A stretch of DNA of 64,000 nucleotides from an uncultured Gemmatimonadota bacterium (GTDB lineage Bacteria > GCA-2686955). The DNA lies in contig CAZBBK010000003.1 in assembly GCA_964490075.1 (NCBI GenBank), positions 62,001-126,000 on the forward strand. The letters are read 5' to 3'. A program made the translations under genes and the position numbers. Under the pieces are notes generated by a model. The model ran no database searches. It was not told the origin of the DNA and worked only from the letters and a program-made list of their open reading frames with translations. Each line of letters begins with the position of its first letter. Position 1 is the stretch's first letter. This document shows positions 1 through 64,000 of the stretch, one piece after another.

Positions 1-280
1 CACGATGATCAGCTGGAGCTACTACGGAGAGAAGGCGAGCGCCTACCTCTTCGGGCACGGAGCGCGGGTGCGCCTGGCCTATCGTCTGCTCTTCCTGGCC
101 TTCGTCTACTTGGGGACCGTGACCAGCCTCGACAACGTGCTCGAATTCTCCGATCTGATGATCCTCTCGATGGCCTTTCCGAATGTGGTGGGGATGGTGT
201 TCCTGGCGCCCTTGGTGCTGCGCCGCTCGAACGAGTACATGGCCAAGCTGAAGGCCGGGGAGTTCCCGGTCTACCGATGA
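1..280 (+). CDS. alanine/glycine:cation symporter (AGCS family), C-terminal part, truncated by window edge
   Basis: TMISWSYYGEKA...FSDLMILSMAFPN is the typical AGCS C-terminus. Confidence 0.85.
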   Translation, partial: TMISWSYYGEKASAYLFGHGARVRLAYRLLFLAFVYLGTVTSLDNVLEFSDLMILSMAFPNVVGMVFLAPLVLRRSNEYMAKLKAGEFPVYR

Positions 281-283
281 TCA

Positions 284-1201
284 GTGGCCTGCCGAATGGC
301 TGAGCACCCACGCTGGCGCGATCTCGCCCGAGCCCCCGTTACCGCCGTCAGCGGGCGCATCGGCTGCGTCGCGGCGCCGTGGCTGGCCGCGGCGGCGCTG
401 GTGGGCGCGCGGGGCGGACTCGGTGCGGCGCTGATCGCCGCGCTCCTGCTGGCCGGCGGGGGCGTCGGGATCTCCCGCATCGCCTTCCAGTGCAGCCGCC
501 GCAACCCCTTCTACCGAGCGTTCGAGGGCGGACGCTTCGGGTGCAGCCGATTGCACCGGCTGGCGCTCCCGCTTGCCCTCTGTGGGGTGGGGGCCGGCAC
601 TCTGTGGTGGAGCGGTAGGGCCCTCGGAGCCCTCGCGCTGCACGGGGCGAGCGCCTGGGGATGGGTGCTGGGACCGGTGCTGCTGGTCGTGGCGGCGCTC
701 TTCTGTCTCGCCGGAAGCGCGTGCGCGGTCGCCCTGACGTGGGGGCCGGCGATCGTCGCCACCACCGACGAGGAGGGGCTCGAGGTGCTGGCGCAGACCC
801 TGCGTGTCGCCGGCAGCGTGCGCGGTCTCGCCGGCTCCTGCGCGACGATCGTGCTTGCGGTCTTGGTGCTGGCGGTCGATCTGACGCTCTTTGCCGCGGC
901 GATCGATCTCTGGGTCGCCGAGGGTGCCCTGGCGGGCCTCCTGGACGCCTGGCGCGACGGATACGCTCTGCCGCCTGCGCCCGAAGCTCCACGTGGGCTC
1001 ATGCGCGGCGGGGCGGCGCTCGCACTGCTGCACGCCTACGCCACCTGGCACTGCGCCGCGGTCGGGGGTTATCTGGCGCTGCGCGAGCGGTTCGACGGCG
1101 AGAATCTGCTCGAGCGCGAGGATCCTGAGAGCTACGAGAGCGCGCTGCGGCGCGGGGAGCAACCACCCGCCGAGGTTGAGCGCGCCCCGGTCTGCCCATA
1201 A
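284..1201 (+). CDS. hypothetical multi-pass membrane protein
   Basis: 305-aa ORF with several hydrophobic stretches, filling the gap before lepA; start uncertain. Confidence 0.55.
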   Translation: MACRMAEHPRWRDLARAPVTAVSGRIGCVAAPWLAAAALVGARGGLGAALIAALLLAGGGVGISRIAFQCSRRNPFYRAFEGGRFGCSRLHRLALPLALCGVGAGTLWWSGRALGALALHGASAWGWVLGPVLLVVAALFCLAGSACAVALTWGPAIVATTDEEGLEVLAQTLRVAGSVRGLAGSCATIVLAVLVLAVDLTLFAAAIDLWVAEGALAGLLDAWRDGYALPPAPEAPRGLMRGGAALALLHAYATWHCAAVGGYLALRERFDGENLLEREDPESYESALRRGEQPPAEVERAPVCP

Positions 1202-1278
1202 CCTGTGACGGGCCCCACGGCGCCGGACGCGACGCAGGGCCGCCCCTCGGAGCGAGCATCGAGATCGACAGAGGATTC

Positions 1279-3078
1279 ATGGCAGACGCCTCCCGCATTC
1301 GCAACTTCTGCATCATCGCCCACATCGACCACGGCAAGTCGACGCTGGCCGATCGCTTGCTGGAGCTGACCGAAGCCGTCGGCGAGCGCCAGATGCGTGC
1401 GCAGGTGCTCGACGACATGGAGCTGGAGCGGGAGCGTGGCATCACCATAAAGGCGCATCCGATCCGCCTCGCGTACCGTGCCGCCGACGGTCACGACTAT
1501 GCGCTCACGCTGATCGACACTCCAGGGCACGTCGACTTCACCTACGAGGTCTCGCGCTCGTTGGCCGCCTGCGAAGGGGCGCTCCTGGTGATCGACGCCA
1601 GCCAGGGGGTCGAGGCCCAGACCCTGTCCAATCTCTACCTGGCGCTCGAGAACGACCTTACGATCATCCCCGTTCTCAACAAGATCGACCTGCCCAGTGC
1701 CGACATCGAAGGGATGAGCGAGCGCATCTGCGAGCTGATCGGCTGCCACACCGAGGAGATCCTGCGAGTCAGCGCCAAAGACGGCACCGGCTGCGAGCAG
1801 GTGCTGGAGGCGGTGGTGCGGCGCGTGCCGCCACCCGTGGGAGATCCCGACGCACCCCTTCGGGCATTGGTCTTCGACTCCGAGTACAACGTCTATCGCG
1901 GCGCGGTCTCCTGTCTGCGCGTGGTCGACGGCACGCTACGCGCCGGCCAGGGCTTCAAGTTCGCCACCCGCGACGCCGAGTTCAGCGCCGAGGAAGTGGG
2001 CTTCTTCCGCCTGGAGATGGAGCGCGCGGCGGCGCTCTCGGCCGGCGAGGTCGGCTACGTACTGGCCGGCATCAAGAACATCCGCGAGGTGCTGGTGGGC
2101 GACACCCTGATCGATCCCGCGAGCCCCGCGCCGCCGCTCTCCGGCTACCGCGAGAGCAAGCCGATGGTGTTCAGCGGCATCTACCCTTCCGATGCCGACC
2201 GCTACGTCGATCTGCGCGACGCCCTGGAGCGCCTGCAGCTCAACGACGCCAGCCTGAGCTACGAGCCCGAGACCAGCGAAGCGCTGGGCTTCGGGTTTCG
2301 TTGCGGCTTTCTCGGGCTCCTGCACATGGAGATCATCCAGGAGCGCATCGATCGCGAGCACGACCTCGAGATCGTGACCACCATGCCGAGCGTGCTCTAC
2401 CGTGCGCTCCTGACCGACGGCAGCGAGTGCCATGTCGACAACCCGGCGCATCTGCCCGATCCGAGAAACCTGGCTCATCTCGAGGAGCCGATGGTGCGCT
2501 CCACGGTGATCGTCCCGGCCGAGTTCATCGGGCCGATCATGAAGTTGATGCAGGAGCGCCGCGGCGTCCACCGGTCGATGACCTACCTCGATCCCACCCG
2601 AGTCGAGCTCCACTACGATCTGCCACTGGCGGAGATCGTCTTCGACTTCTACGACAAACTGAAGTCGGTCAGCCGTGGCTACGCCTCCTTCGACCACGAC
2701 TTCCTGGAGTACCGGCGCGCCGATCTGGTCAAGCTGGAAATGCTGCTCAACGGCCAGCCGGTAGACGCCTTGTCGATGGTGATCCATCGAGACAAGGCCT
2801 ATGACTGGGGCCGCAAGGTGGCCGGCAAGCTCCGAAAGTTGATTCCCCGGCAGATGTACGAGGTAGTGGTCCAGGCCGCGATCGGCAGCCGGGTGATCTC
2901 GCGGGCGGTGATCAAGCCGCTCAGAAAAAACGTCACCGCCAAGTGCTACGGGGGCGATATCACCCGCAAGCGCAAGCTCCTCGAGCGACAGAAAGAGGGC
3001 AAGCGACGGATGAAACAGATCGGCAAGATCGAGATCCCGCAAGAGGCCTTTCACGCCGTGCTCCAGGTCGAGGACTGA
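1279..3078 (+). CDS. lepA: translation elongation factor 4 (LepA)
   Basis: IRNFCIIAHIDHGKSTLADR, DTPGH, NKID, KCYGGDITRKRKLLE. Confidence 0.99.
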   Translation: MADASRIRNFCIIAHIDHGKSTLADRLLELTEAVGERQMRAQVLDDMELERERGITIKAHPIRLAYRAADGHDYALTLIDTPGHVDFTYEVSRSLAACEGALLVIDASQGVEAQTLSNLYLALENDLTIIPVLNKIDLPSADIEGMSERICELIGCHTEEILRVSAKDGTGCEQVLEAVVRRVPPPVGDPDAPLRALVFDSEYNVYRGAVSCLRVVDGTLRAGQGFKFATRDAEFSAEEVGFFRLEMERAAALSAGEVGYVLAGIKNIREVLVGDTLIDPASPAPPLSGYRESKPMVFSGIYPSDADRYVDLRDALERLQLNDASLSYEPETSEALGFGFRCGFLGLLHMEIIQERIDREHDLEIVTTMPSVLYRALLTDGSECHVDNPAHLPDPRNLAHLEEPMVRSTVIVPAEFIGPIMKLMQERRGVHRSMTYLDPTRVELHYDLPLAEIVFDFYDKLKSVSRGYASFDHDFLEYRRADLVKLEMLLNGQPVDALSMVIHRDKAYDWGRKVAGKLRKLIPRQMYEVVVQAAIGSRVISRAVIKPLRKNVTAKCYGGDITRKRKLLERQKEGKRRMKQIGKIEIPQEAFHAVLQVED

Positions 3079-3084
3079 GAAACA

Positions 3085-4098
3085 GTGGCATCGACACCGA
3101 GCGACACCGATCCAGGCTCGCGCTGCGCCCACGATTCCCTTCTCGAGTCCGCCGACCAGGCCTTGCAGCGGGCGCGGCGGCGCGGTGCCTCGCCCAGAGA
3201 GATCGCCGCATTGGGCGCGGCCCGCGACGAGGTGGCGGGAGAGGGCGACGCGGGTGTGCGGAGCGCGCGGCGCCGGCGCAAGCTGAAGAGGCTGATCGAC
3301 CGGGCCCAGACGCCATCGCGCGGCCTGTGGACCGAGTGGGGCCGACCGCTCTGCTACGGGGTCGCCATCGCGCTGTTGATCCGGGTGTTTCTCATCGAGG
3401 CTTTCCAGATCCCTTCCGGGTCGATGGAGAAGACCCTCCTGGTGGGCGACTATCTGCTCGTCAACAAAGTCGTCTATGGACCGCGCACTCCAGATAGAGT
3501 CACTTTTTACAAGAGCCAACTGACGCGCCGTGGTTGGCGCAGCGGTCATCTGCCCGGCGAACAGCCGCTGATCGACGTCGACCTGCCCGCCCTGCATCTG
3601 CCCGGCCTCAGAGCGGCCCGCCCCGGCGACATCATCGTGTTCGCCAATCCGAACGACACTTCCAGCAACTACATCAAACGTTGCGTCGCGATCGAGGGCC
3701 AGACCGTGGAGATCCGCGACAAGAAGCTCTACGTAGACGGCGTGGCGCGCGACGAGAGCTACGTGGAGCTGGATGCCGGCGCCGGCCTGCGGCGCGCGGG
3801 CAGTCGCGATCCCAACCCAATCGATCGCCGGAGCATGGAAGAGACCTGGGGCTCGCTCATGCGTCTCCGGGCGTGGAATCGCGACAATTTTGGGCCGGTG
3901 ACGGTTCCCCCCGGGCACCTGTTCATGCTCGGCGACAATCGAGACCATTCCCTGGACGGGCGCTACTGGGGCTTCCTCGACCAGGAGTTGGTCCGCGGCA
4001 AGGCATCGATCATCTACTTCTCCTGGATTCAGGAGTATTCGCTGTGGAATCCTCTGCGCGCGATTCGCTGGGACAGGCTGGGAAGCCGGATCCAATAG
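3085..4098 (+). CDS. lepB: signal peptidase I with N-terminal extension
   Basis: IPSGSMEKTLLVGD (Ser), YIKRC (Lys), GDNRDHSLDGRYWG; directly follows lepA. Confidence 0.97.
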   Translation: MASTPSDTDPGSRCAHDSLLESADQALQRARRRGASPREIAALGAARDEVAGEGDAGVRSARRRRKLKRLIDRAQTPSRGLWTEWGRPLCYGVAIALLIRVFLIEAFQIPSGSMEKTLLVGDYLLVNKVVYGPRTPDRVTFYKSQLTRRGWRSGHLPGEQPLIDVDLPALHLPGLRAARPGDIIVFANPNDTSSNYIKRCVAIEGQTVEIRDKKLYVDGVARDESYVELDAGAGLRRAGSRDPNPIDRRSMEETWGSLMRLRAWNRDNFGPVTVPPGHLFMLGDNRDHSLDGRYWGFLDQELVRGKASIIYFSWIQEYSLWNPLRAIRWDRLGSRIQ

Positions 4099-4103
4099 CC
4101 AAG

Positions 4104-5258
4104 ATGGAACGCGCCGCGGGCCTATACATCCATGTGCCCTTCTGCCGGGAAATCTGTCCCTACTGCGACTTCACCGTGGTGCGGCCGCGCACCGGGCAGG
4201 GGCGGAGCTTCGTGAATGCGCTGGGGATGAGGATCGCCCGTGAAGGCACGCGCGGTCCCTTCGCGGGCCGCAGGCTCGAGTCGGTCTACTTCGGCGGCGG
4301 CACTCCCTCGCTGCTCCCGCCGGCGGGTCTGGGGACGCTGCTCGACACCATTCGCGACAGCTTCGAGGTGGCCGCCGATGCCGAGATCTCGCTAGAGGCC
4401 AACCCCGAATCGGCGACGCGGCGGCGCATCGATGCTTGGCTCGAGGCCGGCATCGATCGGGTGTCGGTCGGCGTGCAGGCGCTGGATCGGACCAGCCTTC
4501 GCACACTCGGGCGCAGCCACGACCGCGCGCGAGCGCTGGCGGCGCTGGAGGATCTCGAGAGGGCGGGAGTGGGGCATCTGTGCGCCGATCTGATCGCCGG
4601 CATCCCGGGTCAGAGCGCGGCCGACTGGGCCGCCGGCGTGGAGCGGGTGATCGCTTCGGGCGTGACGCACCTGTCGATCTACTGCCTGACGGCTCATCCC
4701 GATACGCCGCTGGGGGAGCGGGTCGCCCGCGGAGAGATCGCGATCGACGAGGACGAGCAGGCCGATCGCTACCAGCAAGGGGTCGCCCTGGCCGCCGCGC
4801 ACGGGTTGGCGCGCTACGAGGTCGCCAATCTGGCGGCGCCCGGGCAGCGCAGCCGTCACAACCTGCTCTACTGGACCCAGGGCGACTGGCTCGGTCTGGG
4901 CCCGGGCGCCTGCTCGCACCTGCAGGGGAGGCGCTGGCGCGAGTCGGCGAATTTGCGTCACCACCTGAGCCCGGGCTCGGTGCCGCGCGACCAGGAGGAG
5001 GTGCTCGAGCTGCGGCAGCGGCAGCTCGAGACGATCATGCTGGGGCTGCGGCTGGAGGAGGGGATCGATCCGCGGGAGTTCGAAGGCCTCGGCGGAGGCA
5101 GCCTGGAGGCCACCGTTCCGGACACGCTGGCCCAGCTCATCGCGGCGAGGGCGATTTCTCGCTCGGGCGGTCCCGAAAGGCGCTGGCGTCTGCACGGACG
5201 CCACCTCCTGCTGGCCGATGCCTATGCCGAGCGCTTCGCGCGCGAGATCCTGGCCTGA
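4104..5258 (+). CDS. hemW: radical SAM heme chaperone HemW
   Basis: LYIHVPFCREICPYCDF (CxxxCxxC), YFGGGTPS, SRHNLLYW; ATG at 4104. Confidence 0.92.
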   Translation: MERAAGLYIHVPFCREICPYCDFTVVRPRTGQGRSFVNALGMRIAREGTRGPFAGRRLESVYFGGGTPSLLPPAGLGTLLDTIRDSFEVAADAEISLEANPESATRRRIDAWLEAGIDRVSVGVQALDRTSLRTLGRSHDRARALAALEDLERAGVGHLCADLIAGIPGQSAADWAAGVERVIASGVTHLSIYCLTAHPDTPLGERVARGEIAIDEDEQADRYQQGVALAAAHGLARYEVANLAAPGQRSRHNLLYWTQGDWLGLGPGACSHLQGRRWRESANLRHHLSPGSVPRDQEEVLELRQRQLETIMLGLRLEEGIDPREFEGLGGGSLEATVPDTLAQLIAARAISRSGGPERRWRLHGRHLLLADAYAERFAREILA

Positions 5259-5324
5259 TCGAGCCCCAGGACCCTACGAAGTGCCGCAAGTCGGTGTCGC
5301 GCATGCTGCCGGGAGTTCGCTGCC

Positions 5325-5354
5325 TTGACGCTCCAAGAGGGGCGATGATAGCGT
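5325..5354 (+). promoter_or_regulatory. putative sigma70-type promoter for the grpE-dnaJ operon
   Basis: TTGACG-N18-TAGCGT with extended TG (TGaTAGCGT) in the intergenic region. Confidence 0.55.
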
Positions 5355-5420
5355 TCGGGGTTCTCCGATCGCCGTCGCGCCAAGACTTCCAGAGCCAGGG
5401 ACAGCACCGTGAGCAGAGGA

Positions 5421-6122
5421 ATGAACGAGAAAGCAACCGACAGCCCCGTCCCCAAGGCCAAGACCGACGACGACGCCAAGGCGCCCGCGGCGGATGAGAC
5501 GGTGCCGCCCGAGCGGCGCGCCGATGCCGCCGGCCAGGCTCCCAAGCGGAAGACGCGGCGCGGCAAGAAGACCGCCGCCTTGGAGCAGCGGATCGAAGAG
5601 CTGGAGGCAGAGATCGAGCGTCTGAGCGCGGCCGAGGCCGAGGCCCGCGAGCGCTGGTACCGCAGCGCCGCCGAGTTCGAGAACTTCCGCCGCCGCACGA
5701 CCAAGGAGCGGGCGGAGCTGATCCGCAGCGCCGGCCAGAGCGTGGTCAGCAAGCTGCTCGAAGTGATGGACGCGCTGCACGCCGCCCAGGGCGCCGCGGA
5801 GAGCGTCAACGGCGAGTCGGCGGCCGAACAGCTGCGGCAGGGGATCGGGCTGATCGCGTCGAAGCTCGAGGCGGTGCTGGCCAGCGAGGGGGTGACGCCG
5901 ATCGAGGTCGAGGCGGGCGCCGACTTCGATCCTCACCTGCACGAGGCTCTGGCGCGGGTGCCGGCCCCGGAGCTGCCCGCGCACGCGATCCACAGCGTGG
6001 TGCAGCGCGGCTACCTGCTGGGGGAGAGGGTGTTGAGACCGGCTCGGGTGGCGGTAGTGGCCGAGCCCGAGACCGGTGAGGCGGCGGCCGAAGACGGCGA
6101 GAACCAGGACGGAGTCGATTGA
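5421..6122 (+). CDS. grpE: nucleotide exchange factor GrpE
   Basis: AEFENFRRRT, FDPHLHEA, QRGYLLGERVLRPARVAV. Confidence 0.97.
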   Translation: MNEKATDSPVPKAKTDDDAKAPAADETVPPERRADAAGQAPKRKTRRGKKTAALEQRIEELEAEIERLSAAEAEARERWYRSAAEFENFRRRTTKERAELIRSAGQSVVSKLLEVMDALHAAQGAAESVNGESAAEQLRQGIGLIASKLEAVLASEGVTPIEVEAGADFDPHLHEALARVPAPELPAHAIHSVVQRGYLLGERVLRPARVAVVAEPETGEAAAEDGENQDGVD

Positions 6123-7285
6123 TGCCCAGGGATTATTACGAGATTCTCGGCGTCGATCGCTCCGCCGATGCGGCCGGCGTCAAGCGAGCCTATCGCAAGC
6201 TGGCGCTGGAGAACCACCCCGATCGCAACCCCGGCGACAAGGCCGCGGAGGAGCGCTTCAAAGAGGCGACCCAGGCCTACGAGGTGCTTTCCGACGACCA
6301 GAAACGCAACCGCTACGACCGCTTCGGTCACGCCGGAGTCGACCCGAACATGGCCGGATTCGGCGGCGGCTTCGGCGCCGGGGGATTCGATCTCTCCGAC
6401 GCCCTGCGACGCTTCATGGAAGATTTCGGCGCCGGCGGAGCGTTCGGAGACATCTTCGGGGGGATGGGAGGAGCGCGCGGCGGCGCCTCGCGGGTTCAAA
6501 AAGGCTCCGACCTGCAGATCAAGCTCAAGCTCACTCTCGACGAGATCGCCAAGGGCGTTCCAAAGAAGATCAAGGTGGCCCGCCTCGATACCTGCGGCGA
6601 GTGCCAGGGGACCGGGTCGAGGAAAGGGACCCCACCGGCCACCTGCTCGACCTGCAACGGCCAGGGGCAGGTCCGCCAGGTGCAACGCACGGTGTTCGGA
6701 CAGTTCGTCAACGTGGGGCCCTGCCCGGCCTGCCGCGGCGAGGGGCGCGTGGTCGCCGATCCCTGCCCCAACTGTCGTGGCGAGGGGCGCGAGCGGGTGC
6801 GCGCGACGATCAACGTCAAGATCCCGGCCGGGGTCGCGACCGGGAACTACATCCCCCTGATGGAGCAGGGCAACATCGGCCCGCGCGGCGGCCCGCGCGG
6901 CGATCTCTTCATCTTCATCCAGGAGCAGGAGCACGAGCGCTTCGAGCGGCACGGCGAGCACCTGCTGCTGGATCTTCCGATCACCTTCTCGCAAGCCGCG
7001 CTGGGTGACCAGATCGAAATCCCCACCCTGGACGATCCGGTGCGGCTGACCATCCCCCCCGGCATTCCCTCGGGCAAGGTGCTGCGGGTGCGCGGCAAGG
7101 GGATGCCGCGGATCGACGACTACGGCCGCGGCGATCTCCTGGTCCGCGTGGCGCTGTGGACACCGCGCAAGCTCTCGAAGAAGGAGCGCGCCCTCTTCGA
7201 AGAGCTGGCTACCTGCGAGGGGACCAAGGCGCCGGAGGCAGAGCGCGGTTTCTTCGAGCGGGTGCTCGATGCCTTCCGGGGCTGA
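6122..7285 (+). CDS. dnaJ: chaperone DnaJ
   Basis: J domain with HPD, G/F region, four CxxCxGxG repeats; TGATG overlap with grpE. Confidence 0.99.
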   Translation: MPRDYYEILGVDRSADAAGVKRAYRKLALENHPDRNPGDKAAEERFKEATQAYEVLSDDQKRNRYDRFGHAGVDPNMAGFGGGFGAGGFDLSDALRRFMEDFGAGGAFGDIFGGMGGARGGASRVQKGSDLQIKLKLTLDEIAKGVPKKIKVARLDTCGECQGTGSRKGTPPATCSTCNGQGQVRQVQRTVFGQFVNVGPCPACRGEGRVVADPCPNCRGEGRERVRATINVKIPAGVATGNYIPLMEQGNIGPRGGPRGDLFIFIQEQEHERFERHGEHLLLDLPITFSQAALGDQIEIPTLDDPVRLTIPPGIPSGKVLRVRGKGMPRIDDYGRGDLLVRVALWTPRKLSKKERALFEELATCEGTKAPEAERGFFERVLDAFRG

Positions 7286-8141
7286 GCGCGACTGGGCCGA
7301 GCTCGCGATCACCCTGCGCGCCGCGGACGAGGAGGTCGCGGTGGCGCTCCTGGGCGATCTCTTCCCCGCGGGGATGCGGTGCGAGGGGGTGGGGCCCGAC
7401 CTGGTACGGTTGATCGGTCACGTCGAGTCTACGCGGCTGCCCTCCGGCGGGGCCGGCACCTGGGAGCAGCGGGTGATCGAGATCTTGCGACCCGTGCCGG
7501 TGCTGGCCTTCGAGGCGAAGCTGACCGAAGACCGGGATTGGATGGCGCAGTGGAGGGTGAGCTGGCGTCCGGTTCGACTCTGCGCCGATCTGTGGGTCTG
7601 TGCGCCGTGGCATGACCTGCCCGAGCCGGGTCGCGCGATCTGGATGGAGCCGGGGGCGGCCTTTGGGACCGGGCACCACGAGTCGACCCGCCTCGCGGCA
7701 ATGCTCGTCGAGGAGCAGGTGCGCCCGGGCGGGACCTATCTCGATCTCGGCTGCGGGACCGGGGTGCTGGCGATCGCGGCGGTCCTGCTGGGTGCGGGGC
7801 GCGTCCACTTGAACGATATCGATCCCGATGCCCGTGCGGTGGCGCACCGGGAGTTGCGCCTCAACCGCTGCGAAGATCGGGCGCGGTGGGTCGACGACCC
7901 GCGCCAGCTGGCCGAGCTGGACGGGGTCTTCATGAACATCGACCTCGAGACGATCGGTCGACTCTTGCCCGCGGTGGTGCCGACGCTCGGTGAGAAGGGC
8001 TGGATCGCGGTCTCGGGGGTGCTCCGAAGCAGCAGCGGCGAGGTGCTGCGCGCCGCCTCCGATGCCGACCTGGAACTGCGCCGCGAGCTGGCGGAGGGGG
8101 AGTGGTGGAGCGGACTGCTCGGCAAGGTACCGCGACCATGA
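7269..8141 (+). CDS. prmA: ribosomal protein L11 methyltransferase
   Basis: EPGAAFGTGHHESTR, LDLGCGTGVLAI; follows dnaJ. Confidence 0.93.
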   Translation: MPSGAERDWAELAITLRAADEEVAVALLGDLFPAGMRCEGVGPDLVRLIGHVESTRLPSGGAGTWEQRVIEILRPVPVLAFEAKLTEDRDWMAQWRVSWRPVRLCADLWVCAPWHDLPEPGRAIWMEPGAAFGTGHHESTRLAAMLVEEQVRPGGTYLDLGCGTGVLAIAAVLLGAGRVHLNDIDPDARAVAHRELRLNRCEDRARWVDDPRQLAELDGVFMNIDLETIGRLLPAVVPTLGEKGWIAVSGVLRSSSGEVLRAASDADLELRRELAEGEWWSGLLGKVPRP

Positions 8142-8827
8142 TCCGCGCCCACGCCGTGCCGATCCCCGAGCCGGGCGAGGTGGCCGAGCTGGCGGCGGAG
8201 GAGCGGCGCCACGTGCGCTCGGCGCGGCGGGCCCGCGACGGCCACGAAATCGAGCTCATCGACGGCGCCGGCACGCTCGCGCGGGCCCGGCTCGAGGCGC
8301 GGGGCACGCTCGCGCGGGTGGTGGAGCGGAGACAGTGCGAACGGCCTCCCGATCTGGCGCTGGCGGTGGCCGTGGCGCGCGGCACACGCTTCGAGATGAT
8401 CGTGGAGAAATGCGCCGAGCTGGGCATCGCCGCGCTCGAGCCGATCGTCTGCGAGCGCTCGATCGCCGGCCGGGGAGCGGGGCGCGGCGAGCGTTGGCGG
8501 CGGGTCGCGCTGGCGGCGCTCAAGCAGAGCGGCCAGCCCTGGCTGCCCCGTATCGAGGCCCCGGCGCCGCTCGAGTCGGTGCTGCGCGATTCGCGCCCGC
8601 TGATCGTGCTCGATTCCAGCGGAGCTCCGGAGCCCCTGCCGGAGGCGGTCCAGGCCGCGCCGCTGCGGATCCTGGTGGGACCGGAAGGGGGCTTCAGCGA
8701 AAGCGAGCGGCGCCGGCTCGCGGATCGGGGCGCCCGGATGATATCGTTGCCCGGCGCGACCCTGCGCATCGAGACCGCCGCTCTGGTGGCGGCGGTGCTG
8801 GGGCTACATGCCTTGGGGAAGATCTGA
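8138..8827 (+). CDS. rsmE: 16S rRNA m3U1498 methyltransferase
   Basis: EKCAELG, VGPEGGFS, LRIETAA; ATGA overlap with prmA. Confidence 0.93.
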   Translation: MIRAHAVPIPEPGEVAELAAEERRHVRSARRARDGHEIELIDGAGTLARARLEARGTLARVVERRQCERPPDLALAVAVARGTRFEMIVEKCAELGIAALEPIVCERSIAGRGAGRGERWRRVALAALKQSGQPWLPRIEAPAPLESVLRDSRPLIVLDSSGAPEPLPEAVQAAPLRILVGPEGGFSESERRRLADRGARMISLPGATLRIETAALVAAVLGLHALGKI

Positions 8828-8876
8828 GAGGTCGACCTCGCGGACCGCGGGGTCGCTTCTGACCGGAGGTCGAAAC

Positions 8877-9218
8877 GTGTCCGATTGCCTCTTCTGCTCC
8901 ATCGTCGCGGGCGCGATCCCCGCCGACATCGTCCTGGAGACACCCGACGCGCTGGTCTTCCGCGACATCGCGCCGCAAGCGCCGACTCATCTCCTGGTGA
9001 TTCCGCGAGAGCACCTCGAGAGCGTCGCCGAAGCGGCGCGGGGAGCGCGAGAAGCACTGCTCGGCCGCCTGCTCCAGGTCGCCGCCGAGGCTGCGCGGCA
9101 AGAGGAGCTCGATGCCTACCGGGTCGTGACCAACGTCGGCGCGGCGGCGGGGCAGAGCGTCTTCCATCTGCACCTGCACGTGCTGGGCGGGCGCCTCATG
9201 GGCTGGCCTCCGGGTTGA
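8877..9218 (+). CDS. hinT: HIT family (HinT-like) nucleotide hydrolase
   Basis: CLFCSI...GQSVFHLHLHVLGGR...WPPG; GGAGG RBS then GTG at 8877. Confidence 0.93.
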   Translation: MSDCLFCSIVAGAIPADIVLETPDALVFRDIAPQAPTHLLVIPREHLESVAEAARGAREALLGRLLQVAAEAARQEELDAYRVVTNVGAAAGQSVFHLHLHVLGGRLMGWPPG

Positions 9219-9306
9219 AATCCCGACGGCCTCGACTGTCCCGTGATAAGCTGATTGTCACGCGCATCGAACCCACACATCAATTCGGAAAGGATGGGCT
9301 TGCCCC

Positions 9307-9504
9307 ATGCCCGTTGTTCGGGTCAAAGACAATGAACCCTTCGAGAAGGCTTTGAAGCGTTTCAACAAGACCTGTCAGAAGGAAGGGATCCTCTTCGAGA
9401 TCAAGAGGAAGTCCCATTTCGAGAAACCCAGCGAACGGCGCAAACGCAAGATGGCGGCGGCCCGCAAGAAGGCCCGCAAAGCCGAGCGGATGCCGGTGCG
9501 CTAG
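9307..9504 (+). CDS. rpsU: 30S ribosomal protein S21
   Basis: VKDNEPFEKALKRF...FEKPSERRKRK. Confidence 0.98.
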   Translation: MPVVRVKDNEPFEKALKRFNKTCQKEGILFEIKRKSHFEKPSERRKRKMAAARKKARKAERMPVR

Positions 9505-9535
9505 ACCAAAACGCGCGCCGCGCCAAGACCCGGAG

Positions 9536-9588
9536 AAGCCGGCCAGCGACTCGACTCGAAATCGAGCGGAGCTCGCAGCCGGCTTTTT
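9536..9588 (+). terminator. putative intrinsic terminator after rpsU
   Basis: AAGCCGGC...GCCGGCTTTTT closing stem with an inner extended hairpin and a T run. Confidence 0.6.
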
Positions 9589-9589
9589 G

Positions 9590-9769
9590 GGGTCGGCGAA
9601 GAATTTGCTCCCCGGGTTTGCGCCCAGATGTGCCGTGGATCCGGTCGCTCGGCGAGGTCCGAAACCGGAGGAGTAGCTGCGCTACCTCGAGGATTTCGGG
9701 GCTCGCCGAGCGACCGGAGGTGCGGTGCAGATGGGCTGCAAACACGGGGAGCAATTTCTTCGCCGACCC
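9590..9769. mobile_element. 180-bp fold-back palindromic element (MITE/REP-like)
   Basis: 25-bp terminal inverted repeats with 1 mismatch (9590-9614 / 9745-9769), perfect 17-bp inner IR (9640-9656 / 9702-9718), TTG on both flanks. Confidence 0.6.
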
Positions 9770-9801
9770 TTGGCTGTACCGCCTCCGAGGCGGATCGAAT
9801 C

Positions 9802-12204
9802 ATGGACCAGGCAACGCTCGAGAAGCTGGCCTTTTTCGACGTGATCGACCTGGTCGCGGGGCAGGCCCAGTCGCCCCTCGGTGTCGATCGCGTGCGCTCG
9901 CTGCGCCCGGCCTTCGAGGTCGAGACGGTGCGGGCCGAGCACGAGCTGGCGGTCGAGGCGATGCGGGCGCTCGATGAGGGCCGTCCGGTCTCGTTCAACG
10001 GCGCCGCCGACCTGCGGGCGGCGCTGACCCACGCGGCGCGGCCCGGCACCCATCTGCCGGCGGAGGAGCTGTGGGCGATCGCGGTCACGATCCGCGTGGC
10101 CCACCAGGTCCGGCGGCTGCTCTCCGATGCGCGTCGTGAGCTGCCCGCCCTCTTCGCCATCGCCGATCCGATCAGCGCCCCGGGCCCGCTGGCCGCGGCG
10201 ATCGAGAGCGCGATCGCGCCGCCGGCGGAGCTGCTCGACGATGCATCTTCCGAGCTGAAGAAGATCCGTCGCTCGCGGATCGATCTCGAGCGCAAGATCC
10301 GCGACGAGCTGGAGCGCATCGTGCGCAACCTCGGCGCCCAGGGTCACCTGCAGGACTCGCTCCACACCCTGCGCGAAGGGCGTTTCGTGGTCCCGGTGCG
10401 GGCTGCGTCGCGCCGCCAGGTGCGCGGCATCGTCCACGATCGCTCGGCCAGCGGCGAGACCTACTTCATCGAGCCGGCACGACTGGTGGAGCTGGGCAAC
10501 CGGCTGCGCGACTTGGACGCCAGAGAGCGGGAGGAGATCCTGCGCATCCTGCGCCTGCTCACCGACCGCGTTCGCTCCGAGGTTGCGGCGCTGCTCGATG
10601 ACCTGGAGCGCATCGCCCGGCTCGACGAGATCTTCGCGCGCGGGCGTTTCGGGCGCACCCACGCCTGCATCCGCCCGGCCGTCGAGAGCGCGCTGGGGCC
10701 GCTGCGCATCGTCGCGGGCCGCCATCCGATTCTGGAGCGTTCGCTGGGGCGCGAGCAGGTGGTGCCGCTCGACCTGGAGCTCGCGGGCGACTCCGGGGTG
10801 CTGATGGTGACCGGACCGAACGCTGGCGGCAAGACGGTCGCGCTCAAGACCGCCGGGCTGCTCTCGCTGCTCGCGCAGTCCGGCATTCCGGTGCCGGCCG
10901 GCGAGGGCACCGCGCTGCCGGTGTGGCGCCACATCGGCAGCGACATCGGCGACGGCCAGTCGCTGGAGGCCAACCTCTCTACCTTCAGCGCCCACGTGGC
11001 GAACCTGGCCCGGATCTGTGCCGAGGCCGGTCCCGGCTCCCTGGTGCTACTCGACGAGCTCGGCACCGGGACCGATCCCGACGAGGGCGCCGCGCTCGGC
11101 GCGTCGGTGGTCGAGCACCTGGCGGGCGCCGGCGCGCGCGTCCTGGCGACCACCCATCTCGGGCAGCTCAAGCTGCTGGCGGCGAACGACGCCGGTGTCG
11201 AGAACGCGGCGATGGAGTTTTCGGAGCGGGAGCTGGCGCCCACCTATCGGCTGCGCCAGGGCATTCCAGGGCATTCCTACGGCATCGAGATCGCGCGGCG
11301 GCTCGGTCTGCCGGCCACGGTGATCGAGGATGCCGAGCAGCGCCGCGGTCGCGCAGAGGTCGATCTGGCGGCCATCACATGCGAGCTGGAGGCCCGTCTG
11401 CGCGACGCCGAGGAGCGCGAGGCCGAGGCCGAGAGGCTGCTGGCCCGGGCGCGGCGTACCTTCGCCGAGGCCCAAAGTGCCCTGGAGCAGGCCGAGTCCC
11501 GCGAGGCCGATCTGCGCGGCGACCTCGCCGCCAAGGTCGACGCGCTGGCGCGCGAGGCACGCCGCGAGCTGGAGCGCTCGGTGCAGGACGTGCGCGAGGC
11601 CGGCGCCGACCGCGAGGCGATCAAGCGCGGCCGGGCGGCGATCGAGGAGCTGCGCAATCGCCACTCCGGCAAGACTGGGCCGCGCCGCGGAAACGCCCCA
11701 CGCCCGGCCGCCGCGGCAGCGGCCAGAACGACGCGGCGGCCCCTGCAGGTGGGCGACCAGGTGCGGGCGCCGGAGCTCGGCTTTCAGGGCACGATCGAGT
11801 CCCTCAAAGGGGATCGGGCGCGGATCCGCAAAGGGACGATCTCGCTGGAGGTCGATCTTCGCGGCCTCGAGCCCGCCGATGCCCCGACCCGGGGCAAGGG
11901 GGGGTGGCAGCGGGCCGAGCAAGAAGACGCCTCCTGCTTGCCCGAGCGGCGCCTCGACCTGCGCGGGCAGCGCGCCGAGGACGCGGCGGAAGCTCTCGAT
12001 CGATTCCTGGATGCGTCGATCCTGGCCGGCTTCGAGACTCTGGAAATCGTCCACGGCAAAGGAACCGGCGCACTCCGGCGCTGCATCGGTGAGCTCTTGA
12101 CCGCCGATCCGAGGGTGGCCGGCTCGCGCCTGGGCGGCTGGAACGAAGGGGGCGCCGGGGTCACGATCGCGACCTTGCGTCGCGGCGGCGGCCGCAAGGG
12201 CTGA
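9802..12204 (+). CDS. mutS2: endonuclease MutS2
   Basis: GIVHDRSASGETYFIEP, TGPNAGGKT, LDELGTGTDP, C-terminal Smr domain (LDLRG, HGKGTG). Confidence 0.97.
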   Translation: MDQATLEKLAFFDVIDLVAGQAQSPLGVDRVRSLRPAFEVETVRAEHELAVEAMRALDEGRPVSFNGAADLRAALTHAARPGTHLPAEELWAIAVTIRVAHQVRRLLSDARRELPALFAIADPISAPGPLAAAIESAIAPPAELLDDASSELKKIRRSRIDLERKIRDELERIVRNLGAQGHLQDSLHTLREGRFVVPVRAASRRQVRGIVHDRSASGETYFIEPARLVELGNRLRDLDAREREEILRILRLLTDRVRSEVAALLDDLERIARLDEIFARGRFGRTHACIRPAVESALGPLRIVAGRHPILERSLGREQVVPLDLELAGDSGVLMVTGPNAGGKTVALKTAGLLSLLAQSGIPVPAGEGTALPVWRHIGSDIGDGQSLEANLSTFSAHVANLARICAEAGPGSLVLLDELGTGTDPDEGAALGASVVEHLAGAGARVLATTHLGQLKLLAANDAGVENAAMEFSERELAPTYRLRQGIPGHSYGIEIARRLGLPATVIEDAEQRRGRAEVDLAAITCELEARLRDAEEREAEAERLLARARRTFAEAQSALEQAESREADLRGDLAAKVDALAREARRELERSVQDVREAGADREAIKRGRAAIEELRNRHSGKTGPRRGNAPRPAAAAAARTTRRPLQVGDQVRAPELGFQGTIESLKGDRARIRKGTISLEVDLRGLEPADAPTRGKGGWQRAEQEDASCLPERRLDLRGQRAEDAAEALDRFLDASILAGFETLEIVHGKGTGALRRCIGELLTADPRVAGSRLGGWNEGGAGVTIATLRRGGGRKG

Positions 12205-12214
12205 GGGGAACACG

Positions 12215-13945
12215 ATGAGGATCGGTGACCAGACCGTGGACCGGGTTCGCGCCCTGATCGACGTCGTCGCTCTGGTCGGCGAGTTGGTGGCGCTGCGGCG
12301 CACGGGTCGCAATCACGTCGGCCTCTGCCCCTTCCACCAGGAGAAGACCCCCTCCTTTTCCGTGAATCCGGAGAAGGGGGTCTTCCACTGCTTCGGCTGC
12401 GGCAAGGGGGGAGACGTCTTCACCTTCGTGATGGAGACCCAGGGTGTGGGCTTCCTCGATGCGGTGCGCATCTTGGCCGAGCGCGCCGGGGTCGAGATCG
12501 AGCAGAGCGCCGGCCACAGCCGCGCGGAGGCGCTCTATCAGCTCAATGCTTTCGCGGCCCGCTTCTTCCAAGAGGTGCTGCTGCGGCGCCCGGAAGGCGC
12601 GCCCGCGCGGCGCTACGCCCAGTCCCGAGGAATCGACCAGGAGCTGGCCAAGAAGCTCGGTCTCGGCGCCGCCCCCGATTCCTGGTCGGCGCTCCACGAG
12701 CGGGCGCTCGCCGAGGGCTTCGATCCGGAGCTGCTGAAAACCGGTGGCCTATCGGTTGACAGGCGCGACGGAAAAGGTCATTATGATCGTTTCCGTAATC
12801 GACTCATCTTCCCGATTCGAGCAGTGACCGGCCGGGTCGTGGCCTTCGGCGGCAGATGCCTGAGCGACGATCAGCGGCCCAAGTACATCAACTCGCCCGA
12901 AACTCCGGCCTACCGCAAAGGCGAGCATCTCTACGGGCTGGCCGAGGCCCGCGATGCAATCCGTTCCGCGCGCACGGCGCTGGTGGTCGAGGGCTACACC
13001 GACTGCATTGCCATGCACCGCGCCGGCATCGTCCACGCGGTGGCCGCTCTCGGCACGGCCTTCACTCCTCGCCAGGGGGAGCTGCTGCGAAGGTATGCGG
13101 ATGACGTGATTCTGGTGTTCGACGCCGACGCGGCGGGCCAGGCCGCTGCGCTACGTGGCATGGGAGTCTTGCTTTCCAAGGGCTTGCGCGTGCAAACCGC
13201 GATTCTGCCCCCAGGGAGCGATCCCGACTCCCTGCTGGCCCAGGGTGGCGCGGAAGCATTGCGGGAGGTGATCTCCCGGCCCTCCGACGCGGTGCGCCAC
13301 CATCTCGAAGAGTTCATTTCCGATCTGCGAGACGCAGGTCCAGCCCAGCGCGTGAGAGGCGTGGCACCGCTCGTCGACGCGCTGCAATCGATCGATGATT
13401 CCGCGTTGCGGGATGCCTACTTGGCGGAGGTCGCCGGGCGCATCCGGGTCGATCCGCGGGCTTTGCGCCGCGGACAGCCGGCGCGACAGATCAGCAAGGA
13501 GGTCGAGGCGCCGGCCGAGGCGCCGCTGGAACTGAATTCTTCTTCGACCGAGCTCTTGCGCCTGGCGCTGTCGGATGCCGCCGGCAGGACCTTTGCGCGC
13601 ATCGAGGCGGAGCGGGTGGACGATTCGCGGGTGCGTGGGATCTACACGATGTTGGCCAAGACCTACCAGGAGTCGGGTGCGGTGGAGCTGGGACGGGTGT
13701 TGGCCGCCATCGACGATCCGGCGATCCGATCGGCGCTGACGGCGATCGCCGCCAGCCCCGAGACCGAGTCGATCGACCTGGACCGACTGCTCGATGACGT
13801 CGCCGCCGATCTCCAGCGACGTGCCGATGCGCGCACGCGCTGGGAGCTCAATCGGCGGCTGGATCGCGAGCAGGACCCCGCACGCCGCAGAGAGATTCTC
13901 CTGGAGCTCACTAAGTTGTTGCAGAAAAAGCAGCGGCGGATTTGA
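12215..13945 (+). CDS. dnaG: DNA primase
   Basis: CPFH...CFGC zinc finger, PKYINSPET, VEGYTD, FDADAAG. Confidence 0.98.
   Translation: MRIGDQTVDRVRALIDVVALVGELVALRRTGRNHVGLCPFHQEKTPSFSVNPEKGVFHCFGCGKGGDVFTFVMETQGVGFLDAVRILAERAGVEIEQSAGHSRAEALYQLNAFAARFFQEVLLRRPEGAPARRYAQSRGIDQELAKKLGLGAAPDSWSALHERALAEGFDPELLKTGGLSVDRRDGKGHYDRFRNRLIFPIRAVTGRVVAFGGRCLSDDQRPKYINSPETPAYRKGEHLYGLAEARDAIRSARTALVVEGYTDCIAMHRAGIVHAVAALGTAFTPRQGELLRRYADDVILVFDADAAGQAAALRGMGVLLSKGLRVQTAILPPGSDPDSLLAQGGAEALREVISRPSDAVRHHLEEFISDLRDAGPAQRVRGVAPLVDALQSIDDSALRDAYLAEVAGRIRVDPRALRRGQPARQISKEVEAPAEAPLELNSSSTELLRLALSDAAGRTFARIEAERVDDSRVRGIYTMLAKTYQESGAVELGRVLAAIDDPAIRSALTAIAASPETESIDLDRLLDDVAADLQRRADARTRWELNRRLDREQDPARRREILLELTKLLQKKQRRI
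12756..12784 (+). promoter_or_regulatory. possible internal promoter within dnaG
   Basis: TTGACA-N17-CATTAT in a locally AT-rich patch with atypical codons. Confidence 0.35.
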
Positions 13946-14118
13946 CTTGCACCAGGACCATGACCTAGTGGTGTCTAAATGAAACACATGCCCGCGCCAC
14001 CGGTTGCGCGGGCATCAAGGTGATCGGGATGGGATCTGCACCGCCCCGATCGAATGAGCGCCCGAGATGCGCTCCAGATGCCGGCGCGGGATCGAAACCC
14101 GCGATCGGCGGGGGAACC

Positions 14119-15828
14119 ATGAGCAGAGCACAGTTGCAGCAGAAGATCGAGCTCCTGAAGCGGGTCTCCGACTACCGCGGCGAGGTCACCTTCGGGGTGT
14201 TGGACCGCGATGTCAGAGGCGGTACGATCACCGCCGACGATGCGGATCAGTTGGTGCTTTCGGTGAAGGGCAGGACTTTCGGTTTCGTCGACTCGCGAGA
14301 CGAGCTGAACGGCGGCCGCGACGAGGCGGAGCTGCGCCGCATGCTCGACAGCTCGTCGAAGCTGATGAAGTTCGACGACCCGGTGCGCATGTACCTGCGC
14401 GAGATGGGCAAAGTGCCCTTGCTCGATCGCGAGGGCGAGGTGAGGATCGCCCGGCGCATCGAGGAGGCTCAAAAGAGCATCAACGCCAACCTCTTCAAGT
14501 TCGAGGTGGTGGTCGAGGAGTTCTTTCGAGCTTTCGAGCGCCTCAAGACCGGCGAAGCGCGCCTCGAAGAGATCATCCAGGTCGACACCGCCGCCCAGCC
14601 GGGCTCCACGGCGAAGCAGGATCGCGAGCTCTTGACCGAGATCAGGAACCAGCTGGTGGAGCTGCGCGAGGAGCTCGGAACCCACTACCGAACCCTGGAC
14701 AACGCCAAGCTCTCGGCCGCGGAGCGCAAGGCGCTGCGCAAGCGGATCGAGACGCGGCGCCGCCGGATCGGCGCCGAGATCACCCGCCTGAACCTCAAGG
14801 CGACCCACGTCGCCGACCTGCGCGCTCATCTAATCGGCGTCGACGACGATCTGCGCGAGCGCGAGCGGGCGATCGCCTCCGAGCTCTTGCATCTGGGAGT
14901 CTCCTACGACCAGCTCCTGAATCTCTCCCGCAATATCGCGCGCGGAAGACCGACCCGCCACGCCGAGGTCGACGTGCTGGCGACCGCCAACGCCGTCGCG
15001 GCGCATCGCGAGCACATCGCCACGATCGAAGAGGAGAACCACACCACCAAGGAGGCCTTGCGCCGCGGGATCGACCGGATTCGCGAGCACGAGGCGGCGA
15101 AGAAGCAGGCCAAGACCGAGATGGTCGAGGCCAACGTCCGCCTGGTGATCTCGATCGCCAAGCGCTACACCAACCGCGGGCTGGAGTTCCTCGACCTGAT
15201 CCAGGAAGGAAACTCAGGGCTGATGCGGGCGGTCGACAAGTTCGACTACAAGAAGGGCTACAAGTTCTCGACCTACGCAACCTGGTGGATTCGCCAGGCC
15301 ATCACCCGGGCGATCGCCGACCAGGCGCGGACCATTCGCGTTCCGGTGCATATGATCGAGGCGATCAACAAGGTGGTGAAGGCCTCACGGCGTCTGCTCC
15401 AGGAGTACGGCCGCGAACCGACGCCTGAAGAGATCGCGACCCGGCTCAATCTCCCCGTGGAGAAGGTCAAGAGCGTGCTCAAGGTGGCCCAGGATCCGAT
15501 CTCGCTCGATCGACCGATCGGCGAGGACGAGGACTCCTACATCGGCGACTTCATCGAAGACACCAAGGTGGTCTCGCCGGCGCAGTCCTCCGCTTTCTCG
15601 ATGCTGCAGGACCAGATGGGATCGGTGCTCTCGACCCTGACCCAGCGCGAGGAGCGGGTGATTCGGCTGCGCTTCGGGCTCGGGGACGGCTGCCCGCGTA
15701 CCCTCGAAGAGGTCGGCAACATCTTCAACGTCACCCGCGAGCGGGTTCGGCAGATCGAGGCCAAGGCTCTGCGCAAGCTGCGCCACCCCTCGCGCAGCCG
15801 CAAGCTGCACGGCTTCGTCGATCTCTAG
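14119..15828 (+). CDS. rpoD: primary sigma factor RpoD
   Basis: [49 protein letters not shown] 14119 after GGGGGA. Confidence 0.98.
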
Positions 15829-15938
15829 ACGCATCGTCCGCCGCCGCCCGGCGGTGGACAGAGCCCGCCGCGCCGTGCCAAAGTAGCGCCTCGATCTTGG
15901 CGGGCGGACGCTCGGCGAGCGCCCGGTCGGATTGCCAA

Positions 15939-16014
15939 GGGCCCATAGCTCAGCGGTTAGAGCTGCCGGCTCATAACCGGTAGGTCCCAGGTTCGAACCC
16001 TGGTGGGCCCACCA
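15939..16014 (+). tRNA. tRNA with CAT anticodon, most likely tRNA-Ile2 (lysidine-modified)
   Basis: 76-nt cloverleaf GGGCCCA...TGGGCCCACCA, loop CTCATAA, GTTCGAA; paired G1-C72 (not initiator); downstream of rpoD like E. coli ileX. Confidence 0.93.
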
Positions 16015-16066
16015 GTTCACTCCTCCGCCGCACACCGAACCGGGGGTCTCTTTGGCCGATGGCGAG

Positions 16067-16774
16067 ATGAAGCGAGTCAACGAGGCGCTGGGACGCCTGC
16101 AATCCCTCGACCGCCGACTTCGGGAGCTCGATTCCGTGATCGAGAGCGTGCCCGGGCGGCGTGCCGCCGTGGAGGGCCGCCTGGCCAGCGCGCGGCAGGC
16201 CTTGGATGCGGCGCGCGGCAGTGCCGAGAACGACGCGCTGACTCGCCGCCGGCTGGAGCGTGAGATCGCGCAGATCGAGGGCGAGCGGGCCAAGTACCAG
16301 ACCCAGCAGATCAGCGTCAAGACCAACAAGGAGTACGATGCCCTGCGCGCCGAGATCTCGCGCGCGGGAGAGCGTATTTCCGCGGCCGAGGACGATGTCC
16401 TGGCGCTGCTGGAGAAGGAGTCGGAGCACGAGCGGACGGTGGCAGAAGGAACGGCGGCCTTGCAGGATGACGAGGCTCGCGCGGCGCAAGAGCTGGCGGC
16501 GCTGGAGGCGGAGCGCGCATCCGCCGAGGCCGATCGCGCGGAGCTCCAGAGCACCAGGCAAGCGGCGGTCGAGGATGTGGGTCCCGCGACGATGTCGATC
16601 TACCAGAGAATCGGCGCCACGCGCGACGGTCTGGCGGTGGTCCAGGTCTCCAACGAGTCCTGCGGCGGCTGCTACTCGGCGGTGCCTCCGCAGAAGGTCG
16701 CCGAGGTGCGCGGCGCATCGAAGATCGTACACTGTGAGTACTGTGGGCGGATCCTCGTCCACGAACCGACCTGA
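16067..16774 (+). CDS. coiled-coil C4 zinc-ribbon protein (CT398/zf-RING_7-like)
   Basis: long coiled coil, KTNKEYDAL, CGGC...CEYCGRIL; alternative TTG start at 16052. Confidence 0.92.
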   Translation: MKRVNEALGRLQSLDRRLRELDSVIESVPGRRAAVEGRLASARQALDAARGSAENDALTRRRLEREIAQIEGERAKYQTQQISVKTNKEYDALRAEISRAGERISAAEDDVLALLEKESEHERTVAEGTAALQDDEARAAQELAALEAERASAEADRAELQSTRQAAVEDVGPATMSIYQRIGATRDGLAVVQVSNESCGGCYSAVPPQKVAEVRGASKIVHCEYCGRILVHEPT

Positions 16775-16832
16775 TCGACACGATCCGGGCGCATGCCGGA
16801 TCGTGTACCAGATCGCTGGAGGAATCGAATCG

Positions 16833-17215
16833 GGGAGCGGGTGCGACGGCCGCGAGCCTCTTCGAGGCTCGAGGAAAGTCCGGGCTCCACAGGGCAAAGG
16901 TGCTGGGTAACGCCCAGGAGGGGCGACCCTCGGAAAGTGCAACAGAGAGTAGACCGCCGTCGATCTCCGATCGCCGGTAAGGGTGAAAGGGTGAGGTAAG
17001 AGCTCACCAGCGGCTCGGGTGACCGGGCCGGATCGGCAAACCCCACCTGGAGCAAGACCGCATAGGGGAGGAGGGATCGCCCGTCCCGCTCGACTCCCGG
17101 GTTGGTCGCTCGACGCGCCGGGCAACCGGTGTGCTAGATGGATGGTCGTCCCACCGATCGGCGCTCCCTCGGGAGCGCGATCGGCGGAACAGAACCCGGC
17201 TTACGGCCCGCTCCC
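16833..17215 (+). ncRNA. rnpB: RNase P RNA (type A)
   Basis: GAGGAAAGTCCGGGCTCC, GGAAAGTGCAACAGA, ACAGAACCCGGCTTAC; P1 pairing GGGAGCGGG / CCCGCTCCC. Confidence 0.97.
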
Positions 17216-17257
17216 TTTCGGTCCGGCAGTCCGGACCTGCGAGGCGTGGAGGAGTCG

Positions 17258-19456
17258 ATGGCTCCCGATCTGAGAAAAGACCCGACCGAGATGACCAAGG
17301 AGGAGTTCATCGAGGCGGTCGGTCTGCTTTCTCCCTACGCCGACCGGGCGCTGGTCTCGCAGGCCTTCGACTTCGGGCACCGAGCGCACGCCGGCCAGCG
17401 GCGCATCTCGGGCGATCCCTACTTCACCCACTCGATGGCGGTGGCGCTGAGCCTGGCCGAGTGGCACCAGGACTCGCTCACCATCGGCGCGGGCCTGATC
17501 CACGACGTGGTGGAAGACACGATCTCCACCTCGGAAGACATCGAGGCCGAATTCGGGCCCGAGATGGTGCAGATCGTCGACGGGGTCACGAAGATCTCGA
17601 CGCGCTTCGTTTTCACCTCTCGCGAGGCGAAGCAGGCCGAGAACTTCCGCAAGATGCTGGTCTCCATGGCGCGCGACATCCGCGTCATCCTGGTGAAGTT
17701 CGCCGACCGCCTGCACAACATGCGCACACTGGGCTACCTGGCCCCAGAGAAGCAGCAGCGGATCTCGCTCGAAACCCGCGAGATCTACGCCCCGCTGGCG
17801 CACCGATTTGGGATGGCGAAGGTCAAGTGGGAGCTCGAAGACCTGGCCATGAAGCACCTGGAGCCGGACGCCTACCGAATGATCGCGGAGAAGATCCAGG
17901 CCAAGCGCGAGCAGCGCGAGGTGCTGATCGACTCGGTGCGCGATCCCCTTGCCCAGCGTGTGGCGCAGGCCGTGATCGAGGCGACGATCTTCGGCCGCGC
18001 CAAGCACTTCTACTCCATCTATCGAAAGATGCGTTCGCGCGACAAGCCCTTCGAGCAGATCTACGATCTCCTGGCGATCCGCGTGGTCACCGATTCGGTC
18101 GAGCACTGCTACCACATCCTGGGAATCGTTCACAGCCTGTGGAAGCCGCTCAACGACCGCTTCAAGGACTACATCGCGACCCCCAAGTCGAACATGTACC
18201 AGTCGCTCCACACCACCGTCGCGGGCGATTCGGGCGACCTGATCGAGATCCAGATTCGCACCGACGAGATGGACCAGACCGCCGAAGAGGGGATCGCCGC
18301 GCACTGGCTCTACAAGGAGCAGACCGAGCACAGCCGCGACGAGGAGCAGTTCGTCTGGCTGCGGCAGATGATGGAGACCCAGAAGGACCTCTCCGACCCC
18401 CAGGAATTCATGGAGTCGCTGAAGATCGACCTCTTCCAGGAGGAGTGCTTCGTCTTCACTCCCAAGGGCGACCTGCTGCGCTTGCCGCGCGGCGCCACGC
18501 CGATCGACTTCGCCTTCGCCATCCACACCGAGGTGGGAATGCACTGCGCCGGCGCTCAGGTCAACGGGCGCTTCGCCACCCTGACGACGCCGCTGCGCAG
18601 CGGCGACATGGTCCAGATCGTCACCTCTCCTCAGCAGAAGCCCTCGCGCGACTGGCTGAGCGTGGCCAAGACCAGCCGCGCCAAGGTGAAGATCCGCCAG
18701 GCGCTGCGCCGCGCGGCGCGGGCCAACTCGATCACCATCGGTCGCCAGCTCTTCGAGCGCGACGCTCGCCGGCGGCGCCTGAGCATCAAGTACAACAAGG
18801 GCTTCGAAGAGACCCTGTCGAGCCTCGGATTCGAGTCCAGCGACGACCTCTTCGTCGCTCTGGCCGACGGCGAGGTGTCGAGCAGCTACGTGCTCAACCG
18901 ATTGATGCCGGAGAAGAAGGAGCCGCGCAGCCTCACTCCGGCGGTGCTCGATCGCATCATCGACCGCACCCGCGGCGTGAAAGGTGTGCGGATCGAAGAG
19001 GTGGACGACGTGCTGACCCGCCTGGCGGAGTGCTGCCAGCCGGTGCCCGGCGATCGGGTGTTCGGCTACATCACTCGGGGGCGCGGACTGACGATCCACC
19101 GCGTCGACTGCCCGAACTCCTTCGCTCTGGGCGATTCGGAGCGCCGCATCGAAGTGCACTGGTCGGTGGCTGGCGACGAGCGCTTCGTGGTCGACGTGAC
19201 CGTGCTCGGCCACGACCGCGCCAACCTGCTGCTCGATCTGACCAAGGAGATTTCCAAAATGGGGATCAACCTGCGCGGCTCCACCATGAGCTCCGCCAAC
19301 GGCGAGGTGGAAGGTCGCTTCGTGATGGAGATCGCCAACGGAACCCAGCTCAACAAGATCCTCAAGGACCTGATGCGGGTGAAGGGGGTCACATCGGTCT
19401 ACCGCCGCTCCTCGGGGATCGCCGACAGTCGAGGAAAACGGGGGAGCGCCGATTGA
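17258..19456 (+). CDS. rel: bifunctional (p)ppGpp synthetase/hydrolase (Rel/SpoT)
   Basis: intact HD motif (HDVVEDT), RFKDYI, YQSLHT, TGS (DFAFAIHT), C-terminal ACT; GGAGG RBS. Confidence 0.97.
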   Translation: MAPDLRKDPTEMTKEEFIEAVGLLSPYADRALVSQAFDFGHRAHAGQRRISGDPYFTHSMAVALSLAEWHQDSLTIGAGLIHDVVEDTISTSEDIEAEFGPEMVQIVDGVTKISTRFVFTSREAKQAENFRKMLVSMARDIRVILVKFADRLHNMRTLGYLAPEKQQRISLETREIYAPLAHRFGMAKVKWELEDLAMKHLEPDAYRMIAEKIQAKREQREVLIDSVRDPLAQRVAQAVIEATIFGRAKHFYSIYRKMRSRDKPFEQIYDLLAIRVVTDSVEHCYHILGIVHSLWKPLNDRFKDYIATPKSNMYQSLHTTVAGDSGDLIEIQIRTDEMDQTAEEGIAAHWLYKEQTEHSRDEEQFVWLRQMMETQKDLSDPQEFMESLKIDLFQEECFVFTPKGDLLRLPRGATPIDFAFAIHTEVGMHCAGAQVNGRFATLTTPLRSGDMVQIVTSPQQKPSRDWLSVAKTSRAKVKIRQALRRAARANSITIGRQLFERDARRRRLSIKYNKGFEETLSSLGFESSDDLFVALADGEVSSSYVLNRLMPEKKEPRSLTPAVLDRIIDRTRGVKGVRIEEVDDVLTRLAECCQPVPGDRVFGYITRGRGLTIHRVDCPNSFALGDSERRIEVHWSVAGDERFVVDVTVLGHDRANLLLDLTKEISKMGINLRGSTMSSANGEVEGRFVMEIANGTQLNKILKDLMRVKGVTSVYRRSSGIADSRGKRGSAD

Positions 19457-20160
19457 GCTGGCGCTGGGAGAGCGATCGGGCCCGGTCGCCGGAGCTCGAC
19501 GCACACCCCCGGCTGGCCCACGCCTTGCTGCTGCCGAGCGCCGCAGCGGCCGGGGAGCGCTCTGCGCGACTCGAGATACCCCCGCACGGGCTCCTGCGGC
19601 TCAAGCAGGTGCACGGCGCGGAGATCATCTCCTGGCGCCTCCCGACCGGCGCGCCCCCCACGGCCGACGGCATCGTGCTGCGCCGACCGGGCGAATGGTC
19701 GGAGATCCGAAGCGCCGACTGCGTGCCGCTGGTCGTGGCCGCCGCCGAGACGGTCGCGCTCGTGCATGGGGGATGGCGGGGCACCTTGGCCGGCATCGCG
19801 GCGCGCGCGATCGAGCGGCTCGACCGCGATCCGGCGACGTTGAGCGCGGTGCTCGGACCGCACATCGGCGTGTGCTGCTACCTCGTGGGCGAGGAGCTGG
19901 CGCGGCGCTTCGAACGCCGCTTCGGCCCAGGAGTCGTCGACCGAGGGGGGGGGCGGGCGCCGCATCTCGATCTGGCGCGCGCCGTGGAGCGCGACCTGAT
20001 CCGGGCGGGCGTCCGCGAATCGCGGATTCACCACAGCGGGGTTTGTACCTGCTGCGATCGCCGCGGACTGCCCTCGTGGCGTCGCGAAGGGGAGCAGGCC
20101 GGGCGCATGCGGACCGTGGTGGGGCTGCGATCTCGAACCGGGCCCGCCTCGCACTTCTGA
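19453..20160 (+). CDS. pgeF: YfiH/PgeF family purine nucleoside phosphorylase (polyphenol oxidase-like)
   Basis: QVHG, ADG, SADCVP, VHGGWRG, GPHIGVCCY, SWRR; TTG overlapping the rel stop. Confidence 0.88.
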   Translation: MSWRWESDRARSPELDAHPRLAHALLLPSAAAAGERSARLEIPPHGLLRLKQVHGAEIISWRLPTGAPPTADGIVLRRPGEWSEIRSADCVPLVVAAAETVALVHGGWRGTLAGIAARAIERLDRDPATLSAVLGPHIGVCCYLVGEELARRFERRFGPGVVDRGGGRAPHLDLARAVERDLIRAGVRESRIHHSGVCTCCDRRGLPSWRREGEQAGRMRTVVGLRSRTGPASHF

Positions 20161-20215
20161 TTCGCGCAGCGGTTCTGCTAGGCTCACGAGCTACGCATCG
20201 ATCGGAGGACTTTTC

Positions 20216-20866
20216 ATGGCAACGTCGCATTCGGCCCCGGGGGGGTGGTCGAAGGGCCGGATTCGCCCCTGGACGCTCGCGGCCATCGCTCTGGGCTCTT
20301 TCGCCTCGCCCGCCGGCGCGCTCTTCGGGCTCGAGATCGGCGGTCATGGAGGCAGCGTCTCGTACTCCGGCGATCTCTTCTCCGGATCGGACGAGTACCA
20401 AGACAATCAGCTCTCGCGCGGGGCCTTCGCGGGAGTGCGCCTGGGCCTCACCGCGCTGCCGGTGATCGACGTGGTGGCCGATTTGAGCTACACCGAGCGC
20501 GTCTCCCGCGCGCTCGACCTCGCGACCGAGCAACCGCTCGACTACGACTTCACCCACATCGGGCTCGAAGCATCGGCGCGGGTGGCGATCTTCGATCCAC
20601 CGCTCTCGCCGCTCTCGATCTTCGCCGGTGTCGGCGGAGGCCTGCACTGGATCCCCGCGATCCCCGCCGAGATCGTCGTCGAGGGGGGGAAGCTGAGCAC
20701 CGAGCGAGTCGCCCAGCCCTCCACCTTCTTCGTCGGCGGGGCGCGCTTCGATCCTCCCGCCCTGCCGCTCTCGGTGTTCGCCGAGGGCTCGGTGGGGGCG
20801 ATCTTCGGCGAGGGCGACGCCCTGCGCGTCACCAAGGTGTCGGCCGGGCTGCTGCTCGGCCTTTGA
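20216..20866 (+). CDS. outer membrane beta-barrel protein
   Basis: signal peptide, alternating amphipathic strands, C-terminal VSAGLLLGL. Confidence 0.7.
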   Translation: MATSHSAPGGWSKGRIRPWTLAAIALGSFASPAGALFGLEIGGHGGSVSYSGDLFSGSDEYQDNQLSRGAFAGVRLGLTALPVIDVVADLSYTERVSRALDLATEQPLDYDFTHIGLEASARVAIFDPPLSPLSIFAGVGGGLHWIPAIPAEIVVEGGKLSTERVAQPSTFFVGGARFDPPALPLSVFAEGSVGAIFGEGDALRVTKVSAGLLLGL

Positions 20867-20879
20867 TGCGGTCGCTACC

Positions 20880-21329
20880 GTGAGGCTGGTCGTACAGCGA
20901 GTCAGCCGCGCGCAGGTGCGGGTCGACGCCGAGGTGGTGGGAGGGATCGGCGCCGGGCTGGTGGTGCTGGCCGCGGTGGGCAGACGGACCCTTCCCGACG
21001 ATGTCGATTGGCTGGCGCGCAAGCTGGAAGGGCTGCGGATCTTCGCCGATGCCGCCGGGCGCATGAACCGCTCGGTCAAGGAGTGCGCGGGGAGCGTGCT
21101 GCTGATCTCGCAATTCACCCTATACGGCGACACCGACAAAGGCCGCAGACCCTCGTTCGTCGCCGCCGCCGAGCCCGAGACGGGAGCCCGGCTCTGCGAA
21201 CGGCTGGCGCGGCAGCTGGAAGGCCGGGGGGTCCCGGTCTCATGCGGGGTGTTTGGCGCCCACATGGAGGTGGAGCTGGTGAACGACGGACCGGTCACGC
21301 TGATTCTGGAGCGCGCGAGCGGTGCCTGA
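20880..21329 (+). CDS. dtd: D-aminoacyl-tRNA deacylase
   Basis: VVQRV, SQFTL, NDGPVT. Confidence 0.97.
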   Translation: MRLVVQRVSRAQVRVDAEVVGGIGAGLVVLAAVGRRTLPDDVDWLARKLEGLRIFADAAGRMNRSVKECAGSVLLISQFTLYGDTDKGRRPSFVAAAEPETGARLCERLARQLEGRGVPVSCGVFGAHMEVELVNDGPVTLILERASGA

Positions 21330-21969
21330 AGCGCTGATTCTGGCCTCGTCGTCGGCCCGCCGGAGGGCTCTGCTCGAACAGATCGGGGTCCCCTTCCAGG
21401 TGACTCCGGCGCGCATCGACGAGCCCTTGCCGCGCCGCTCGGAAGCGCCCGGGCCTTTCGCCATCCGCGCCGCGCATGCCAAGTGGCGCGACGTCGCGCG
21501 GCGCCGGGCCGGCACCTGTCTGGGCGCCGATACGATCGTGGTGATCGACGGGCGGATCCTCGGCAAGCCGACCGACGATCGCCACGCCGCATCGATGCTG
21601 GCCGATCTGGCCGGACGCAGCCACCGGGTGGTGACGGCGATGGCCCTCTCCGCGCCGGACCAAGGCGCTGTGCCGCCCGGCTGGCAGGCGCGAGAGGGCT
21701 GCTGGACCATCGCGGTCACGACCGCGGTGCGCTTCCGTGCTCTGGAGCCGGCGGAGATTGCCCGCTACGTGGCCACCGGGGAGCCGCGTGGCAAGGCGGG
21801 CGCCTACGCGATCCAGGGGATCGGCGGCGGATTGGTGGCCTCGATCGAGGGCTCCTACACCAACGTGGTGGGGTTGCCGGTGGCGGTCTTGCTCGAGGGG
21901 TTGCGAACGCGGCTGGTTTGGCCGGTTGGCGGAGGGGAAAAGGCGAAATGGCGGACCGCAACTCGTTGA
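21322..21969 (+). CDS. maf: Maf family nucleoside triphosphate pyrophosphatase
   Basis: LILASSSARR, GADT, GKP, KAGAYAIQG, NVVGLP. Confidence 0.95.
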   Translation: MPEALILASSSARRRALLEQIGVPFQVTPARIDEPLPRRSEAPGPFAIRAAHAKWRDVARRRAGTCLGADTIVVIDGRILGKPTDDRHAASMLADLAGRSHRVVTAMALSAPDQGAVPPGWQAREGCWTIAVTTAVRFRALEPAEIARYVATGEPRGKAGAYAIQGIGGGLVASIEGSYTNVVGLPVAVLLEGLRTRLVWPVGGGEKAKWRTATR

Positions 21970-21995
21970 CAGCCCCCCCGGGTCCCCGCTAGCCT
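21966..21995 (+). promoter_or_regulatory. putative sigma70 promoter for rplM-rpsI
   Basis: TTGACA-N18-TAGCCT upstream of rplM. Confidence 0.6.
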
Positions 21996-22103
21996 CCTCC
22001 GTCTATGCCAAACGCGGCGTGGGCGGGTCGCGAAGCGATCATCGATCCGCCGAGCCCGCGGCGCGCGCATCTCAGGTGCGCACAGATCCCGTTGGAGTCA
22101 GAG

Positions 22104-22532
22104 ATGATCACGCAGAGCCTGCGCAAAGAGGATGTCGACCGCAAGTGGGTGGTGATCGATGCCCGCAATATGGTCCTCGGCCGCCTCTCTTCACAGGTTG
22201 CTTCGCTCTTGCGCGGCAAGCACAAGCCCAGCTTCACCCCGCACGTCGACAACGGCGACAACGTCATCGTCGTCAACGCCGCAGCGGTGCGGCTCACCGG
22301 CCGCAAGGGAGAGCAGAAACGCTACTTCCGCTACACCGGCTGGCCCGGTGGCGATCGCTTCCAGAGCTACGAATCGCTGCGCGCGAGCCGTCCCGCGATC
22401 ATCGTCGAGCGTGCGATCAAGGGCATGCTGCCGAAGAACCGGCTGGGACGGAAGATGTTCAAGAAGCTGCACGTCTACGCCGGACCCGATCACCCCCACC
22501 AAGCGCAGAAGCCCGAGCCGCATACGCTCTAA
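22104..22532 (+). CDS. rplM: 50S ribosomal protein L13
   Basis: WVVIDA, LRGKHKPSFTPHVDNGD, KGMLPKN, HQAQKP. Confidence 0.99.
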   Translation: MITQSLRKEDVDRKWVVIDARNMVLGRLSSQVASLLRGKHKPSFTPHVDNGDNVIVVNAAAVRLTGRKGEQKRYFRYTGWPGGDRFQSYESLRASRPAIIVERAIKGMLPKNRLGRKMFKKLHVYAGPDHPHQAQKPEPHTL

Positions 22533-22562
22533 AGGGCGAGTTCCGAGGAGCCAGTACAAGGC

Positions 22563-22958
22563 ATGTCAACGAATACCTACGCAGCGACCGGTCGCCGCAA
22601 GCGCGCCATCGCCAAGGTCTGGATCCGCCCGGGAGGCAGCGGCCAGATCACCATCAACGAATCCCCCGCGCTGGAATACCTGAATCGCGAGGTTCTGGTC
22701 CAGGACGTGGAGCGCCCCTTGCTCACGACCGAGACCCGCGAGGCGGTCGACGTGGTGGCCAAGGTGATCGGAGGAGGCAAGAGCGGGCAGGCCGGCGCCC
22801 TCAGGCTGGGGATCGCCCGGGCCTTGATCCAGATGGACGAAGGGAACCGCGCCGCTCTGCGCCGTGAGGGTCTCTTGACCCGCGACGCGCGCCAGGTGGA
22901 ACGGAAGAAATACGGTCAGAAGGGGGCTCGCGGGCGCTTCCAGTTCTCCAAGCGCTGA
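22563..22958 (+). CDS. rpsI: 30S ribosomal protein S9
   Basis: TGRRK, GGGKSGQAGA, ERKK...FQFSKR. Confidence 0.99.
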   Translation: MSTNTYAATGRRKRAIAKVWIRPGGSGQITINESPALEYLNREVLVQDVERPLLTTETREAVDVVAKVIGGGKSGQAGALRLGIARALIQMDEGNRAALRREGLLTRDARQVERKKYGQKGARGRFQFSKR

Positions 22959-23009
22959 GCCGCCTTTCGGAATCGACACCAGCGGCCCCCAGTGGGCCGC
23001 GCAACGCGC

Positions 23010-23080
23010 GAAGATCCCCTATGTGTTGGGGTGCCGCCGGGCGAGCTCGGCGGCCGACGGGGTCTTCCAGGCACAACCCC
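23010..23080 (+). promoter_or_regulatory. rpsB (S2/t44-like) leader RNA
   Basis: GGGGTGCC ... GGCACAACCCC complementary motif within a GAAGATCCC / GGGGTCTTC stem directly upstream of the rpsB RBS. Confidence 0.65.
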
Positions 23081-23091
23081 AGGAGCACCAG

Positions 23092-24180
23092 ATGTCAGAG
23101 ATCACCGCCCATGACCTGTTGCAAGCCGGCGCCCACTTCGGGCATCAGACCAAGCGCTGGAATCCGAAGATGCGTCGCTACATCTTCGGCAAACGCAACG
23201 GGATTCACATCATCGACCTGCGCAAGACCCAGGTGCGGCTGCGCCACGCCTGCGATTTCGTACGCGAGCACGTGCGCGAGGGCGGCAAGGTGCTCTTCGT
23301 CGGCACCAAGCGGCAAGCCCAGGAGACCGTGGTGGCCGAGGCCGAACGCTGCGGGATGTTCTTCGTCGCCGACCGCTGGCTGGGGGGCTTTCTGACCAAC
23401 TACGCGACCATCAAGGTCTCGGTCGACAAGATGAAGCGCCTCGAGCAGCTCGACGAGGATCGCAGCTTTCAGAGCCTGACCAAGAAGGAGCGTCTGATGC
23501 TCGAACGCGAGCGTGAGAAGCTCTCGAAGGTGCTGCGCGGCGTGAAGGCGATGTCCGAGCTGCCGAGCGCGGTCTTCGTGGTCGACACTCGCAAGGAGGC
23601 GATCGCGGTGAAGGAGAGCCGCAAGCTCGGTATCCCGGTGATCGCCATCGTCGACACCAACTCCGATCCGACCGAGGTCGATTACCCGATCCCCGCCAAC
23701 GACGACGCGGTTCGCTCGATCGGCCTGGTGACCAAGGCGATCTCCGACGCGGCCATCGCGGGGCGCCACGACGCCGGCGACTTCGATTTCGCCACCAAGG
23801 AGAGCGACGTGGGGGCCGAGATGCTGGCGGAGGGCGAGACGCAGGAGGTCGCGGTCGAGGAGACCGAGGTCGCGGTCGAGGAGACCGAGGTCGCGGTCGA
23901 GGAGACCGGGGTCGCGGTCGAGGAGACCGGGGTCACTCCCGAGATGCAGCCGGTGGCCGAGGAGGCAGCGGTCGAGACCGCTCCGGCCGACGCGGAGCCG
24001 AATCAGCCCGCCGCGGCCGCGGAACAAGCACCGAGCGAAGCTGCGCGGGCCGATGCCGCGGCGCAGGAGCCCGCGGACGAAGCCACGGCGGATGAAAGCG
24101 CTCCAGAAAACGACAAGGCCCCGACCGCCGACAGCGAAGAGGCCCAGGAAGCCGCCTCCGCGACCGAGGCGCAGGGCTGA
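23092..24180 (+). CDS. rpsB: 30S ribosomal protein S2 with long acidic C-terminal tail
   Basis: AGAHFGHQTKRWNPKM, RWLGGFLTN, IPANDD; AGGAG RBS. Confidence 0.99.
   Translation: MSEITAHDLLQAGAHFGHQTKRWNPKMRRYIFGKRNGIHIIDLRKTQVRLRHACDFVREHVREGGKVLFVGTKRQAQETVVAEAERCGMFFVADRWLGGFLTNYATIKVSVDKMKRLEQLDEDRSFQSLTKKERLMLEREREKLSKVLRGVKAMSELPSAVFVVDTRKEAIAVKESRKLGIPVIAIVDTNSDPTEVDYPIPANDDAVRSIGLVTKAISDAAIAGRHDAGDFDFATKESDVGAEMLAEGETQEVAVEETEVAVEETEVAVEETGVAVEETGVTPEMQPVAEEAAVETAPADAEPNQPAAAAEQAPSEAARADAAAQEPADEATADESAPENDKAPTADSEEAQEAASATEAQG
23845..23934 (+). repeat. 21-bp tandem repeat, about 4.3 copies, in the rpsB tail (EVAVEET)
   Basis: G(A/G)GGTCGCGGTCGAGGAGACC units at 23845, 23866, 23887, 23908 plus a partial copy. 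Confidence 0.95.
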
Positions 24181-24248
24181 TTCAACCCATCACGGAAACC
24201 TCGATCCGCCCGGCACCAGCGCCCGGGGGGCCGAGTCGGAGTAACAAG

Positions 24249-24848
24249 ATGAGCATCACGGCATCGGCCGTCAAAGAGCTGCGCGATCGCACCGGCGCCG
24301 GCATGATGGACTGCAAGAAGGCCCTGGTCGAGACCGAGGGCGAGATGGAGCGGGCGATCGACCTGCTGCGCCAGAAGGGCGCCGCTTCGGCGGCCAAGCG
24401 CGCCGGCCGGGAGACCAAGGAAGGCACCGTCATCTCCTATATCCACCCTGGCTCGCGTCTGGGGGTTCTGCTGGAGCTCAACTGCGAGACCGACTTCGTC
24501 GCTCGAACCGGCGACTTCCACAGCCTCGCGAAATCGCTCGCCATGCAGGTGGCGGCGTGCAATCCCCTCGCCGTGCGCCGCGAGGAGATCGCCGCGGAGA
24601 TCACCGAGCGCGAGCGCGAGATCTACATTCAGCAGGCTCGCGAAACCGGCAAGCCCGAGAACGTGATCGAGAAGATCATCGAGGGCAAGATGGACAAATG
24701 GTACCGCGAGGCCTGCCTGCTCGAGCAGAACGATGTTCGCGACCAGAGCAGTGGAGTGACGGTGGAGAAGCTGGTCACCGAGGCGGCGGCCAAGCTCGGC
24801 GAGAATATCTCGGTGCGTCGTTTTAGCCGCTTCGCGCTCGGAGAGTAG
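24249..24848 (+). CDS. tsf: elongation factor Ts (short 199-aa type)
   Basis: LRDRTGAGMMDCKKAL, NCETDFVA. Confidence 0.99.
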   Translation: MSITASAVKELRDRTGAGMMDCKKALVETEGEMERAIDLLRQKGAASAAKRAGRETKEGTVISYIHPGSRLGVLLELNCETDFVARTGDFHSLAKSLAMQVAACNPLAVRREEIAAEITEREREIYIQQARETGKPENVIEKIIEGKMDKWYREACLLEQNDVRDQSSGVTVEKLVTEAAAKLGENISVRRFSRFALGE

Positions 24849-24927
24849 TCGGTAGTTTTACATAGACTCCGGGCGAGCTCCCGTCGGGCGGCGGCCACCG
24901 GGGGCGCCGGGGACGACGAGGAGAGCC

Positions 24928-25659
24928 ATGGCCGATCCGAAACCGATCTACCGGCGGGTCCTGCTCAAGTTGAGCGGCGAGGTGTTGGCGGGGGAGCGCG
25001 GCCAGGGCATCGACCAGGGCGCGCTGGAGCGGATCGCGCAAGAGATCGCCAAGGCGCAGCGGCTCGGCGTCGAGATGGCGGTGGTCCTCGGCGGTGGGAA
25101 CATCTACCGCGGCCTTTCCGGTGCGGCCGAGGGGATGGCGCGCGTATCCGGCGACTACATGGGCATGCTGGCCACCGTCATCAACGCAGTCGCGCTCCAG
25201 GAGATGCTCGAGCGCCAAGGTTGTGACACCCGTCTGCAGTCGGCGCTCCATATCAAGGAGGTCGCCGAGCCCTACGTGCGGCGCCGCGCGGTCCGCCACC
25301 TGGAGAAGGGGCGAGTGCTGGTCTTCGCAGCCGGCACCGGCAACCCCTTCTTCACGACCGACACCGCCGCGGTGCTGCGCGCCGCCGAGATCGACGCCGA
25401 GGTGATTCTGAAGGGAACCAACGTCGACGGTGTCTACACCGCCGATCCGGTCCTCGATCCGAGCGCCAAGCGGCTGCGCACCGTCACCTACATGAACGCG
25501 ATCCAGAACCGACTGCGGGTGATGGACTCCACCGCGTTTTCCCTCTCCATGGACAACCGCTTGCAGATGGTCGTGTTCAAGATCACCGAGCCCGGCAACA
25601 TCTTGAAGATCGTTCTCGGAGAGGAGATCGGTACCCTGGTGAAGGAGGACTCGCCATGA
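24928..25659 (+). CDS. pyrH: UMP kinase
   Basis: [22 protein letters not shown]. Confidence 0.99.
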
Positions 25660-26213
25660 TCGACGAGGTTAGTTTCGAAGCGGAAGAGCGCATGACCCAT
25701 GCCGTCGAGCACGCGCAGACCGAGTTCGCGCGGATGCGCACCGGCAAGGCGACCACCGCGCTGGTCGACGGGGTCCGGGTCGAGGCCTACGGCTCGTCGA
25801 TGCCGCTCAACCAGCTGGCGACCATCACCGTGCCCGAGCCGCGGCTGATCGTGATCCAGCCCTGGGACAAGTCGACCATCAAGGACGTGGAGAAGGCGAT
25901 TCGAGTCTCCGACCTGGGCCTGAATCCGACCAACGACGGGACCGTGATCCGGCTGGCCATTCCGCAACTGACCGAGGAACGACGCCGCGATCTGGTCAAG
26001 ATGGTCAAGAAGATGGCCGAGGAGGGCCGGGTCTCGATCCGGGCGGTGCGCCGCGACGCCAACGACAAGCTGAAGGCGAGCGTGAAGGCTGGGGACATCT
26101 CCGAGGATTCGATGCACGATGGTCTCGAGGAGGTCCAGAAGCTGACCGACCGTTTCGTGAAGCAGATCGACGACTTGACCACGGCCAAGGAAGCGGAGTT
26201 GATGGAGGTTTGA
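25656..26213 (+). CDS. frr: ribosome recycling factor
   Basis: RTGKA, DLGLNP, LTEERR. Confidence 0.99.
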
Positions 26214-26230
26214 GGGTCCGCGGCCGGGGA

Positions 26231-27364
26231 TCAGGCCGTCGGAACCACGCATCCGGACGCGCCCGGCGTCAGCGCTCCCTCGGCGTCGACCCCGAAGACC
26301 CGCCAGTGGTAGTAGCGGCCGACCGTCTCCGGGCTGGCCAGGGGCGTGAGGTCGATCTCGCATGCGTCGAGATAGCGCCCGGCGATCGCCGCGAAGGCCG
26401 GGTCGAGGCCGATCTCGAGCAGATGGCCGCGGGCGCCCTCGACCGCCGGCCAGCGCAGCCGCGGGTCGCCGATCGGCACCGGTGTCGCCTCCGGCTGCGG
26501 CCGCAGCCGCTTGCGCAGGCCCCGGTAGACCCGATCGAGGGGCGACTTCAGCTTCATCGCCGCCCCGAACGCGGCCAGTGTCGGCATGCTGTAGACCTTC
26601 TTGTAGAAGGTGATCATGCTCTCTTCGAAAATCTGGTGCTTTCTCGGGTTCTGGGCTCCGGACTTGTCGTGGTAGTGGACGATGAAGGCGTCTTTGAGCA
26701 CCACCAGGCGCAGCCCCATGGCGCGAATCCGGTGGGACCAGTCGGCATCTTCGAAGTACATGAACATCCGCTCGTCGAGCGGTCCCAGGGCATCGCGGAT
26801 CTGCTGCCGAACCATGAAGCAGGCGCCGACCAGGGCCTGCACCTCGACATCCTCGCGGCCGCGCCAGATGCGACGATTGTCGCGATGGAAGCGTCGCAGC
26901 GGCGTGAAGGGGCGCAGCGCATCGGAGCTGGCGCAGAGAATCGTCGCTGGATGCAGCGGGGGCAGCGACGCTAGCTCGAGGGTGCGGGCATCGTCGAGCC
27001 AGGTCCGGGCGCTGACCGCGCCCACATCGGGGTGACGGTCGAGATAGGCGACCATGCGGTCGAGCGCGCCGGGCAGCACCCTGGTGTCCGAGTTGAGGAG
27101 CATGAAGTGACGCCCCCTCGCCGCTCGCCACGCCTGGTTGTTGGCCCGGGTGAAGCCGACATTTTCGTCGTTGGCGATCAAGTGCACGCCGGGAAAGCTC
27201 GCCGCGATCATCTCGGCGGAACCGTCCTGCGAGGCGTTGTCGACCGCGATGATCTCGACATCGATCGATTCCAGGCTGCTCTGGATCGACTCGATGCAGT
27301 CGCGGATCAGCTCGCGGGTGTTCCAGTTGACGAGCGAGACGGTGAGATCGGGAGGGTTGTTCAT
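26231..27364 (-). CDS. GT2 family glycosyltransferase
   Basis: SLVNWN, VDNASQDGS, NVGFTRANN, LLNSD, YFEDADW. Confidence 0.92.
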   Translation of the reverse strand: MNNPPDLTVSLVNWNTRELIRDCIESIQSSLESIDVEIIAVDNASQDGSAEMIAASFPGVHLIANDENVGFTRANNQAWRAARGRHFMLLNSDTRVLPGALDRMVAYLDRHPDVGAVSARTWLDDARTLELASLPPLHPATILCASSDALRPFTPLRRFHRDNRRIWRGREDVEVQALVGACFMVRQQIRDALGPLDERMFMYFEDADWSHRIRAMGLRLVVLKDAFIVHYHDKSGAQNPRKHQIFEESMITFYKKVYSMPTLAAFGAAMKLKSPLDRVYRGLRKRLRPQPEATPVPIGDPRLRWPAVEGARGHLLEIGLDPAFAAIAGRYLDACEIDLTPLASPETVGRYYHWRVFGVDAEGALTPGASGCVVPTA

Positions 27365-27573
27365 GGCCGGGCGATGCAAGAGGGGATGGGAAGGAGGGCG
27401 TGGAGGCTATCACGGGGAACCTGGGAAGCGGTTCGGCGTAGCACCGAACGAGCGGGCCGGGCCGCGGCGGTGCAGCTTCGGGCCCCGATCCGGCTGGGGT
27501 CGGAACCGAGAATCGACGCGGTCCCGAGCGCGGCGCCCTGGCGGTAGCCGCGTGTCGGGCCAGGAGCGGTGCG

Positions 27574-28560
27574 ATGCGACGAGTACTACTGGCGGCGACG
27601 GTGATGGCGGGCACATGGGTCGGTTCGGCGGCGGTCGCCGAAGAGGGCGAGGAGGCCTTTCTGGGAGTGGTGATCCAGGACCTGAGCGGGGCTCTGGCCG
27701 AGGCTCTCGACCTCGATCGGCCGGAGGGGGCGCTGATCAGCCAGGTGATCGAGGACAGCCCCGCGCAGCGCGCCGGTCTGGAGGTCGGCGATGTTCTGGT
27801 CGAGCTGAAGGGAGAGCCGATCGGCGACGCGGACGACGTGATCGAGGCGATCGCCGAGGCCGAGGTGGGAGAAGAGATCGATCTGCGCTGGATGCGCCAC
27901 GGTGACTGGAAGACTGGATCTGTCGTGCTCGGTGAGCGCTCTCCTGAAAGGAGTTGGAGCTTTCATTTCTCGGACTACTTCGGGGATGGAGGCTGCCGCA
28001 TCGGCATCGAGCTGACGCCGCTGCGGGACGGCCTGGGCGAACCCTTCGGCGTCGAGGACGGCGAAGGGCTGCTGGTGCTCTCGGTCGAGGAGGACTCGCC
28101 GGCGGCGCGGGCCGGGCTGCGCGGTGGAGATGTGATCGTGGGCGTGGGAGAGCAGCGGGTCGCCACCCGCGACGAGCTGAGCGACGCGCTCGAGAAGGCG
28201 GCGGGAGAGACGGTGGAGCTGCGGCGGATGCGGCGCGGCACACGCGGCTCCGCCCGCCTCCGGGGGCTGAAGCTGGAGGTGCCCGAGCACTATGGGAAGT
28301 CGATCTGGCACGGCCGCGCCGAGGGCTTGCCCCACGCCGTGCGCGGCTTCTGCCGGCAAGGGCTGGAGCGGATCGAGCGCAGCGAGCTGCCGCAGACTTT
28401 GCGTGAGTGGCGTCCGCCCTTCGCGGCCGAGGAGCTGCGGGGGTCGATGGCGGAGCTCGAGAGCGAGCTGCGCGAGGCGATGGAGAAGCTGCGCGAGGAG
28501 ATGGAAGAGCTGCGGCTCGAGCTCGGCGAAGAGCAGGAGGAAGAGGAGGAGCAGCTCTGA
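27574..28560 (+). CDS. exported protein with two PDZ domains and a C-terminal acidic coiled coil
   Basis: signal peptide; FLGV..SPAQRAGLEVGDV and RIGI..SPAARAGLRGGDV; no protease triad. Confidence 0.85.
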   Translation: MRRVLLAATVMAGTWVGSAAVAEEGEEAFLGVVIQDLSGALAEALDLDRPEGALISQVIEDSPAQRAGLEVGDVLVELKGEPIGDADDVIEAIAEAEVGEEIDLRWMRHGDWKTGSVVLGERSPERSWSFHFSDYFGDGGCRIGIELTPLRDGLGEPFGVEDGEGLLVLSVEEDSPAARAGLRGGDVIVGVGEQRVATRDELSDALEKAAGETVELRRMRRGTRGSARLRGLKLEVPEHYGKSIWHGRAEGLPHAVRGFCRQGLERIERSELPQTLREWRPPFAAEELRGSMAELESELREAMEKLREEMEELRLELGEEQEEEEEQL

Positions 28561-28567
28561 GCCGGAA

Positions 28568-29824
28568 TCAGGTCCCCACCTCGCTCTCCCCTTCGCTGCG
28601 CGCGATGATCGCCGCACCGCAGGAATCGGAGAAGATGTTGACGCCGGTGCGCAGCATGTCGAGGGGACGGTCGACCGCGAGCATGGTGCCGACGATGGTG
28701 GCGACCTCGGGCCCGCGCAGATTCACCGCCTCGAGAACGATGAAGATCATGACCAATCCCGCCGAGGGGATTCCGGCCGCGCCGATCGAGGCCAAGAGCG
28801 CGGTGACCACCACCATCGCCTGCGCCGCCAATCCGAGATCGGCGCCCAACACCTGCGCGATGAAGAGCACGCCCACGCACTCGTAGAGCGCCGTGCCGTC
28901 CATATTGACGGTGGCGCCCAGTGGCAGCACGAAGGAGCTGACGCGGTTCGAGACGCCGACCTTGCGCTCCACGCATTGCATGGTCAGGGGCAGGGTGGCG
29001 GCGGAGGAGGAGGTCGAGACTGCGGTCAGCAGGGCGTCGCTCATATTGGCGAAATGGCGCCGCGGTGAAAGCCCTCCGACCAGGCGCAGCAAGAGCGGCA
29101 GGGTCACGAAGGTGTGCAGCATCAGCCCGCAAGCGACCGTCAGCATGTAGATCCCCATGCTGGTGAAGGTCGCGGCTCCGGACGCGGCCACCGCGGTGGT
29201 GATCAGGCCCAGCACCCCGAAGGGGGCCAGGCGGATCACCGCGCCGGTCAGCCGCATCATCACCGCGAAGAGCCCTTCGACCAGCTCGACGACGGGTCGT
29301 CGCGCGGCGTCGGGCAGTGCCGCCAGGCTGGCGCCGAAGGCGATGCAGAAGACGATGATCCCCAGCATGTCCATCTCGGCCAGGGCGCCGATCGGGTTGG
29401 TCGGCACCATGCGGAAGAGGATCTCGCCCAGCGACTGCGGGGTCTCGATCTGGGGTGCCGCGGCGCCGCTCTGGGCGAGCCCGGCGAGAGCCCCGCTGCC
29501 GGGGCGCAAGGTATTGACCAGCGCCAGGCCGACCAGGATCGCCAGCAGGCTGGTGAGCATGTAGTAGCCGAGGGTCTTCAGCCCGAGTCGACCGAGCGCC
29601 CCGCTGCCGCCCACCGACGCCACGCCGGAGATGATCGAAGTGGCGACCAGCGGCACGATGGTCATCTTCAAGAGGCGCACGAAGAGGGTGCCCATCCAAC
29701 CCACCACGGCCGCGGCCCCCTCGCCGAAGGCCAGAGCGAGGATGCTGCCGGCCACCATGGCGACCAGGATCTGGAAGTAGAGCTGACGGGTGAGCGGCGT
29801 CTTGGAGCGATCGGGTCGGTTCAT
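28568..29824 (-). CDS. dicarboxylate/amino acid:cation symporter (DAACS, GltP family)
   Basis: STSSSAATLP, GATVNMDG, DMLRTGVN. Confidence 0.96.
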   Translation of the reverse strand: MNRPDRSKTPLTRQLYFQILVAMVAGSILALAFGEGAAAVVGWMGTLFVRLLKMTIVPLVATSIISGVASVGGSGALGRLGLKTLGYYMLTSLLAILVGLALVNTLRPGSGALAGLAQSGAAAPQIETPQSLGEILFRMVPTNPIGALAEMDMLGIIVFCIAFGASLAALPDAARRPVVELVEGLFAVMMRLTGAVIRLAPFGVLGLITTAVAASGAATFTSMGIYMLTVACGLMLHTFVTLPLLLRLVGGLSPRRHFANMSDALLTAVSTSSSAATLPLTMQCVERKVGVSNRVSSFVLPLGATVNMDGTALYECVGVLFIAQVLGADLGLAAQAMVVVTALLASIGAAGIPSAGLVMIFIVLEAVNLRGPEVATIVGTMLAVDRPLDMLRTGVNIFSDSCGAAIIARSEGESEVGT

Positions 29825-29881
29825 GGGTGGGGATGCTCCCTGAAGCGTCGTCGCCTGGCCAGGTGGATGTTGCCCATATTC

Positions 29882-30160
29882 TCACTTCGAGCGCAGCAGC
29901 ACCCAGCCCCAGGTGCCCGCCAGCAACAGGAGCGGCACCCAGATCGGCGTGCGCCGCAGAGCTCGGCGCGGGGCGGGGAAGAGTCCGCACACTCCGGAGG
30001 CCAGGAGCAGCGCGAGGAGCGGGTTCCAGTACAGCGATTCGAGCAGATCGCCACGCAGCAGGGCTGCCGCGGCGCGCGTGAAGCCGCAGCTCGGGCAGGG
30101 CCACCCCGTGACGCGCAGGAAGGGGCAGTGGACGATCAGATCGATTGCCCAGGGGGGCAT
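29882..30160 (-). CDS. DUF2752-like small membrane protein
   Basis: CPFLRVTGWPCPSCGFTRA...NP motif; start uncertain. Confidence 0.8.
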   Translation of the reverse strand: MPPWAIDLIVHCPFLRVTGWPCPSCGFTRAAAALLRGDLLESLYWNPLLALLLASGVCGLFPAPRRALRRTPIWVPLLLLAGTWGWVLLRSK

Positions 30161-30546
30161 CGTTCGGCTCTTCCGCAATGCTCGCGGACCACTTCCACGA
30201 GGGCGTCTATGTCGAAGGGCTTGGCGATGTGGGCGTCGAAGCTGCTCTGCTCCAGTCGCCGCAGATCGGCCCCGAGCACGCGGCCGGTCAATGCCAGCAC
30301 CGCGGTCTCGGGGCACCGCGCCTTCACTTCGCGGGCGACATCGAAGCCGTCGACTCCGGGAAGGCTGATGTCGGAGATCACCACCCGCGGCGGGGTGGGG
30401 CCGCGCACCACGCGGATCGCATCCTCACCCCGCGACACCGACTCGACCTCGAATCCCGCCAGCTCGAGAACCTCTTGCACCAATGCGGCGGCGCTCTCGT
30501 TGTCGTCGACGACCAGCACCCGGCAGGGCCGCGCCGCGCGGCTCAT
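30136..30546 (-). CDS. single-domain response regulator (receiver)
   Basis: VLVVDDN, ISDISLPGVDG, ALTG, KP. Confidence 0.92.
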   Translation of the reverse strand: MSRAARPCRVLVVDDNESAAALVQEVLELAGFEVESVSRGEDAIRVVRGPTPPRVVISDISLPGVDGFDVAREVKARCPETAVLALTGRVLGADLRRLEQSSFDAHIAKPFDIDALVEVVREHCGRAERCPPGQSI

Positions 30547-31529
30547 GGAAGCCGTGCCTCGCGAACCGGCTCGGGGCCCGCATACCAGCGCGCGAGGATC
30601 GAGACCAGCTCCGCGAGCTCATCGCCCTGCAGGTGCCGGCGCAGGTAAGCGGCCATCTCGAGAGTAGTGAGCCGCAGCGGCTCCTCGAGCTCGGGGATCT
30701 GCTCCTCGATCTCCTTCGCCTCGGCCCGTCTGCCGCGCCGACCGCGCCGGCGCTCGCCGGCTTCCGGCTGCGCGGCGGGGTTTCGGTCACGCGGCCCGGT
30801 CAGGCTCTCGTAGGCCGCCCTCTCTTCCGGCGTCACCGGCGCGGCCAGGAGCGCCGGCAGCGCGGGATCGTCGAGCAGCTGTTTGAGCACCTTGACGACC
30901 GTGCCGTCGAGCTCGAAGAGCTTCTCCTTGATCGTCTCTTCCAGGTCCGATACGGCGAACACGACACGCGCCAGGAAGCGTTTGAGCCCGTTGTCGACGC
31001 GCACGAAGATCGTCGAGCGGGTGGCGATGGTGCGCCCGTCCAGGGGATCGAACTCGATCACGTTGACGAACGATCCGCCGGTCGGAATCCCCATGACCCG
31101 GAGCGTTCCCTGACCCGTGTAGATCACCGCGCGCGACGAACGATGGGCCTCGAAGAAATCGACCACCAGACCCTTGCCGTCGTCGCCGCGGTAGATCGGA
31201 CCCTCCCGGCCCACGGTGTAGGAATCGCCCATGTAGTTGCCGAGCTCGGCCAGCTCGACGACGCGATCGAAGCACCAATCGTAGAGCTCCACCGGGCAAC
31301 CGTAGTCGGCGGTCGAACGTACCGCGAGCGTCGGTCCGCCGGTGACGCGGGTCGCGATCGGCCGCCCCTCGTCGTTCGCCGTCTCGCTCACCCAGTGCGA
31401 GAACTCGGGGTCCTCATCGAGCAGCGTGCGCTCGACCACCGAGACGTACATCGACGAGGCGGCGCCGGCCACCGCCAGCAGGAGGCTGGCGAGGGCGAGG
31501 CGGGGGATGGGGGGAGCTGTCCTCTTCAT
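30543..31529 (-). CDS. hypothetical exported protein
   Basis: signal peptide, normal codon pattern, AGAGGA RBS, ATGA overlap with the receiver gene. Confidence 0.75.
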   Translation of the reverse strand: MKRTAPPIPRLALASLLLAVAGAASSMYVSVVERTLLDEDPEFSHWVSETANDEGRPIATRVTGGPTLAVRSTADYGCPVELYDWCFDRVVELAELGNYMGDSYTVGREGPIYRGDDGKGLVVDFFEAHRSSRAVIYTGQGTLRVMGIPTGGSFVNVIEFDPLDGRTIATRSTIFVRVDNGLKRFLARVVFAVSDLEETIKEKLFELDGTVVKVLKQLLDDPALPALLAAPVTPEERAAYESLTGPRDRNPAAQPEAGERRRGRRGRRAEAKEIEEQIPELEEPLRLTTLEMAAYLRRHLQGDELAELVSILARWYAGPEPVREARLP

Positions 31530-31635
31530 GGGTCCTCTTTAGGCTGGGACGGTCGCGATGGACGGCCGAGCGTCTCGATTGATATCGTAAGCTTTTCATC
31601 CGAAACAAAAACTCGCTCAGCGCCCTCTATCGAAC

Positions 31636-31824
31636 ATGCGCTTTCTCTTTCAGCTGCTCTTCTTCCTGGCCCTCGGGGCTCTGCTCAAGCAGCTCGCTCG
31701 CTCCATGCTCGGTCATTCGAAGGCCTCGAGGAAAGCGCGAGTTTCCGGGCCGGTGCGCGCGCCGCGCAAGCGGAACCCCGCCATGGCGGTGGAAGCGGAC
31801 TACGAAGTGATCGAGGACGAATGA
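31636..31824 (+). CDS. small membrane-anchored hypothetical protein
   Basis: hydrophobic N-terminus, basic middle, acidic end EADYEVIEDE; stop overlaps the purD start. Confidence 0.7.
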   Translation: MRFLFQLLFFLALGALLKQLARSMLGHSKASRKARVSGPVRAPRKRNPAMAVEADYEVIEDE

Positions 31825-33089
31825 TGCGAGTCTTGATCGTTGGCGGCGGTGGCCGGGAGCACGCCCTGGCCTGGGGATTGAAGCGCAGCCCGAGCGTCGA
31901 CCTGGTCGCCACCTGCCCCGGCAACCCTGGCACCGCCGCGCTCGGTCCGACTCACCCGACGCCCTCGCGCCAGGAGGAGCTGGTCCAGCTGGCGCGGAAC
32001 CTGGAGTCCGACCTCGTGGTGGTGGGGCCGGAGGCGCCGCTGGTCGCGGGTCTGGCCGATTCTCTGCGCCAGGCCGGCATCGACGTGTTCGGTCCCTCGG
32101 CGGCCGCGGCACGCCTCGAGGGCAGCAAGGTCTTCGCCAAGCAGTTCATGGAAGGTTGCGGAATCCCGACGGCCCGCTTCGGGGTCTTCGACGATGCCGA
32201 GCGCGCCCATGACTTCGTGCGCCACTCCGAGGTTGCGCTGGTGGTGAAGGCCGAGGGTCTGGCAGCCGGAAAAGGGGTCCTGGTCCCGTCCACCGAAGAC
32301 GAGACCCATCGCGCCGTCGACCGGGTGCTGGTCGAGCGTGCCTTCGGCGAAGCCGGCGCCAGAGTGGTGCTCGAAGAGCGCCTGAGTGGGCCCGAGCTCT
32401 CGCTGATGGCGGTGGCGGACGGACGAAATTGGCTCTGTCTGACGCCCTCGCGCGACCACAAGCGGCTGCTGGAGGGCGACGCCGGTCCCAACACCGGGGG
32501 CATGGGCGCCATCGCACCGGTCGGCGGAATCGGCGCATCCGAGCTGTCAGACCTCGAGCGCCGAGTCATCGAGGCGGCCTTGCGGGGCATGGAGGACCTG
32601 GGCACGCCCTTCGTGGGCTGTCTCTACGCCGGCCTGATGCTGACCGCCGATGGCCCGCGAGTGCTCGAGTACAATGTTCGTTTCGGGGACCCGGAGGCCC
32701 AGGCGCTGCTGCCCCTGGTGGAGGGAGACCTCGGACTCCTGCTGCGCTCGGCGGCCCGCGGGGCGCTCGAGGCCGATACCGTGCGCCTGGTCGAGGGAGC
32801 CGCGGCCAGCGTCGTGCTCGCCGCCCCGGGCTACCCCGCCGAGCCGCGGCGCGGGCTGGAGATCGGCGGAGTCGACGATCTGCCCGAGAAGGTCGTGGCC
32901 TTTCATGCCGGCACCGCGCGTCGAGCAGACGGTGCCTTGGTCACGGCGGGGGGCCGGGTGCTGGCGCTCACCGCACTGGGCGACGACCTGCAAGGGGCGC
33001 TGGAGACGACCTATGCCGCCATCGAGCGGGTGCACTTCGAGGGCATGCAATTCCGCGCCGACATCGGCCGCGGCGAGGTGAATCGATGA
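31824..33089 (+). CDS. purD: phosphoribosylamine--glycine ligase
   Basis: GGGGREHAL, LEGSKVFAK, GPNTGGMG, EYNVRFGDPE; start 31821 or 31824. Confidence 0.98.
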   Translation: MRVLIVGGGGREHALAWGLKRSPSVDLVATCPGNPGTAALGPTHPTPSRQEELVQLARNLESDLVVVGPEAPLVAGLADSLRQAGIDVFGPSAAAARLEGSKVFAKQFMEGCGIPTARFGVFDDAERAHDFVRHSEVALVVKAEGLAAGKGVLVPSTEDETHRAVDRVLVERAFGEAGARVVLEERLSGPELSLMAVADGRNWLCLTPSRDHKRLLEGDAGPNTGGMGAIAPVGGIGASELSDLERRVIEAALRGMEDLGTPFVGCLYAGLMLTADGPRVLEYNVRFGDPEAQALLPLVEGDLGLLLRSAARGALEADTVRLVEGAAASVVLAAPGYPAEPRRGLEIGGVDDLPEKVVAFHAGTARRADGALVTAGGRVLALTALGDDLQGALETTYAAIERVHFEGMQFRADIGRGEVNR

Positions 33090-33610
33090 GCAGCGAAAGA
33101 GAGCGCGCGGCGGCATTCGCCCCTCGCGTGTCGATCCTGATGGGGTCGGAATCGGACCGGGCGCAGATGGCCGCCGCCTCCGACGCCCTGAAGCTCTTCG
33201 GGGTACCGCACGAGGTGGTGGTTTCGAGCGCCCATCGCAGCTCGTCCGAGACCCGCGCCTACGTCGCCGACGCCCAGGAGCGGGGCGTACAGGTCTTCAT
33301 CTGTGGCGCCGGAATGAGCGCTGCGCTGCCCGGATCGGTCGCGGCCGAAACCACCTTGCCGGTGCTCGGGGTGCCGCTGGGCGGCTCGGCGCTCAGCGGA
33401 GTCGATGCGCTCTATGCCATCGCCCAGATGCCGGGGGGGATCCCGGTCGGGGCCACGGCGATCGGCAAGGCGGGGGCCAAGAACGCGGCGATTCTCGCGG
33501 TGCAGATCTTGGCCCTTTCCGATCCCGCCCTGGCCGCGCAACTCGAGTCGTTTCGCAAAGAGCTCTCCGCCCCCCCCAGCATCGAGTGTGTCGAGGGAGA
33601 ACAGGCATGA
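33086..33610 (+). CDS. purE: AIR carboxylase / N5-CAIR mutase
   Basis: MGSESD, SAHR, LPVLGVP, QMPGGIPV. Confidence 0.97.
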   Translation: MSSERERAAAFAPRVSILMGSESDRAQMAAASDALKLFGVPHEVVVSSAHRSSSETRAYVADAQERGVQVFICGAGMSAALPGSVAAETTLPVLGVPLGGSALSGVDALYAIAQMPGGIPVGATAIGKAGAKNAAILAVQILALSDPALAAQLESFRKELSAPPSIECVEGEQA

Positions 33611-34299
33611 GGCTCCTGGCGTCCATCCTGGTCGCGCTGCTCGCCGCCGGCTCCGCCCATGGCGCCGCGGCTCGGGCCCGCGATTCCCTGGCTCCCCGCT
33701 CGCTCGACTCCGGCGCCCCCGTCGCGGGCTCCGGCACACGGATCCTGCTCACGACCGGCTTCGAGGAGGGCATCCTGCCGGCCGACTGGTCGCTGCGGCG
33801 CAGCCGCACCCCCTCCGATTCCCTGCCCGGCTCCTGGTTCGTGGCGCCCACCGACCCCGAGGTCGCCATCGGCGACGGGGATTTCCTGGTCTGGGCCAAT
33901 TGGGACACGGTCCAGAGCGCCGACGAATGGCTGATCACGCCGCGCCTCGATCTTTCCGACCCCGCGCTGACCGAGGTCGCGATCGACTTCCTGCGGATCT
34001 ACCACGACCCCGCCCGCTGGGCTGATCAGGCGACGCTCACGGTGCTGGCATCGCGCGACGACGGAGCGACCTTTCCCGACACCCTCTACACCGTGACGCC
34101 GCGTTCGCGCGCCGGCCGGGAGCGGGTGTCGATCGACCTCTCCGGCTACCTGGGCGGCTTCACCTTCCGCGTGGCCTTCCTCTACGCGGGGCTGGGAGGC
34201 GATTCGGCCGGGGTCGACGACGTGGTGGTGCACGCCGGTCTGCCGGTGCGAATCATGAGGCGCAGCTGGGGGGAAATCAAACGAAGTTCAAGGCCGTGA
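33607..34299 (+). CDS. secreted protein, cleaved-adhesin/choice-of-anchor J-like beta-sandwich, with SWGEIK C-terminal motif
   Basis: signal peptide, GFEEGILPADW, ADEWLITPRLDL, VDDV; ends PVRIMRRSWGEIKRSSRP. Confidence 0.75.
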   Translation: MRLLASILVALLAAGSAHGAAARARDSLAPRSLDSGAPVAGSGTRILLTTGFEEGILPADWSLRRSRTPSDSLPGSWFVAPTDPEVAIGDGDFLVWANWDTVQSADEWLITPRLDLSDPALTEVAIDFLRIYHDPARWADQATLTVLASRDDGATFPDTLYTVTPRSRAGRERVSIDLSGYLGGFTFRVAFLYAGLGGDSAGVDDVVVHAGLPVRIMRRSWGEIKRSSRP

Positions 34300-34397
34300 G
34301 CTCCTCGTGCGGAAAGGCTGGAGTGCCCGGGAGGCGGCCGCCGATAGAAGATTCTGACCACTGCGAATTCACGGATCTCTATCAGGAATAGAGAACG

Positions 34398-35135
34398 ATG
34401 CCAGCCGAGACACAGGTGCTGCGGCGCCCGCCCGATCCCGACAGCGTTTCCCTGGAACGCTCCCCCGAGGAGATGGAGCGTCTGGCGCAGCGCCTCGGAC
34501 TGCCGCGGCCGCCACGCAGAGGACGCCCCCGGCGCGGGGGCTGGAGCCTCTGGGTCAAGCGCACCATCGATTTCAACTTCGCCCTGGCTCTGCTCCTCTT
34601 GGCCGGACCGGTCATGATGCTGATCGCGCTGGCGATCAGGCTCAGCTCACCCGGCCCGGTGCTATTCCGGCAGCTGCGCATCGGTCATTCGCCGGAGTGG
34701 GCCGAGGCCCGTTCGGGCCTTCCCCGTGCCTTCGAGATCTTGAAGTTCCGCACCATGAAGGTGGACACCCCCGCCTACCAGACCACTCCGGCGACCCACG
34801 ACGACGATCGCATCACCACGGTCGGGCGCTTCCTGCGCAAGACCAGCCTCGACGAGCTGCCGCAGCTCTTCAACGTGCTGCGCGGGCAGATGGCCTTCAT
34901 CGGTCCCCGCCCGGAGATGCCCTTCGTGGTGAAGAGTTACGGGGTGCTGCACCGACGCCGGCTGGCGGTGATGCCGGGGATCACCGGCCTCTGGCAGCTC
35001 TACGGCATCCGCTCCAAGCCGATCCACTCGCAGATCGAGTTCGACCTCTACTACATCGATCAATGGTCTCTGGGGCTCGATCTCTTCGTCATCCGCAAGA
35101 CCTTCAACTTCGTGCTCAAGGGAGGCAATGTCTGA
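34398..35135 (+). CDS. bacterial sugar transferase (polyprenyl-phosphate phosphoglycosyl transferase)
   Basis: [35 protein letters not shown]. Confidence 0.95.
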
Positions 35136-36156
35136 GGATGCGCAGCGCCACGATGTGCTGATCGGGTCGGCCCGACCGGTCGAGCCCTTCGGGGATCGGC
35201 CGCGGGTCGGCGTGGCGCTGGGCGCCGGTGCGGCACGCGGCTTCGCCCACGCCGGTGTGCTGGAGGTTCTGCTCCGGGAAGGGATCCCGATCGATCTCAT
35301 CGTGGGCATCAGCATCGGAGCCTTCGTCGGTGCGATCTGGGCCTACGAGCAGCGTGCGGAGGAGATGATCGAGCGTTTCGGGGCTTTTCTGGACAGCCCC
35401 CAGGCGGCGCGTTCGATCCTCGCCTTTCCGACCCGCAACGAAGAGGATGATCGCGGCAATTTCTTCCGCAGGATCGGCGGGACTCTTCGCCAGAAGTACA
35501 CCTACAGCAAGGCGATGGTCGGCCGCTCGATGCTCCCGCACGAGTATCTGAACACCATCCTGCGCGCGTTGGTTCCCGACCGCGACATCGCCGAGACGAA
35601 GATCCCTTTCGCCTGCGTGGCGGTCGACGTGATGGAAGCGCGACGGGTGCTCTTCACCGCCGGCCCGGTGCGCTCCGCGCTGCTGGCCTCGGCGGCGATT
35701 CCGGGCGTATTTCCCCCGGTCGAGCTCGGCAAGCGACTGTTGATCGACGGCGCCACGATGGGGGGCATTCCGGTCGATGCGTGTCGCAGCCTGGGCGCCG
35801 ACCTGGTGATCGGCTGCGATGTTCGGGCCTCCATTCGGCGTCCCTTCCAGCTCGAGAGCGGGATCGATCTGACCATCCGCGCCGATGCGATCACCGGCTA
35901 CGAGCTGTCGCAGGCACAGCTGGAGCGCACCGACGTGGCGATCCAGCCGCAGGTCGGCCACCTCTTCTGGGCCGACTTCCACCAGTACCGCGAGGCCTAC
36001 GATGCCGGGGTGGAGGCGGCCCGCCGCAGCCTGCCCGAGCTGCGGCGAGCGATCGCCGATTGGTCGCTGGAGCAGCGCCGCGCGCGAGGCTGGTGGGAAC
36101 GCCTGCGGGGCTTCACGGGGGCGGGCGCCACGCCGCGCTCCGCGGCGCGCCGTTGA
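35128..36156 (+). CDS. patatin-like phospholipase
   Basis: LGAGAARG, GISIG nucleophile elbow, SAAIPG, DGA. Confidence 0.93.
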   Translation: MSEDAQRHDVLIGSARPVEPFGDRPRVGVALGAGAARGFAHAGVLEVLLREGIPIDLIVGISIGAFVGAIWAYEQRAEEMIERFGAFLDSPQAARSILAFPTRNEEDDRGNFFRRIGGTLRQKYTYSKAMVGRSMLPHEYLNTILRALVPDRDIAETKIPFACVAVDVMEARRVLFTAGPVRSALLASAAIPGVFPPVELGKRLLIDGATMGGIPVDACRSLGADLVIGCDVRASIRRPFQLESGIDLTIRADAITGYELSQAQLERTDVAIQPQVGHLFWADFHQYREAYDAGVEAARRSLPELRRAIADWSLEQRRARGWWERLRGFTGAGATPRSAARR

Positions 36157-36249
36157 CCCAGCCGCGCCAGGGGCGTTAGCCTCGCGTCTCGCAAATCCCA
36201 TTGCAACGTAGATAGTTAGCTCGTGCATCCATAGCCGTCGAAATGGGGG

Positions 36250-37836
36250 ATGATGGCGTTCCTCCAGCGCTCGTTGCTCTGCTCTCCGCCCTGGCTCTTC
36301 GCCCTCGCGGCCGGATCGCTGCACGCCTTCTCGCTGCCGCCCGCCGCCGGATACGGCTGGCTGGTGCCGGGCGTGGTGCTGCTGGCGGCCGGCGCCGTGG
36401 CCCGCAGCGCCGGCGCGCGCGGGGCGCTGTGGACCGGTCTGGTCTACGGCCTCACGGCCCATCTCGGGGTCTTCCACTGGCTCTTCGAGATCCCTGAGAC
36501 CCCGGCGCCGATCCTGGGCGTGGCCTACCTGGGACTGGCGGCCTACGGGGCGCTCTTCCCCGCCGCCCTGTTCTGGCTGCAGGCGCGTCTCTTGCTGCGC
36601 GCACGACGCGGCACGGCGAGCTGGGCGCTCTTTCCGGTGCTCTGGGTCGGCATGGAGCAGATCCGCGCTCTGGGACTCTTGGGCTTTCCCTGGCTCGACC
36701 TCTCGACCTCGCTCAGCGTCCATCCGCCGCTGATCCAGCTGGCGGCCTGGGGCGGCGCCGCGGCGGTCGACCTGGTGGCGGCGATGCTAGGGACGGCGCT
36801 GGCGGCCGCGCTCGATCCGGCGCTCGGCGCCGCGCCGCGGCGGCGAGCCTGGGCGGCGCTCGCGGCGGGCGCGTTGGCGGTGGCCTGGCCGGCTTTCGGC
36901 CTGGCGCGCCTGGCGGCCGCGCCGCCGGAACCAGAGCCGACCCGAGAGGAGACGCTGCGCGTAGCGGTGGTGCAGGGGAACATCGACCCCGCCCAGAAAT
37001 GGCGCTCGGGCCAGGCCCGGCTCTCGCTCGACACCTTCGCCGCCCAGACCCGCGCCCTGGTGTCGCCGGGGGGGGGCGCGGCGCCCGACCTGGTGGTCTG
37101 GCCCGAGACCAGCATGCCCTGCCTCATCGAAGGACCGCGCGCCGGCCACTGCCCTTCGTGGCTGAGCGAGCTGGCGCGCGAGGTGCAGACCTGGATCCTG
37201 GTCGGCGCACTCTCTCCGGGACCGGCGGTCGGAGGGCGAGCCTCGTACTACAACAGTGCCTACCTGGTGGCTCCCTCGGGCGAGTCCGTCGATCGCTACG
37301 ACAAGGTGCACCTGGTTCCCTTCGGCGAGATGATTCCCCTGGACGACCACATCGAGGTGCTGCGACGGGTCGATTTCGGCGAGGGAGATTTCGTGTCGGG
37401 CAGGGCGCTGCGGGCGATCGGGGAGGGACGCCGGCGCCTGGGTGTTCTGATCTGCTTCGAATCGCTTTTCGGGCGCCAGGCGCGACGCCTGGCGCGGGAT
37501 GGCGCGCGGCTCCTGGTGATCATCACCAACGATGCCTGGTTCGGTCGCTCCGCCGCGCCGGAGCAGCATGCCGCGATCGCCGCGCTGCGCGCGGTGGAGA
37601 CCGGACTGGCGATCGCCCGCTGCGCCAACACCGGGATCTCCGGCTTCGTCGATCCCTGGGGACGCTACCGGGCGCGCATCGAGCTCGACCAGTGCATGAG
37701 CCGGGTCGCGATTCTGCCCAGCGCCGAGGCCGCCACCCTCTACGTGCGCCTGGGCGAAGTCGTCGGCTTCCCCTGCGCACTGGCCGCGCTGGCGCTGGCG
37801 CTCGGCGAGCTCTTCGCGCGCCGGGAGGCCGCGTGA
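36250..37836 (+). CDS. lnt: apolipoprotein N-acyltransferase
   Basis: GFPW, VQGNI, WPET, YDKVHLVPFGE, ICFE, TNDAWFG. Confidence 0.97.
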   Translation: MMAFLQRSLLCSPPWLFALAAGSLHAFSLPPAAGYGWLVPGVVLLAAGAVARSAGARGALWTGLVYGLTAHLGVFHWLFEIPETPAPILGVAYLGLAAYGALFPAALFWLQARLLLRARRGTASWALFPVLWVGMEQIRALGLLGFPWLDLSTSLSVHPPLIQLAAWGGAAAVDLVAAMLGTALAAALDPALGAAPRRRAWAALAAGALAVAWPAFGLARLAAAPPEPEPTREETLRVAVVQGNIDPAQKWRSGQARLSLDTFAAQTRALVSPGGGAAPDLVVWPETSMPCLIEGPRAGHCPSWLSELAREVQTWILVGALSPGPAVGGRASYYNSAYLVAPSGESVDRYDKVHLVPFGEMIPLDDHIEVLRRVDFGEGDFVSGRALRAIGEGRRRLGVLICFESLFGRQARRLARDGARLLVIITNDAWFGRSAAPEQHAAIAALRAVETGLAIARCANTGISGFVDPWGRYRARIELDQCMSRVAILPSAEAATLYVRLGEVVGFPCALAALALALGELFARREAA

Positions 37837-38756
37837 TGCCGCGGCAGGACGCGGACCCCGGCGCGCATCGGGCCGGCACCGTGGCGCTGATCGGCCGTCC
37901 CAACGCCGGCAAGTCGACCTTGATGAACGCGCTGCTCGGCACACGCCTGGCGATCACTTCGCGGCGGCCGCAGACCACCCGCCAGCGGGTCACCGGAATC
38001 CTGAGCGGAACCGATTACCAGGCGCTGCTGGTCGACACGCCCGGCCTGGTCCGCCCGAGAGATCCTCTGCAGAAGGTGATGATGCAGACCGCCGAGGCGG
38101 TCGCCCGCGACGCAGATCTGGTCGTCTGCCTGGTGGACAGCAAAGGCTCGTCCCGCAAGCCCCCGGCAACGGCGCTGGACTGGCTGCGCGCCGGCTCCAA
38201 CCCGGCGCTGCTGGTCCTGAGCAAGATCGACCTGGTCGCCAAGCCGAGGCTCTTGCCGATGATCGAAGAGCTGGCCGCGGTGCACGACTGGGCCGCGATT
38301 CTGCCCCTCAGCGCCAGCAAGGGGGACGGTCTGGAGCGACTCGGCGGCCTGATCAGGAAGCTGCTGCCGCTGGGACCGCCGCTCTTCGCCGAGGGCGAGC
38401 TGTCGGAGGAGCCGGAGCGCTTCTTCGCCGCCGAGTTTGTGCGCGAGCAGGTGATGCGCCAGCTCGGCCAGGAGCTGCCCTATGCGGCGGCGGTAGAGAT
38501 CGAGGCTTATCAGGGCGCTTGCGCGCGGACCAAGAGCCGGATCGCGGCCGCCATTCTGGTCGAGCGAGAGAGCCAGAAGGCGATCGTGATCGGCAAGGGG
38601 GGGCGCACGATCCGGCGCATCGGAACCGAGGCGCGGCACGCCATCGAGGCGCTCCTGGGCCGGCCGGTCCATCTCGAGCTGCGCGTCAAGGTCGACCGGA
38701 ACTGGAGCCGCGACCCGCGCAAGCTGGAGAGCCTGCGCCATCGGCCGCAGGGATAG
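37836..38756 (+). CDS. era: GTPase Era
   Basis: GRPNAGKST, QTTR, DTPG, ELPY, VIGKGG KH domain. Confidence 0.97.
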   Translation: MPRQDADPGAHRAGTVALIGRPNAGKSTLMNALLGTRLAITSRRPQTTRQRVTGILSGTDYQALLVDTPGLVRPRDPLQKVMMQTAEAVARDADLVVCLVDSKGSSRKPPATALDWLRAGSNPALLVLSKIDLVAKPRLLPMIEELAAVHDWAAILPLSASKGDGLERLGGLIRKLLPLGPPLFAEGELSEEPERFFAAEFVREQVMRQLGQELPYAAAVEIEAYQGACARTKSRIAAAILVERESQKAIVIGKGGRTIRRIGTEARHAIEALLGRPVHLELRVKVDRNWSRDPRKLESLRHRPQG

Positions 38757-38759
38757 GCT

Positions 38760-39719
38760 CTACGCGCGGAAGTAGTCGATCACCTGGCGGATGGTCGTGT
38801 CGAGATCGATGGTCGGCTGATAGCCCACGTACTCGTGGACCTTGGTCAGGTCGGGGATGCGCCGGCGCATGTCCTCGAAGCCCTTTTCGTAGGCCACCTC
38901 GTAGGGAATGAACTCGATTTCCGAGTCGGAGCCGGTGAGCTCCTTGACCCGCTCGGCGAGCTCCAGGATGGTGACTTCCTGGTCGTTGCCGAGGTTGAAG
39001 ACCTGACCGCGCGCGCGCTCGCAGTTCATCAGCTCGATCAGTCCGCCCACCACATCCGAGACGTTGCCGAAGCAGCGCGACTGGCTGCCGTCGTCGTAGA
39101 CCGGAATCTGGTGGCCGAGCAGCGCGGCCTTGACGAAACGCGGCAGCACCATGCCGTACTCTCCGGTCTGCCGTGGGCCGACCGTGTTGAAGAGCCGCAC
39201 GATGACGACCGGGAGGCTCTTCTCGCGGTAGTAGGCCAGGGCCAGGTACTCGTCGACCGCCTTGGCGTCGGCATAGCTCCACCGGCTCAGGTGGGTCGAT
39301 CCCATGGTCCGGTCCTGGTCCTCCGAGAAAGGAACCGAGTTGGACTTGCCGTAGACCTCGGAGGTCGAGGCGATCAACACGTTCTTCTTCTTCTTGTTGG
39401 CCTCTTCGAGCACGATCTCGGTGCCGCGAATGTTGACGGTCAGAGAGCGCAGCGGCTCGTCGACGATCATCCGCACCCCGACCGCGGCGGCCAGATGGTA
39501 GACCTGATCGACCTGGTCGATCAGCTTGGCCATGGTCTGCTCGTTCAACACCGAGTCGATCACCCACGAGAAGCGCTCGTTCTCCTCCAGGTGCCGGATG
39601 TTGTCGAATCGACCGGTGGAGAGGTCGTCGATGATCGTCACCGAATCGCCCCGCTCCAGGAGCCGTTCGCAGAGGTGAGAGCCGATGAAGCCGGCACCGC
39701 CGGTGATCAGGATGCGCAT
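38760..39719 (-). CDS. NAD-dependent nucleotide-sugar epimerase/dehydratase
   Basis: TGGAGFIGSH, STSEVYG, YxxxK (YADAK), RLFNTVGPRQ. Confidence 0.95.
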   Translation of the reverse strand: MRILITGGAGFIGSHLCERLLERGDSVTIIDDLSTGRFDNIRHLEENERFSWVIDSVLNEQTMAKLIDQVDQVYHLAAAVGVRMIVDEPLRSLTVNIRGTEIVLEEANKKKKNVLIASTSEVYGKSNSVPFSEDQDRTMGSTHLSRWSYADAKAVDEYLALAYYREKSLPVVIVRLFNTVGPRQTGEYGMVLPRFVKAALLGHQIPVYDDGSQSRCFGNVSDVVGGLIELMNCERARGQVFNLGNDQEVTILELAERVKELTGSDSEIEFIPYEVAYEKGFEDMRRRIPDLTKVHEYVGYQPTIDLDTTIRQVIDYFRA

Positions 39720-39786
39720 CAGATCTTCCTAGAGAGCTGCCGTGTACGTTGGAAAAAAGTAACTTAGCCGGATCTCGGCGGGGTGT

Positions 39787-40509
39787 CTACGAAAACACGG
39801 CGCCGCGGCCCTCTCCAAGCCGGCGGTACAGGTCCCGCACCGCGGCTTCGCTGCGCGCGAGGAGCTCGTCGCGGCGCTTCGGGCCGAGCGGCGGGATCGG
39901 GTCGCCGATGGCGAGATACACTTCACCGGGCACCACGATCCGTCCCCCCTTCGGCAGCCGATCGGCGGTGCCGCGCAGCGCCAGCGGAACCACCGCGACT
40001 CCGGTCTTCGCCGCCAGCACGAAGGCCCCCTTCTTGAAAGGTTGGATGCGGGTATCGCGCGATCGAGTCCCCTCGGCGTAGACCAGGATCGAGGTGCCCG
40101 CGCGCACCCGGCGGGCCGCCTCGTCGATGGTGCGAAAGGCTCGCTTTCGGTCGCCGCGGTCGATCTCGAGGATTCCGGCGCGGCGCATGGCGCGGCCGAA
40201 GAGCGGGATCCGAAAGAGCTCGGTCTTGGCGATGATCCGGATGCTGGGGAGAACGCTGAGGGTCGCCGGGATGTCGAGCAGGGACTGGTGATTCGAGACC
40301 AGGACCAGGGGCCGGGCGTCGGGCATGCGACCCACGACCCGCACGCGAATTCCGAGCACGCGCAGCACGCGGCCGGCCCAGCTCGACACGGTGCGCTCGA
40401 AGGAGCGCTGGAAGCGGTGCGGCTTCATCAAGTAAGAGAGGACGATCGTCTCGAGGCATGCCCAGGCGGTCACCACGACCACGGCCAGGAGTCTGAGCTT
40501 GGACTGCAT
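39787..40509 (-). CDS. plsC: 1-acyl-sn-glycerol-3-phosphate acyltransferase
   Basis: NHQSLLD, AEGTRS, FKKG. Confidence 0.9.
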   Translation of the reverse strand: MQSKLRLLAVVVVTAWACLETIVLSYLMKPHRFQRSFERTVSSWAGRVLRVLGIRVRVVGRMPDARPLVLVSNHQSLLDIPATLSVLPSIRIIAKTELFRIPLFGRAMRRAGILEIDRGDRKRAFRTIDEAARRVRAGTSILVYAEGTRSRDTRIQPFKKGAFVLAAKTGVAVVPLALRGTADRLPKGGRIVVPGEVYLAIGDPIPPLGPKRRDELLARSEAAVRDLYRRLGEGRGAVFS

Positions 40510-40595
40510 GGATGGATGGTGGCGTGCGATCGGAGGAGACGCAAGAGCAAGATCTCGCGCGTTGGAGAGGCGGCGATCGAGTAAGCTCGCCCGGC

Positions 40596-41948
40596 GTGAC
40601 GTCTGAACGAGTTCTGAAGTGGTCGATCGTCCTCGGAGTCGTGCTGCGACTCGTCCTGGCCCTGGCCTATCCCGGCGAGATCACCGACTCCGACGAGTAT
40701 CTGCAGCTCGGGCGCAACATCTGGCACCACGGGATCTTCACTCGCTTCGAGCTGCCCCCGGATTGCGACCCGTCGGAGCTGCGCAGCGACCCGGAGTTCC
40801 TGCGGACTCCGGGCTACCCGCTGCTGATCGCAGCGGTCGAGGGGCTTTGGGGGTCTTCGGAGCGCGCTCTGCGGCTGGTCCAGGTGGTCTTGTCGGCGCT
40901 GGAGCTGGCGATGCTGGTCGCGATCGGCCGGCGCTTTCTGGGTCCGCGCGCTCTGACCCTCGGCGTGGCCTGGTACGCGCTACATCCGGTGGCCGTGGGA
41001 CTGCCCCGATTGGCGATTTCCGAGGGCCTCTTCAACACGCTGCTGGTCGGCTCTTTCCTGGTACTGTTGCGGCTCACCGAGTCGAGCGCCTCGCGCAAGG
41101 CGGGCCTTTGGTGGTCGGTGGCGCTGGGCCTGATGCTGGCGGCGACGGCGGAGGTGAGGCCCCAGGCGCAGCTCTTCCTGGGTCTGTTCCTGGTTCTCCT
41201 GCTCGTACGTCGGCCCGGTCGCGGCACTTTGCTCCAGTCGGCCGCGGTGGTGCTGACCTTCGCGCTGGCGGTTGCTCCTTGGTCGCTGCGCAATCAGCGC
41301 CAGTTCGACATGTGGACTCCCTTCGGGGTAGGTCTGTGGCAGACCCTGTGGTATGCGACGCTTCCTTACGAGTTTGACGGCGATTGGGATTTCGCGCCGC
41401 TGCTGCGTGAGGGCGACCGGGAGCGGCTCAGCGTCGCGACGGTGGCGGAGATCGATCCCGCCTATCGGGCGCTGGCGCTGCGCAACTTGCGCGAAGATCC
41501 CTGGGGGGTGGTCAAAGAGCGGCTGCGCCGCTACCCCCATCTCTGGATCAACAGCAGATTCTATCTGCCGCGCGAGCTGCTGGGCGCCTCGGAGAAGGGC
41601 TACGGGGAGCTCCGCCAGGCAGGGAACTGGCCTCCGATGGTCTGGAAGATCGCTTCGACCCTGGTCTTCAGTCTGGCGCCGCTGGTGCTCGCGGGATGGG
41701 CGATCCTGCGTCGATGGCGCAGACCCTGGTGGTGGGTGCCGCTCGCGCTCGTTCCCCTGACCACGGGGGGCGTGCATCTCTTCCTGGGGATTTGTGAGTA
41801 TCGCTACGCGCTGCCGGCGGTGCCCTTTCTGGCACTGCTCGCCGCCGCGGGGCTCCCCTGCGTCGCCGAGGTCGACGGCTTCCCCGCCGGTCTCGGCACC
41901 CCGCCGCGCCGGCCCTTGCGCATCGGGCGATCACCCGAGGGAGCGTGA
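40596..41948 (+). CDS. GT-C fold (ArnT/PMT-like) membrane glycosyltransferase
   Basis: DSDEY after TM1, RTPGYP, SE, RP, PWSLRN, RYALP; many TM helices; start uncertain. Confidence 0.8.
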   Translation: MTSERVLKWSIVLGVVLRLVLALAYPGEITDSDEYLQLGRNIWHHGIFTRFELPPDCDPSELRSDPEFLRTPGYPLLIAAVEGLWGSSERALRLVQVVLSALELAMLVAIGRRFLGPRALTLGVAWYALHPVAVGLPRLAISEGLFNTLLVGSFLVLLRLTESSASRKAGLWWSVALGLMLAATAEVRPQAQLFLGLFLVLLLVRRPGRGTLLQSAAVVLTFALAVAPWSLRNQRQFDMWTPFGVGLWQTLWYATLPYEFDGDWDFAPLLREGDRERLSVATVAEIDPAYRALALRNLREDPWGVVKERLRRYPHLWINSRFYLPRELLGASEKGYGELRQAGNWPPMVWKIASTLVFSLAPLVLAGWAILRRWRRPWWWVPLALVPLTTGGVHLFLGICEYRYALPAVPFLALLAAAGLPCVAEVDGFPAGLGTPPRRPLRIGRSPEGA

Positions 41949-43957
41949 ACGTGATCCGGGATTCTCTCGCGCGGGCGACACCGTGGATTCTGGCGCTCTA
42001 CGTGAGCGCCCTCTTTCTGCCGGCGTTCCTGAGCTCGGGCCCCTTGCTCTACACCGATCAACCGCTGTGGGCCGCGGTGGCGCATACCTGGCGGGCCGAG
42101 GTGATTCCCGACCAGGCCTGGTTCACGCCTTCGGTGAGCGACCGGGCCGACGCGGGCCTGGTTCTCGGTCAGGTCTACTCACTCGCGATCTGGCTGCCGT
42201 GGATCCTGAGCAGTCTCTTCTCACCCGGCACGGCGGTGAAGCTGGCGACCTTCGGCAGTGCTCTCTTCTACGTCGGCGCGGTCTATCTTCTGGCGCGGCA
42301 GGTCGCCTCTAGAGCAATCTCGGCTCTGGCGGCGGCGGTGCTGCTGGCACACGGTTTCGGCGAGATGACCGCGGGGATGTGGTACCAGTACGTGGCGCTC
42401 GCGTCGGCCCTCATCGTGTGGGTGATCTGCGAACGAGCCCGCGTTCTCTGGCGAAGTTCCTTGCTTGCCGCGGCGGCGGCGGCGATGGCGCTCTGCGCCT
42501 ACGCGCACCCGGTCGGCCTGCTGGCCGCGGCGCTGATCTACGCCTCCCACCTGGGACTGCTCTTTCGGGAGGATCGCTGGCGTCCGGGACCACGCTTGGC
42601 GGCGGCGGTGGGCGCCGGGGTCGCCGCCCTGCTGTTGGCCATGCCTCAGCTTCAAGGATACCTGTCGCTCGCCCCGGATCTCAGCACCGGCGCTCCATCG
42701 TCGCCCGGCGGTGCACAGGTCTCCATCAACCCCGGCAGACTGCTCCAAGGAATGAGCGGAGGACTGACCGGAGTCGACGTCGCGATCGCCTGTGCGTCGG
42801 GCGTGCTGCTCTGCTATGGAGTGTACGGACTGTGGCGAACCAGGCGCCTGGGCCTGCTCTTGCCCGCGTTGATGATGCTGGGAGGCGGATTGCTGCTGGC
42901 GATGCGCGGACCGGTCCAATACGAGGGCGCCGGGCAGTACGGCGACTTCGCGGGCCATTTTGGAAAGCGCTTCCTGGTGCTCTGGCAGCTCGCCCTGGTC
43001 CTGCTCGCGGCCGGCGGACTGCAGCATCTGGTCCGCTGTCTGGCGGGTACTGGGTGGCCCAGAAAGGCCGGCGTCGCGGCGCTCGCCGCACTCTGGGTCG
43101 CGCCCGCGCTTCGGCCGGCGAAGAACCTGCTCTTGGACGACGCGCCGAACCTGGTGACGTTGGGCGGTGCCAAAGTCGAAGCGGCGGCGACAGAGTTGTG
43201 GAGCTGGCTCGACGCGCACGCCGACCCGGCACGTGGCAGGGTCTACTTCGAAAACACCGGCCACGATTACGACTGGAACGCCACGCCGGAGCCGCTCGCG
43301 AACTGGTCCCATTTCCTCGCGCTGTCCAGCATCTTTGCCTCGATCGACCAGGTGAATGGCTGGTGCAACTGGGTCGGGCCCTTCGGGCTGCGCCACGGTG
43401 CGCGGGCCAGTGGATCGCTCTTCGGCCTTCCCGCCCACCGCTTGGACGCGGCCCTGGTCAACGACGAGATGCGCATCTTGAACGTGCGTCTCCTGGTGGC
43501 GCACTCGCCGGAACTGATCGCCTGGCTCACGCGCAACCCCGATACCGAGCGGGTGGCTCGACTGAAAGGGTTCTCGGTGTTCGAGAACCGGAGCTTCGAA
43601 CCGGCTCTCGGCTACCAGGTGGAGAGCGGCGAGCCGCTCGCCGTGACCCGCCACTCGCCTTCGCTCCTGGAGCTCAGCGCGGAGGGGCCGGCGGGGAGCT
43701 GGGTGCATGTCGCGCTGGCCTACGCCAAGAACTGGCGCGCGAGTTGCGAGGGTCGGCCCGTGCCGCTGGTGAATCACCACGAGCTGATCCGTCTGCAGCT
43801 GCCGGAATCGGGGCAACAGACGATCCAGCTTCGATTCGATGCCTCGAAGAGGGTGCCGTCGCTGGCGCTCCTGGCGGGGCTCCTGCTGGTTGCCAGATGG
43901 ATGCTCAGCGGACGCGGCGCGCCACTGCGCGCAGCTTGCGCGAGGAGCCGCTCATGA
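41945..43957 (+). CDS. YfhO-like GT-C membrane protein
   Basis: TM-rich N-terminal half with D in the first loop, soluble domain, C-terminal NWRA beta domain plus final TM; GTGA overlap. Confidence 0.65.
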   Translation: MNVIRDSLARATPWILALYVSALFLPAFLSSGPLLYTDQPLWAAVAHTWRAEVIPDQAWFTPSVSDRADAGLVLGQVYSLAIWLPWILSSLFSPGTAVKLATFGSALFYVGAVYLLARQVASRAISALAAAVLLAHGFGEMTAGMWYQYVALASALIVWVICERARVLWRSSLLAAAAAAMALCAYAHPVGLLAAALIYASHLGLLFREDRWRPGPRLAAAVGAGVAALLLAMPQLQGYLSLAPDLSTGAPSSPGGAQVSINPGRLLQGMSGGLTGVDVAIACASGVLLCYGVYGLWRTRRLGLLLPALMMLGGGLLLAMRGPVQYEGAGQYGDFAGHFGKRFLVLWQLALVLLAAGGLQHLVRCLAGTGWPRKAGVAALAALWVAPALRPAKNLLLDDAPNLVTLGGAKVEAAATELWSWLDAHADPARGRVYFENTGHDYDWNATPEPLANWSHFLALSSIFASIDQVNGWCNWVGPFGLRHGARASGSLFGLPAHRLDAALVNDEMRILNVRLLVAHSPELIAWLTRNPDTERVARLKGFSVFENRSFEPALGYQVESGEPLAVTRHSPSLLELSAEGPAGSWVHVALAYAKNWRASCEGRPVPLVNHHELIRLQLPESGQQTIQLRFDASKRVPSLALLAGLLLVARWMLSGRGAPLRAACARSRS

Positions 43958-45111
43958 CGATCCCATTCAACAAGCCCTTCATTGTCGGACGCGAGCTGCA
44001 CTACATCTCGCAAGCGGTTCTGGGGGGCCACCTGGCGGGCGACGGGGAATTCACCAAGCGCTGCCGGCTGTGGCTGGAGGAACGCACCGGATCGCCCTGC
44101 GTGCTCTTGACCCACTCCTGCACCGCGGCGCTGGAGATGGCCGCGATCCTCTGCGAGCTTGGTCCCGGCGACGAGGTGATCCTCCCTTCCTACACCTTCG
44201 TGTCGACCGCCAACGCCTTCGTGCTCCGGGGGGCTCGCCCGGTCTTCGTCGATATTCGGCCCGACACCCTCAACATCGACGAGACGAAGATCGCACGGTG
44301 CCTGAGCGATCGCACCCGGGCCATCGTTCCGATGCACTACGCGGGAGTCGGCTGCGAGATGGATCCGATCCTGGAGATCGCCGCCCAGCACGGGCTCAAG
44401 GTGATCGAGGACGCCGCCCAGGGAGTCGATGCACGCCGTGCGGGCAAGGCCCTCGGCAGCATCGGAGATCTTGGCGCGTTCAGCTTCCACGAAACCAAGA
44501 ACTTCATTAGCGGGGAGGGGGGGGCGCTGCTGGTCAACAACCCGACGCTGGTGGAGCGGGCCGAGATCATCCGCGAGAAAGGCACCAACCGCTCACAGTT
44601 CTTTCGTGGTCAGGTCGACAAGTACACCTGGCTCGACATCGGATCGTCGTTCTTGCCCTCCGAAATCGTCGCCGCGTTTCTGTGCGCCCAGCTCGAGGCC
44701 GCCGAGATGATCAGCGCGACCCGGCAACGGATTTTCGACCGCTACCGGCGGCTGCTCGAGCCGCTCGCCGCGGCGGGCCACCTGCGGCTGCCGGTCGTGC
44801 CCCAGGATTGCGCGCACAACGCACACATGTTCTACATCCTGACCAGCACCGCCGCGATCCGCGACCAGCTTCTCACCGACCTGCGAAAGCGCGGGATCCA
44901 CGCCGTCTTTCACTACCTGCCCCTGCACCTCTCTCCGATGGGCCGGCGGCTCGGCTACCAGGGCGGCGATTTGCCGGTCACCGAAGATCTGAGCGCGCGC
45001 CTGATCCGCCTTCCCTGCTACTTCGAGCTGACCGAGGACGAGCAGGAGCAGGTGGTCGGCGCGCTCGTCGAGTTTTTCGGGATGGTCTTTCGAGGCGACG
45101 CTTCGCGCTAG
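43954..45111 (+). CDS. wecE: dTDP-4-amino-4,6-dideoxygalactose transaminase (DegT family)
   Basis: IPFNKP, SCTAALEM, EDAAQ, SFHETKN, EKGTNRSQFFRGQVDKYTW. Confidence 0.93.
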   Translation: MTIPFNKPFIVGRELHYISQAVLGGHLAGDGEFTKRCRLWLEERTGSPCVLLTHSCTAALEMAAILCELGPGDEVILPSYTFVSTANAFVLRGARPVFVDIRPDTLNIDETKIARCLSDRTRAIVPMHYAGVGCEMDPILEIAAQHGLKVIEDAAQGVDARRAGKALGSIGDLGAFSFHETKNFISGEGGALLVNNPTLVERAEIIREKGTNRSQFFRGQVDKYTWLDIGSSFLPSEIVAAFLCAQLEAAEMISATRQRIFDRYRRLLEPLAAAGHLRLPVVPQDCAHNAHMFYILTSTAAIRDQLLTDLRKRGIHAVFHYLPLHLSPMGRRLGYQGGDLPVTEDLSARLIRLPCYFELTEDEQEQVVGALVEFFGMVFRGDASR

Positions 45112-45323
45112 TTACCGTCCATGGATTCCCGCCGACTGCGGGGCGCGCGAGGGAAATATGCGAGCGCACGATGTCGCGATAGCATTGCTGGCATTGCTCG
45201 GATCCCTCCACGGGTAGCCGGCAAGACCGCTCCGATGTGCTAGACTTGACTCTCGGGGAAAGCACCCCTTCTCGTAGACTACACAACTGTGTCTTCCTGC
45301 AACGACACTACTGCAGACATGAA

Positions 45324-45470
45324 GTGATTCTGAGTGCCATATCCAACCGGCGCAGCATTCGCAGATACAAGCCCGATGCGGTGGAAGCCGAGAAGATCGC
45401 GGAGCTGATGCCAGGCGTCGCGGCCGATCCTCGATCGGCGCGGCGCGGAGGAGAATACAGTGCCGAATGA
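45324..45470 (+). pseudogene. nitroreductase N-terminal remnant
   Basis: ILSAISNRRSIRRYKPDAVEAEKIAELM matches a nitroreductase start; similarity is lost after about 30 aa and the ORF stops at 45470. Confidence 0.6.
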
Positions 45471-45963
45471 ACCAGAGACTCAGACCACCGCTGCCACACC
45501 GGAGCTACCGGACTCGCTCTTTCGACGGGTCCTCGATGCTCTGCACCACGCGGTGATGGTGGTGGCACCCGACAAGCGAATTCTGTACGCAAACCAGGCG
45601 ATGTGCCAGTACGTCGGCCTGGTCACCGCCAGGGCGTGGACACCCGAGGAGCTCGTGGGAATGGATGTCATGGAATTCCATCCCCCGCCCTCGGTCCAGG
45701 GCACCGAACGCCGCTTCCGATCCATGGCCGGCGCCGGCCACCTCGCTCCACGCACCAACCCCATCGAGGAGCTGATGTTCATGACCTGGGACTCGCGCAT
45801 CCTGGATGCGGACGGCGGCATCGCCGTCTACGTGCTGGAGAAGATCCCCGCCAGCTTCTGCCCCTCGCCGATTCCCGAAAAGAGCATCGACTCCTTGGCG
45901 CAGATCCGGGCGAAGTTCGGCGCCGACGATCCCGCCCTCGGATCTGATCCGGTCCCACGGTAG
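45460..45963 (+). CDS. stand-alone PAS domain protein
   Basis: VLDALHHAVMVV..ILYANQAM..EELVG..FHPP; GGAGG RBS. Confidence 0.8.
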   Translation: MPNEPETQTTAATPELPDSLFRRVLDALHHAVMVVAPDKRILYANQAMCQYVGLVTARAWTPEELVGMDVMEFHPPPSVQGTERRFRSMAGAGHLAPRTNPIEELMFMTWDSRILDADGGIAVYVLEKIPASFCPSPIPEKSIDSLAQIRAKFGADDPALGSDPVPR

Positions 45964-46010
45964 CCGGCAAGCTCGGCACAGTTCGGGCGGGGCTAGGGGT
46001 CTAGAACCGC

Positions 46011-46790
46011 CTATTGGACTCCGTTGCCCTTTTCGAGGATCGCGGCGATCTCGCCCACCAAGCGGACGAAGGGTCCATCGCTGCGCCGCCGCGGCCGGTG
46101 CGGCGTCACTCGAAACACCTTGGCGACGCGGCCCGGCGCCGGCGTCATGACCACGATGCGGTCGGCCAGGTACACCGCTTCGCTGACCGAATGGGTGACG
46201 AATACGATCGATTTCTTGTGCCGCTGCCACACTTCGAGCAGCAGCCTCTGCAACATCTGGCGAGTCATGTCGTCCACCGACCCGAAGGGCTCGTCCATGA
46301 GCAGAATTCTGGGATTGGCGGCGAATGCCCTGGCCACGGCTACCCGTTGCTGCATGCCCCCCGAGAGCTCGTGCGGGTAGCTGTGCGCGAAGCCCTCGAG
46401 CCCGACGTCTCGAGTGTACTCTTGGGCGACGACCATTCGTTTCTCCTTGGCCATCCCTTGCATCCGGGGGCCAAAGGCGACGTTTTCCAGGACCGTCAGC
46501 CACGGAAAGAGCGCGTAGCTCTGGAAAACCATGCCGCGATCGGCCGATGCCGCGCGCACCTGTTCGCCATCAGAACGTAGCGTTCCCGCGCTCGGCGAGT
46601 CCAGACCGGCGATCAGGTTGAGCAGCGTGCTCTTGCCGCATCCCGAGGGCCCCACGACACAGAGGAACTCGCCGGGCTCGACTTGGAGATCGAGTCCCTC
46701 CAGAGCCCGCACCGCCGCCCCGCCGCCGCGGCGCGCGAACACCTTGGCGAGCTTCTCCGCCTGGACCGGGCGCGCTACTTCAGCTTCCAA
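46011..46790 (-). CDS. ABC transporter ATP-binding protein (nitrate/sulfonate/taurine type)
   Basis: GPSGCGKST, LSGGMQQR, LLMDEPF, VTH; TTG start inferred. Confidence 0.95.
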   Translation of the reverse strand: MEAEVARPVQAEKLAKVFARRGGGAAVRALEGLDLQVEPGEFLCVVGPSGCGKSTLLNLIAGLDSPSAGTLRSDGEQVRAASADRGMVFQSYALFPWLTVLENVAFGPRMQGMAKEKRMVVAQEYTRDVGLEGFAHSYPHELSGGMQQRVAVARAFAANPRILLMDEPFGSVDDMTRQMLQRLLLEVWQRHKKSIVFVTHSVSEAVYLADRIVVMTPAPGRVAKVFRVTPHRPRRRSDGPFVRLVGEIAAILEKGNGVQ

Positions 46791-47584
46791 TGCATCGTCC
46801 TGCGCTCGAGGGGATGGAAGAGCAGTCGCTCGGTGAGGAGCATCAGGATTCCGAGCAGCAGCATGCTGAGGATCGTGATCTCGGTTCTGCCCAGGCTGCG
46901 TCCGTCCATCAGCATCATGCCGATCCCGGAAGGAACGCCGACCATCTCGGCGGCTACCACCACGCGCCACGAGATGCCCATTCCGACCCGCAGTCCGCTC
47001 AGCAGGTACGGGATCATCGAAGGGATCATCACGTGCAGCAGAATCTGTCGCCGGCCGGCCCCCAGAGTCAGCGCCGCCTTGACCAGCATCGGTTCCACCG
47101 ACTGCACGCCGGTGATCGTGTTGATGGTCACCGGGAAGAGGGTTCCCACGGTGATGATGAAGATCGCCGCTCCGTTGCCCAGGCCGAACCAGATAATCGC
47201 CAGCGGCACCCACGCCACGCCGGGGATCGGCTGGAAGATGCGTACGAAGGGATCGAAGAAGTCGAAGCAGAAGGGGCTCGATCCCATCACCACACCGAGC
47301 ACCACGCCGATCAGTCCACCCAGAACGAAACCAGCGCCTACACGCAACAGGGTCGTCAGAATGTTGCTGAAGAGCAGCCCCTCCCGCGAGAGCTCGATCC
47401 CGGCCTCGAAGACGGTGCCCGGCGATGGCAGCAGCAGCCTGGCGATGAATGGATCGCGCAGCCCGAAGATGCCGGTCCGCGAGGCGGCCTCCCAGAGACC
47501 GAGAAATGCGACCACGAAGAGCGTGGCTCGGAAGGCGCGGGTCGACAGCGCGCCGCGAACCAGAGCCAGGCCTTTGCTGGTCAT
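46775..47584 (-). CDS. ABC transporter permease (SsuC/TauC type)
   Basis: LPSP, QPIPGVAWVP, EAA-like loop KAALTLGA, VVAAEM. Confidence 0.95.
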   Translation of the reverse strand: MTSKGLALVRGALSTRAFRATLFVVAFLGLWEAASRTGIFGLRDPFIARLLLPSPGTVFEAGIELSREGLLFSNILTTLLRVGAGFVLGGLIGVVLGVVMGSSPFCFDFFDPFVRIFQPIPGVAWVPLAIIWFGLGNGAAIFIITVGTLFPVTINTITGVQSVEPMLVKAALTLGAGRRQILLHVMIPSMIPYLLSGLRVGMGISWRVVVAAEMVGVPSGIGMMLMDGRSLGRTEITILSMLLLGILMLLTERLLFHPLERRTMHWKLK

Positions 47585-48261
47585 TGCAGACAGGCTGCCA
47601 TGCACAGCCCGCAGCGCTTCCTGCCGGGTGTCGACATCTGGTGCTGGCGGCACACCTCCTGCTCCATCAAGCGGCCGATCTCTCGATCGTAGATCGAGCC
47701 CTGCTCACCGACCGGCGGCAGCGCACCGGTCGGACAGGCAGCGACACACTGACCGCAGTCCCGGCAGATCGCTCCGCCCGGAGGTGGGGTGGGCTGCAGC
47801 TCGGCGACCGTGACCACCGTGGCGAGCCGCATCGCGCCGAAGTAGTGCGGCACCAGCAGCAAATTGTTGCGACCGATCTCGCCCAGGCCGGCCGCCCTGG
47901 CCACATGACGGTGCGACAGGCTGCCGATCTTCTTCCGCCAGTGATCGGTGGTCCGGTTCGGGACCCCGACGCTGGCCAGCCCCCGTCCCACCAGCCAGTC
48001 GCTCAGCTCGGTCACGGCCTGGTCGAGTAGAGCGTTGGTCGACCGGAACTCGGCCATGTACTCGTCGCGGGTGTCGGGCAAACGCTCGATCACCCGCAGA
48101 TCGAGCGGCATGGCCAGCGCGATCAGGGACTTCGCCTCCGGCAGCAGGCACGCCGGCCTCTGCACCCAGGGAGCGCCGTCGAGAGCGGCGGCGCGGCAGA
48201 AGCCGTAGTGGCGGACCCCGCATCCCCGGAGACGCTCGCCGATCGCCGCTTCCAGCTCCAT
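47581..48261 (-). CDS. epoxyqueuosine reductase/reductive dehalogenase-like 2x[4Fe-4S] protein
   Basis: LLPEAKSLI, SHRHVARAAGLGEIGRNNLL, RLATVVT, CxxCxxCxxxCP and Cx12CxxCxxxC. Confidence 0.85.
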   Translation of the reverse strand: MELEAAIGERLRGCGVRHYGFCRAAALDGAPWVQRPACLLPEAKSLIALAMPLDLRVIERLPDTRDEYMAEFRSTNALLDQAVTELSDWLVGRGLASVGVPNRTTDHWRKKIGSLSHRHVARAAGLGEIGRNNLLLVPHYFGAMRLATVVTVAELQPTPPPGGAICRDCGQCVAACPTGALPPVGEQGSIYDREIGRLMEQEVCRQHQMSTPGRKRCGLCMAACLQ

Positions 48262-49259
48262 CAGGGGGCCACGAATCCGCTGTAGAAGAACGAGTCCCAC
48301 TCCGGCAGGCTCTCGATGTAGCCGAGGCGTCGGGGCAGATCGATCATCTCCTTGTTGCCCGGGATATCCAGGCGCCAATCGAAGTCCGCGCGGCCGCGCG
48401 CCCGGTCGATGATCTTCTGGTCGAGGCTCATCGCCTTGGCGAGAATCGCGTTGGCTCGGTCGTGTTCGCTGTTGATGAACTCCACGGAGCGCTTGTGGAC
48501 CTCGAAGACCTTGCGAACCGTCTCTGGATGCTCTTGCAGCAGATCCTCTCTGACGATGAGCAAACGGCAGGGATAGTTGGTGCCGCCGTGCGACGCCTTC
48601 CAGACCTTCGGCACATCCATCAGCACCCGGGTGCGATCGCCGAATTCCAGTTCGCATTTCGCGGCGAAAGGCTCCCAGGTCAAGATCGCGTCCACCTCTC
48701 CGCGCACCAGGGCCGCCGGCATGTCCGCCGGGACCATGCCGTAGATCAGTTCGAGGTCGGTGTTCGGATCGAGCCCGGCCACCTGTTCGAGAATGTAGCC
48801 GCGCAGCAGGGACTCGGTGATGGTCCCCTTCCTGGGGGCGGCCAGGCGCTTGCCCTTGAGATCTTCGAGGCGGTCGATCTCGCTGTCCTTGCGCACCACG
48901 ATGATCTGCTCACCGCCGTTGGCGCCGGCGATCGCTCGCACCGGTGCGCCGCGTGTCTTCCACACCGCTGCCGGTACGTTTCCCACCAGAGCGACATTGA
49001 TGTTGCCGGCCGCGAATGCCTCCATGAGACTGGTTCCGTCGCCGAACTTGACGATTTTGATCTTGCTCAGGCCCCCAGCTTCGAAGAAGCCCATGGCCTC
49101 GGATACATAGGGAGTCATGGTTCCGAGACCGCGCACGACGCCGATCTCGATCGGCACGGTCTGCTGCGCGGCGCTGGTCGCTGTGGCGCTCTCCGGTGCG
49201 CCGGCGAGCAGCGCCATGGCGAGTGCCGTGAATGTTGTCGTCAGTCGCAGAGATCTCAT
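48261..49259 (-). CDS. ABC substrate-binding protein (SsuA/NrtA/NMT1-like)
   Basis: signal peptide, DLKGKRLA, GEVDA..WEPF. Confidence 0.92.
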   Translation of the reverse strand: MRSLRLTTTFTALAMALLAGAPESATATSAAQQTVPIEIGVVRGLGTMTPYVSEAMGFFEAGGLSKIKIVKFGDGTSLMEAFAAGNINVALVGNVPAAVWKTRGAPVRAIAGANGGEQIIVVRKDSEIDRLEDLKGKRLAAPRKGTITESLLRGYILEQVAGLDPNTDLELIYGMVPADMPAALVRGEVDAILTWEPFAAKCELEFGDRTRVLMDVPKVWKASHGGTNYPCRLLIVREDLLQEHPETVRKVFEVHKRSVEFINSEHDRANAILAKAMSLDQKIIDRARGRADFDWRLDIPGNKEMIDLPRRLGYIESLPEWDSFFYSGFVAP

Positions 49260-49269
49260 GTCATCCCCC

Positions 49270-50412
49270 TCAGAATGCCAGCTGCATCTGCAGCACGAGT
49301 TCGTCGTTGTCTACGGAGTCGGCCAGCTCTCGCTTGAAAGTGTAGTTGGCCATCAGCTTGACGTTGTGCCCCTGGATGTAGTGATTCAGGCCGAGACTGG
49401 TCCACTCGATGTCTTTGGCTGAGGTCTCGGAATCGTCCGGGTCATAGGTCTGGTAACGAACCAGGGCCTGGAGCTTGTCACCGGCGAATAGCGAGCTGCC
49501 CTGTACGTAGTAGCCACCGGCCACCACGGTCGGATCACCGTCGCTCCGGCCGCTCAGCTCGGCCCGAATGAGCTCACCCTTCAAGGCCCAGCCGCCGAGC
49601 TGGAATGCCGCATCGCCGTTGACGATGGATCGGTCGTAAGGAGCCGAGAAGATGGTGCTGTCCGGGAGATCAGCGCTGGCCAGCTTGCTGGGATCGTCCG
49701 CCGTCCTCTCCCAGGATCCGCCGACTCCCGCCGAGAGCTGCGCCTTGCGTCCACCGATCTCGCCGCGCCAGGCCGTGCCGTCCAGCCGCGCGGTGTAGAT
49801 GAAGTTGTCGTCATCGTTGGCGGCGCGGTTTCTGCCGCCTCCGTTGAAGATGCCGAGGGCGTAATGGGCGCGCTTCGCGAAGGGCTTGCCGTGGACCATG
49901 ACGCCGATCTCGCGGTTGACCCAGGGATTGAAGATCCGGCCCTGGGCGTAGTAGCGTTCGACGAAGTCAAGCTTGGTGATCGGCCGATTCGCCTCGGCGC
50001 CCACCGGCATGCGGAACTGCCCGCAGCTCACCTGGAAAGACTCACGCGGCGTGTAGGCCAGGACGAAGTCGAAGAGCGCACTGTTGAGGTGCGCCGCGTC
50101 CGATCCGGTCCTGCGATCGAGGGCGATCTGGACCAGGTAGTCGAAGTCCTGGAGGACCTCGCCGGAGAGCTTCAAGCGCGCCGCGCGAATCATGAACGAC
50201 GAGGTCTTGGGGGGACCCGAGTCGCTGGCCTCGTGGGTGTAGCGGAACTGGCCGGAGCCGTTGATCGCGAGAGCTCCTCCTTCCAGAAGAGTGGGCTCCT
50301 GGCCGGCGGCCAGGGCCGCGCGCGGGCCCGGCCAAAGATGCGCGCAGAGCACGAGCCCGATGAGTGGGAGGAATCGTCTCTTGTGTGCCGTCAGTGCGAA
50401 GTCGATCGCCAT
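49270..50412 (-). CDS. anion-selective porin (OprO/OprP-like)
   Basis: signal peptide, QFRY, ARLKLSG, GQFRMP, REIG, FNG, C-terminal QMQLAF. Confidence 0.85.
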   Translation of the reverse strand: MAIDFALTAHKRRFLPLIGLVLCAHLWPGPRAALAAGQEPTLLEGGALAINGSGQFRYTHEASDSGPPKTSSFMIRAARLKLSGEVLQDFDYLVQIALDRRTGSDAAHLNSALFDFVLAYTPRESFQVSCGQFRMPVGAEANRPITKLDFVERYYAQGRIFNPWVNREIGVMVHGKPFAKRAHYALGIFNGGGRNRAANDDDNFIYTARLDGTAWRGEIGGRKAQLSAGVGGSWERTADDPSKLASADLPDSTIFSAPYDRSIVNGDAAFQLGGWALKGELIRAELSGRSDGDPTVVAGGYYVQGSSLFAGDKLQALVRYQTYDPDDSETSAKDIEWTSLGLNHYIQGHNVKLMANYTFKRELADSVDNDELVLQMQLAF

Positions 50413-50581
50413 CGGTGTGTCCTTCGTCGACTCCCATGGCGGATTGCCCCGAGGAGTCCGGTGGAGGTTGGGTTCGCCGAGTGGGCGCGCCGCACGGAGA
50501 CGATGATCCGCCGGCGTGGCCTGAGCAGGACAGAATGCTGGGTCGAGGGCGGACCCGCCACGACCGCGATCAGCGGCACCG

Positions 50582-50595
50582 GTGATATTTGTCAA
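50582..50595 (-). promoter_or_regulatory. FNR/Crp-family binding box
   Basis: TTGAC-AAAT-ATCAC (FNR consensus TTGAT-N4-ATCAA) between the Crp/Fnr gene and the porin operon. Confidence 0.7.
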
Positions 50596-50613
50596 CGCGG
50601 ATCGAGATACTCG

Positions 50614-51312
50614 TCAGCCGGTCGCCAGCAGCATGCGCCGCAGCGCATCGGGCTCCAGCACCCGGATCGCCCTGCCCTCGGTCTCGATCAGACCCCGCGA
50701 CACGAACTGGGTCAGCAGGCGGATCAGTGTCTCTTTCGCCATGCCCAGGGTGTCGGCCAATTCCTGGCGCGACAGGCCCGCGGAACCGTTGCCTGGATCG
50801 GAGTGAGAGAGATCGGTCGAGAGCAGGAGCGCCGCCAGCCGCTGGCGCCCCGAGTAGGTCCCCAGGCGCAGCGCGGTCCGCTCCAGATCATCGATGCGAT
50901 GCGAGAGCAGCGAGACCACACCGACCGCCACGTCGGGGGAGCGGCGCATCAGGCCGTCGATCTCGTCGCGGGTCGCCATGCAGAGCTCGACCGGGGTGAT
51001 CGCCTCCGCCGTGCACTGGCAGGGGGCGCCGCGCAGCGATTCACAGCCGAGCAGGAATCCCGGTCCGACCACGCCGAGCACCTGGGTGCGCCCGTTCGGA
51101 CCGATCTTGGAGAGCTTGACCAGGCCCTTGCGGACCGAGGCCACCTGGTCACAGGGATTGCCCTCCAGGAAGGCGCGGTGCCGGGCCGGAAAGCGGTGCA
51201 TGGTCATGCCGCAGGAAAGGTCGGCGAAGACCTCCTCGGGCACGCCGGCGAGCACCCCTTCGCTGCGCATCACACAGTCGTCGCAGCGCCGGATCTCGAC
51301 CTTGGTGCTCAT
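50614..51312 (-). CDS. Crp/Fnr family transcriptional regulator, Cys-rich
   Basis: cNMP-binding fold (GLVKL..GRTQVL..PG), HTH LSRQELADTLGMAKETLIR, N-terminal CDDC. Confidence 0.93.
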   Translation of the reverse strand: MSTKVEIRRCDDCVMRSEGVLAGVPEEVFADLSCGMTMHRFPARHRAFLEGNPCDQVASVRKGLVKLSKIGPNGRTQVLGVVGPGFLLGCESLRGAPCQCTAEAITPVELCMATRDEIDGLMRRSPDVAVGVVSLLSHRIDDLERTALRLGTYSGRQRLAALLLSTDLSHSDPGNGSAGLSRQELADTLGMAKETLIRLLTQFVSRGLIETEGRAIRVLEPDALRRMLLATG

Positions 51313-51480
51313 CTCTGGGCCCTTCGACCGCACCGGCGTCTGGCTCGATCGCGGCGCGGCGGAACATGGTTGGCGGGCAGGCGCCTAGGATGGCCGGGGT
51401 CCCCCCGGGGCCCTCACCAGCCAAGGATAGCGTACCGCTCGATCGCCTGCGCCCTTCCGAGCAGCTAGACTACGCGCCTC

Positions 51481-52284
51481 ATGCTCACCTTCCGCAGCAC
51501 ACTCGAGTACCAGGGCAGCGATTTCAGCGGCTGGCAGCGCCAGCCGGAACGCCGGACCGTGCAGGGCGAGCTGGAGCGAGCGCTGGCCCTGCTCTGCCGG
51601 ACACCGGTGGCGGTCACCGCCGCGGGGCGCACCGACGCCGGAGTCCACGCCACCGGCCAGGTGGTGAGCTTCCGCCTGGAGAGCCTGCCCTGGGGGCGAG
51701 GGCCCGAGCCCTTCGCGAGCGACCTGGCGTACCGCTTGAATCGGCTCCTTCCCGACGATATCGCGATCCGAGAGCTATGTCCGGCCGCCCCCGGCTTCCA
51801 TGCCCGCCACGATGCGCTCATCCGCAGCTATCGCTATTCCATTCGCCACCGCCGCCACCCATTGAGTCGCCATCTGAGCTGGCTCGTTCGCTATGAACTA
51901 GATCTTGCGCAGATGAACGAGACGGTCTCTATCATCAAGAAATATGAGGACTTCAAGGCATTTACTCGAGCAGAGCTAGAGCTCCCCTCCTTCCGCGTCG
52001 ATCTGGGCCGGCTCGACCTGTTCGCGGTCGAGGAGGGGCTCGACATCGTCGTCAGCGCGCGCCGCTTTCTGCACAATATGATCCGTATCCTGGCCGGGAC
52101 CTTGGTCGACGTCGGACGCGGCCATCTCAGCCCGGCGCAGGTCGAGCAGGCGCTACGCGCGCGCGACCGGCGCCTCGCAGGCCCCACGGCACCGGCCCAC
52201 GGGCTCTGCTTCGAGCGCGTCGACTATCCTGGTGAAGGCGCGTCCCCGGCCCCGCGGCGAAACACCTCTACCCAAAGCCCCTGA
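51481..52284 (+). CDS. truA: tRNA pseudouridine(38-40) synthase
   Basis: [28 protein letters not shown]. Confidence 0.97.
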
Positions 52285-52297
52285 AAGGGCACCGCAC

Positions 52298-52957
52298 ATG
52301 AAGCTGTTCATCGATACCGCCAACACCGAAGAGATCCGCGCCGCCGCCGGCCTGGGACTGCTCGACGGCGCGACCACCAACCCGAGTCTCCTGGCCAAGG
52401 AGATCGAACGCCGCGGCGGCGGCACCCAGGACGAGATCTTCAAAGAGATCTGCGAGCTGGTTCCGGGCCCGGTGTCGGCCGAGGTGATCGCCACCGACTA
52501 CGAGGGCATGGTCCGCCAGGGCCGGGAGGTGGCCACGCTGGCCCCCAACGTGGTGGTGAAATGCCCCCTGACCGAAGATGGGCTGCGCGCCACCCGTACT
52601 CTCTCCGAAGAGGGGATCTCCGTGAACGCCACCCTGATCTTCCAGCCGATCCAGGCGCTGCTGGCGGCAAAAGCCGGCGCGGCCTACGTGTCGCCCTTCG
52701 TCGGCCGCCTCGACGACATCTCCACCACCGGCATGGCGGCGGTGCAGGAGATCGTCGAGATTTACAGCAACTATGCCTTCTCCACCGAGGTGATCGTGGC
52801 GTCGGTGCGCAACCCGATCCACGTGGTCGACGCCGCGCGCATGGGCGCCGACGTCGCCACCATCCCCTACGCGGTCATCAAGCAGCTCGTGAAGCATCCC
52901 TTGACCGACATCGGGCTGGCTCGCTTCGTCGCCGACGCAGCCAAGTACTCGAGCTGA
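52298..52957 (+). CDS. tal: transaldolase / fructose-6-phosphate aldolase (short type)
   Basis: [29 protein letters not shown]. Confidence 0.93.
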
Positions 52958-52961
52958 GACG

Positions 52962-54404
52962 GTGCGAGCCTCGCGACTCCTGGGTGTGGTGCTCGGCGCC
53001 GCGGTGGTGCTCGCCGCTGGCGGCCTCTGGACGATTCCGCCGCGGCCTCCAGAGCGCTTCGCCCGCGCCGCCTCCGAGTCGATCCCCGAGTCGCGGCGCA
53101 GCGCCATCGTCGCCGCCGCCGAGCGGGTCGGGCCGGCGGTGGTCGCGGTCCATACCTATGCCACTCAGGTGGTGCAGGAGTCGTCGGGGCCCTTCAACGA
53201 CCCCTTCTTCCGCGGCTTCTTCGCGCCGCGCTACTACGAGCGCCCGGTCACCGGGCTCGGCAGCGGCGTGATCATCGACGAGCGCGGCTACGTGGTGACC
53301 AACGACCACGTGGTGAAGGGGGCCGAGCAAACCCACGTGAAGCTGCCGGACGGCCGCGAGCTGAAATGCGCACTGGTCGGCACCGACCCCTCCAGCGACC
53401 TGGCGCTCTTGCGCATCGACGCGCCGCCGGCCGACCTGCCGCAGGCGCACTTCGGTGACTCCGACGGGCTGATGATCGGCGAGTGGGCGATCGCCATCGG
53501 CAATCCCTTCGGCGACCTGATCGACGACCCCCAACCGACCGTCACCGCCGGCGTGGTCAGCGCGCTGCACCGCGACGTCAAGAGCGACGTGCGCTCCGAG
53601 CGTGTCTACCGCGACATGATCCAGACCGACGCCTCGATCAACCCGGGCAACTCCGGCGGCGCGCTGGTCAACGGGGCCGGCGAGCTGATCGGGGTCAACA
53701 CCTTCATCTTCTCCTCCGGCGGCGGCTCGCTCGGCATCGGCTTCGCGATTCCGGCCAATCGGGTGCGCAAGGTGATCCTCGATCTGGCGGCGCACGGCGA
53801 GGTGCGGCCGGTGTGGACCGGGCTGATCGTCCAGGAGCTGAGCGAGGAGCTGGCCTCTGCGCTGGCGCTGGGCGGCACCGAGGGGGTGCTGATCGCCGAC
53901 CTGGTCGCCGAGTCGCCGGCCGAGCGCGCCGGGCTCGAGGAGGGCGACCTGATCGTGGAACTGGCGGGGCAGCGGATCCGCAACGCGCTCGACTACGAGC
54001 TGGCGCTGGCGCAGTCGGTGGTGGGGGACGAGATGGAGCTGCGCTACCTGCGCGGGGGCAGCTCCGCGACCACCGCCCTGACGCTGGCCGAGCGACCCGC
54101 CGATCTGGACGAGCGCCCGATTCCCGCGCTCGGCATGCGCGGGCGCGACCTGAGCGCCGCCCTGGCCCGCAGCCACCGGGTCCGGGGAGAGCGCGGGGTG
54201 CTGATCACATCGCTCGAGGCGACCGGGGCGCTGGCGCGCAGCGGAATCGAGGTGGGCGACGTGATTCGCGGCTTCGGCCGCTGGGAGATCCGCTCCACCG
54301 AGGAGCTGATCCACCTGGTCGGCCGGGTGCGGCGCGGTTCTCCGGTACTGATCACCTTCGAGCGGCAGGGGAAGATGTTCCATCGCCGTTTCGTGGTCCG
54401 TTGA
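52962..54404 (+). CDS. HtrA/DegP family serine protease with two PDZ domains
   Basis: GSGVI, TNDHVV, DLAL, QTDASINPGNSGG. Confidence 0.95.
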   Translation: MRASRLLGVVLGAAVVLAAGGLWTIPPRPPERFARAASESIPESRRSAIVAAAERVGPAVVAVHTYATQVVQESSGPFNDPFFRGFFAPRYYERPVTGLGSGVIIDERGYVVTNDHVVKGAEQTHVKLPDGRELKCALVGTDPSSDLALLRIDAPPADLPQAHFGDSDGLMIGEWAIAIGNPFGDLIDDPQPTVTAGVVSALHRDVKSDVRSERVYRDMIQTDASINPGNSGGALVNGAGELIGVNTFIFSSGGGSLGIGFAIPANRVRKVILDLAAHGEVRPVWTGLIVQELSEELASALALGGTEGVLIADLVAESPAERAGLEEGDLIVELAGQRIRNALDYELALAQSVVGDEMELRYLRGGSSATTALTLAERPADLDERPIPALGMRGRDLSAALARSHRVRGERGVLITSLEATGALARSGIEVGDVIRGFGRWEIRSTEELIHLVGRVRRGSPVLITFERQGKMFHRRFVVR

Positions 54405-54426
54405 CGGTCGCCGATTCGGAGACGCG

Positions 54427-55767
54427 ATGATCGAACGCTATACGACGCCCGAGATGAAGCGCCTGTGGAGCGAGGAGCACCGCAGCTCGATCTGGCTCGA
54501 GGTGGAGACCTGCGCGCTCGAGGCGATGGCGGAGCTGGGGCTGGCGCCGCTGGAGTCGGCGCGCGCGGTGCGCAAGCGAGGCGGATTCGACCTGGAGCGA
54601 ATGGCCGAGATCGAGCGCCAGGTCGATCACGACGTGATCGCCTTCTTGACCTGCGTCGCCGAGCGGGTCGGTCCCGAGGCGCGGCACCTGCATCGCGGCA
54701 TGACCTCGTCCGATCTGCTCGATACCGCGCTCGCCCTGCAGATGCGCGAGGCGGGCGATCTCGTGATCGCTGCGCTCGGTGAGCTGCGCGAGGCGGTCGG
54801 CACTCTGGCGCGTCGCAGCCGCGACATCCCGGCCGCCGGTCGCAGCCACGGCGTGCATGCCGAGCCGATCACCCTGGGACTCAAGTTCGCAACCTGGTTC
54901 GCCGAGCTCGGCCGCGGCATAGAGCGCTTCCGCCGCGAGGTCGAGGGGATCGCATGCGGCAAGATCTCGGGCGCGGTCGGCACCTTCGCGCACCTGCCCC
55001 CCGAGGTGGAAGGGCTGGTCTGCGCCCGGCTCGGTCTGGCGCCCGACCCGATCTCGACCCAGGTGATCGCCCGCGACCGGCACGCCGGCTATCTCGGTGC
55101 GCTGGCGATTCTCGGCTCGAGCATGGACCGTTTCGCCACCGAGATCCGCCACCTGGCGCGCACCGAGGTCGGCGAGGCCGAGGAGCCCTTCGGCAAGAAA
55201 CAGAAAGGCTCCTCGGCGATGCCGCACAAGCGCAACCCAATCGTGACGGAGCGCATCAGCGGCATGGCGCGGCTGTTGCGCGGCTACGCCGTGGCGGCGC
55301 TCGAGAACATCCCGCTCTGGCACGAGCGCGATATCAGCCACTCATCGGTCGAGCGGGTGATCCTGCCCGACGCGACCGGCCTGGTGCACTACATGGCGCG
55401 GCGCTTGACGCGAGTGGTCGAGGGGCTGCGCCTCTTTCCCGAGAACGCCGCCCGCAATCTCGAGCTCTCGGCGGGACTGGTCGCTTCGCAGACCTTTCTG
55501 CTGGAGCTCGTGGAGCGCGGGCTGACCCGCGAAGAGTCCTACCGAATCGTGCAGACCGTGGCGATGGCGGCGCGCGAGGCCGGGCGCTCCTTCGTCGACC
55601 AGGCGCTCGAGTCGACCGAACTGGGCGGCCACCTGCGGCCCGAAGAGATCCGCGAGCTGGCCTCGACCGACCGCCATTTTCGACACGTCGAGACGATTTT
55701 CGAGCGTGTGGGACTCGGAACCACCGAGACCGGGCGCCGAAAAGGCGCAGAGGAGACCTCCCGATGA
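54427..55767 (+). CDS. purB: adenylosuccinate lyase
   Basis: MIERY, GRSHGVHAEP, GSSAMPHKRNP. Confidence 0.98.
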   Translation: MIERYTTPEMKRLWSEEHRSSIWLEVETCALEAMAELGLAPLESARAVRKRGGFDLERMAEIERQVDHDVIAFLTCVAERVGPEARHLHRGMTSSDLLDTALALQMREAGDLVIAALGELREAVGTLARRSRDIPAAGRSHGVHAEPITLGLKFATWFAELGRGIERFRREVEGIACGKISGAVGTFAHLPPEVEGLVCARLGLAPDPISTQVIARDRHAGYLGALAILGSSMDRFATEIRHLARTEVGEAEEPFGKKQKGSSAMPHKRNPIVTERISGMARLLRGYAVAALENIPLWHERDISHSSVERVILPDATGLVHYMARRLTRVVEGLRLFPENAARNLELSAGLVASQTFLLELVERGLTREESYRIVQTVAMAAREAGRSFVDQALESTELGGHLRPEEIRELASTDRHFRHVETIFERVGLGTTETGRRKGAEETSR

Positions 55768-56474
55768 CCCGAGGCGAGCAGCTCTACGAAGGCAAGGCGA
55801 AGAAGATCTTCGCGACCGACGATCCGGATGTCGTCATCCACGCGTACAAAGACGACGCCACGGCCTTCAACGCGGTGAAGCGCGGCACCATCCCGGGCAA
55901 GGGAGAGGTGAACGCGGCCACCACCGCCCACCTGATGCGCTACCTGGAATCGCATGCCATCCCCACCCACCTGATCGACCACCCCACTCCGCGCGAGCTG
56001 GTGACGCACAAGGTGAAAATCGTGATGGTCGAGGTGATCGTGCGCAACCTCACGGCGGGGTCGATGGCCAAGCGCCTCGGGCTCGAAGAGGGGCTCGAGA
56101 TCCCCACGCCGATCGTCGAGTACAGCCTCAAGTCGGATGAGCTGGGCGATCCCCTGATGATCGATCAGCACGCCCTCTTCATGGGGCTGGCGACCCGCGA
56201 CGAGCTCGACTGGATCGAGTCGACCAGCCGCAAGATCAACGAGCTGCTGCGCGCCTACCTGATCGAGCGCAACCTGATCCTGGTCGACTTCAAGCTGGAG
56301 TTCGGCAAGGACCGCGCGGGGCGGCTGATGCTGGCCGACGAGATCAGCCCCGACACCTGCCGCTTCTGGGACCGCGAAACCCGCAAGAAGCTCGACAAGG
56401 ACCGCTTCCGGCACGACCTGGGCGAGGTCGAAGAGGCCTACCACGAGGTCCACCGCCGGATCGTGGGCGGCTGA
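55764..56474 (+). CDS. purC: SAICAR synthase
   Basis: LYEGKAK, VDFKLEFG, ADEISPDTCRFWD. Confidence 0.98.
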   Translation: MTRGEQLYEGKAKKIFATDDPDVVIHAYKDDATAFNAVKRGTIPGKGEVNAATTAHLMRYLESHAIPTHLIDHPTPRELVTHKVKIVMVEVIVRNLTAGSMAKRLGLEEGLEIPTPIVEYSLKSDELGDPLMIDQHALFMGLATRDELDWIESTSRKINELLRAYLIERNLILVDFKLEFGKDRAGRLMLADEISPDTCRFWDRETRKKLDKDRFRHDLGEVEEAYHEVHRRIVGG

Positions 56475-56478
56475 GGCA

Positions 56479-58866
56479 GTGGATACCCTTCCGATCCTCT
56501 CCTTCGCAGGCGAAGACGCGCCGCTCCAGGCGCTGCTCGATCACCACGGCCTGGTCCTGAGCTGCGCCGAGGCGCGCCGCGTCGCGGGGCTCTTGGGGCG
56601 CGATCCGACCCTGGTCGAGCTACACATCTTCAACACCATGTGGAGCGAGCACTGCTCCTACAAGTCGTCGCGCGCGATCCTGAAAGAGCTCTTGCCGACC
56701 GAAGGGCCGCGGGTGGTGTTGGGACCGGTCGAGGACGCCGGGATCGTGCGCATCGCCGAGCACCAGGGCAAGAGCTGGTGCCTGGCGGTCGGCCACGAGA
56801 GCCACAACCACCCTTCGCAGGTGGTGCCCTACGAGGGCGCCGCCACCGGCGTGGGGGGGATCCTGCGCGATCTCTACTGCATGGGAGCCGACGTCTTCGG
56901 CGTGATCGACCCCCTGCGCTTCGGCGACCCCGGGGGGCCGCAGGGGGGGCGGGTTCGAGAGATTGCGCGTGGCGTGGTGGACGGGATCTGGGGCTACGCC
57001 AACGCGGTCGGGGTCCCGAACCTGGGCGGCGACGTGGTGTTCCACCCCTCCTTCGACGACAACTGCCTGGTCAACGTGGTCGCCTTCGGCATCGTCGAGG
57101 AGGCGCGGGTGGTGCGCAGCCGGGTGCCGGCCGAGGCCGGCGATGAGGACTACGTCTTCGTGCTGGTCGGCAAGCCGACCGACGACTCGGGATTCGGTGG
57201 GGCGGCCTTCGCCTCGGTCGATCTCGACGAGAGCGATGTCGAGGCCAACCGCGGCGCGGTGCAGGCGCCCGATCCCTTTCTGAAGAGGCTCTTGGTGGTG
57301 GCCTGCCGGGAGCTTCTCGACGAGCTCGACTCGGAGGGCGTGGCCTTCGGATTCAAGGACCTGGGGGCGGGCGGGATCGCCTGCGTCACCAGCGAGCTGG
57401 CCCATGCCGGCGGATTCGGCGCCGACATCGACCTGGCGCGGGTGCCGACCTCGCTGCCCGATCTGCCGGCCGAGGTGATCGCCTGCTCGGAGACCCAGGA
57501 GCGCTTCTGCCTCGCGCTTCCGCGGGATTGGGCGCAGCGGGTGACGCGGCTTTTCAACGAGCGCTTCGAGCTGCCGCGACTCTCCGACGGGGCCTCGGCG
57601 GCGGTGATCGGATCGGTGCGGCGCGACGGCCGCTACCTGCTGCGGGTGGCGGAGCGGACGGTCTGCGACGCCGCGGTGGAGGCGGTCACCGAGGGGATTC
57701 GCCACGATCGACCGCGTCGCCCGCGCTCCCGGCCGGGCCCCGGAGCGGGCGCCGGACCGGTGCGCGCCTCGCTCGATCTCGGCGCGGCCCTGGAGCGGCT
57801 CCTGGGGTCGCTGGAGGGCGGGTCGCGGGCCACGATCTATCGCCACTACGACACCGAGGTGCAGGGCAACACCATGGTGCGTCCCGGCGAGGCCGACGCC
57901 TGCGTGGTGGCCCCGGTGCCGGGCGCCCCTTTCGCGATCGCGGTCTCCGCCGACGGCGATCCGGCCCTGGGCGAAATCGATCCCTGGGCCGCCGGGGCCT
58001 GCGCGGTCGAAGAGGCGGTGCGCAACGTGGCCGCGGTGGGGGGGAGGCCGCTGTGCATCACCGACTGCCTCAACTACGGCAATCCCGAGCTGCCGGAGGT
58101 CATGGAGGAGTTCCGCGAAGGGGTGCGCGGCATCGCCGATGCCTGCCGCGCGCTCGGCGTGATCGACGCCGATCCCGCGATCGACGGCACGCCGATCCCG
58201 GTGATCAGCGGCAACGTCTCGTTCTACAACCAATCGGCGGCGGGACGCGCGGTGGCGCCCTCACCGATCGTGTCGTGCGCGGGATGGCTGCCCGATGCCA
58301 GCCGCGTGGTGACACTCGATCTGGAGTCTGCCGGCGACACTCTGGTGCTGGTCGGGGCGCGACGCGCCGAGCTCGGCGGATCGGCGCTGAGCCGGCTCAT
58401 GCCCGATCTCGAGGCTGGGGCTCCGCGGCCCAGCGATCTGGGCGCGGCGCGGGCCGAGGTTCGCGCGCTGGTGCAGGCCATAGAGCGCTCGCTGGTGTGC
58501 GCCTGCCACGACATCTCCACCGGCGGGCTGGCGCTGGCGGCCTGCGAGATGGCCTTCGCGGGGCGTGCCGCGGAGCCTGCGCTCGGTCTCTGGCTCGACC
58601 TGGACCAGGCCGCGGACGATGGCGACGTCGACGCGCTGGCGCGGATGTTCGGCGAGATGTCGGGCTTCCTGCTGGAGGTGGAGGGCGAGCATCTCGACGA
58701 GCTGCTGGGGCTGCTGCGGGCCGAGGGGGCGTGGGCGCGCAGCGTCGGCCGCACCACCCGCGACGGCACCTTGACCGCCACCTGGCGGGGCCGCGAGGTG
58801 ATGAGCCGGCGGCTGGCGGGGCTCGAGGCGGCGTGGCGGACGGCCCTGGGCACGGTGCTCGCATGA
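56479..58866 (+). CDS. purL: FGAM synthase large subunit (small-type PurL)
   Basis: WSEHCSYKSS, ESHNHPS, GAATGVGG, DCLNYGNP, SGNVSFYN. Confidence 0.98.
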   Translation: MDTLPILSFAGEDAPLQALLDHHGLVLSCAEARRVAGLLGRDPTLVELHIFNTMWSEHCSYKSSRAILKELLPTEGPRVVLGPVEDAGIVRIAEHQGKSWCLAVGHESHNHPSQVVPYEGAATGVGGILRDLYCMGADVFGVIDPLRFGDPGGPQGGRVREIARGVVDGIWGYANAVGVPNLGGDVVFHPSFDDNCLVNVVAFGIVEEARVVRSRVPAEAGDEDYVFVLVGKPTDDSGFGGAAFASVDLDESDVEANRGAVQAPDPFLKRLLVVACRELLDELDSEGVAFGFKDLGAGGIACVTSELAHAGGFGADIDLARVPTSLPDLPAEVIACSETQERFCLALPRDWAQRVTRLFNERFELPRLSDGASAAVIGSVRRDGRYLLRVAERTVCDAAVEAVTEGIRHDRPRRPRSRPGPGAGAGPVRASLDLGAALERLLGSLEGGSRATIYRHYDTEVQGNTMVRPGEADACVVAPVPGAPFAIAVSADGDPALGEIDPWAAGACAVEEAVRNVAAVGGRPLCITDCLNYGNPELPEVMEEFREGVRGIADACRALGVIDADPAIDGTPIPVISGNVSFYNQSAAGRAVAPSPIVSCAGWLPDASRVVTLDLESAGDTLVLVGARRAELGGSALSRLMPDLEAGAPRPSDLGAARAEVRALVQAIERSLVCACHDISTGGLALAACEMAFAGRAAEPALGLWLDLDQAADDGDVDALARMFGEMSGFLLEVEGEHLDELLGLLRAEGAWARSVGRTTRDGTLTATWRGREVMSRRLAGLEAAWRTALGTVLA

Positions 58867-59375
58867 CCCCCGTGCTCTCCGTGGTCGGCGCCAGCGGTTC
58901 GGGGAAGACCACCCTGCTCGAGGCGCTGATCGGCTGGTTGATCGAGCGCGGCCATTCCGTGGCGGTGCTCAAGCACGACGCGCACCGCTTTCAGATCGAC
59001 CACCCGGGGAAGGACACGGCACGGCTCTTCGATGCCGGCGCGACCCAGGTGGCGATCGCCGGGGCCGACGAGATCGCGTTGCGCGAGCGGCCGCGCGGCG
59101 CGATCGATCCCGAATCGCTGGTGCGGCGCCTCTTCCACGATGTCGACCTGGTGCTCACCGAGGGCTACCGATGCGGCCCATGGCCGAAGCTGGAGGTGGC
59201 GCGCGCCGGCCACGGCCCCGGTCCCGCGCACCTCGACGACCCCACGCTGGTCGCGCTGGCGACCGATCTCGAGGTCTACAGCGCTCTGCCGGCCTTCGCT
59301 CTGGACGACGTCGCCTCGCTCGGCGCGTGGATCGAGTCCCGCTTTCTTTCGTCGGCGGCCGGTGAGGCGGGCTAA
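58863..59375 (+). CDS. mobB: molybdopterin-guanine dinucleotide biosynthesis protein B
   Basis: GASGSGKTTL, KHDAHRFQIDHPGKDT, EGY; ATGA overlap with purL. Confidence 0.92.
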   Translation: MTPVLSVVGASGSGKTTLLEALIGWLIERGHSVAVLKHDAHRFQIDHPGKDTARLFDAGATQVAIAGADEIALRERPRGAIDPESLVRRLFHDVDLVLTEGYRCGPWPKLEVARAGHGPGPAHLDDPTLVALATDLEVYSALPAFALDDVASLGAWIESRFLSSAAGEAG

Positions 59376-59415
59376 TGTCGAAGGTTCCTTTGCTGGCTCC
59401 ATGGGAGAACCCTCG

Positions 59416-60228
59416 ATGATCCCCACCCTGGCGGTGCTCCGCCTGCCCGGCGTCAACTGCGAGATCGAGACCGCCCGCGCCTGCGCCGCGGCCGGCCTGC
59501 AGCCGACCATCGTGCACTGGAGCGCTCCGCGCGACGAGCTCAGCCGCTTCGACAGCTACCTGCTGCCTGGAGGCTTCTCGTTCCAGGACCGGGTGCGCGC
59601 CGGCGTGATCGCCGCCAACGAGCCGGTGCTGGAGGTGGTGGCGGCGCAGGCCGAGATCGGCAAGCCGGTGCTCGGGATCTGCAACGGCGCGCAGGTGCTG
59701 GTGGAATGCGGCCTGGTGCCCGGCCTGAAGCCCGGCGCGGTCGAGGTGGCGCTGGCGCCCAACGCCGAGCCGGGCTACGAGTGCCGTTGGATCTACGTGA
59801 GCGCGAGCCCGGCGAGCGCTTCGCCGCTGGTGCGTGCGCTGGCTCGCGAAGGGCCGATTCCGCTGCCGGTGGCCCATGCCGAAGGCCGTTTCACCTCGCG
59901 CGACGGCGCCCTGATGGAGGCCCTCTTGCACGCCGGACAGCTCGCCTTCCGCTACGTATCCCACGAGGGCGAGGCGCCGGGCGATCACAATCCGAACGGG
60001 GCGGAGCTCGACACCGCCGGCATGACCAACGACCGCGGCAATGTGCTGGCGCTGATGCCGCATCCGGAGCGCGCGACCTGGCTGAGGCAGGTTCCCGCTG
60101 CTCTGCCCGGTCCCTGGGGGCGCGCGCGACGCCAGGCCCGCGGGAGACCCGATCGCCTCGACTCGCCGGGCCCCGGAATGGCGATCTTCCGCGCCTTGGC
60201 GCGGGCCGCCGGGAGCGCGCGCTCATGA
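59416..60228 (+). CDS. purQ: FGAM synthase glutaminase subunit
   Basis: PGVNCE, PGGFSFQD, GICNG, AHAEG, MPHPER. Confidence 0.96.
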   Translation: MIPTLAVLRLPGVNCEIETARACAAAGLQPTIVHWSAPRDELSRFDSYLLPGGFSFQDRVRAGVIAANEPVLEVVAAQAEIGKPVLGICNGAQVLVECGLVPGLKPGAVEVALAPNAEPGYECRWIYVSASPASASPLVRALAREGPIPLPVAHAEGRFTSRDGALMEALLHAGQLAFRYVSHEGEAPGDHNPNGAELDTAGMTNDRGNVLALMPHPERATWLRQVPAALPGPWGRARRQARGRPDRLDSPGPGMAIFRALARAAGSARS

Positions 60229-60785
60229 CGCGCATCCACCTCCTGGCGCGCTCGAAGATCCCCGACCTGGTGGCGGCCACGGCATTGCGCACCCTGCGCG
60301 CTCCGCTCGAATTGCCGATCGAAGCGGCCCAGCGCGAGATCCTCTGGATTCTCGACCACGAGGGAGGGAGCGAAGGATCCGCCGCTCTGGTCGAGCGGCT
60401 GCTGCAGGCCACCACCTTGCTGGTCAACAGCGCCAGCCAGACGCTGCGCTGGGGGGGCGAGCCGCCGCCCGCGCTCCCGGGACCACCGGGCTGTCGGCCG
60501 CTGCGCGTCGAGATCGCCGAGCGCGGTGCCGGGCGGCGCACCTTGGAGCGGCTGCGGGCCGCCTACGGCTTTCCCGAGATCCGTCACCTCGGCCGCTCTC
60601 TGCTCTGGACCTTGCACGTTCCCGAGACGACCTCCGACACCGATTGCGACGCGCTCCTGGAACGGGCCGTGCTGACCACACGACGCTCACGGGGTCTCTT
60701 GGCCAATCCCCACTACCAGGATCACCGGATCCTGGATCATCGAACGCGGGCGCGGGGAGAGCCGGGGGGGGCGATGCGGCCATGA
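60225..60785 (+). CDS. tandem PurS-like protein
   Basis: 186 aa coupled between purQ and purF; two similar halves ending LLVNSASQ and LLANPHYQ (PurS has LLANP). Confidence 0.7.
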   Translation: MTRIHLLARSKIPDLVAATALRTLRAPLELPIEAAQREILWILDHEGGSEGSAALVERLLQATTLLVNSASQTLRWGGEPPPALPGPPGCRPLRVEIAERGAGRRTLERLRAAYGFPEIRHLGRSLLWTLHVPETTSDTDCDALLERAVLTTRRSRGLLANPHYQDHRILDHRTRARGEPGGAMRP

Positions 60786-62188
60786 TCGAGTCGCAGCTCT
60801 GGAGCCACGAGTGCGGGGTGTTCGGCGTGGTCGGACATCCCCGCGCCGCCGAGCTCGCCTACCTCGGCCTCTACGCGCTGCAGCACCGCGGCCAGGAGGC
60901 GGCCGGCATCGCCGCCTTCGACGGACGGCGTTACCGCGAGCACAAACGTCTAGGGCTGGTGAACGACGTCTTCGATCCGGCGACTCTGGCGGGCCTGGAA
61001 GGCAGCAGCGCGATCGGTCATGCCCGCTACTCCACGACCGGCTCCACCGCCCTGCCCAATGTGCAGCCCCTGGTCGCCAATCTGCAGCACCAGGCGGTCG
61101 CCCTGGCCCACAACGGCAACATCGTCGACGCCCGCATCATCCGCTCCGGGCTCGAAGACGGCGGCGCGATCTTCCAGACTTCGATGGACTCGGAGGTGGT
61201 GCTGCACCTGATGGCCCGTTCGCGACACCGCGAAACCGAGCGCCAACTGGCCGACGCCCTGGACCGCATCCACGGCGCTCATTCGCTGGTGCTGCTGAGC
61301 GGCGAGACCCTGCTCGCGGCCAAGGATCCGCGTGGCATTCGCCCCCTGTGCATCGGCGAGCTCGCGGGAGGGGCGCGCATCGTCGCCAGCGAAAGCTGCG
61401 CGCTCGACATCGTCGACGCCTCTTTCATGCGCGAGCTCGAACCGGGCGAGATCGTCCGCCTCCAACCGGGGCGCCCGCCGGTGACGGTGCGCCGCTCGCC
61501 GGAGGGCGAGCAGGCCGCCTGCATCTTCGAGGCGATCTATTTCACGCGTCCCGACTCGGTCCTCTTCGGGCGCACCACCGGTGCCGCCCGGGTCGATCTG
61601 GGCCGCCAGCTGGCGCGCGAGGCGCCCGCGCCCGGAGCAGAGGTCGTGATCAGCGTTCCCGACTCCTCCAACGCCGCCGCCCAGGGCTACGCCGAGGAGT
61701 CGGGCATCCCCTTGGGGCATGGCTTGATCCGCAACCACTATGTCGGCCGCACCTTTATCAAGCCGGCACAGAAGATCCGCGATCTCTCGGCGCGCATCAA
61801 GTACAACCCGGTGCGCGACGTGGTGCGGGGCCGCAGCGTGGTGGTGGTCGACGACTCGATCGTGCGCGGCACCACGGTGCGCAAGCTGGTGGCGATGCTG
61901 CGCTCCGCCGGGGCCCGCGAGGTTCACTTTCGAGTCTCCTCCTCGCCGATCGTGGGCCCCTGCTACTACGGCATCGACACGCCGGACGAGAACGAGCTGA
62001 TCGGTGCCCTCCATGGAATCGCCGAGATCGAGCGCATGGTGGGTGCCGACACTTTGCGCTACCTGTCGATCGAGGGCATGAAGAGGGCGATCGCAGCCGC
62101 GGGGGGGCTGTGCACCGCCTGCTTCGACCGCCACTACCCCGTGCCGATCGTGGAGCCGCTCGAGAAGGGGATTCTCGAGCGCAGCTGA
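60782..62188 (+). CDS. purF: amidophosphoribosyltransferase ([4Fe-4S], propeptide type)
   Basis: ECGVFG, QHRGQE, VVDDSIVRGTT, CIFE / PCYYG / CTAC. Confidence 0.98.
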   Translation: MIESQLWSHECGVFGVVGHPRAAELAYLGLYALQHRGQEAAGIAAFDGRRYREHKRLGLVNDVFDPATLAGLEGSSAIGHARYSTTGSTALPNVQPLVANLQHQAVALAHNGNIVDARIIRSGLEDGGAIFQTSMDSEVVLHLMARSRHRETERQLADALDRIHGAHSLVLLSGETLLAAKDPRGIRPLCIGELAGGARIVASESCALDIVDASFMRELEPGEIVRLQPGRPPVTVRRSPEGEQAACIFEAIYFTRPDSVLFGRTTGAARVDLGRQLAREAPAPGAEVVISVPDSSNAAAQGYAEESGIPLGHGLIRNHYVGRTFIKPAQKIRDLSARIKYNPVRDVVRGRSVVVVDDSIVRGTTVRKLVAMLRSAGAREVHFRVSSSPIVGPCYYGIDTPDENELIGALHGIAEIERMVGADTLRYLSIEGMKRAIAAAGGLCTACFDRHYPVPIVEPLEKGILERS

Positions 62189-62220
62189 GGTGAGAACCTG
62201 CCTGCAGGAGCCAGCATTTC

Positions 62221-62430
62221 GTGAAGACCAGTCATTCCACCGTCGATCTACTTCCGATCGCCATCGAGCGATCCCTTTGCGATCTGTGCGGCGCCTGTGC
62301 CGGCATGTGCGCGCCGGATTCGATCCACATCGACCATGCGACCATCCAGGTCGACGCCGAAAGCTGCACTCTTTGCATGAAATGTGTTCCAACCTGCCCG
62401 GTCGGCGCGATCTCGGGAGGAAGGCCGTGA
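62221..62430 (+). CDS. 2x[4Fe-4S] ferredoxin
   Basis: CDLCGACAGMC and CTLCMKCVPTCP; GTGA overlap with the next gene. Confidence 0.85.
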   Translation: MKTSHSTVDLLPIAIERSLCDLCGACAGMCAPDSIHIDHATIQVDAESCTLCMKCVPTCPVGAISGGRP

Positions 62431-63614
62431 TCGGCAACAGCCATTTCGACCTGGTGGTGGTCGGCGCCGGTCCCGCGGGCGCCACCGCCGCCCGTCACGC
62501 CGCGCTGGACGGTGCCGAAGTGTTGCTGATCGATCGCAAGCGCGACCCCGGAACGCCCGTGCGCTGCGGAGAGGGGGTCAGTGCAGCGGGTCTGGCCCAG
62601 TACGTCGACGTGCAACCATCCTGGATCTCCGCCGAGATCAAGGGCGCGCGCCTGGTCAGCCCCAATGGCAGCGCGGTCGAGGTGGCGACGCTCGGCGCCG
62701 GTTACGTGCTGGAGCGCAAGATCTTCGACCGGGCGCTGATCGAGCTGGCGGCCGGGGCCGGCGCCCAGGTGGCGGCCGAGACCAACGCGCTAGGGCTGGA
62801 GCGAGACGCGCGGGGGAGGATTCGCGGAGTGCGGGTGGAGCAAGGGGGCGCGCGGCGGGTGGTGCCCTGCCGAGTGGTGATCGGCGCCGACGGGGTCGAC
62901 TCACGGGTCGGCCGCTGGGCCGGAATTCGTACCGACATCCGCCTGGCCGATATGGAGTCCTGCGCCCAGTACCTGGTCGCCGACTGCCACACCGAGCGCG
63001 GCTACTGCGAGTTCTATCTCGGCCGCGAGCTGAGTCCCGGCGGCTACACCTGGATCTTCCCCAAGGGGAATGGACTGGCGAACGTCGGGATGGGGGTCTC
63101 GGCGCGCTACGTCGGGCGCAGCGGCACGGTGCGCTCCTTGCTGGACCGCTTCCTGGAGCGCAGAGGGCTCAGCGCCAAGAAGCTGGGATTCACCGTCGGC
63201 GGCGTGCCGGTGGCCCACACTCTGGAGCAGATCGTCGCCGATGGCATGATGTTGGCCGGCGACGCCGCCCGCCAGGTCAACCCGATGACCGGTGGCGGGA
63301 TTCTGACCGGAATGCTCGGCGGCCGACTGGCCGGCCAGACCGCGGCCGAGGCGGTGCGCGCGGGAGACTTCTCGGACGCCTTCCTGGAGCGCTACCAGAG
63401 CCTCTGGCACGAGCAGGCGGGCAAGACCAACCGGCGTTGGTACCGCATCAAGGAGGCGGTGGGGCGGCTGCCCGATGCCACCCTCGACGACACCGCGCGT
63501 GTGTTCGAAGGCACCGATCCCGGCGAGCTGACCCTGTTCAAGATCTTCGCGCGGATCTTCCGCCGCCATCCCAAGTTGATCTGGGACATCCGGCACGTGT
63601 TCATGGGGGGGTAG
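62427..63614 (+). CDS. geranylgeranyl reductase family flavoprotein (DGGR-like)
   Basis: GAGPAG, PVRCGEG, GADG, GGYTWIFPK, GDAARQVNPMTGGGI; GGAGG RBS. Confidence 0.92.
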   Translation: MIGNSHFDLVVVGAGPAGATAARHAALDGAEVLLIDRKRDPGTPVRCGEGVSAAGLAQYVDVQPSWISAEIKGARLVSPNGSAVEVATLGAGYVLERKIFDRALIELAAGAGAQVAAETNALGLERDARGRIRGVRVEQGGARRVVPCRVVIGADGVDSRVGRWAGIRTDIRLADMESCAQYLVADCHTERGYCEFYLGRELSPGGYTWIFPKGNGLANVGMGVSARYVGRSGTVRSLLDRFLERRGLSAKKLGFTVGGVPVAHTLEQIVADGMMLAGDAARQVNPMTGGGILTGMLGGRLAGQTAAEAVRAGDFSDAFLERYQSLWHEQAGKTNRRWYRIKEAVGRLPDATLDDTARVFEGTDPGELTLFKIFARIFRRHPKLIWDIRHVFMGG

Positions 63615-63660
63615 TCCTGCGGCCGCTCGACGTGCGTTACCATCTTCCTGGAGTCCGACC

Positions 63661-64000
63661 GTGTCCGACCGATTCCATCCCATCCCGATGAGCGAGCTCT
63701 GCCGCTGGATTTTCACCGAGCTCGAGACCCACGACTCGATCTTCGGCATCCCGCGCACTCTCTTTTTTCGTCCCCAGTGGGGCGATGCCTTCGCGACCGA
63801 GGTGTATGGACAGCGCCTGGAGACACCCTTCGGTGTTGCCGCCGGTCCCCACTCCCAGCTCGCGCAGAACATTGTCGTTGCCTGGCTCTGTGGGGCGCGC
63901 TTCATGGAGCTGAAGACGGTCCAGACTCTCGACCGGCTGGAGATATCCAAGCCCTGCATCGATATGCAGGATGTCGGCTACAATGTAGAGTGGTCGCAGG
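63661..64000 (+). CDS. ygfK: YgfK-like oxidoreductase (putative selenate reductase subunit), N-terminus, truncated
   Basis: SIFGIP, LETPFGVAAGPHSQLAQNI, ELKTVQ, KPCID..GYNVEWSQ; GGAG RBS. Confidence 0.85.
   Translation, partial: MSDRFHPIPMSELCRWIFTELETHDSIFGIPRTLFFRPQWGDAFATEVYGQRLETPFGVAAGPHSQLAQNIVVAWLCGARFMELKTVQTLDRLEISKPCIDMQDVGYNVEWSQ

Follow-up and report, generated by a model that had tools for sequence, protein, structure and literature searches.

Six co-oriented genes on the minus strand occupy positions 46011-51312 of the window, the 64,000-nucleotide stretch of DNA that was analysed (Table 1). Their order and coordinates are those given in an earlier note, and the junctions, which we read from the sequence, confirmed the gap and overlaps described there. 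The stop codon of the porin gene, TGA, is followed by a 10-nt gap containing GGGGGA and then by the ATG of the SBP gene. The SBP and Fe-S genes share a TGATG overlap, and the Fe-S and permease genes an ATGA overlap. The Fe-S gene is thus embedded in the transporter operon, as proposed, and is translationally coupled by overlapping stop and start codons on both sides. The permease and ATPase genes overlap by 16 nt if the latter starts at TTG 46790, with AGGA 7 nt upstream of that codon; an alternative start at GTG 46742 leaves a 32-nt gap after the permease gene.

Table 1. Genes and candidate regulatory site of the locus, in order of transcription (window positions).
Feature	Position	Strand	Description
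Crp/Fnr-family regulator	50614-51312	-	232 aa; cNMP-binding-like and HTH_Crp_2 domains
Candidate Crp/Fnr-type site TTGACAAATATCAC	50595-50582	-	in the 201-nt regulator-porin spacer, ~176 nt upstream of the porin ATG
Porin	49270-50412	-	380 aa; outer-membrane, phosphate-selective OprO/P family; signal-peptide-like N-terminal segment
SBP	48261-49259	-	332 aa; NMT1/SsuA/TauA/NrtA type, periplasmic; signal-peptide-like N-terminus, no lipobox cysteine
Fe-S protein	47581-48261	-	226 aa; cytoplasmic; 2x[4Fe-4S] motifs; QueG/reductive-dehalogenase (class III corrinoid enzyme) fold
Permease	46775-47584	-	269 aa; NitT/TauT family ABC importer; Pfam BPD_transp_1 86.2 bits
ATPase	46011-46790	-	259 aa; TTG start; ABC importer ATP-binding subunit; Pfam ABC_tran 117 bits

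The gene arrangement is not an assembly artefact, as both junctions of the Fe-S gene are bridged with zero differences by contigs of run X2, from another sample of the same study (48057-48408 for the SBP/Fe-S junction, 47224-47661 for the Fe-S/permease junction). The sequencing runs that contain the locus are marine. That the Fe-S ORF is genuine is shown by its 50%-identical homologue (P0002, E 1e-65) and by an AF2 model with a mean pLDDT of 90.9.

The porin belongs to the OprO/P family (Pfam Porin_O_P, 74.3 bits against a cut-off of 20.9), whose members are known for small inorganic anions. Its assignment as ExtI (NF040900) was rejected, at 54.5 against an NCBIfam cut-off of 150. The importer is SBP-dependent and of the nitrate/sulfonate/taurine (NitT/TauT) family, in agreement with the SsuABC/NrtABD-type assignment made earlier. 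The SBP matches Pfam NMT1 with 73.1 bits and scores 153 against the cut-off of 163.5 of TIGR01728 (SsuA_fam). Its AF2 model (pLDDT 91.7) is closest in fold to E. coli SsuA (2x26, TMq 0.76), followed by TauA, Xanthomonas SsuA, PqqT and ThiY. Identities to the E. coli proteins are 28% for SBP and SsuA, 31% for permease and SsuC, and 42% for ATPase and SsuB. The ATPase also has a TauB-like match of 248 bits, with an NCBIfam cut-off of 357.

The regulator was identified by its Pfam domains (HTH_Crp_2, 57.1 bits; cNMP_binding, 54.9 bits). Its best NCBIfam matches are FnrL (71 bits) and FixK (68 bits), for which the cut-offs are 300 each, and it scores 49.9 against the Fnr cut-off of 228. Cysteines are found at positions 10, 13, 34, 54, 90, 98, 100 and 111. 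Alignment with E. coli FNR pairs C10 with C20, C13 with C23 and C111 with C122, and C29 is without counterpart; the recognition helix reads E..IR instead of the E..SR of E. coli FNR. The label ‘Fnr-like’ therefore holds for three of the four cluster cysteines, but the fourth is missing and the Fnr score is below the cut-off. The FNR-type box announced between the regulator and porin genes is present as TTGACAAATATCAC, but it is a weak site, with two mismatches to TTGAT-N4-ATCAA. There are 20 matches of this quality in the window, compared with 5.7 expected from shuffles, and at the window's own rate the chance of one such match in the 201-nt spacer is ~0.06, which makes the box suggestive only. 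An equally good reading of the site is a -35-like TTGACA hexamer. A search of 45200-51600 for sigma-70-like promoters found none, and the spacer has neither an Rfam family match nor excess folding (z -0.04).

The Fe-S protein harbours eight conserved cysteines, C166/169/172/176 and C204/217/220/224, for two [4Fe-4S] clusters, beside which a putative corrinoid would probably bind. Foldseek searches with its model returned QueG, PceA and NpRdhA, all with a probability of 1.0 and TMq values of 0.57-0.75 (PceA 0.73-0.75; NpRdhA 0.72, rmsd 3.7). With QueG (TIGR00276; PDB 5d08, 5d6s) it shares the fold of a corrinoid-binding domain and a 2x[4Fe-4S] ferredoxin domain, as well as the motif around GLG.IG.N. 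Phmmer against the PDB matched QueG 5d08 (E 4.7e-12), and hhalign aligned the protein with canonical QueG at a probability of 99.9. Nevertheless, QueG is about 350-380 aa long, and both its N-terminal DUF1730 domain and its C-terminal HEAT repeats are missing from the Fe-S protein. Neither the DYH motif nor the catalytic Asp of QueG, residues whose roles are described in PMC4646009, is conserved, and K111 occupies the Asp position. Its chemistry can thus not be read from QueG. Membership of QueG was rejected on these grounds and on the NCBIfam score (40.6 against a cut-off of 200). Membership of RdhA (TIGR02486) was rejected as well: although this is the best NCBIfam match, its 46.2 bits are far from the cut-off of 160.35, and neither a Tat nor a Sec signal is visible in the sequence. 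Compared with the reductive dehalogenases PceA (respiratory) and NpRdhA/BhbA (catabolic), the protein has the same class III corrinoid enzyme fold and two [4Fe-4S] clusters and is cytoplasmic like NpRdhA, but it is half their size and comes without an RdhB anchor gene or a fused reductase module. Thus, the description ‘QueG/RDase-like’ is apt for the fold and the two four-cysteine motifs, but the protein belongs to neither family. Another contig of the genome encodes a canonical QueG of 350 aa, HEAT domain included, which indicates that the embedded Fe-S protein is not the housekeeping enzyme.

The earlier note did not recognize the arrangement as a described system, but the order SBP-enzyme-permease-ATPase is that of ssuA-ssuD-ssuC-ssuB in ssuEADCB, the E. 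coli operon for aliphatic sulfonate utilisation. The two operons have homologous transporter subunits, and in both of them stop and start codons overlap, overlaps of 4 nt occurring in E. coli as well. The architecture as such is therefore known, and a non-homologous enzyme has taken the place of the usual one: E. coli has the luciferase-like FMNH2 monooxygenase SsuD in the place of the QueG/RdhA-fold protein. The locus has no SsuE flavin reductase but an added dedicated porin and Crp/Fnr-family regulator, and its NCBIfam scores are under the Ssu and Tau cut-offs. Novelty thus resides in the kind of enzyme, not in the layout.

The link between the Fe-S gene and this ABC clade, whose conservation the earlier note had made the test of its proposal, is not conserved as far as it can be tested. 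No SBP or permease of the NitT/TauT family was found near Fe-S homologues at any of 123 loci (80 from genomes, 32 from metagenomes and 11 from related genomes); the single close homologue, P0002, lies on a 2-kb contig that does not show its surroundings. The one retrievable orthologous transporter locus (G199), whose permease is 52% identical, has no Fe-S gene. The positions of the Fe-S gene and the porin are taken there by a PGA_cap protein and by a barrel of the TonB-dependent type, and the genes next to the transporter encode a sulfatase and a triple-rhodanese protein. The four other genomes of the phylum, with a completeness of 83-95%, yielded no copy of the cluster, and the layout is seen in one genome only. 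In the Fe-S protein family as a whole, 38 of the 80 genome loci have a co-oriented mnmG no more than 1.5 kb away, and the ten upstream ORFs that were tested all encode GIDA/MnmG. A single 84-row clade of the family tree (SH-aLRT 95) contains all 40 mnmG-linked rows, whereas the window's protein and P0002 belong to a separate 18-row group (SH-aLRT 90). Members of the latter lie next to genes for small-molecule enzymes, namely amidohydrolases, beta-oxidation enzymes, sugar kinases and glycosidases, rather than next to tRNA genes.

We consider that these features are best explained by a self-contained, regulator-linked pathway for the regulated import of a small anion and its subsequent reduction in the cytoplasm, and we give this reading an even chance of being right. 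The compound would cross the outer membrane through the anion-selective porin, be captured by the SsuA-like periplasmic binding protein and be moved into the cytoplasm by the NitT/TauT-type importer. There it would be reduced by the Fe-S protein, whose synthesis is coupled to that of the transporter subunits, most likely by breaking a carbon-heteroatom bond (C-halogen, epoxide C-O or C-S). An oxygen-independent reductase would then take the place of the oxygen-dependent monooxygenase of the ssu layout, and the upstream regulator, with its FNR-like cysteines, probably controls the operon. The close spacing of the porin and SBP genes and the coupling of the Fe-S gene, the fold and cluster cysteines of its product, the Ssu-like subunits and gene order, the presence of a true QueG elsewhere and the placement outside the mnmG-linked clade, in a group that neighbours small-molecule enzymes, all argue for this reading. 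The sulfatase and rhodanese neighbours of the orthologous transporter and a near-threshold cobalamin riboswitch in the genome (30.1 bits against 31.5) are also in its favour. Against it stand the lack of a conserved link, the weak FNR-type box, the absence of the QueG catalytic motifs and the failure to find CobS in the genome; furthermore, adjacency within one genome is weak evidence for a common pathway. The cluster proteins are not sulfur-poor (4.9% Cys in the Fe-S protein, 3.0% Met in the SBP), which argues against a role in scavenging under sulfur starvation.

As a sub-case of uptake and reduction, the Fe-S protein might be a compact catabolic reductive dehalogenase acting in the cytoplasm, like NpRdhA/BhbA, on an imported halogenated organic acid, for example a haloacetate, a halopropionate or a halogenated hydroxybenzoate of marine algae. 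Its best NCBIfam match (RDH), its resemblance in fold to PceA and NpRdhA, its cytoplasmic location without a Tat signal, as in catabolic RdhAs, and the marine origin of the runs are consistent with this. In addition, marine Roseobacter debrominases and BhbA act on brominated hydroxybenzoates, according to PMC13101508. We nevertheless regard this specific form as unlikely, as the RDH score is far under the cut-off, the protein is half as large as any characterized RdhA, the porin family is associated with inorganic anions, the cluster has no downstream catabolic genes and no homologue context ties the clade to halogen metabolism.

It is similarly doubtful that the Fe-S gene is unrelated to the cargo and, like most of its family, a housekeeping, perhaps tRNA-related gene, here lodged in an ordinary sulfonate/taurine-type importer operon. 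The association of the family with mnmG, its linkage to this ABC type at no other surveyed locus and the presence of truA, a gene for a tRNA pseudouridine synthase, on the opposite strand immediately upstream of the six genes point in this direction. However, the window's protein is outside the mnmG-linked clade, a separate, canonical QueG is encoded in the genome, and start/stop overlaps on both sides are unlike a recent passive insertion.

A role as a redox-sensing or electron-donating accessory of the importer, which would for example turn uptake on only under reducing conditions, is less probable still. The coupling of the gene between those of the transporter subunits, the two predicted low-potential clusters and the regulator with FNR-like cysteines would fit such a role, but the first 160 residues of the protein adopt the fold that binds substrate and corrinoid in QueG/RdhA, not that of a plain ferredoxin, and no NitT/TauT-family ABC importer is known to have such an Fe-S subunit. 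Least probable is queuosine-precursor salvage, in which free epoxyqueuine or epoxyqueuosine would be imported and reduced to queuine or queuosine by a HEAT-less QueG-like enzyme: among solved structures QueG is the nearest in sequence, the missing HEAT domain is the tRNA-binding one and SBPs of the same fold (ThiY and PqqT) bind heterocycles, but the strictly conserved D-Y-H motif and catalytic Asp are not kept, and this ABC type is not reported in the accessible part of the Q-precursor transporter survey PMC11130926.

Two further systems resemble parts of the uptake-and-reduction module that we favour. The selenocysteine-assisted organometallic (SAO) transporter SaoA/SaoP/SaoX (bioRxiv 10.1101/2022.07.06.499078) is also a member of the broad nitrate/sulfonate/taurine ABC group, and SaoP is the best NCBIfam match of the permease. 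All three scores are below the cut-offs, however (164.7 against 295, 240.8 against 360 and 66.1 against 300), and the locus has no MerB-like lyase, second SBP or efflux pump, nor does it need an in-frame TGA. The selenite/tellurite reduction operon of Geobacter that encodes ExtI differs by its cytochromes and rhodanese-like lipoprotein, which the cluster lacks, but in both cases the porin is encoded alongside a dedicated reduction system.

The six genes of the cluster are co-oriented on the minus strand, and reading their junctions from the sequence bore out the spacing and the overlaps claimed in the earlier note. The porin stop codon and the ATG of the substrate-binding protein (SBP) gene are separated by 10 nt that include GGGGGA; the SBP and Fe-S genes share a TGATG overlap, and the Fe-S and permease genes an ATGA overlap. 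If TTG 46790, the candidate start with the better ribosome-binding site, is used for the ATPase, its gene overlaps that of the permease by 16 nt. The flanking housekeeping genes are on the plus strand, with truA, transaldolase and HtrA genes on one side and a gene for a small PAS protein on the other, and the cluster thus forms a discrete unit. In a further sample from the same study, contigs span the Fe-S gene junctions on both sides with zero differences, so the embedding of the gene is not an assembly artefact. The locus is present in four DNA runs, all from one study, and no RNA run with the locus is listed. At 45237-45470, what had been suspected to be an N-terminal fragment of a nitroreductase-like protein has no Pfam match and was dropped.

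Genes of the cluster and their positions in the window
Gene	Position	Strand	Basis
regulator	50614-51312	minus	ORF listing and start-codon inspection
porin	49270-50412	minus	ORF listing and start-codon inspection
SBP	48261-49259	minus	ORF listing and start-codon inspection
Fe-S protein	47581-48261	minus	ORF listing and start-codon inspection
permease	46775-47584	minus	ORF listing and start-codon inspection
ATPase	46011-46790	minus	ORF listing and start-codon inspection

The Fe-S protein has 226 residues and harbours two four-Cys motifs (C166/169/172/176 and C204/217/220/224), both conserved throughout an alignment of 35 relatives. Among solved structures, QueG (E 4.7e-12) and PceA are nearest to it by sequence. 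Its AlphaFold model (pLDDT 90.9) matched QueG, PceA and NpRdhA in Foldseek at probability 1.0 (TMq 0.57-0.75), followed by weaker matches to the B12 chaperones CblC and CblD. With a CblC-like fold that precedes two [4Fe-4S] motifs, the protein has the domain layout of the QueG/RdhA superfamily (class III corrinoid Fe-S enzymes). Nevertheless, it scored 40.6 bits against TIGR00276 (QueG) for a cut-off of 200, over residues 112-182 only, and 46.2 bits against TIGR02486 (RdhA) for a cut-off of 160.35. The accessible part of PMC4646009 describes a D-Y-H motif and a catalytic Asp as strictly conserved in QueG (D100-Y101-H102 and D130 in S. thermophilus). The corresponding columns (D102, Y103, H104 and D132) are invariant in 12/12 canonical QueGs that we aligned; in the Fe-S protein, both profile-profile and phmmer alignments place R73-S74-T75 in the D-Y-H columns and K111 in that of the Asp. 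Neither the DUF1730 (PF08331) N-terminal domain nor C-terminal HEAT repeats were detected in it with Pfam, its C-terminus lies 2 residues past the last cluster cysteine, and its hhalign match to canonical QueG ends at template position 255 of 375. As for RdhA features, there is no twin-arginine motif in its N-terminus MELEAAIGERL, and its gene is neighboured by those of the SBP and the permease, with neither an RdhB anchor nor a fused reductase module. Judged from these comparisons, the Fe-S protein belongs to neither QueG nor RdhA. That it is a compact catabolic dehalogenase, with PceA and NpRdhA among its fold matches and an RdhA score far below the cut-off, is unlikely in our view.

A separate canonical QueG of 350 residues with HEAT repeats is encoded on another contig of the same genome. 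A third QueG-like paralogue of 255 residues (locus L003, contig C58 of the same genome, 1267-2034, minus strand) has no Pfam match, its cysteines are arranged atypically, and next to it are one methyltransferase-like and one cation-efflux-like ORF. Corrinoid import followed by CblC-like processing, suggested by the CblC and CblD fold matches, appears improbable and was rejected: a 1.3-kDa corrinoid would be a poor fit for a porin of the OprO/P type and for a type I importer of the NitT/TauT family.

An exhaustive search among 1.84 billion representative proteins collected 2,796 relatives of the Fe-S protein at E ≤ 1e-3 and 403 at E ≤ 1e-10. At E ≤ 1e-30 only three sequences remain, the Fe-S protein itself included, and the single close homologue (database protein P0002, 50% identity) is encoded on a 2-kb metagenome contig. 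The Fe-S protein is a member of a large uncharacterised branch of short forms of ~220-240 residues. Many relatives are 725 to 836 residues long (P0201, P0203, P0205, P0208 and ~30 others) and align with the query over two separate segments; these resemble tandem copies or multi-domain fusions of the short QueG/RdhA-like unit.

Conserved synteny between the Fe-S gene and this ABC family, which the earlier note had set as a test of its proposal, was not borne out. We searched for an SBP or a permease of the family around homologue loci by tblastn (E ≤ 1e-5). None was found at the 80 loci of the genome collection (best 80 of 589 relatives), at the 32 tblastn-matched loci among the at least 34 metagenome loci listed, or at 11 loci in the relatives' genomes (1.5 kb on each side). 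Some ABC ATPase gene was present at least 2.4 kb away in 4 of the best 80 genome loci. In 38 of the same best 80, mnmG is found co-oriented and no more than 1.5 kb away, and the upstream ORFs that were tested code for MnmG in 10/10 cases. At these 38 loci (L013, L016, L022, L026, L034, L043, L048, L055, L073, L083 and 28 more), genes for short HEAT-less QueG/RdhA-fold proteins of ~220-240 residues directly follow mnmG. The source phyla include Omnitrophota, WOR-3, Elusimicrobiota and Planctomycetota.

We built a maximum-likelihood tree of 122 rows, namely the window protein, 11 selected proteins from the database and every locus ORF of 180-300 residues without stops, other rows being omitted; given a quick search and long branches, its deep order is unsure. 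One 84-row clade (SH-aLRT 95) contains all 40 mnmG-linked rows. The Fe-S protein and P0002 are sisters (SH-aLRT 100) within a separate 18-row group (SH-aLRT 90), whose neighbours are enzymes of small-molecule metabolism. Amidohydro_2 genes are immediately downstream in four archaeal loci (L004, L006, L007 and L031), Amidohydro_1 genes are beside L004, L006 and L008, and beta-oxidation genes beside L005, while L098, L106 and L118 are next to genes for a sugar kinase, a glycosidase with LacI and an AMP-ligase. The nearest archaeal members (34-38% identity; L004, L006, L007, L008 and L031) are from Hadarchaeota and Methanobacteriota MAGs and lie between Amidohydro_1 and Amidohydro_2 genes, in a conserved small-molecule context. 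The Fe-S gene could also be an unrelated housekeeping gene lodged in the importer operon; with its homologues unlinked to this ABC family on the one hand, and its overlaps with both adjacent genes and its place outside the mnmG-linked clade on the other, we hold this to be improbable.

In the genomes with short homologues that we checked, QueA and QueH were each present in 5/5, and canonical QueG was above the cut-off in 0/5. We rejected the idea that the short family supplies the epoxyqueuosine reductase of QueG-less genomes: as QueH is present in all five, a missing reductase needs no explaining, and filling in for an absent epoxyqueuosine reductase therefore does not simply account for the mnmG-linked family. 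This family may represent an undescribed tRNA-related enzyme.

The transporter genes make up a complete NitT/TauT importer set in one operon (Pfam NMT1, BPD_transp_1 and ABC_tran). The SBP, which matches Pfam NMT1, falls just short of the NCBIfam SsuA_fam cut-off (153 bits versus 163.5). Its model (pLDDT 91.7) is closest in fold to E. coli SsuA (TMq 0.76), followed by TauA, Xanthomonas SsuA, PQQ-binding PqqT and pyrimidine-binding ThiY. The permease and the ATPase are placed in the nitrate/sulfonate/taurine group like the SBP, below the equivalog cut-offs for SsuC (126.5 versus 347) and TauC (128.6 versus 342) in the case of the permease and for TauB (248 versus 357) in that of the ATPase. Identities to the E. 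coli Ssu proteins are 28% (SBP and SsuA), 31% (permease and SsuC) and 42% (ATPase and SsuB). No gene for a desulfonating oxygenase, SsuD with SsuE or TauD, is found within 45200-52300. The porin belongs to Porin_O_P (PF07396; 74.3 bits versus 20.9, profile positions 17-367 of 370). Both it and the SBP have signal peptide-like N-termini, and the Fe-S protein has none. The SAO system, whose gene set is described in the available portion of 10.1101/2022.07.06.499078, was considered and rejected: the NCBIfam scores for SaoX, SaoP and SaoA were all sub-threshold, and the companions SaoL, SaoB, SaoE, SaoT and SaoC are absent from the cluster.

The regulator is of the Crp/Fnr family, with M. tuberculosis Crp as its best PDB match (68 bits). 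Its description as Fnr-like stands in part. C10, C13 and C111 align with the E. coli FNR ligands C20, C23 and C122, and the recognition helix keeps E and R, with I replacing S. However, C29 is unmatched, and the score against the curated FNR model PRK11161 is 49.9 bits for a cut-off of 228. A non-Cys residue might serve as a fourth ligand. Residues 90-100 contain C90, C98 and C100 where mycobacterial Crp has its cAMP phosphate-binding loop, and the Arg of that loop is absent. Going by these residues, cAMP is unlikely to be the effector. A candidate site, TTGACAAATATCAC (50582-50595), has two mismatches to the FNR consensus; matches of this quality number 20 in the window, versus 5.7 expected. 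Neither a sigma-70-like promoter nor a notable terminator was found at the cluster, the search for riboswitches and structured leaders in 45800-51700 returned one sub-threshold sRNA match only (E 0.3), and the regulator-porin spacer folds no better than shuffles.

We consider the comparison with E. coli ssuEADCB to be decisive. In that operon, ssuA (SBP), ssuD (monooxygenase), ssuC (permease) and ssuB (ATPase) are arranged with 4-nt overlaps in the same order as in the window. However, the SsuD slot, which in E. coli is that of an O2-dependent desulfonating enzyme, is taken by a QueG/RdhA-fold Fe-S protein, and the cluster has a dedicated anion porin and a regulator with FNR-like cysteines in addition. 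This likeness points to a regulated pathway in which a small anion would be imported by the porin and the NitT/TauT importer and then reduced in the cytoplasm by the Fe-S protein, a reading whose chances we regard as about even. It draws on the coupling of the genes, the fold, the separate housekeeping QueG and the place of the protein in a non-tRNA clade. Against it we count the complete lack of conserved linkage and the merely putative binding of a base-off corrinoid, a property that no sequence motif defines. CobS was not found in the genome, and its cobalamin riboswitch scores just under threshold. The sulfur-rich composition of the cluster proteins speaks against a role in sulfur starvation.

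Taken further, the cluster could be an O2-independent counterpart of Ssu, with a putative mini corrinoid/[4Fe-4S] reductase in place of SsuD for reductive cleavage of C-S or other C-heteroatom bonds of a small organic anion after its import, e.g. of an aliphatic sulfonate. This is doubtful. If true, it would add a new bond type to class III cobalamin chemistry and open the marine sulfonate pool to anaerobes and microaerobes. A role of the Fe-S protein as a redox accessory of the importer, which would suit its place among the importer genes, appears quite remote. Complex predictions of the Fe-S protein with the permease or the ATPase, run without controls, scored 0.00 for a mark of 0.32 and speak neither for nor against physical docking. 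Queuosine-precursor salvage by the cluster is very improbable.

In the literature passages searched, we found no NitT/TauT importer operon described as containing a QueG/RdhA-like gene. The Ssu-like layout and the superfamily are known, the enzyme is from an uncharacterised short branch, and their combination is so far a singleton, found in one genome only. To our knowledge, two kinds of reactions are established for QueG/RdhA-fold enzymes, reductive dehalogenation of C-halogen bonds and reduction of the epoxide of epoxyqueuosine. The cluster offers a rare experimental handle, as one member of the short branch is wired into an importer, in the slot of the E. coli desulfonating enzyme. Given this position, the SBP ligand should be the substrate of the enzyme or its precursor, and it could point to a third reaction type for the class. 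A sulfonate or haloacid substrate would have a bearing on the marine cycling of sulfur or halogens under low-oxygen conditions.

For the SBP, 15 relatives share 37-42% identity. By whole-genome sampling, a transporter orthologue was found in 1 of 401 genomes in the phylum of genome G064, namely in genome G199. None was detected in 12 genomes in the phylum of genome G062, in a broad sample of 400 other genomes or in the four other genomes of the window's own GTDB phylum, which comprises five genomes only. Three genomes of the same family (83-84% complete) and one of the same class (95% complete) have neither the Fe-S nor the SBP orthologue. The G199 locus codes for a TonB-dependent-type barrel, a PGA_cap protein, the ATPase, the SBP and the permease, in that order; its permease is 52% identical to that of the window, and the Fe-S gene is absent. 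The barrel, of CarboxypepD_reg/TonB-dependent type, and the CapA-like PGA_cap protein precede the ABC genes at 3020-10508 (L137, contig C5 of G199). Genes for a sulfatase and a triple-rhodanese protein flank this locus, which hints at organosulfur scavenging by this transporter clade.

In two genomes of the same family, an NMT1-type SBP-like gene comes after a gene whose product is a porin paralogue at 39% identity (L134, contig C149 of G002, 6108-9927; L132/L135, contig C498 of G003). In G002, a gene for a HAMP-PAS-HisKA sensor and hybrid kinase/response-regulator genes come next after the SBP-like gene. Thus, in this lineage OprO/P-type porins are combined with SBP-fold proteins not only for transport but also for signalling.
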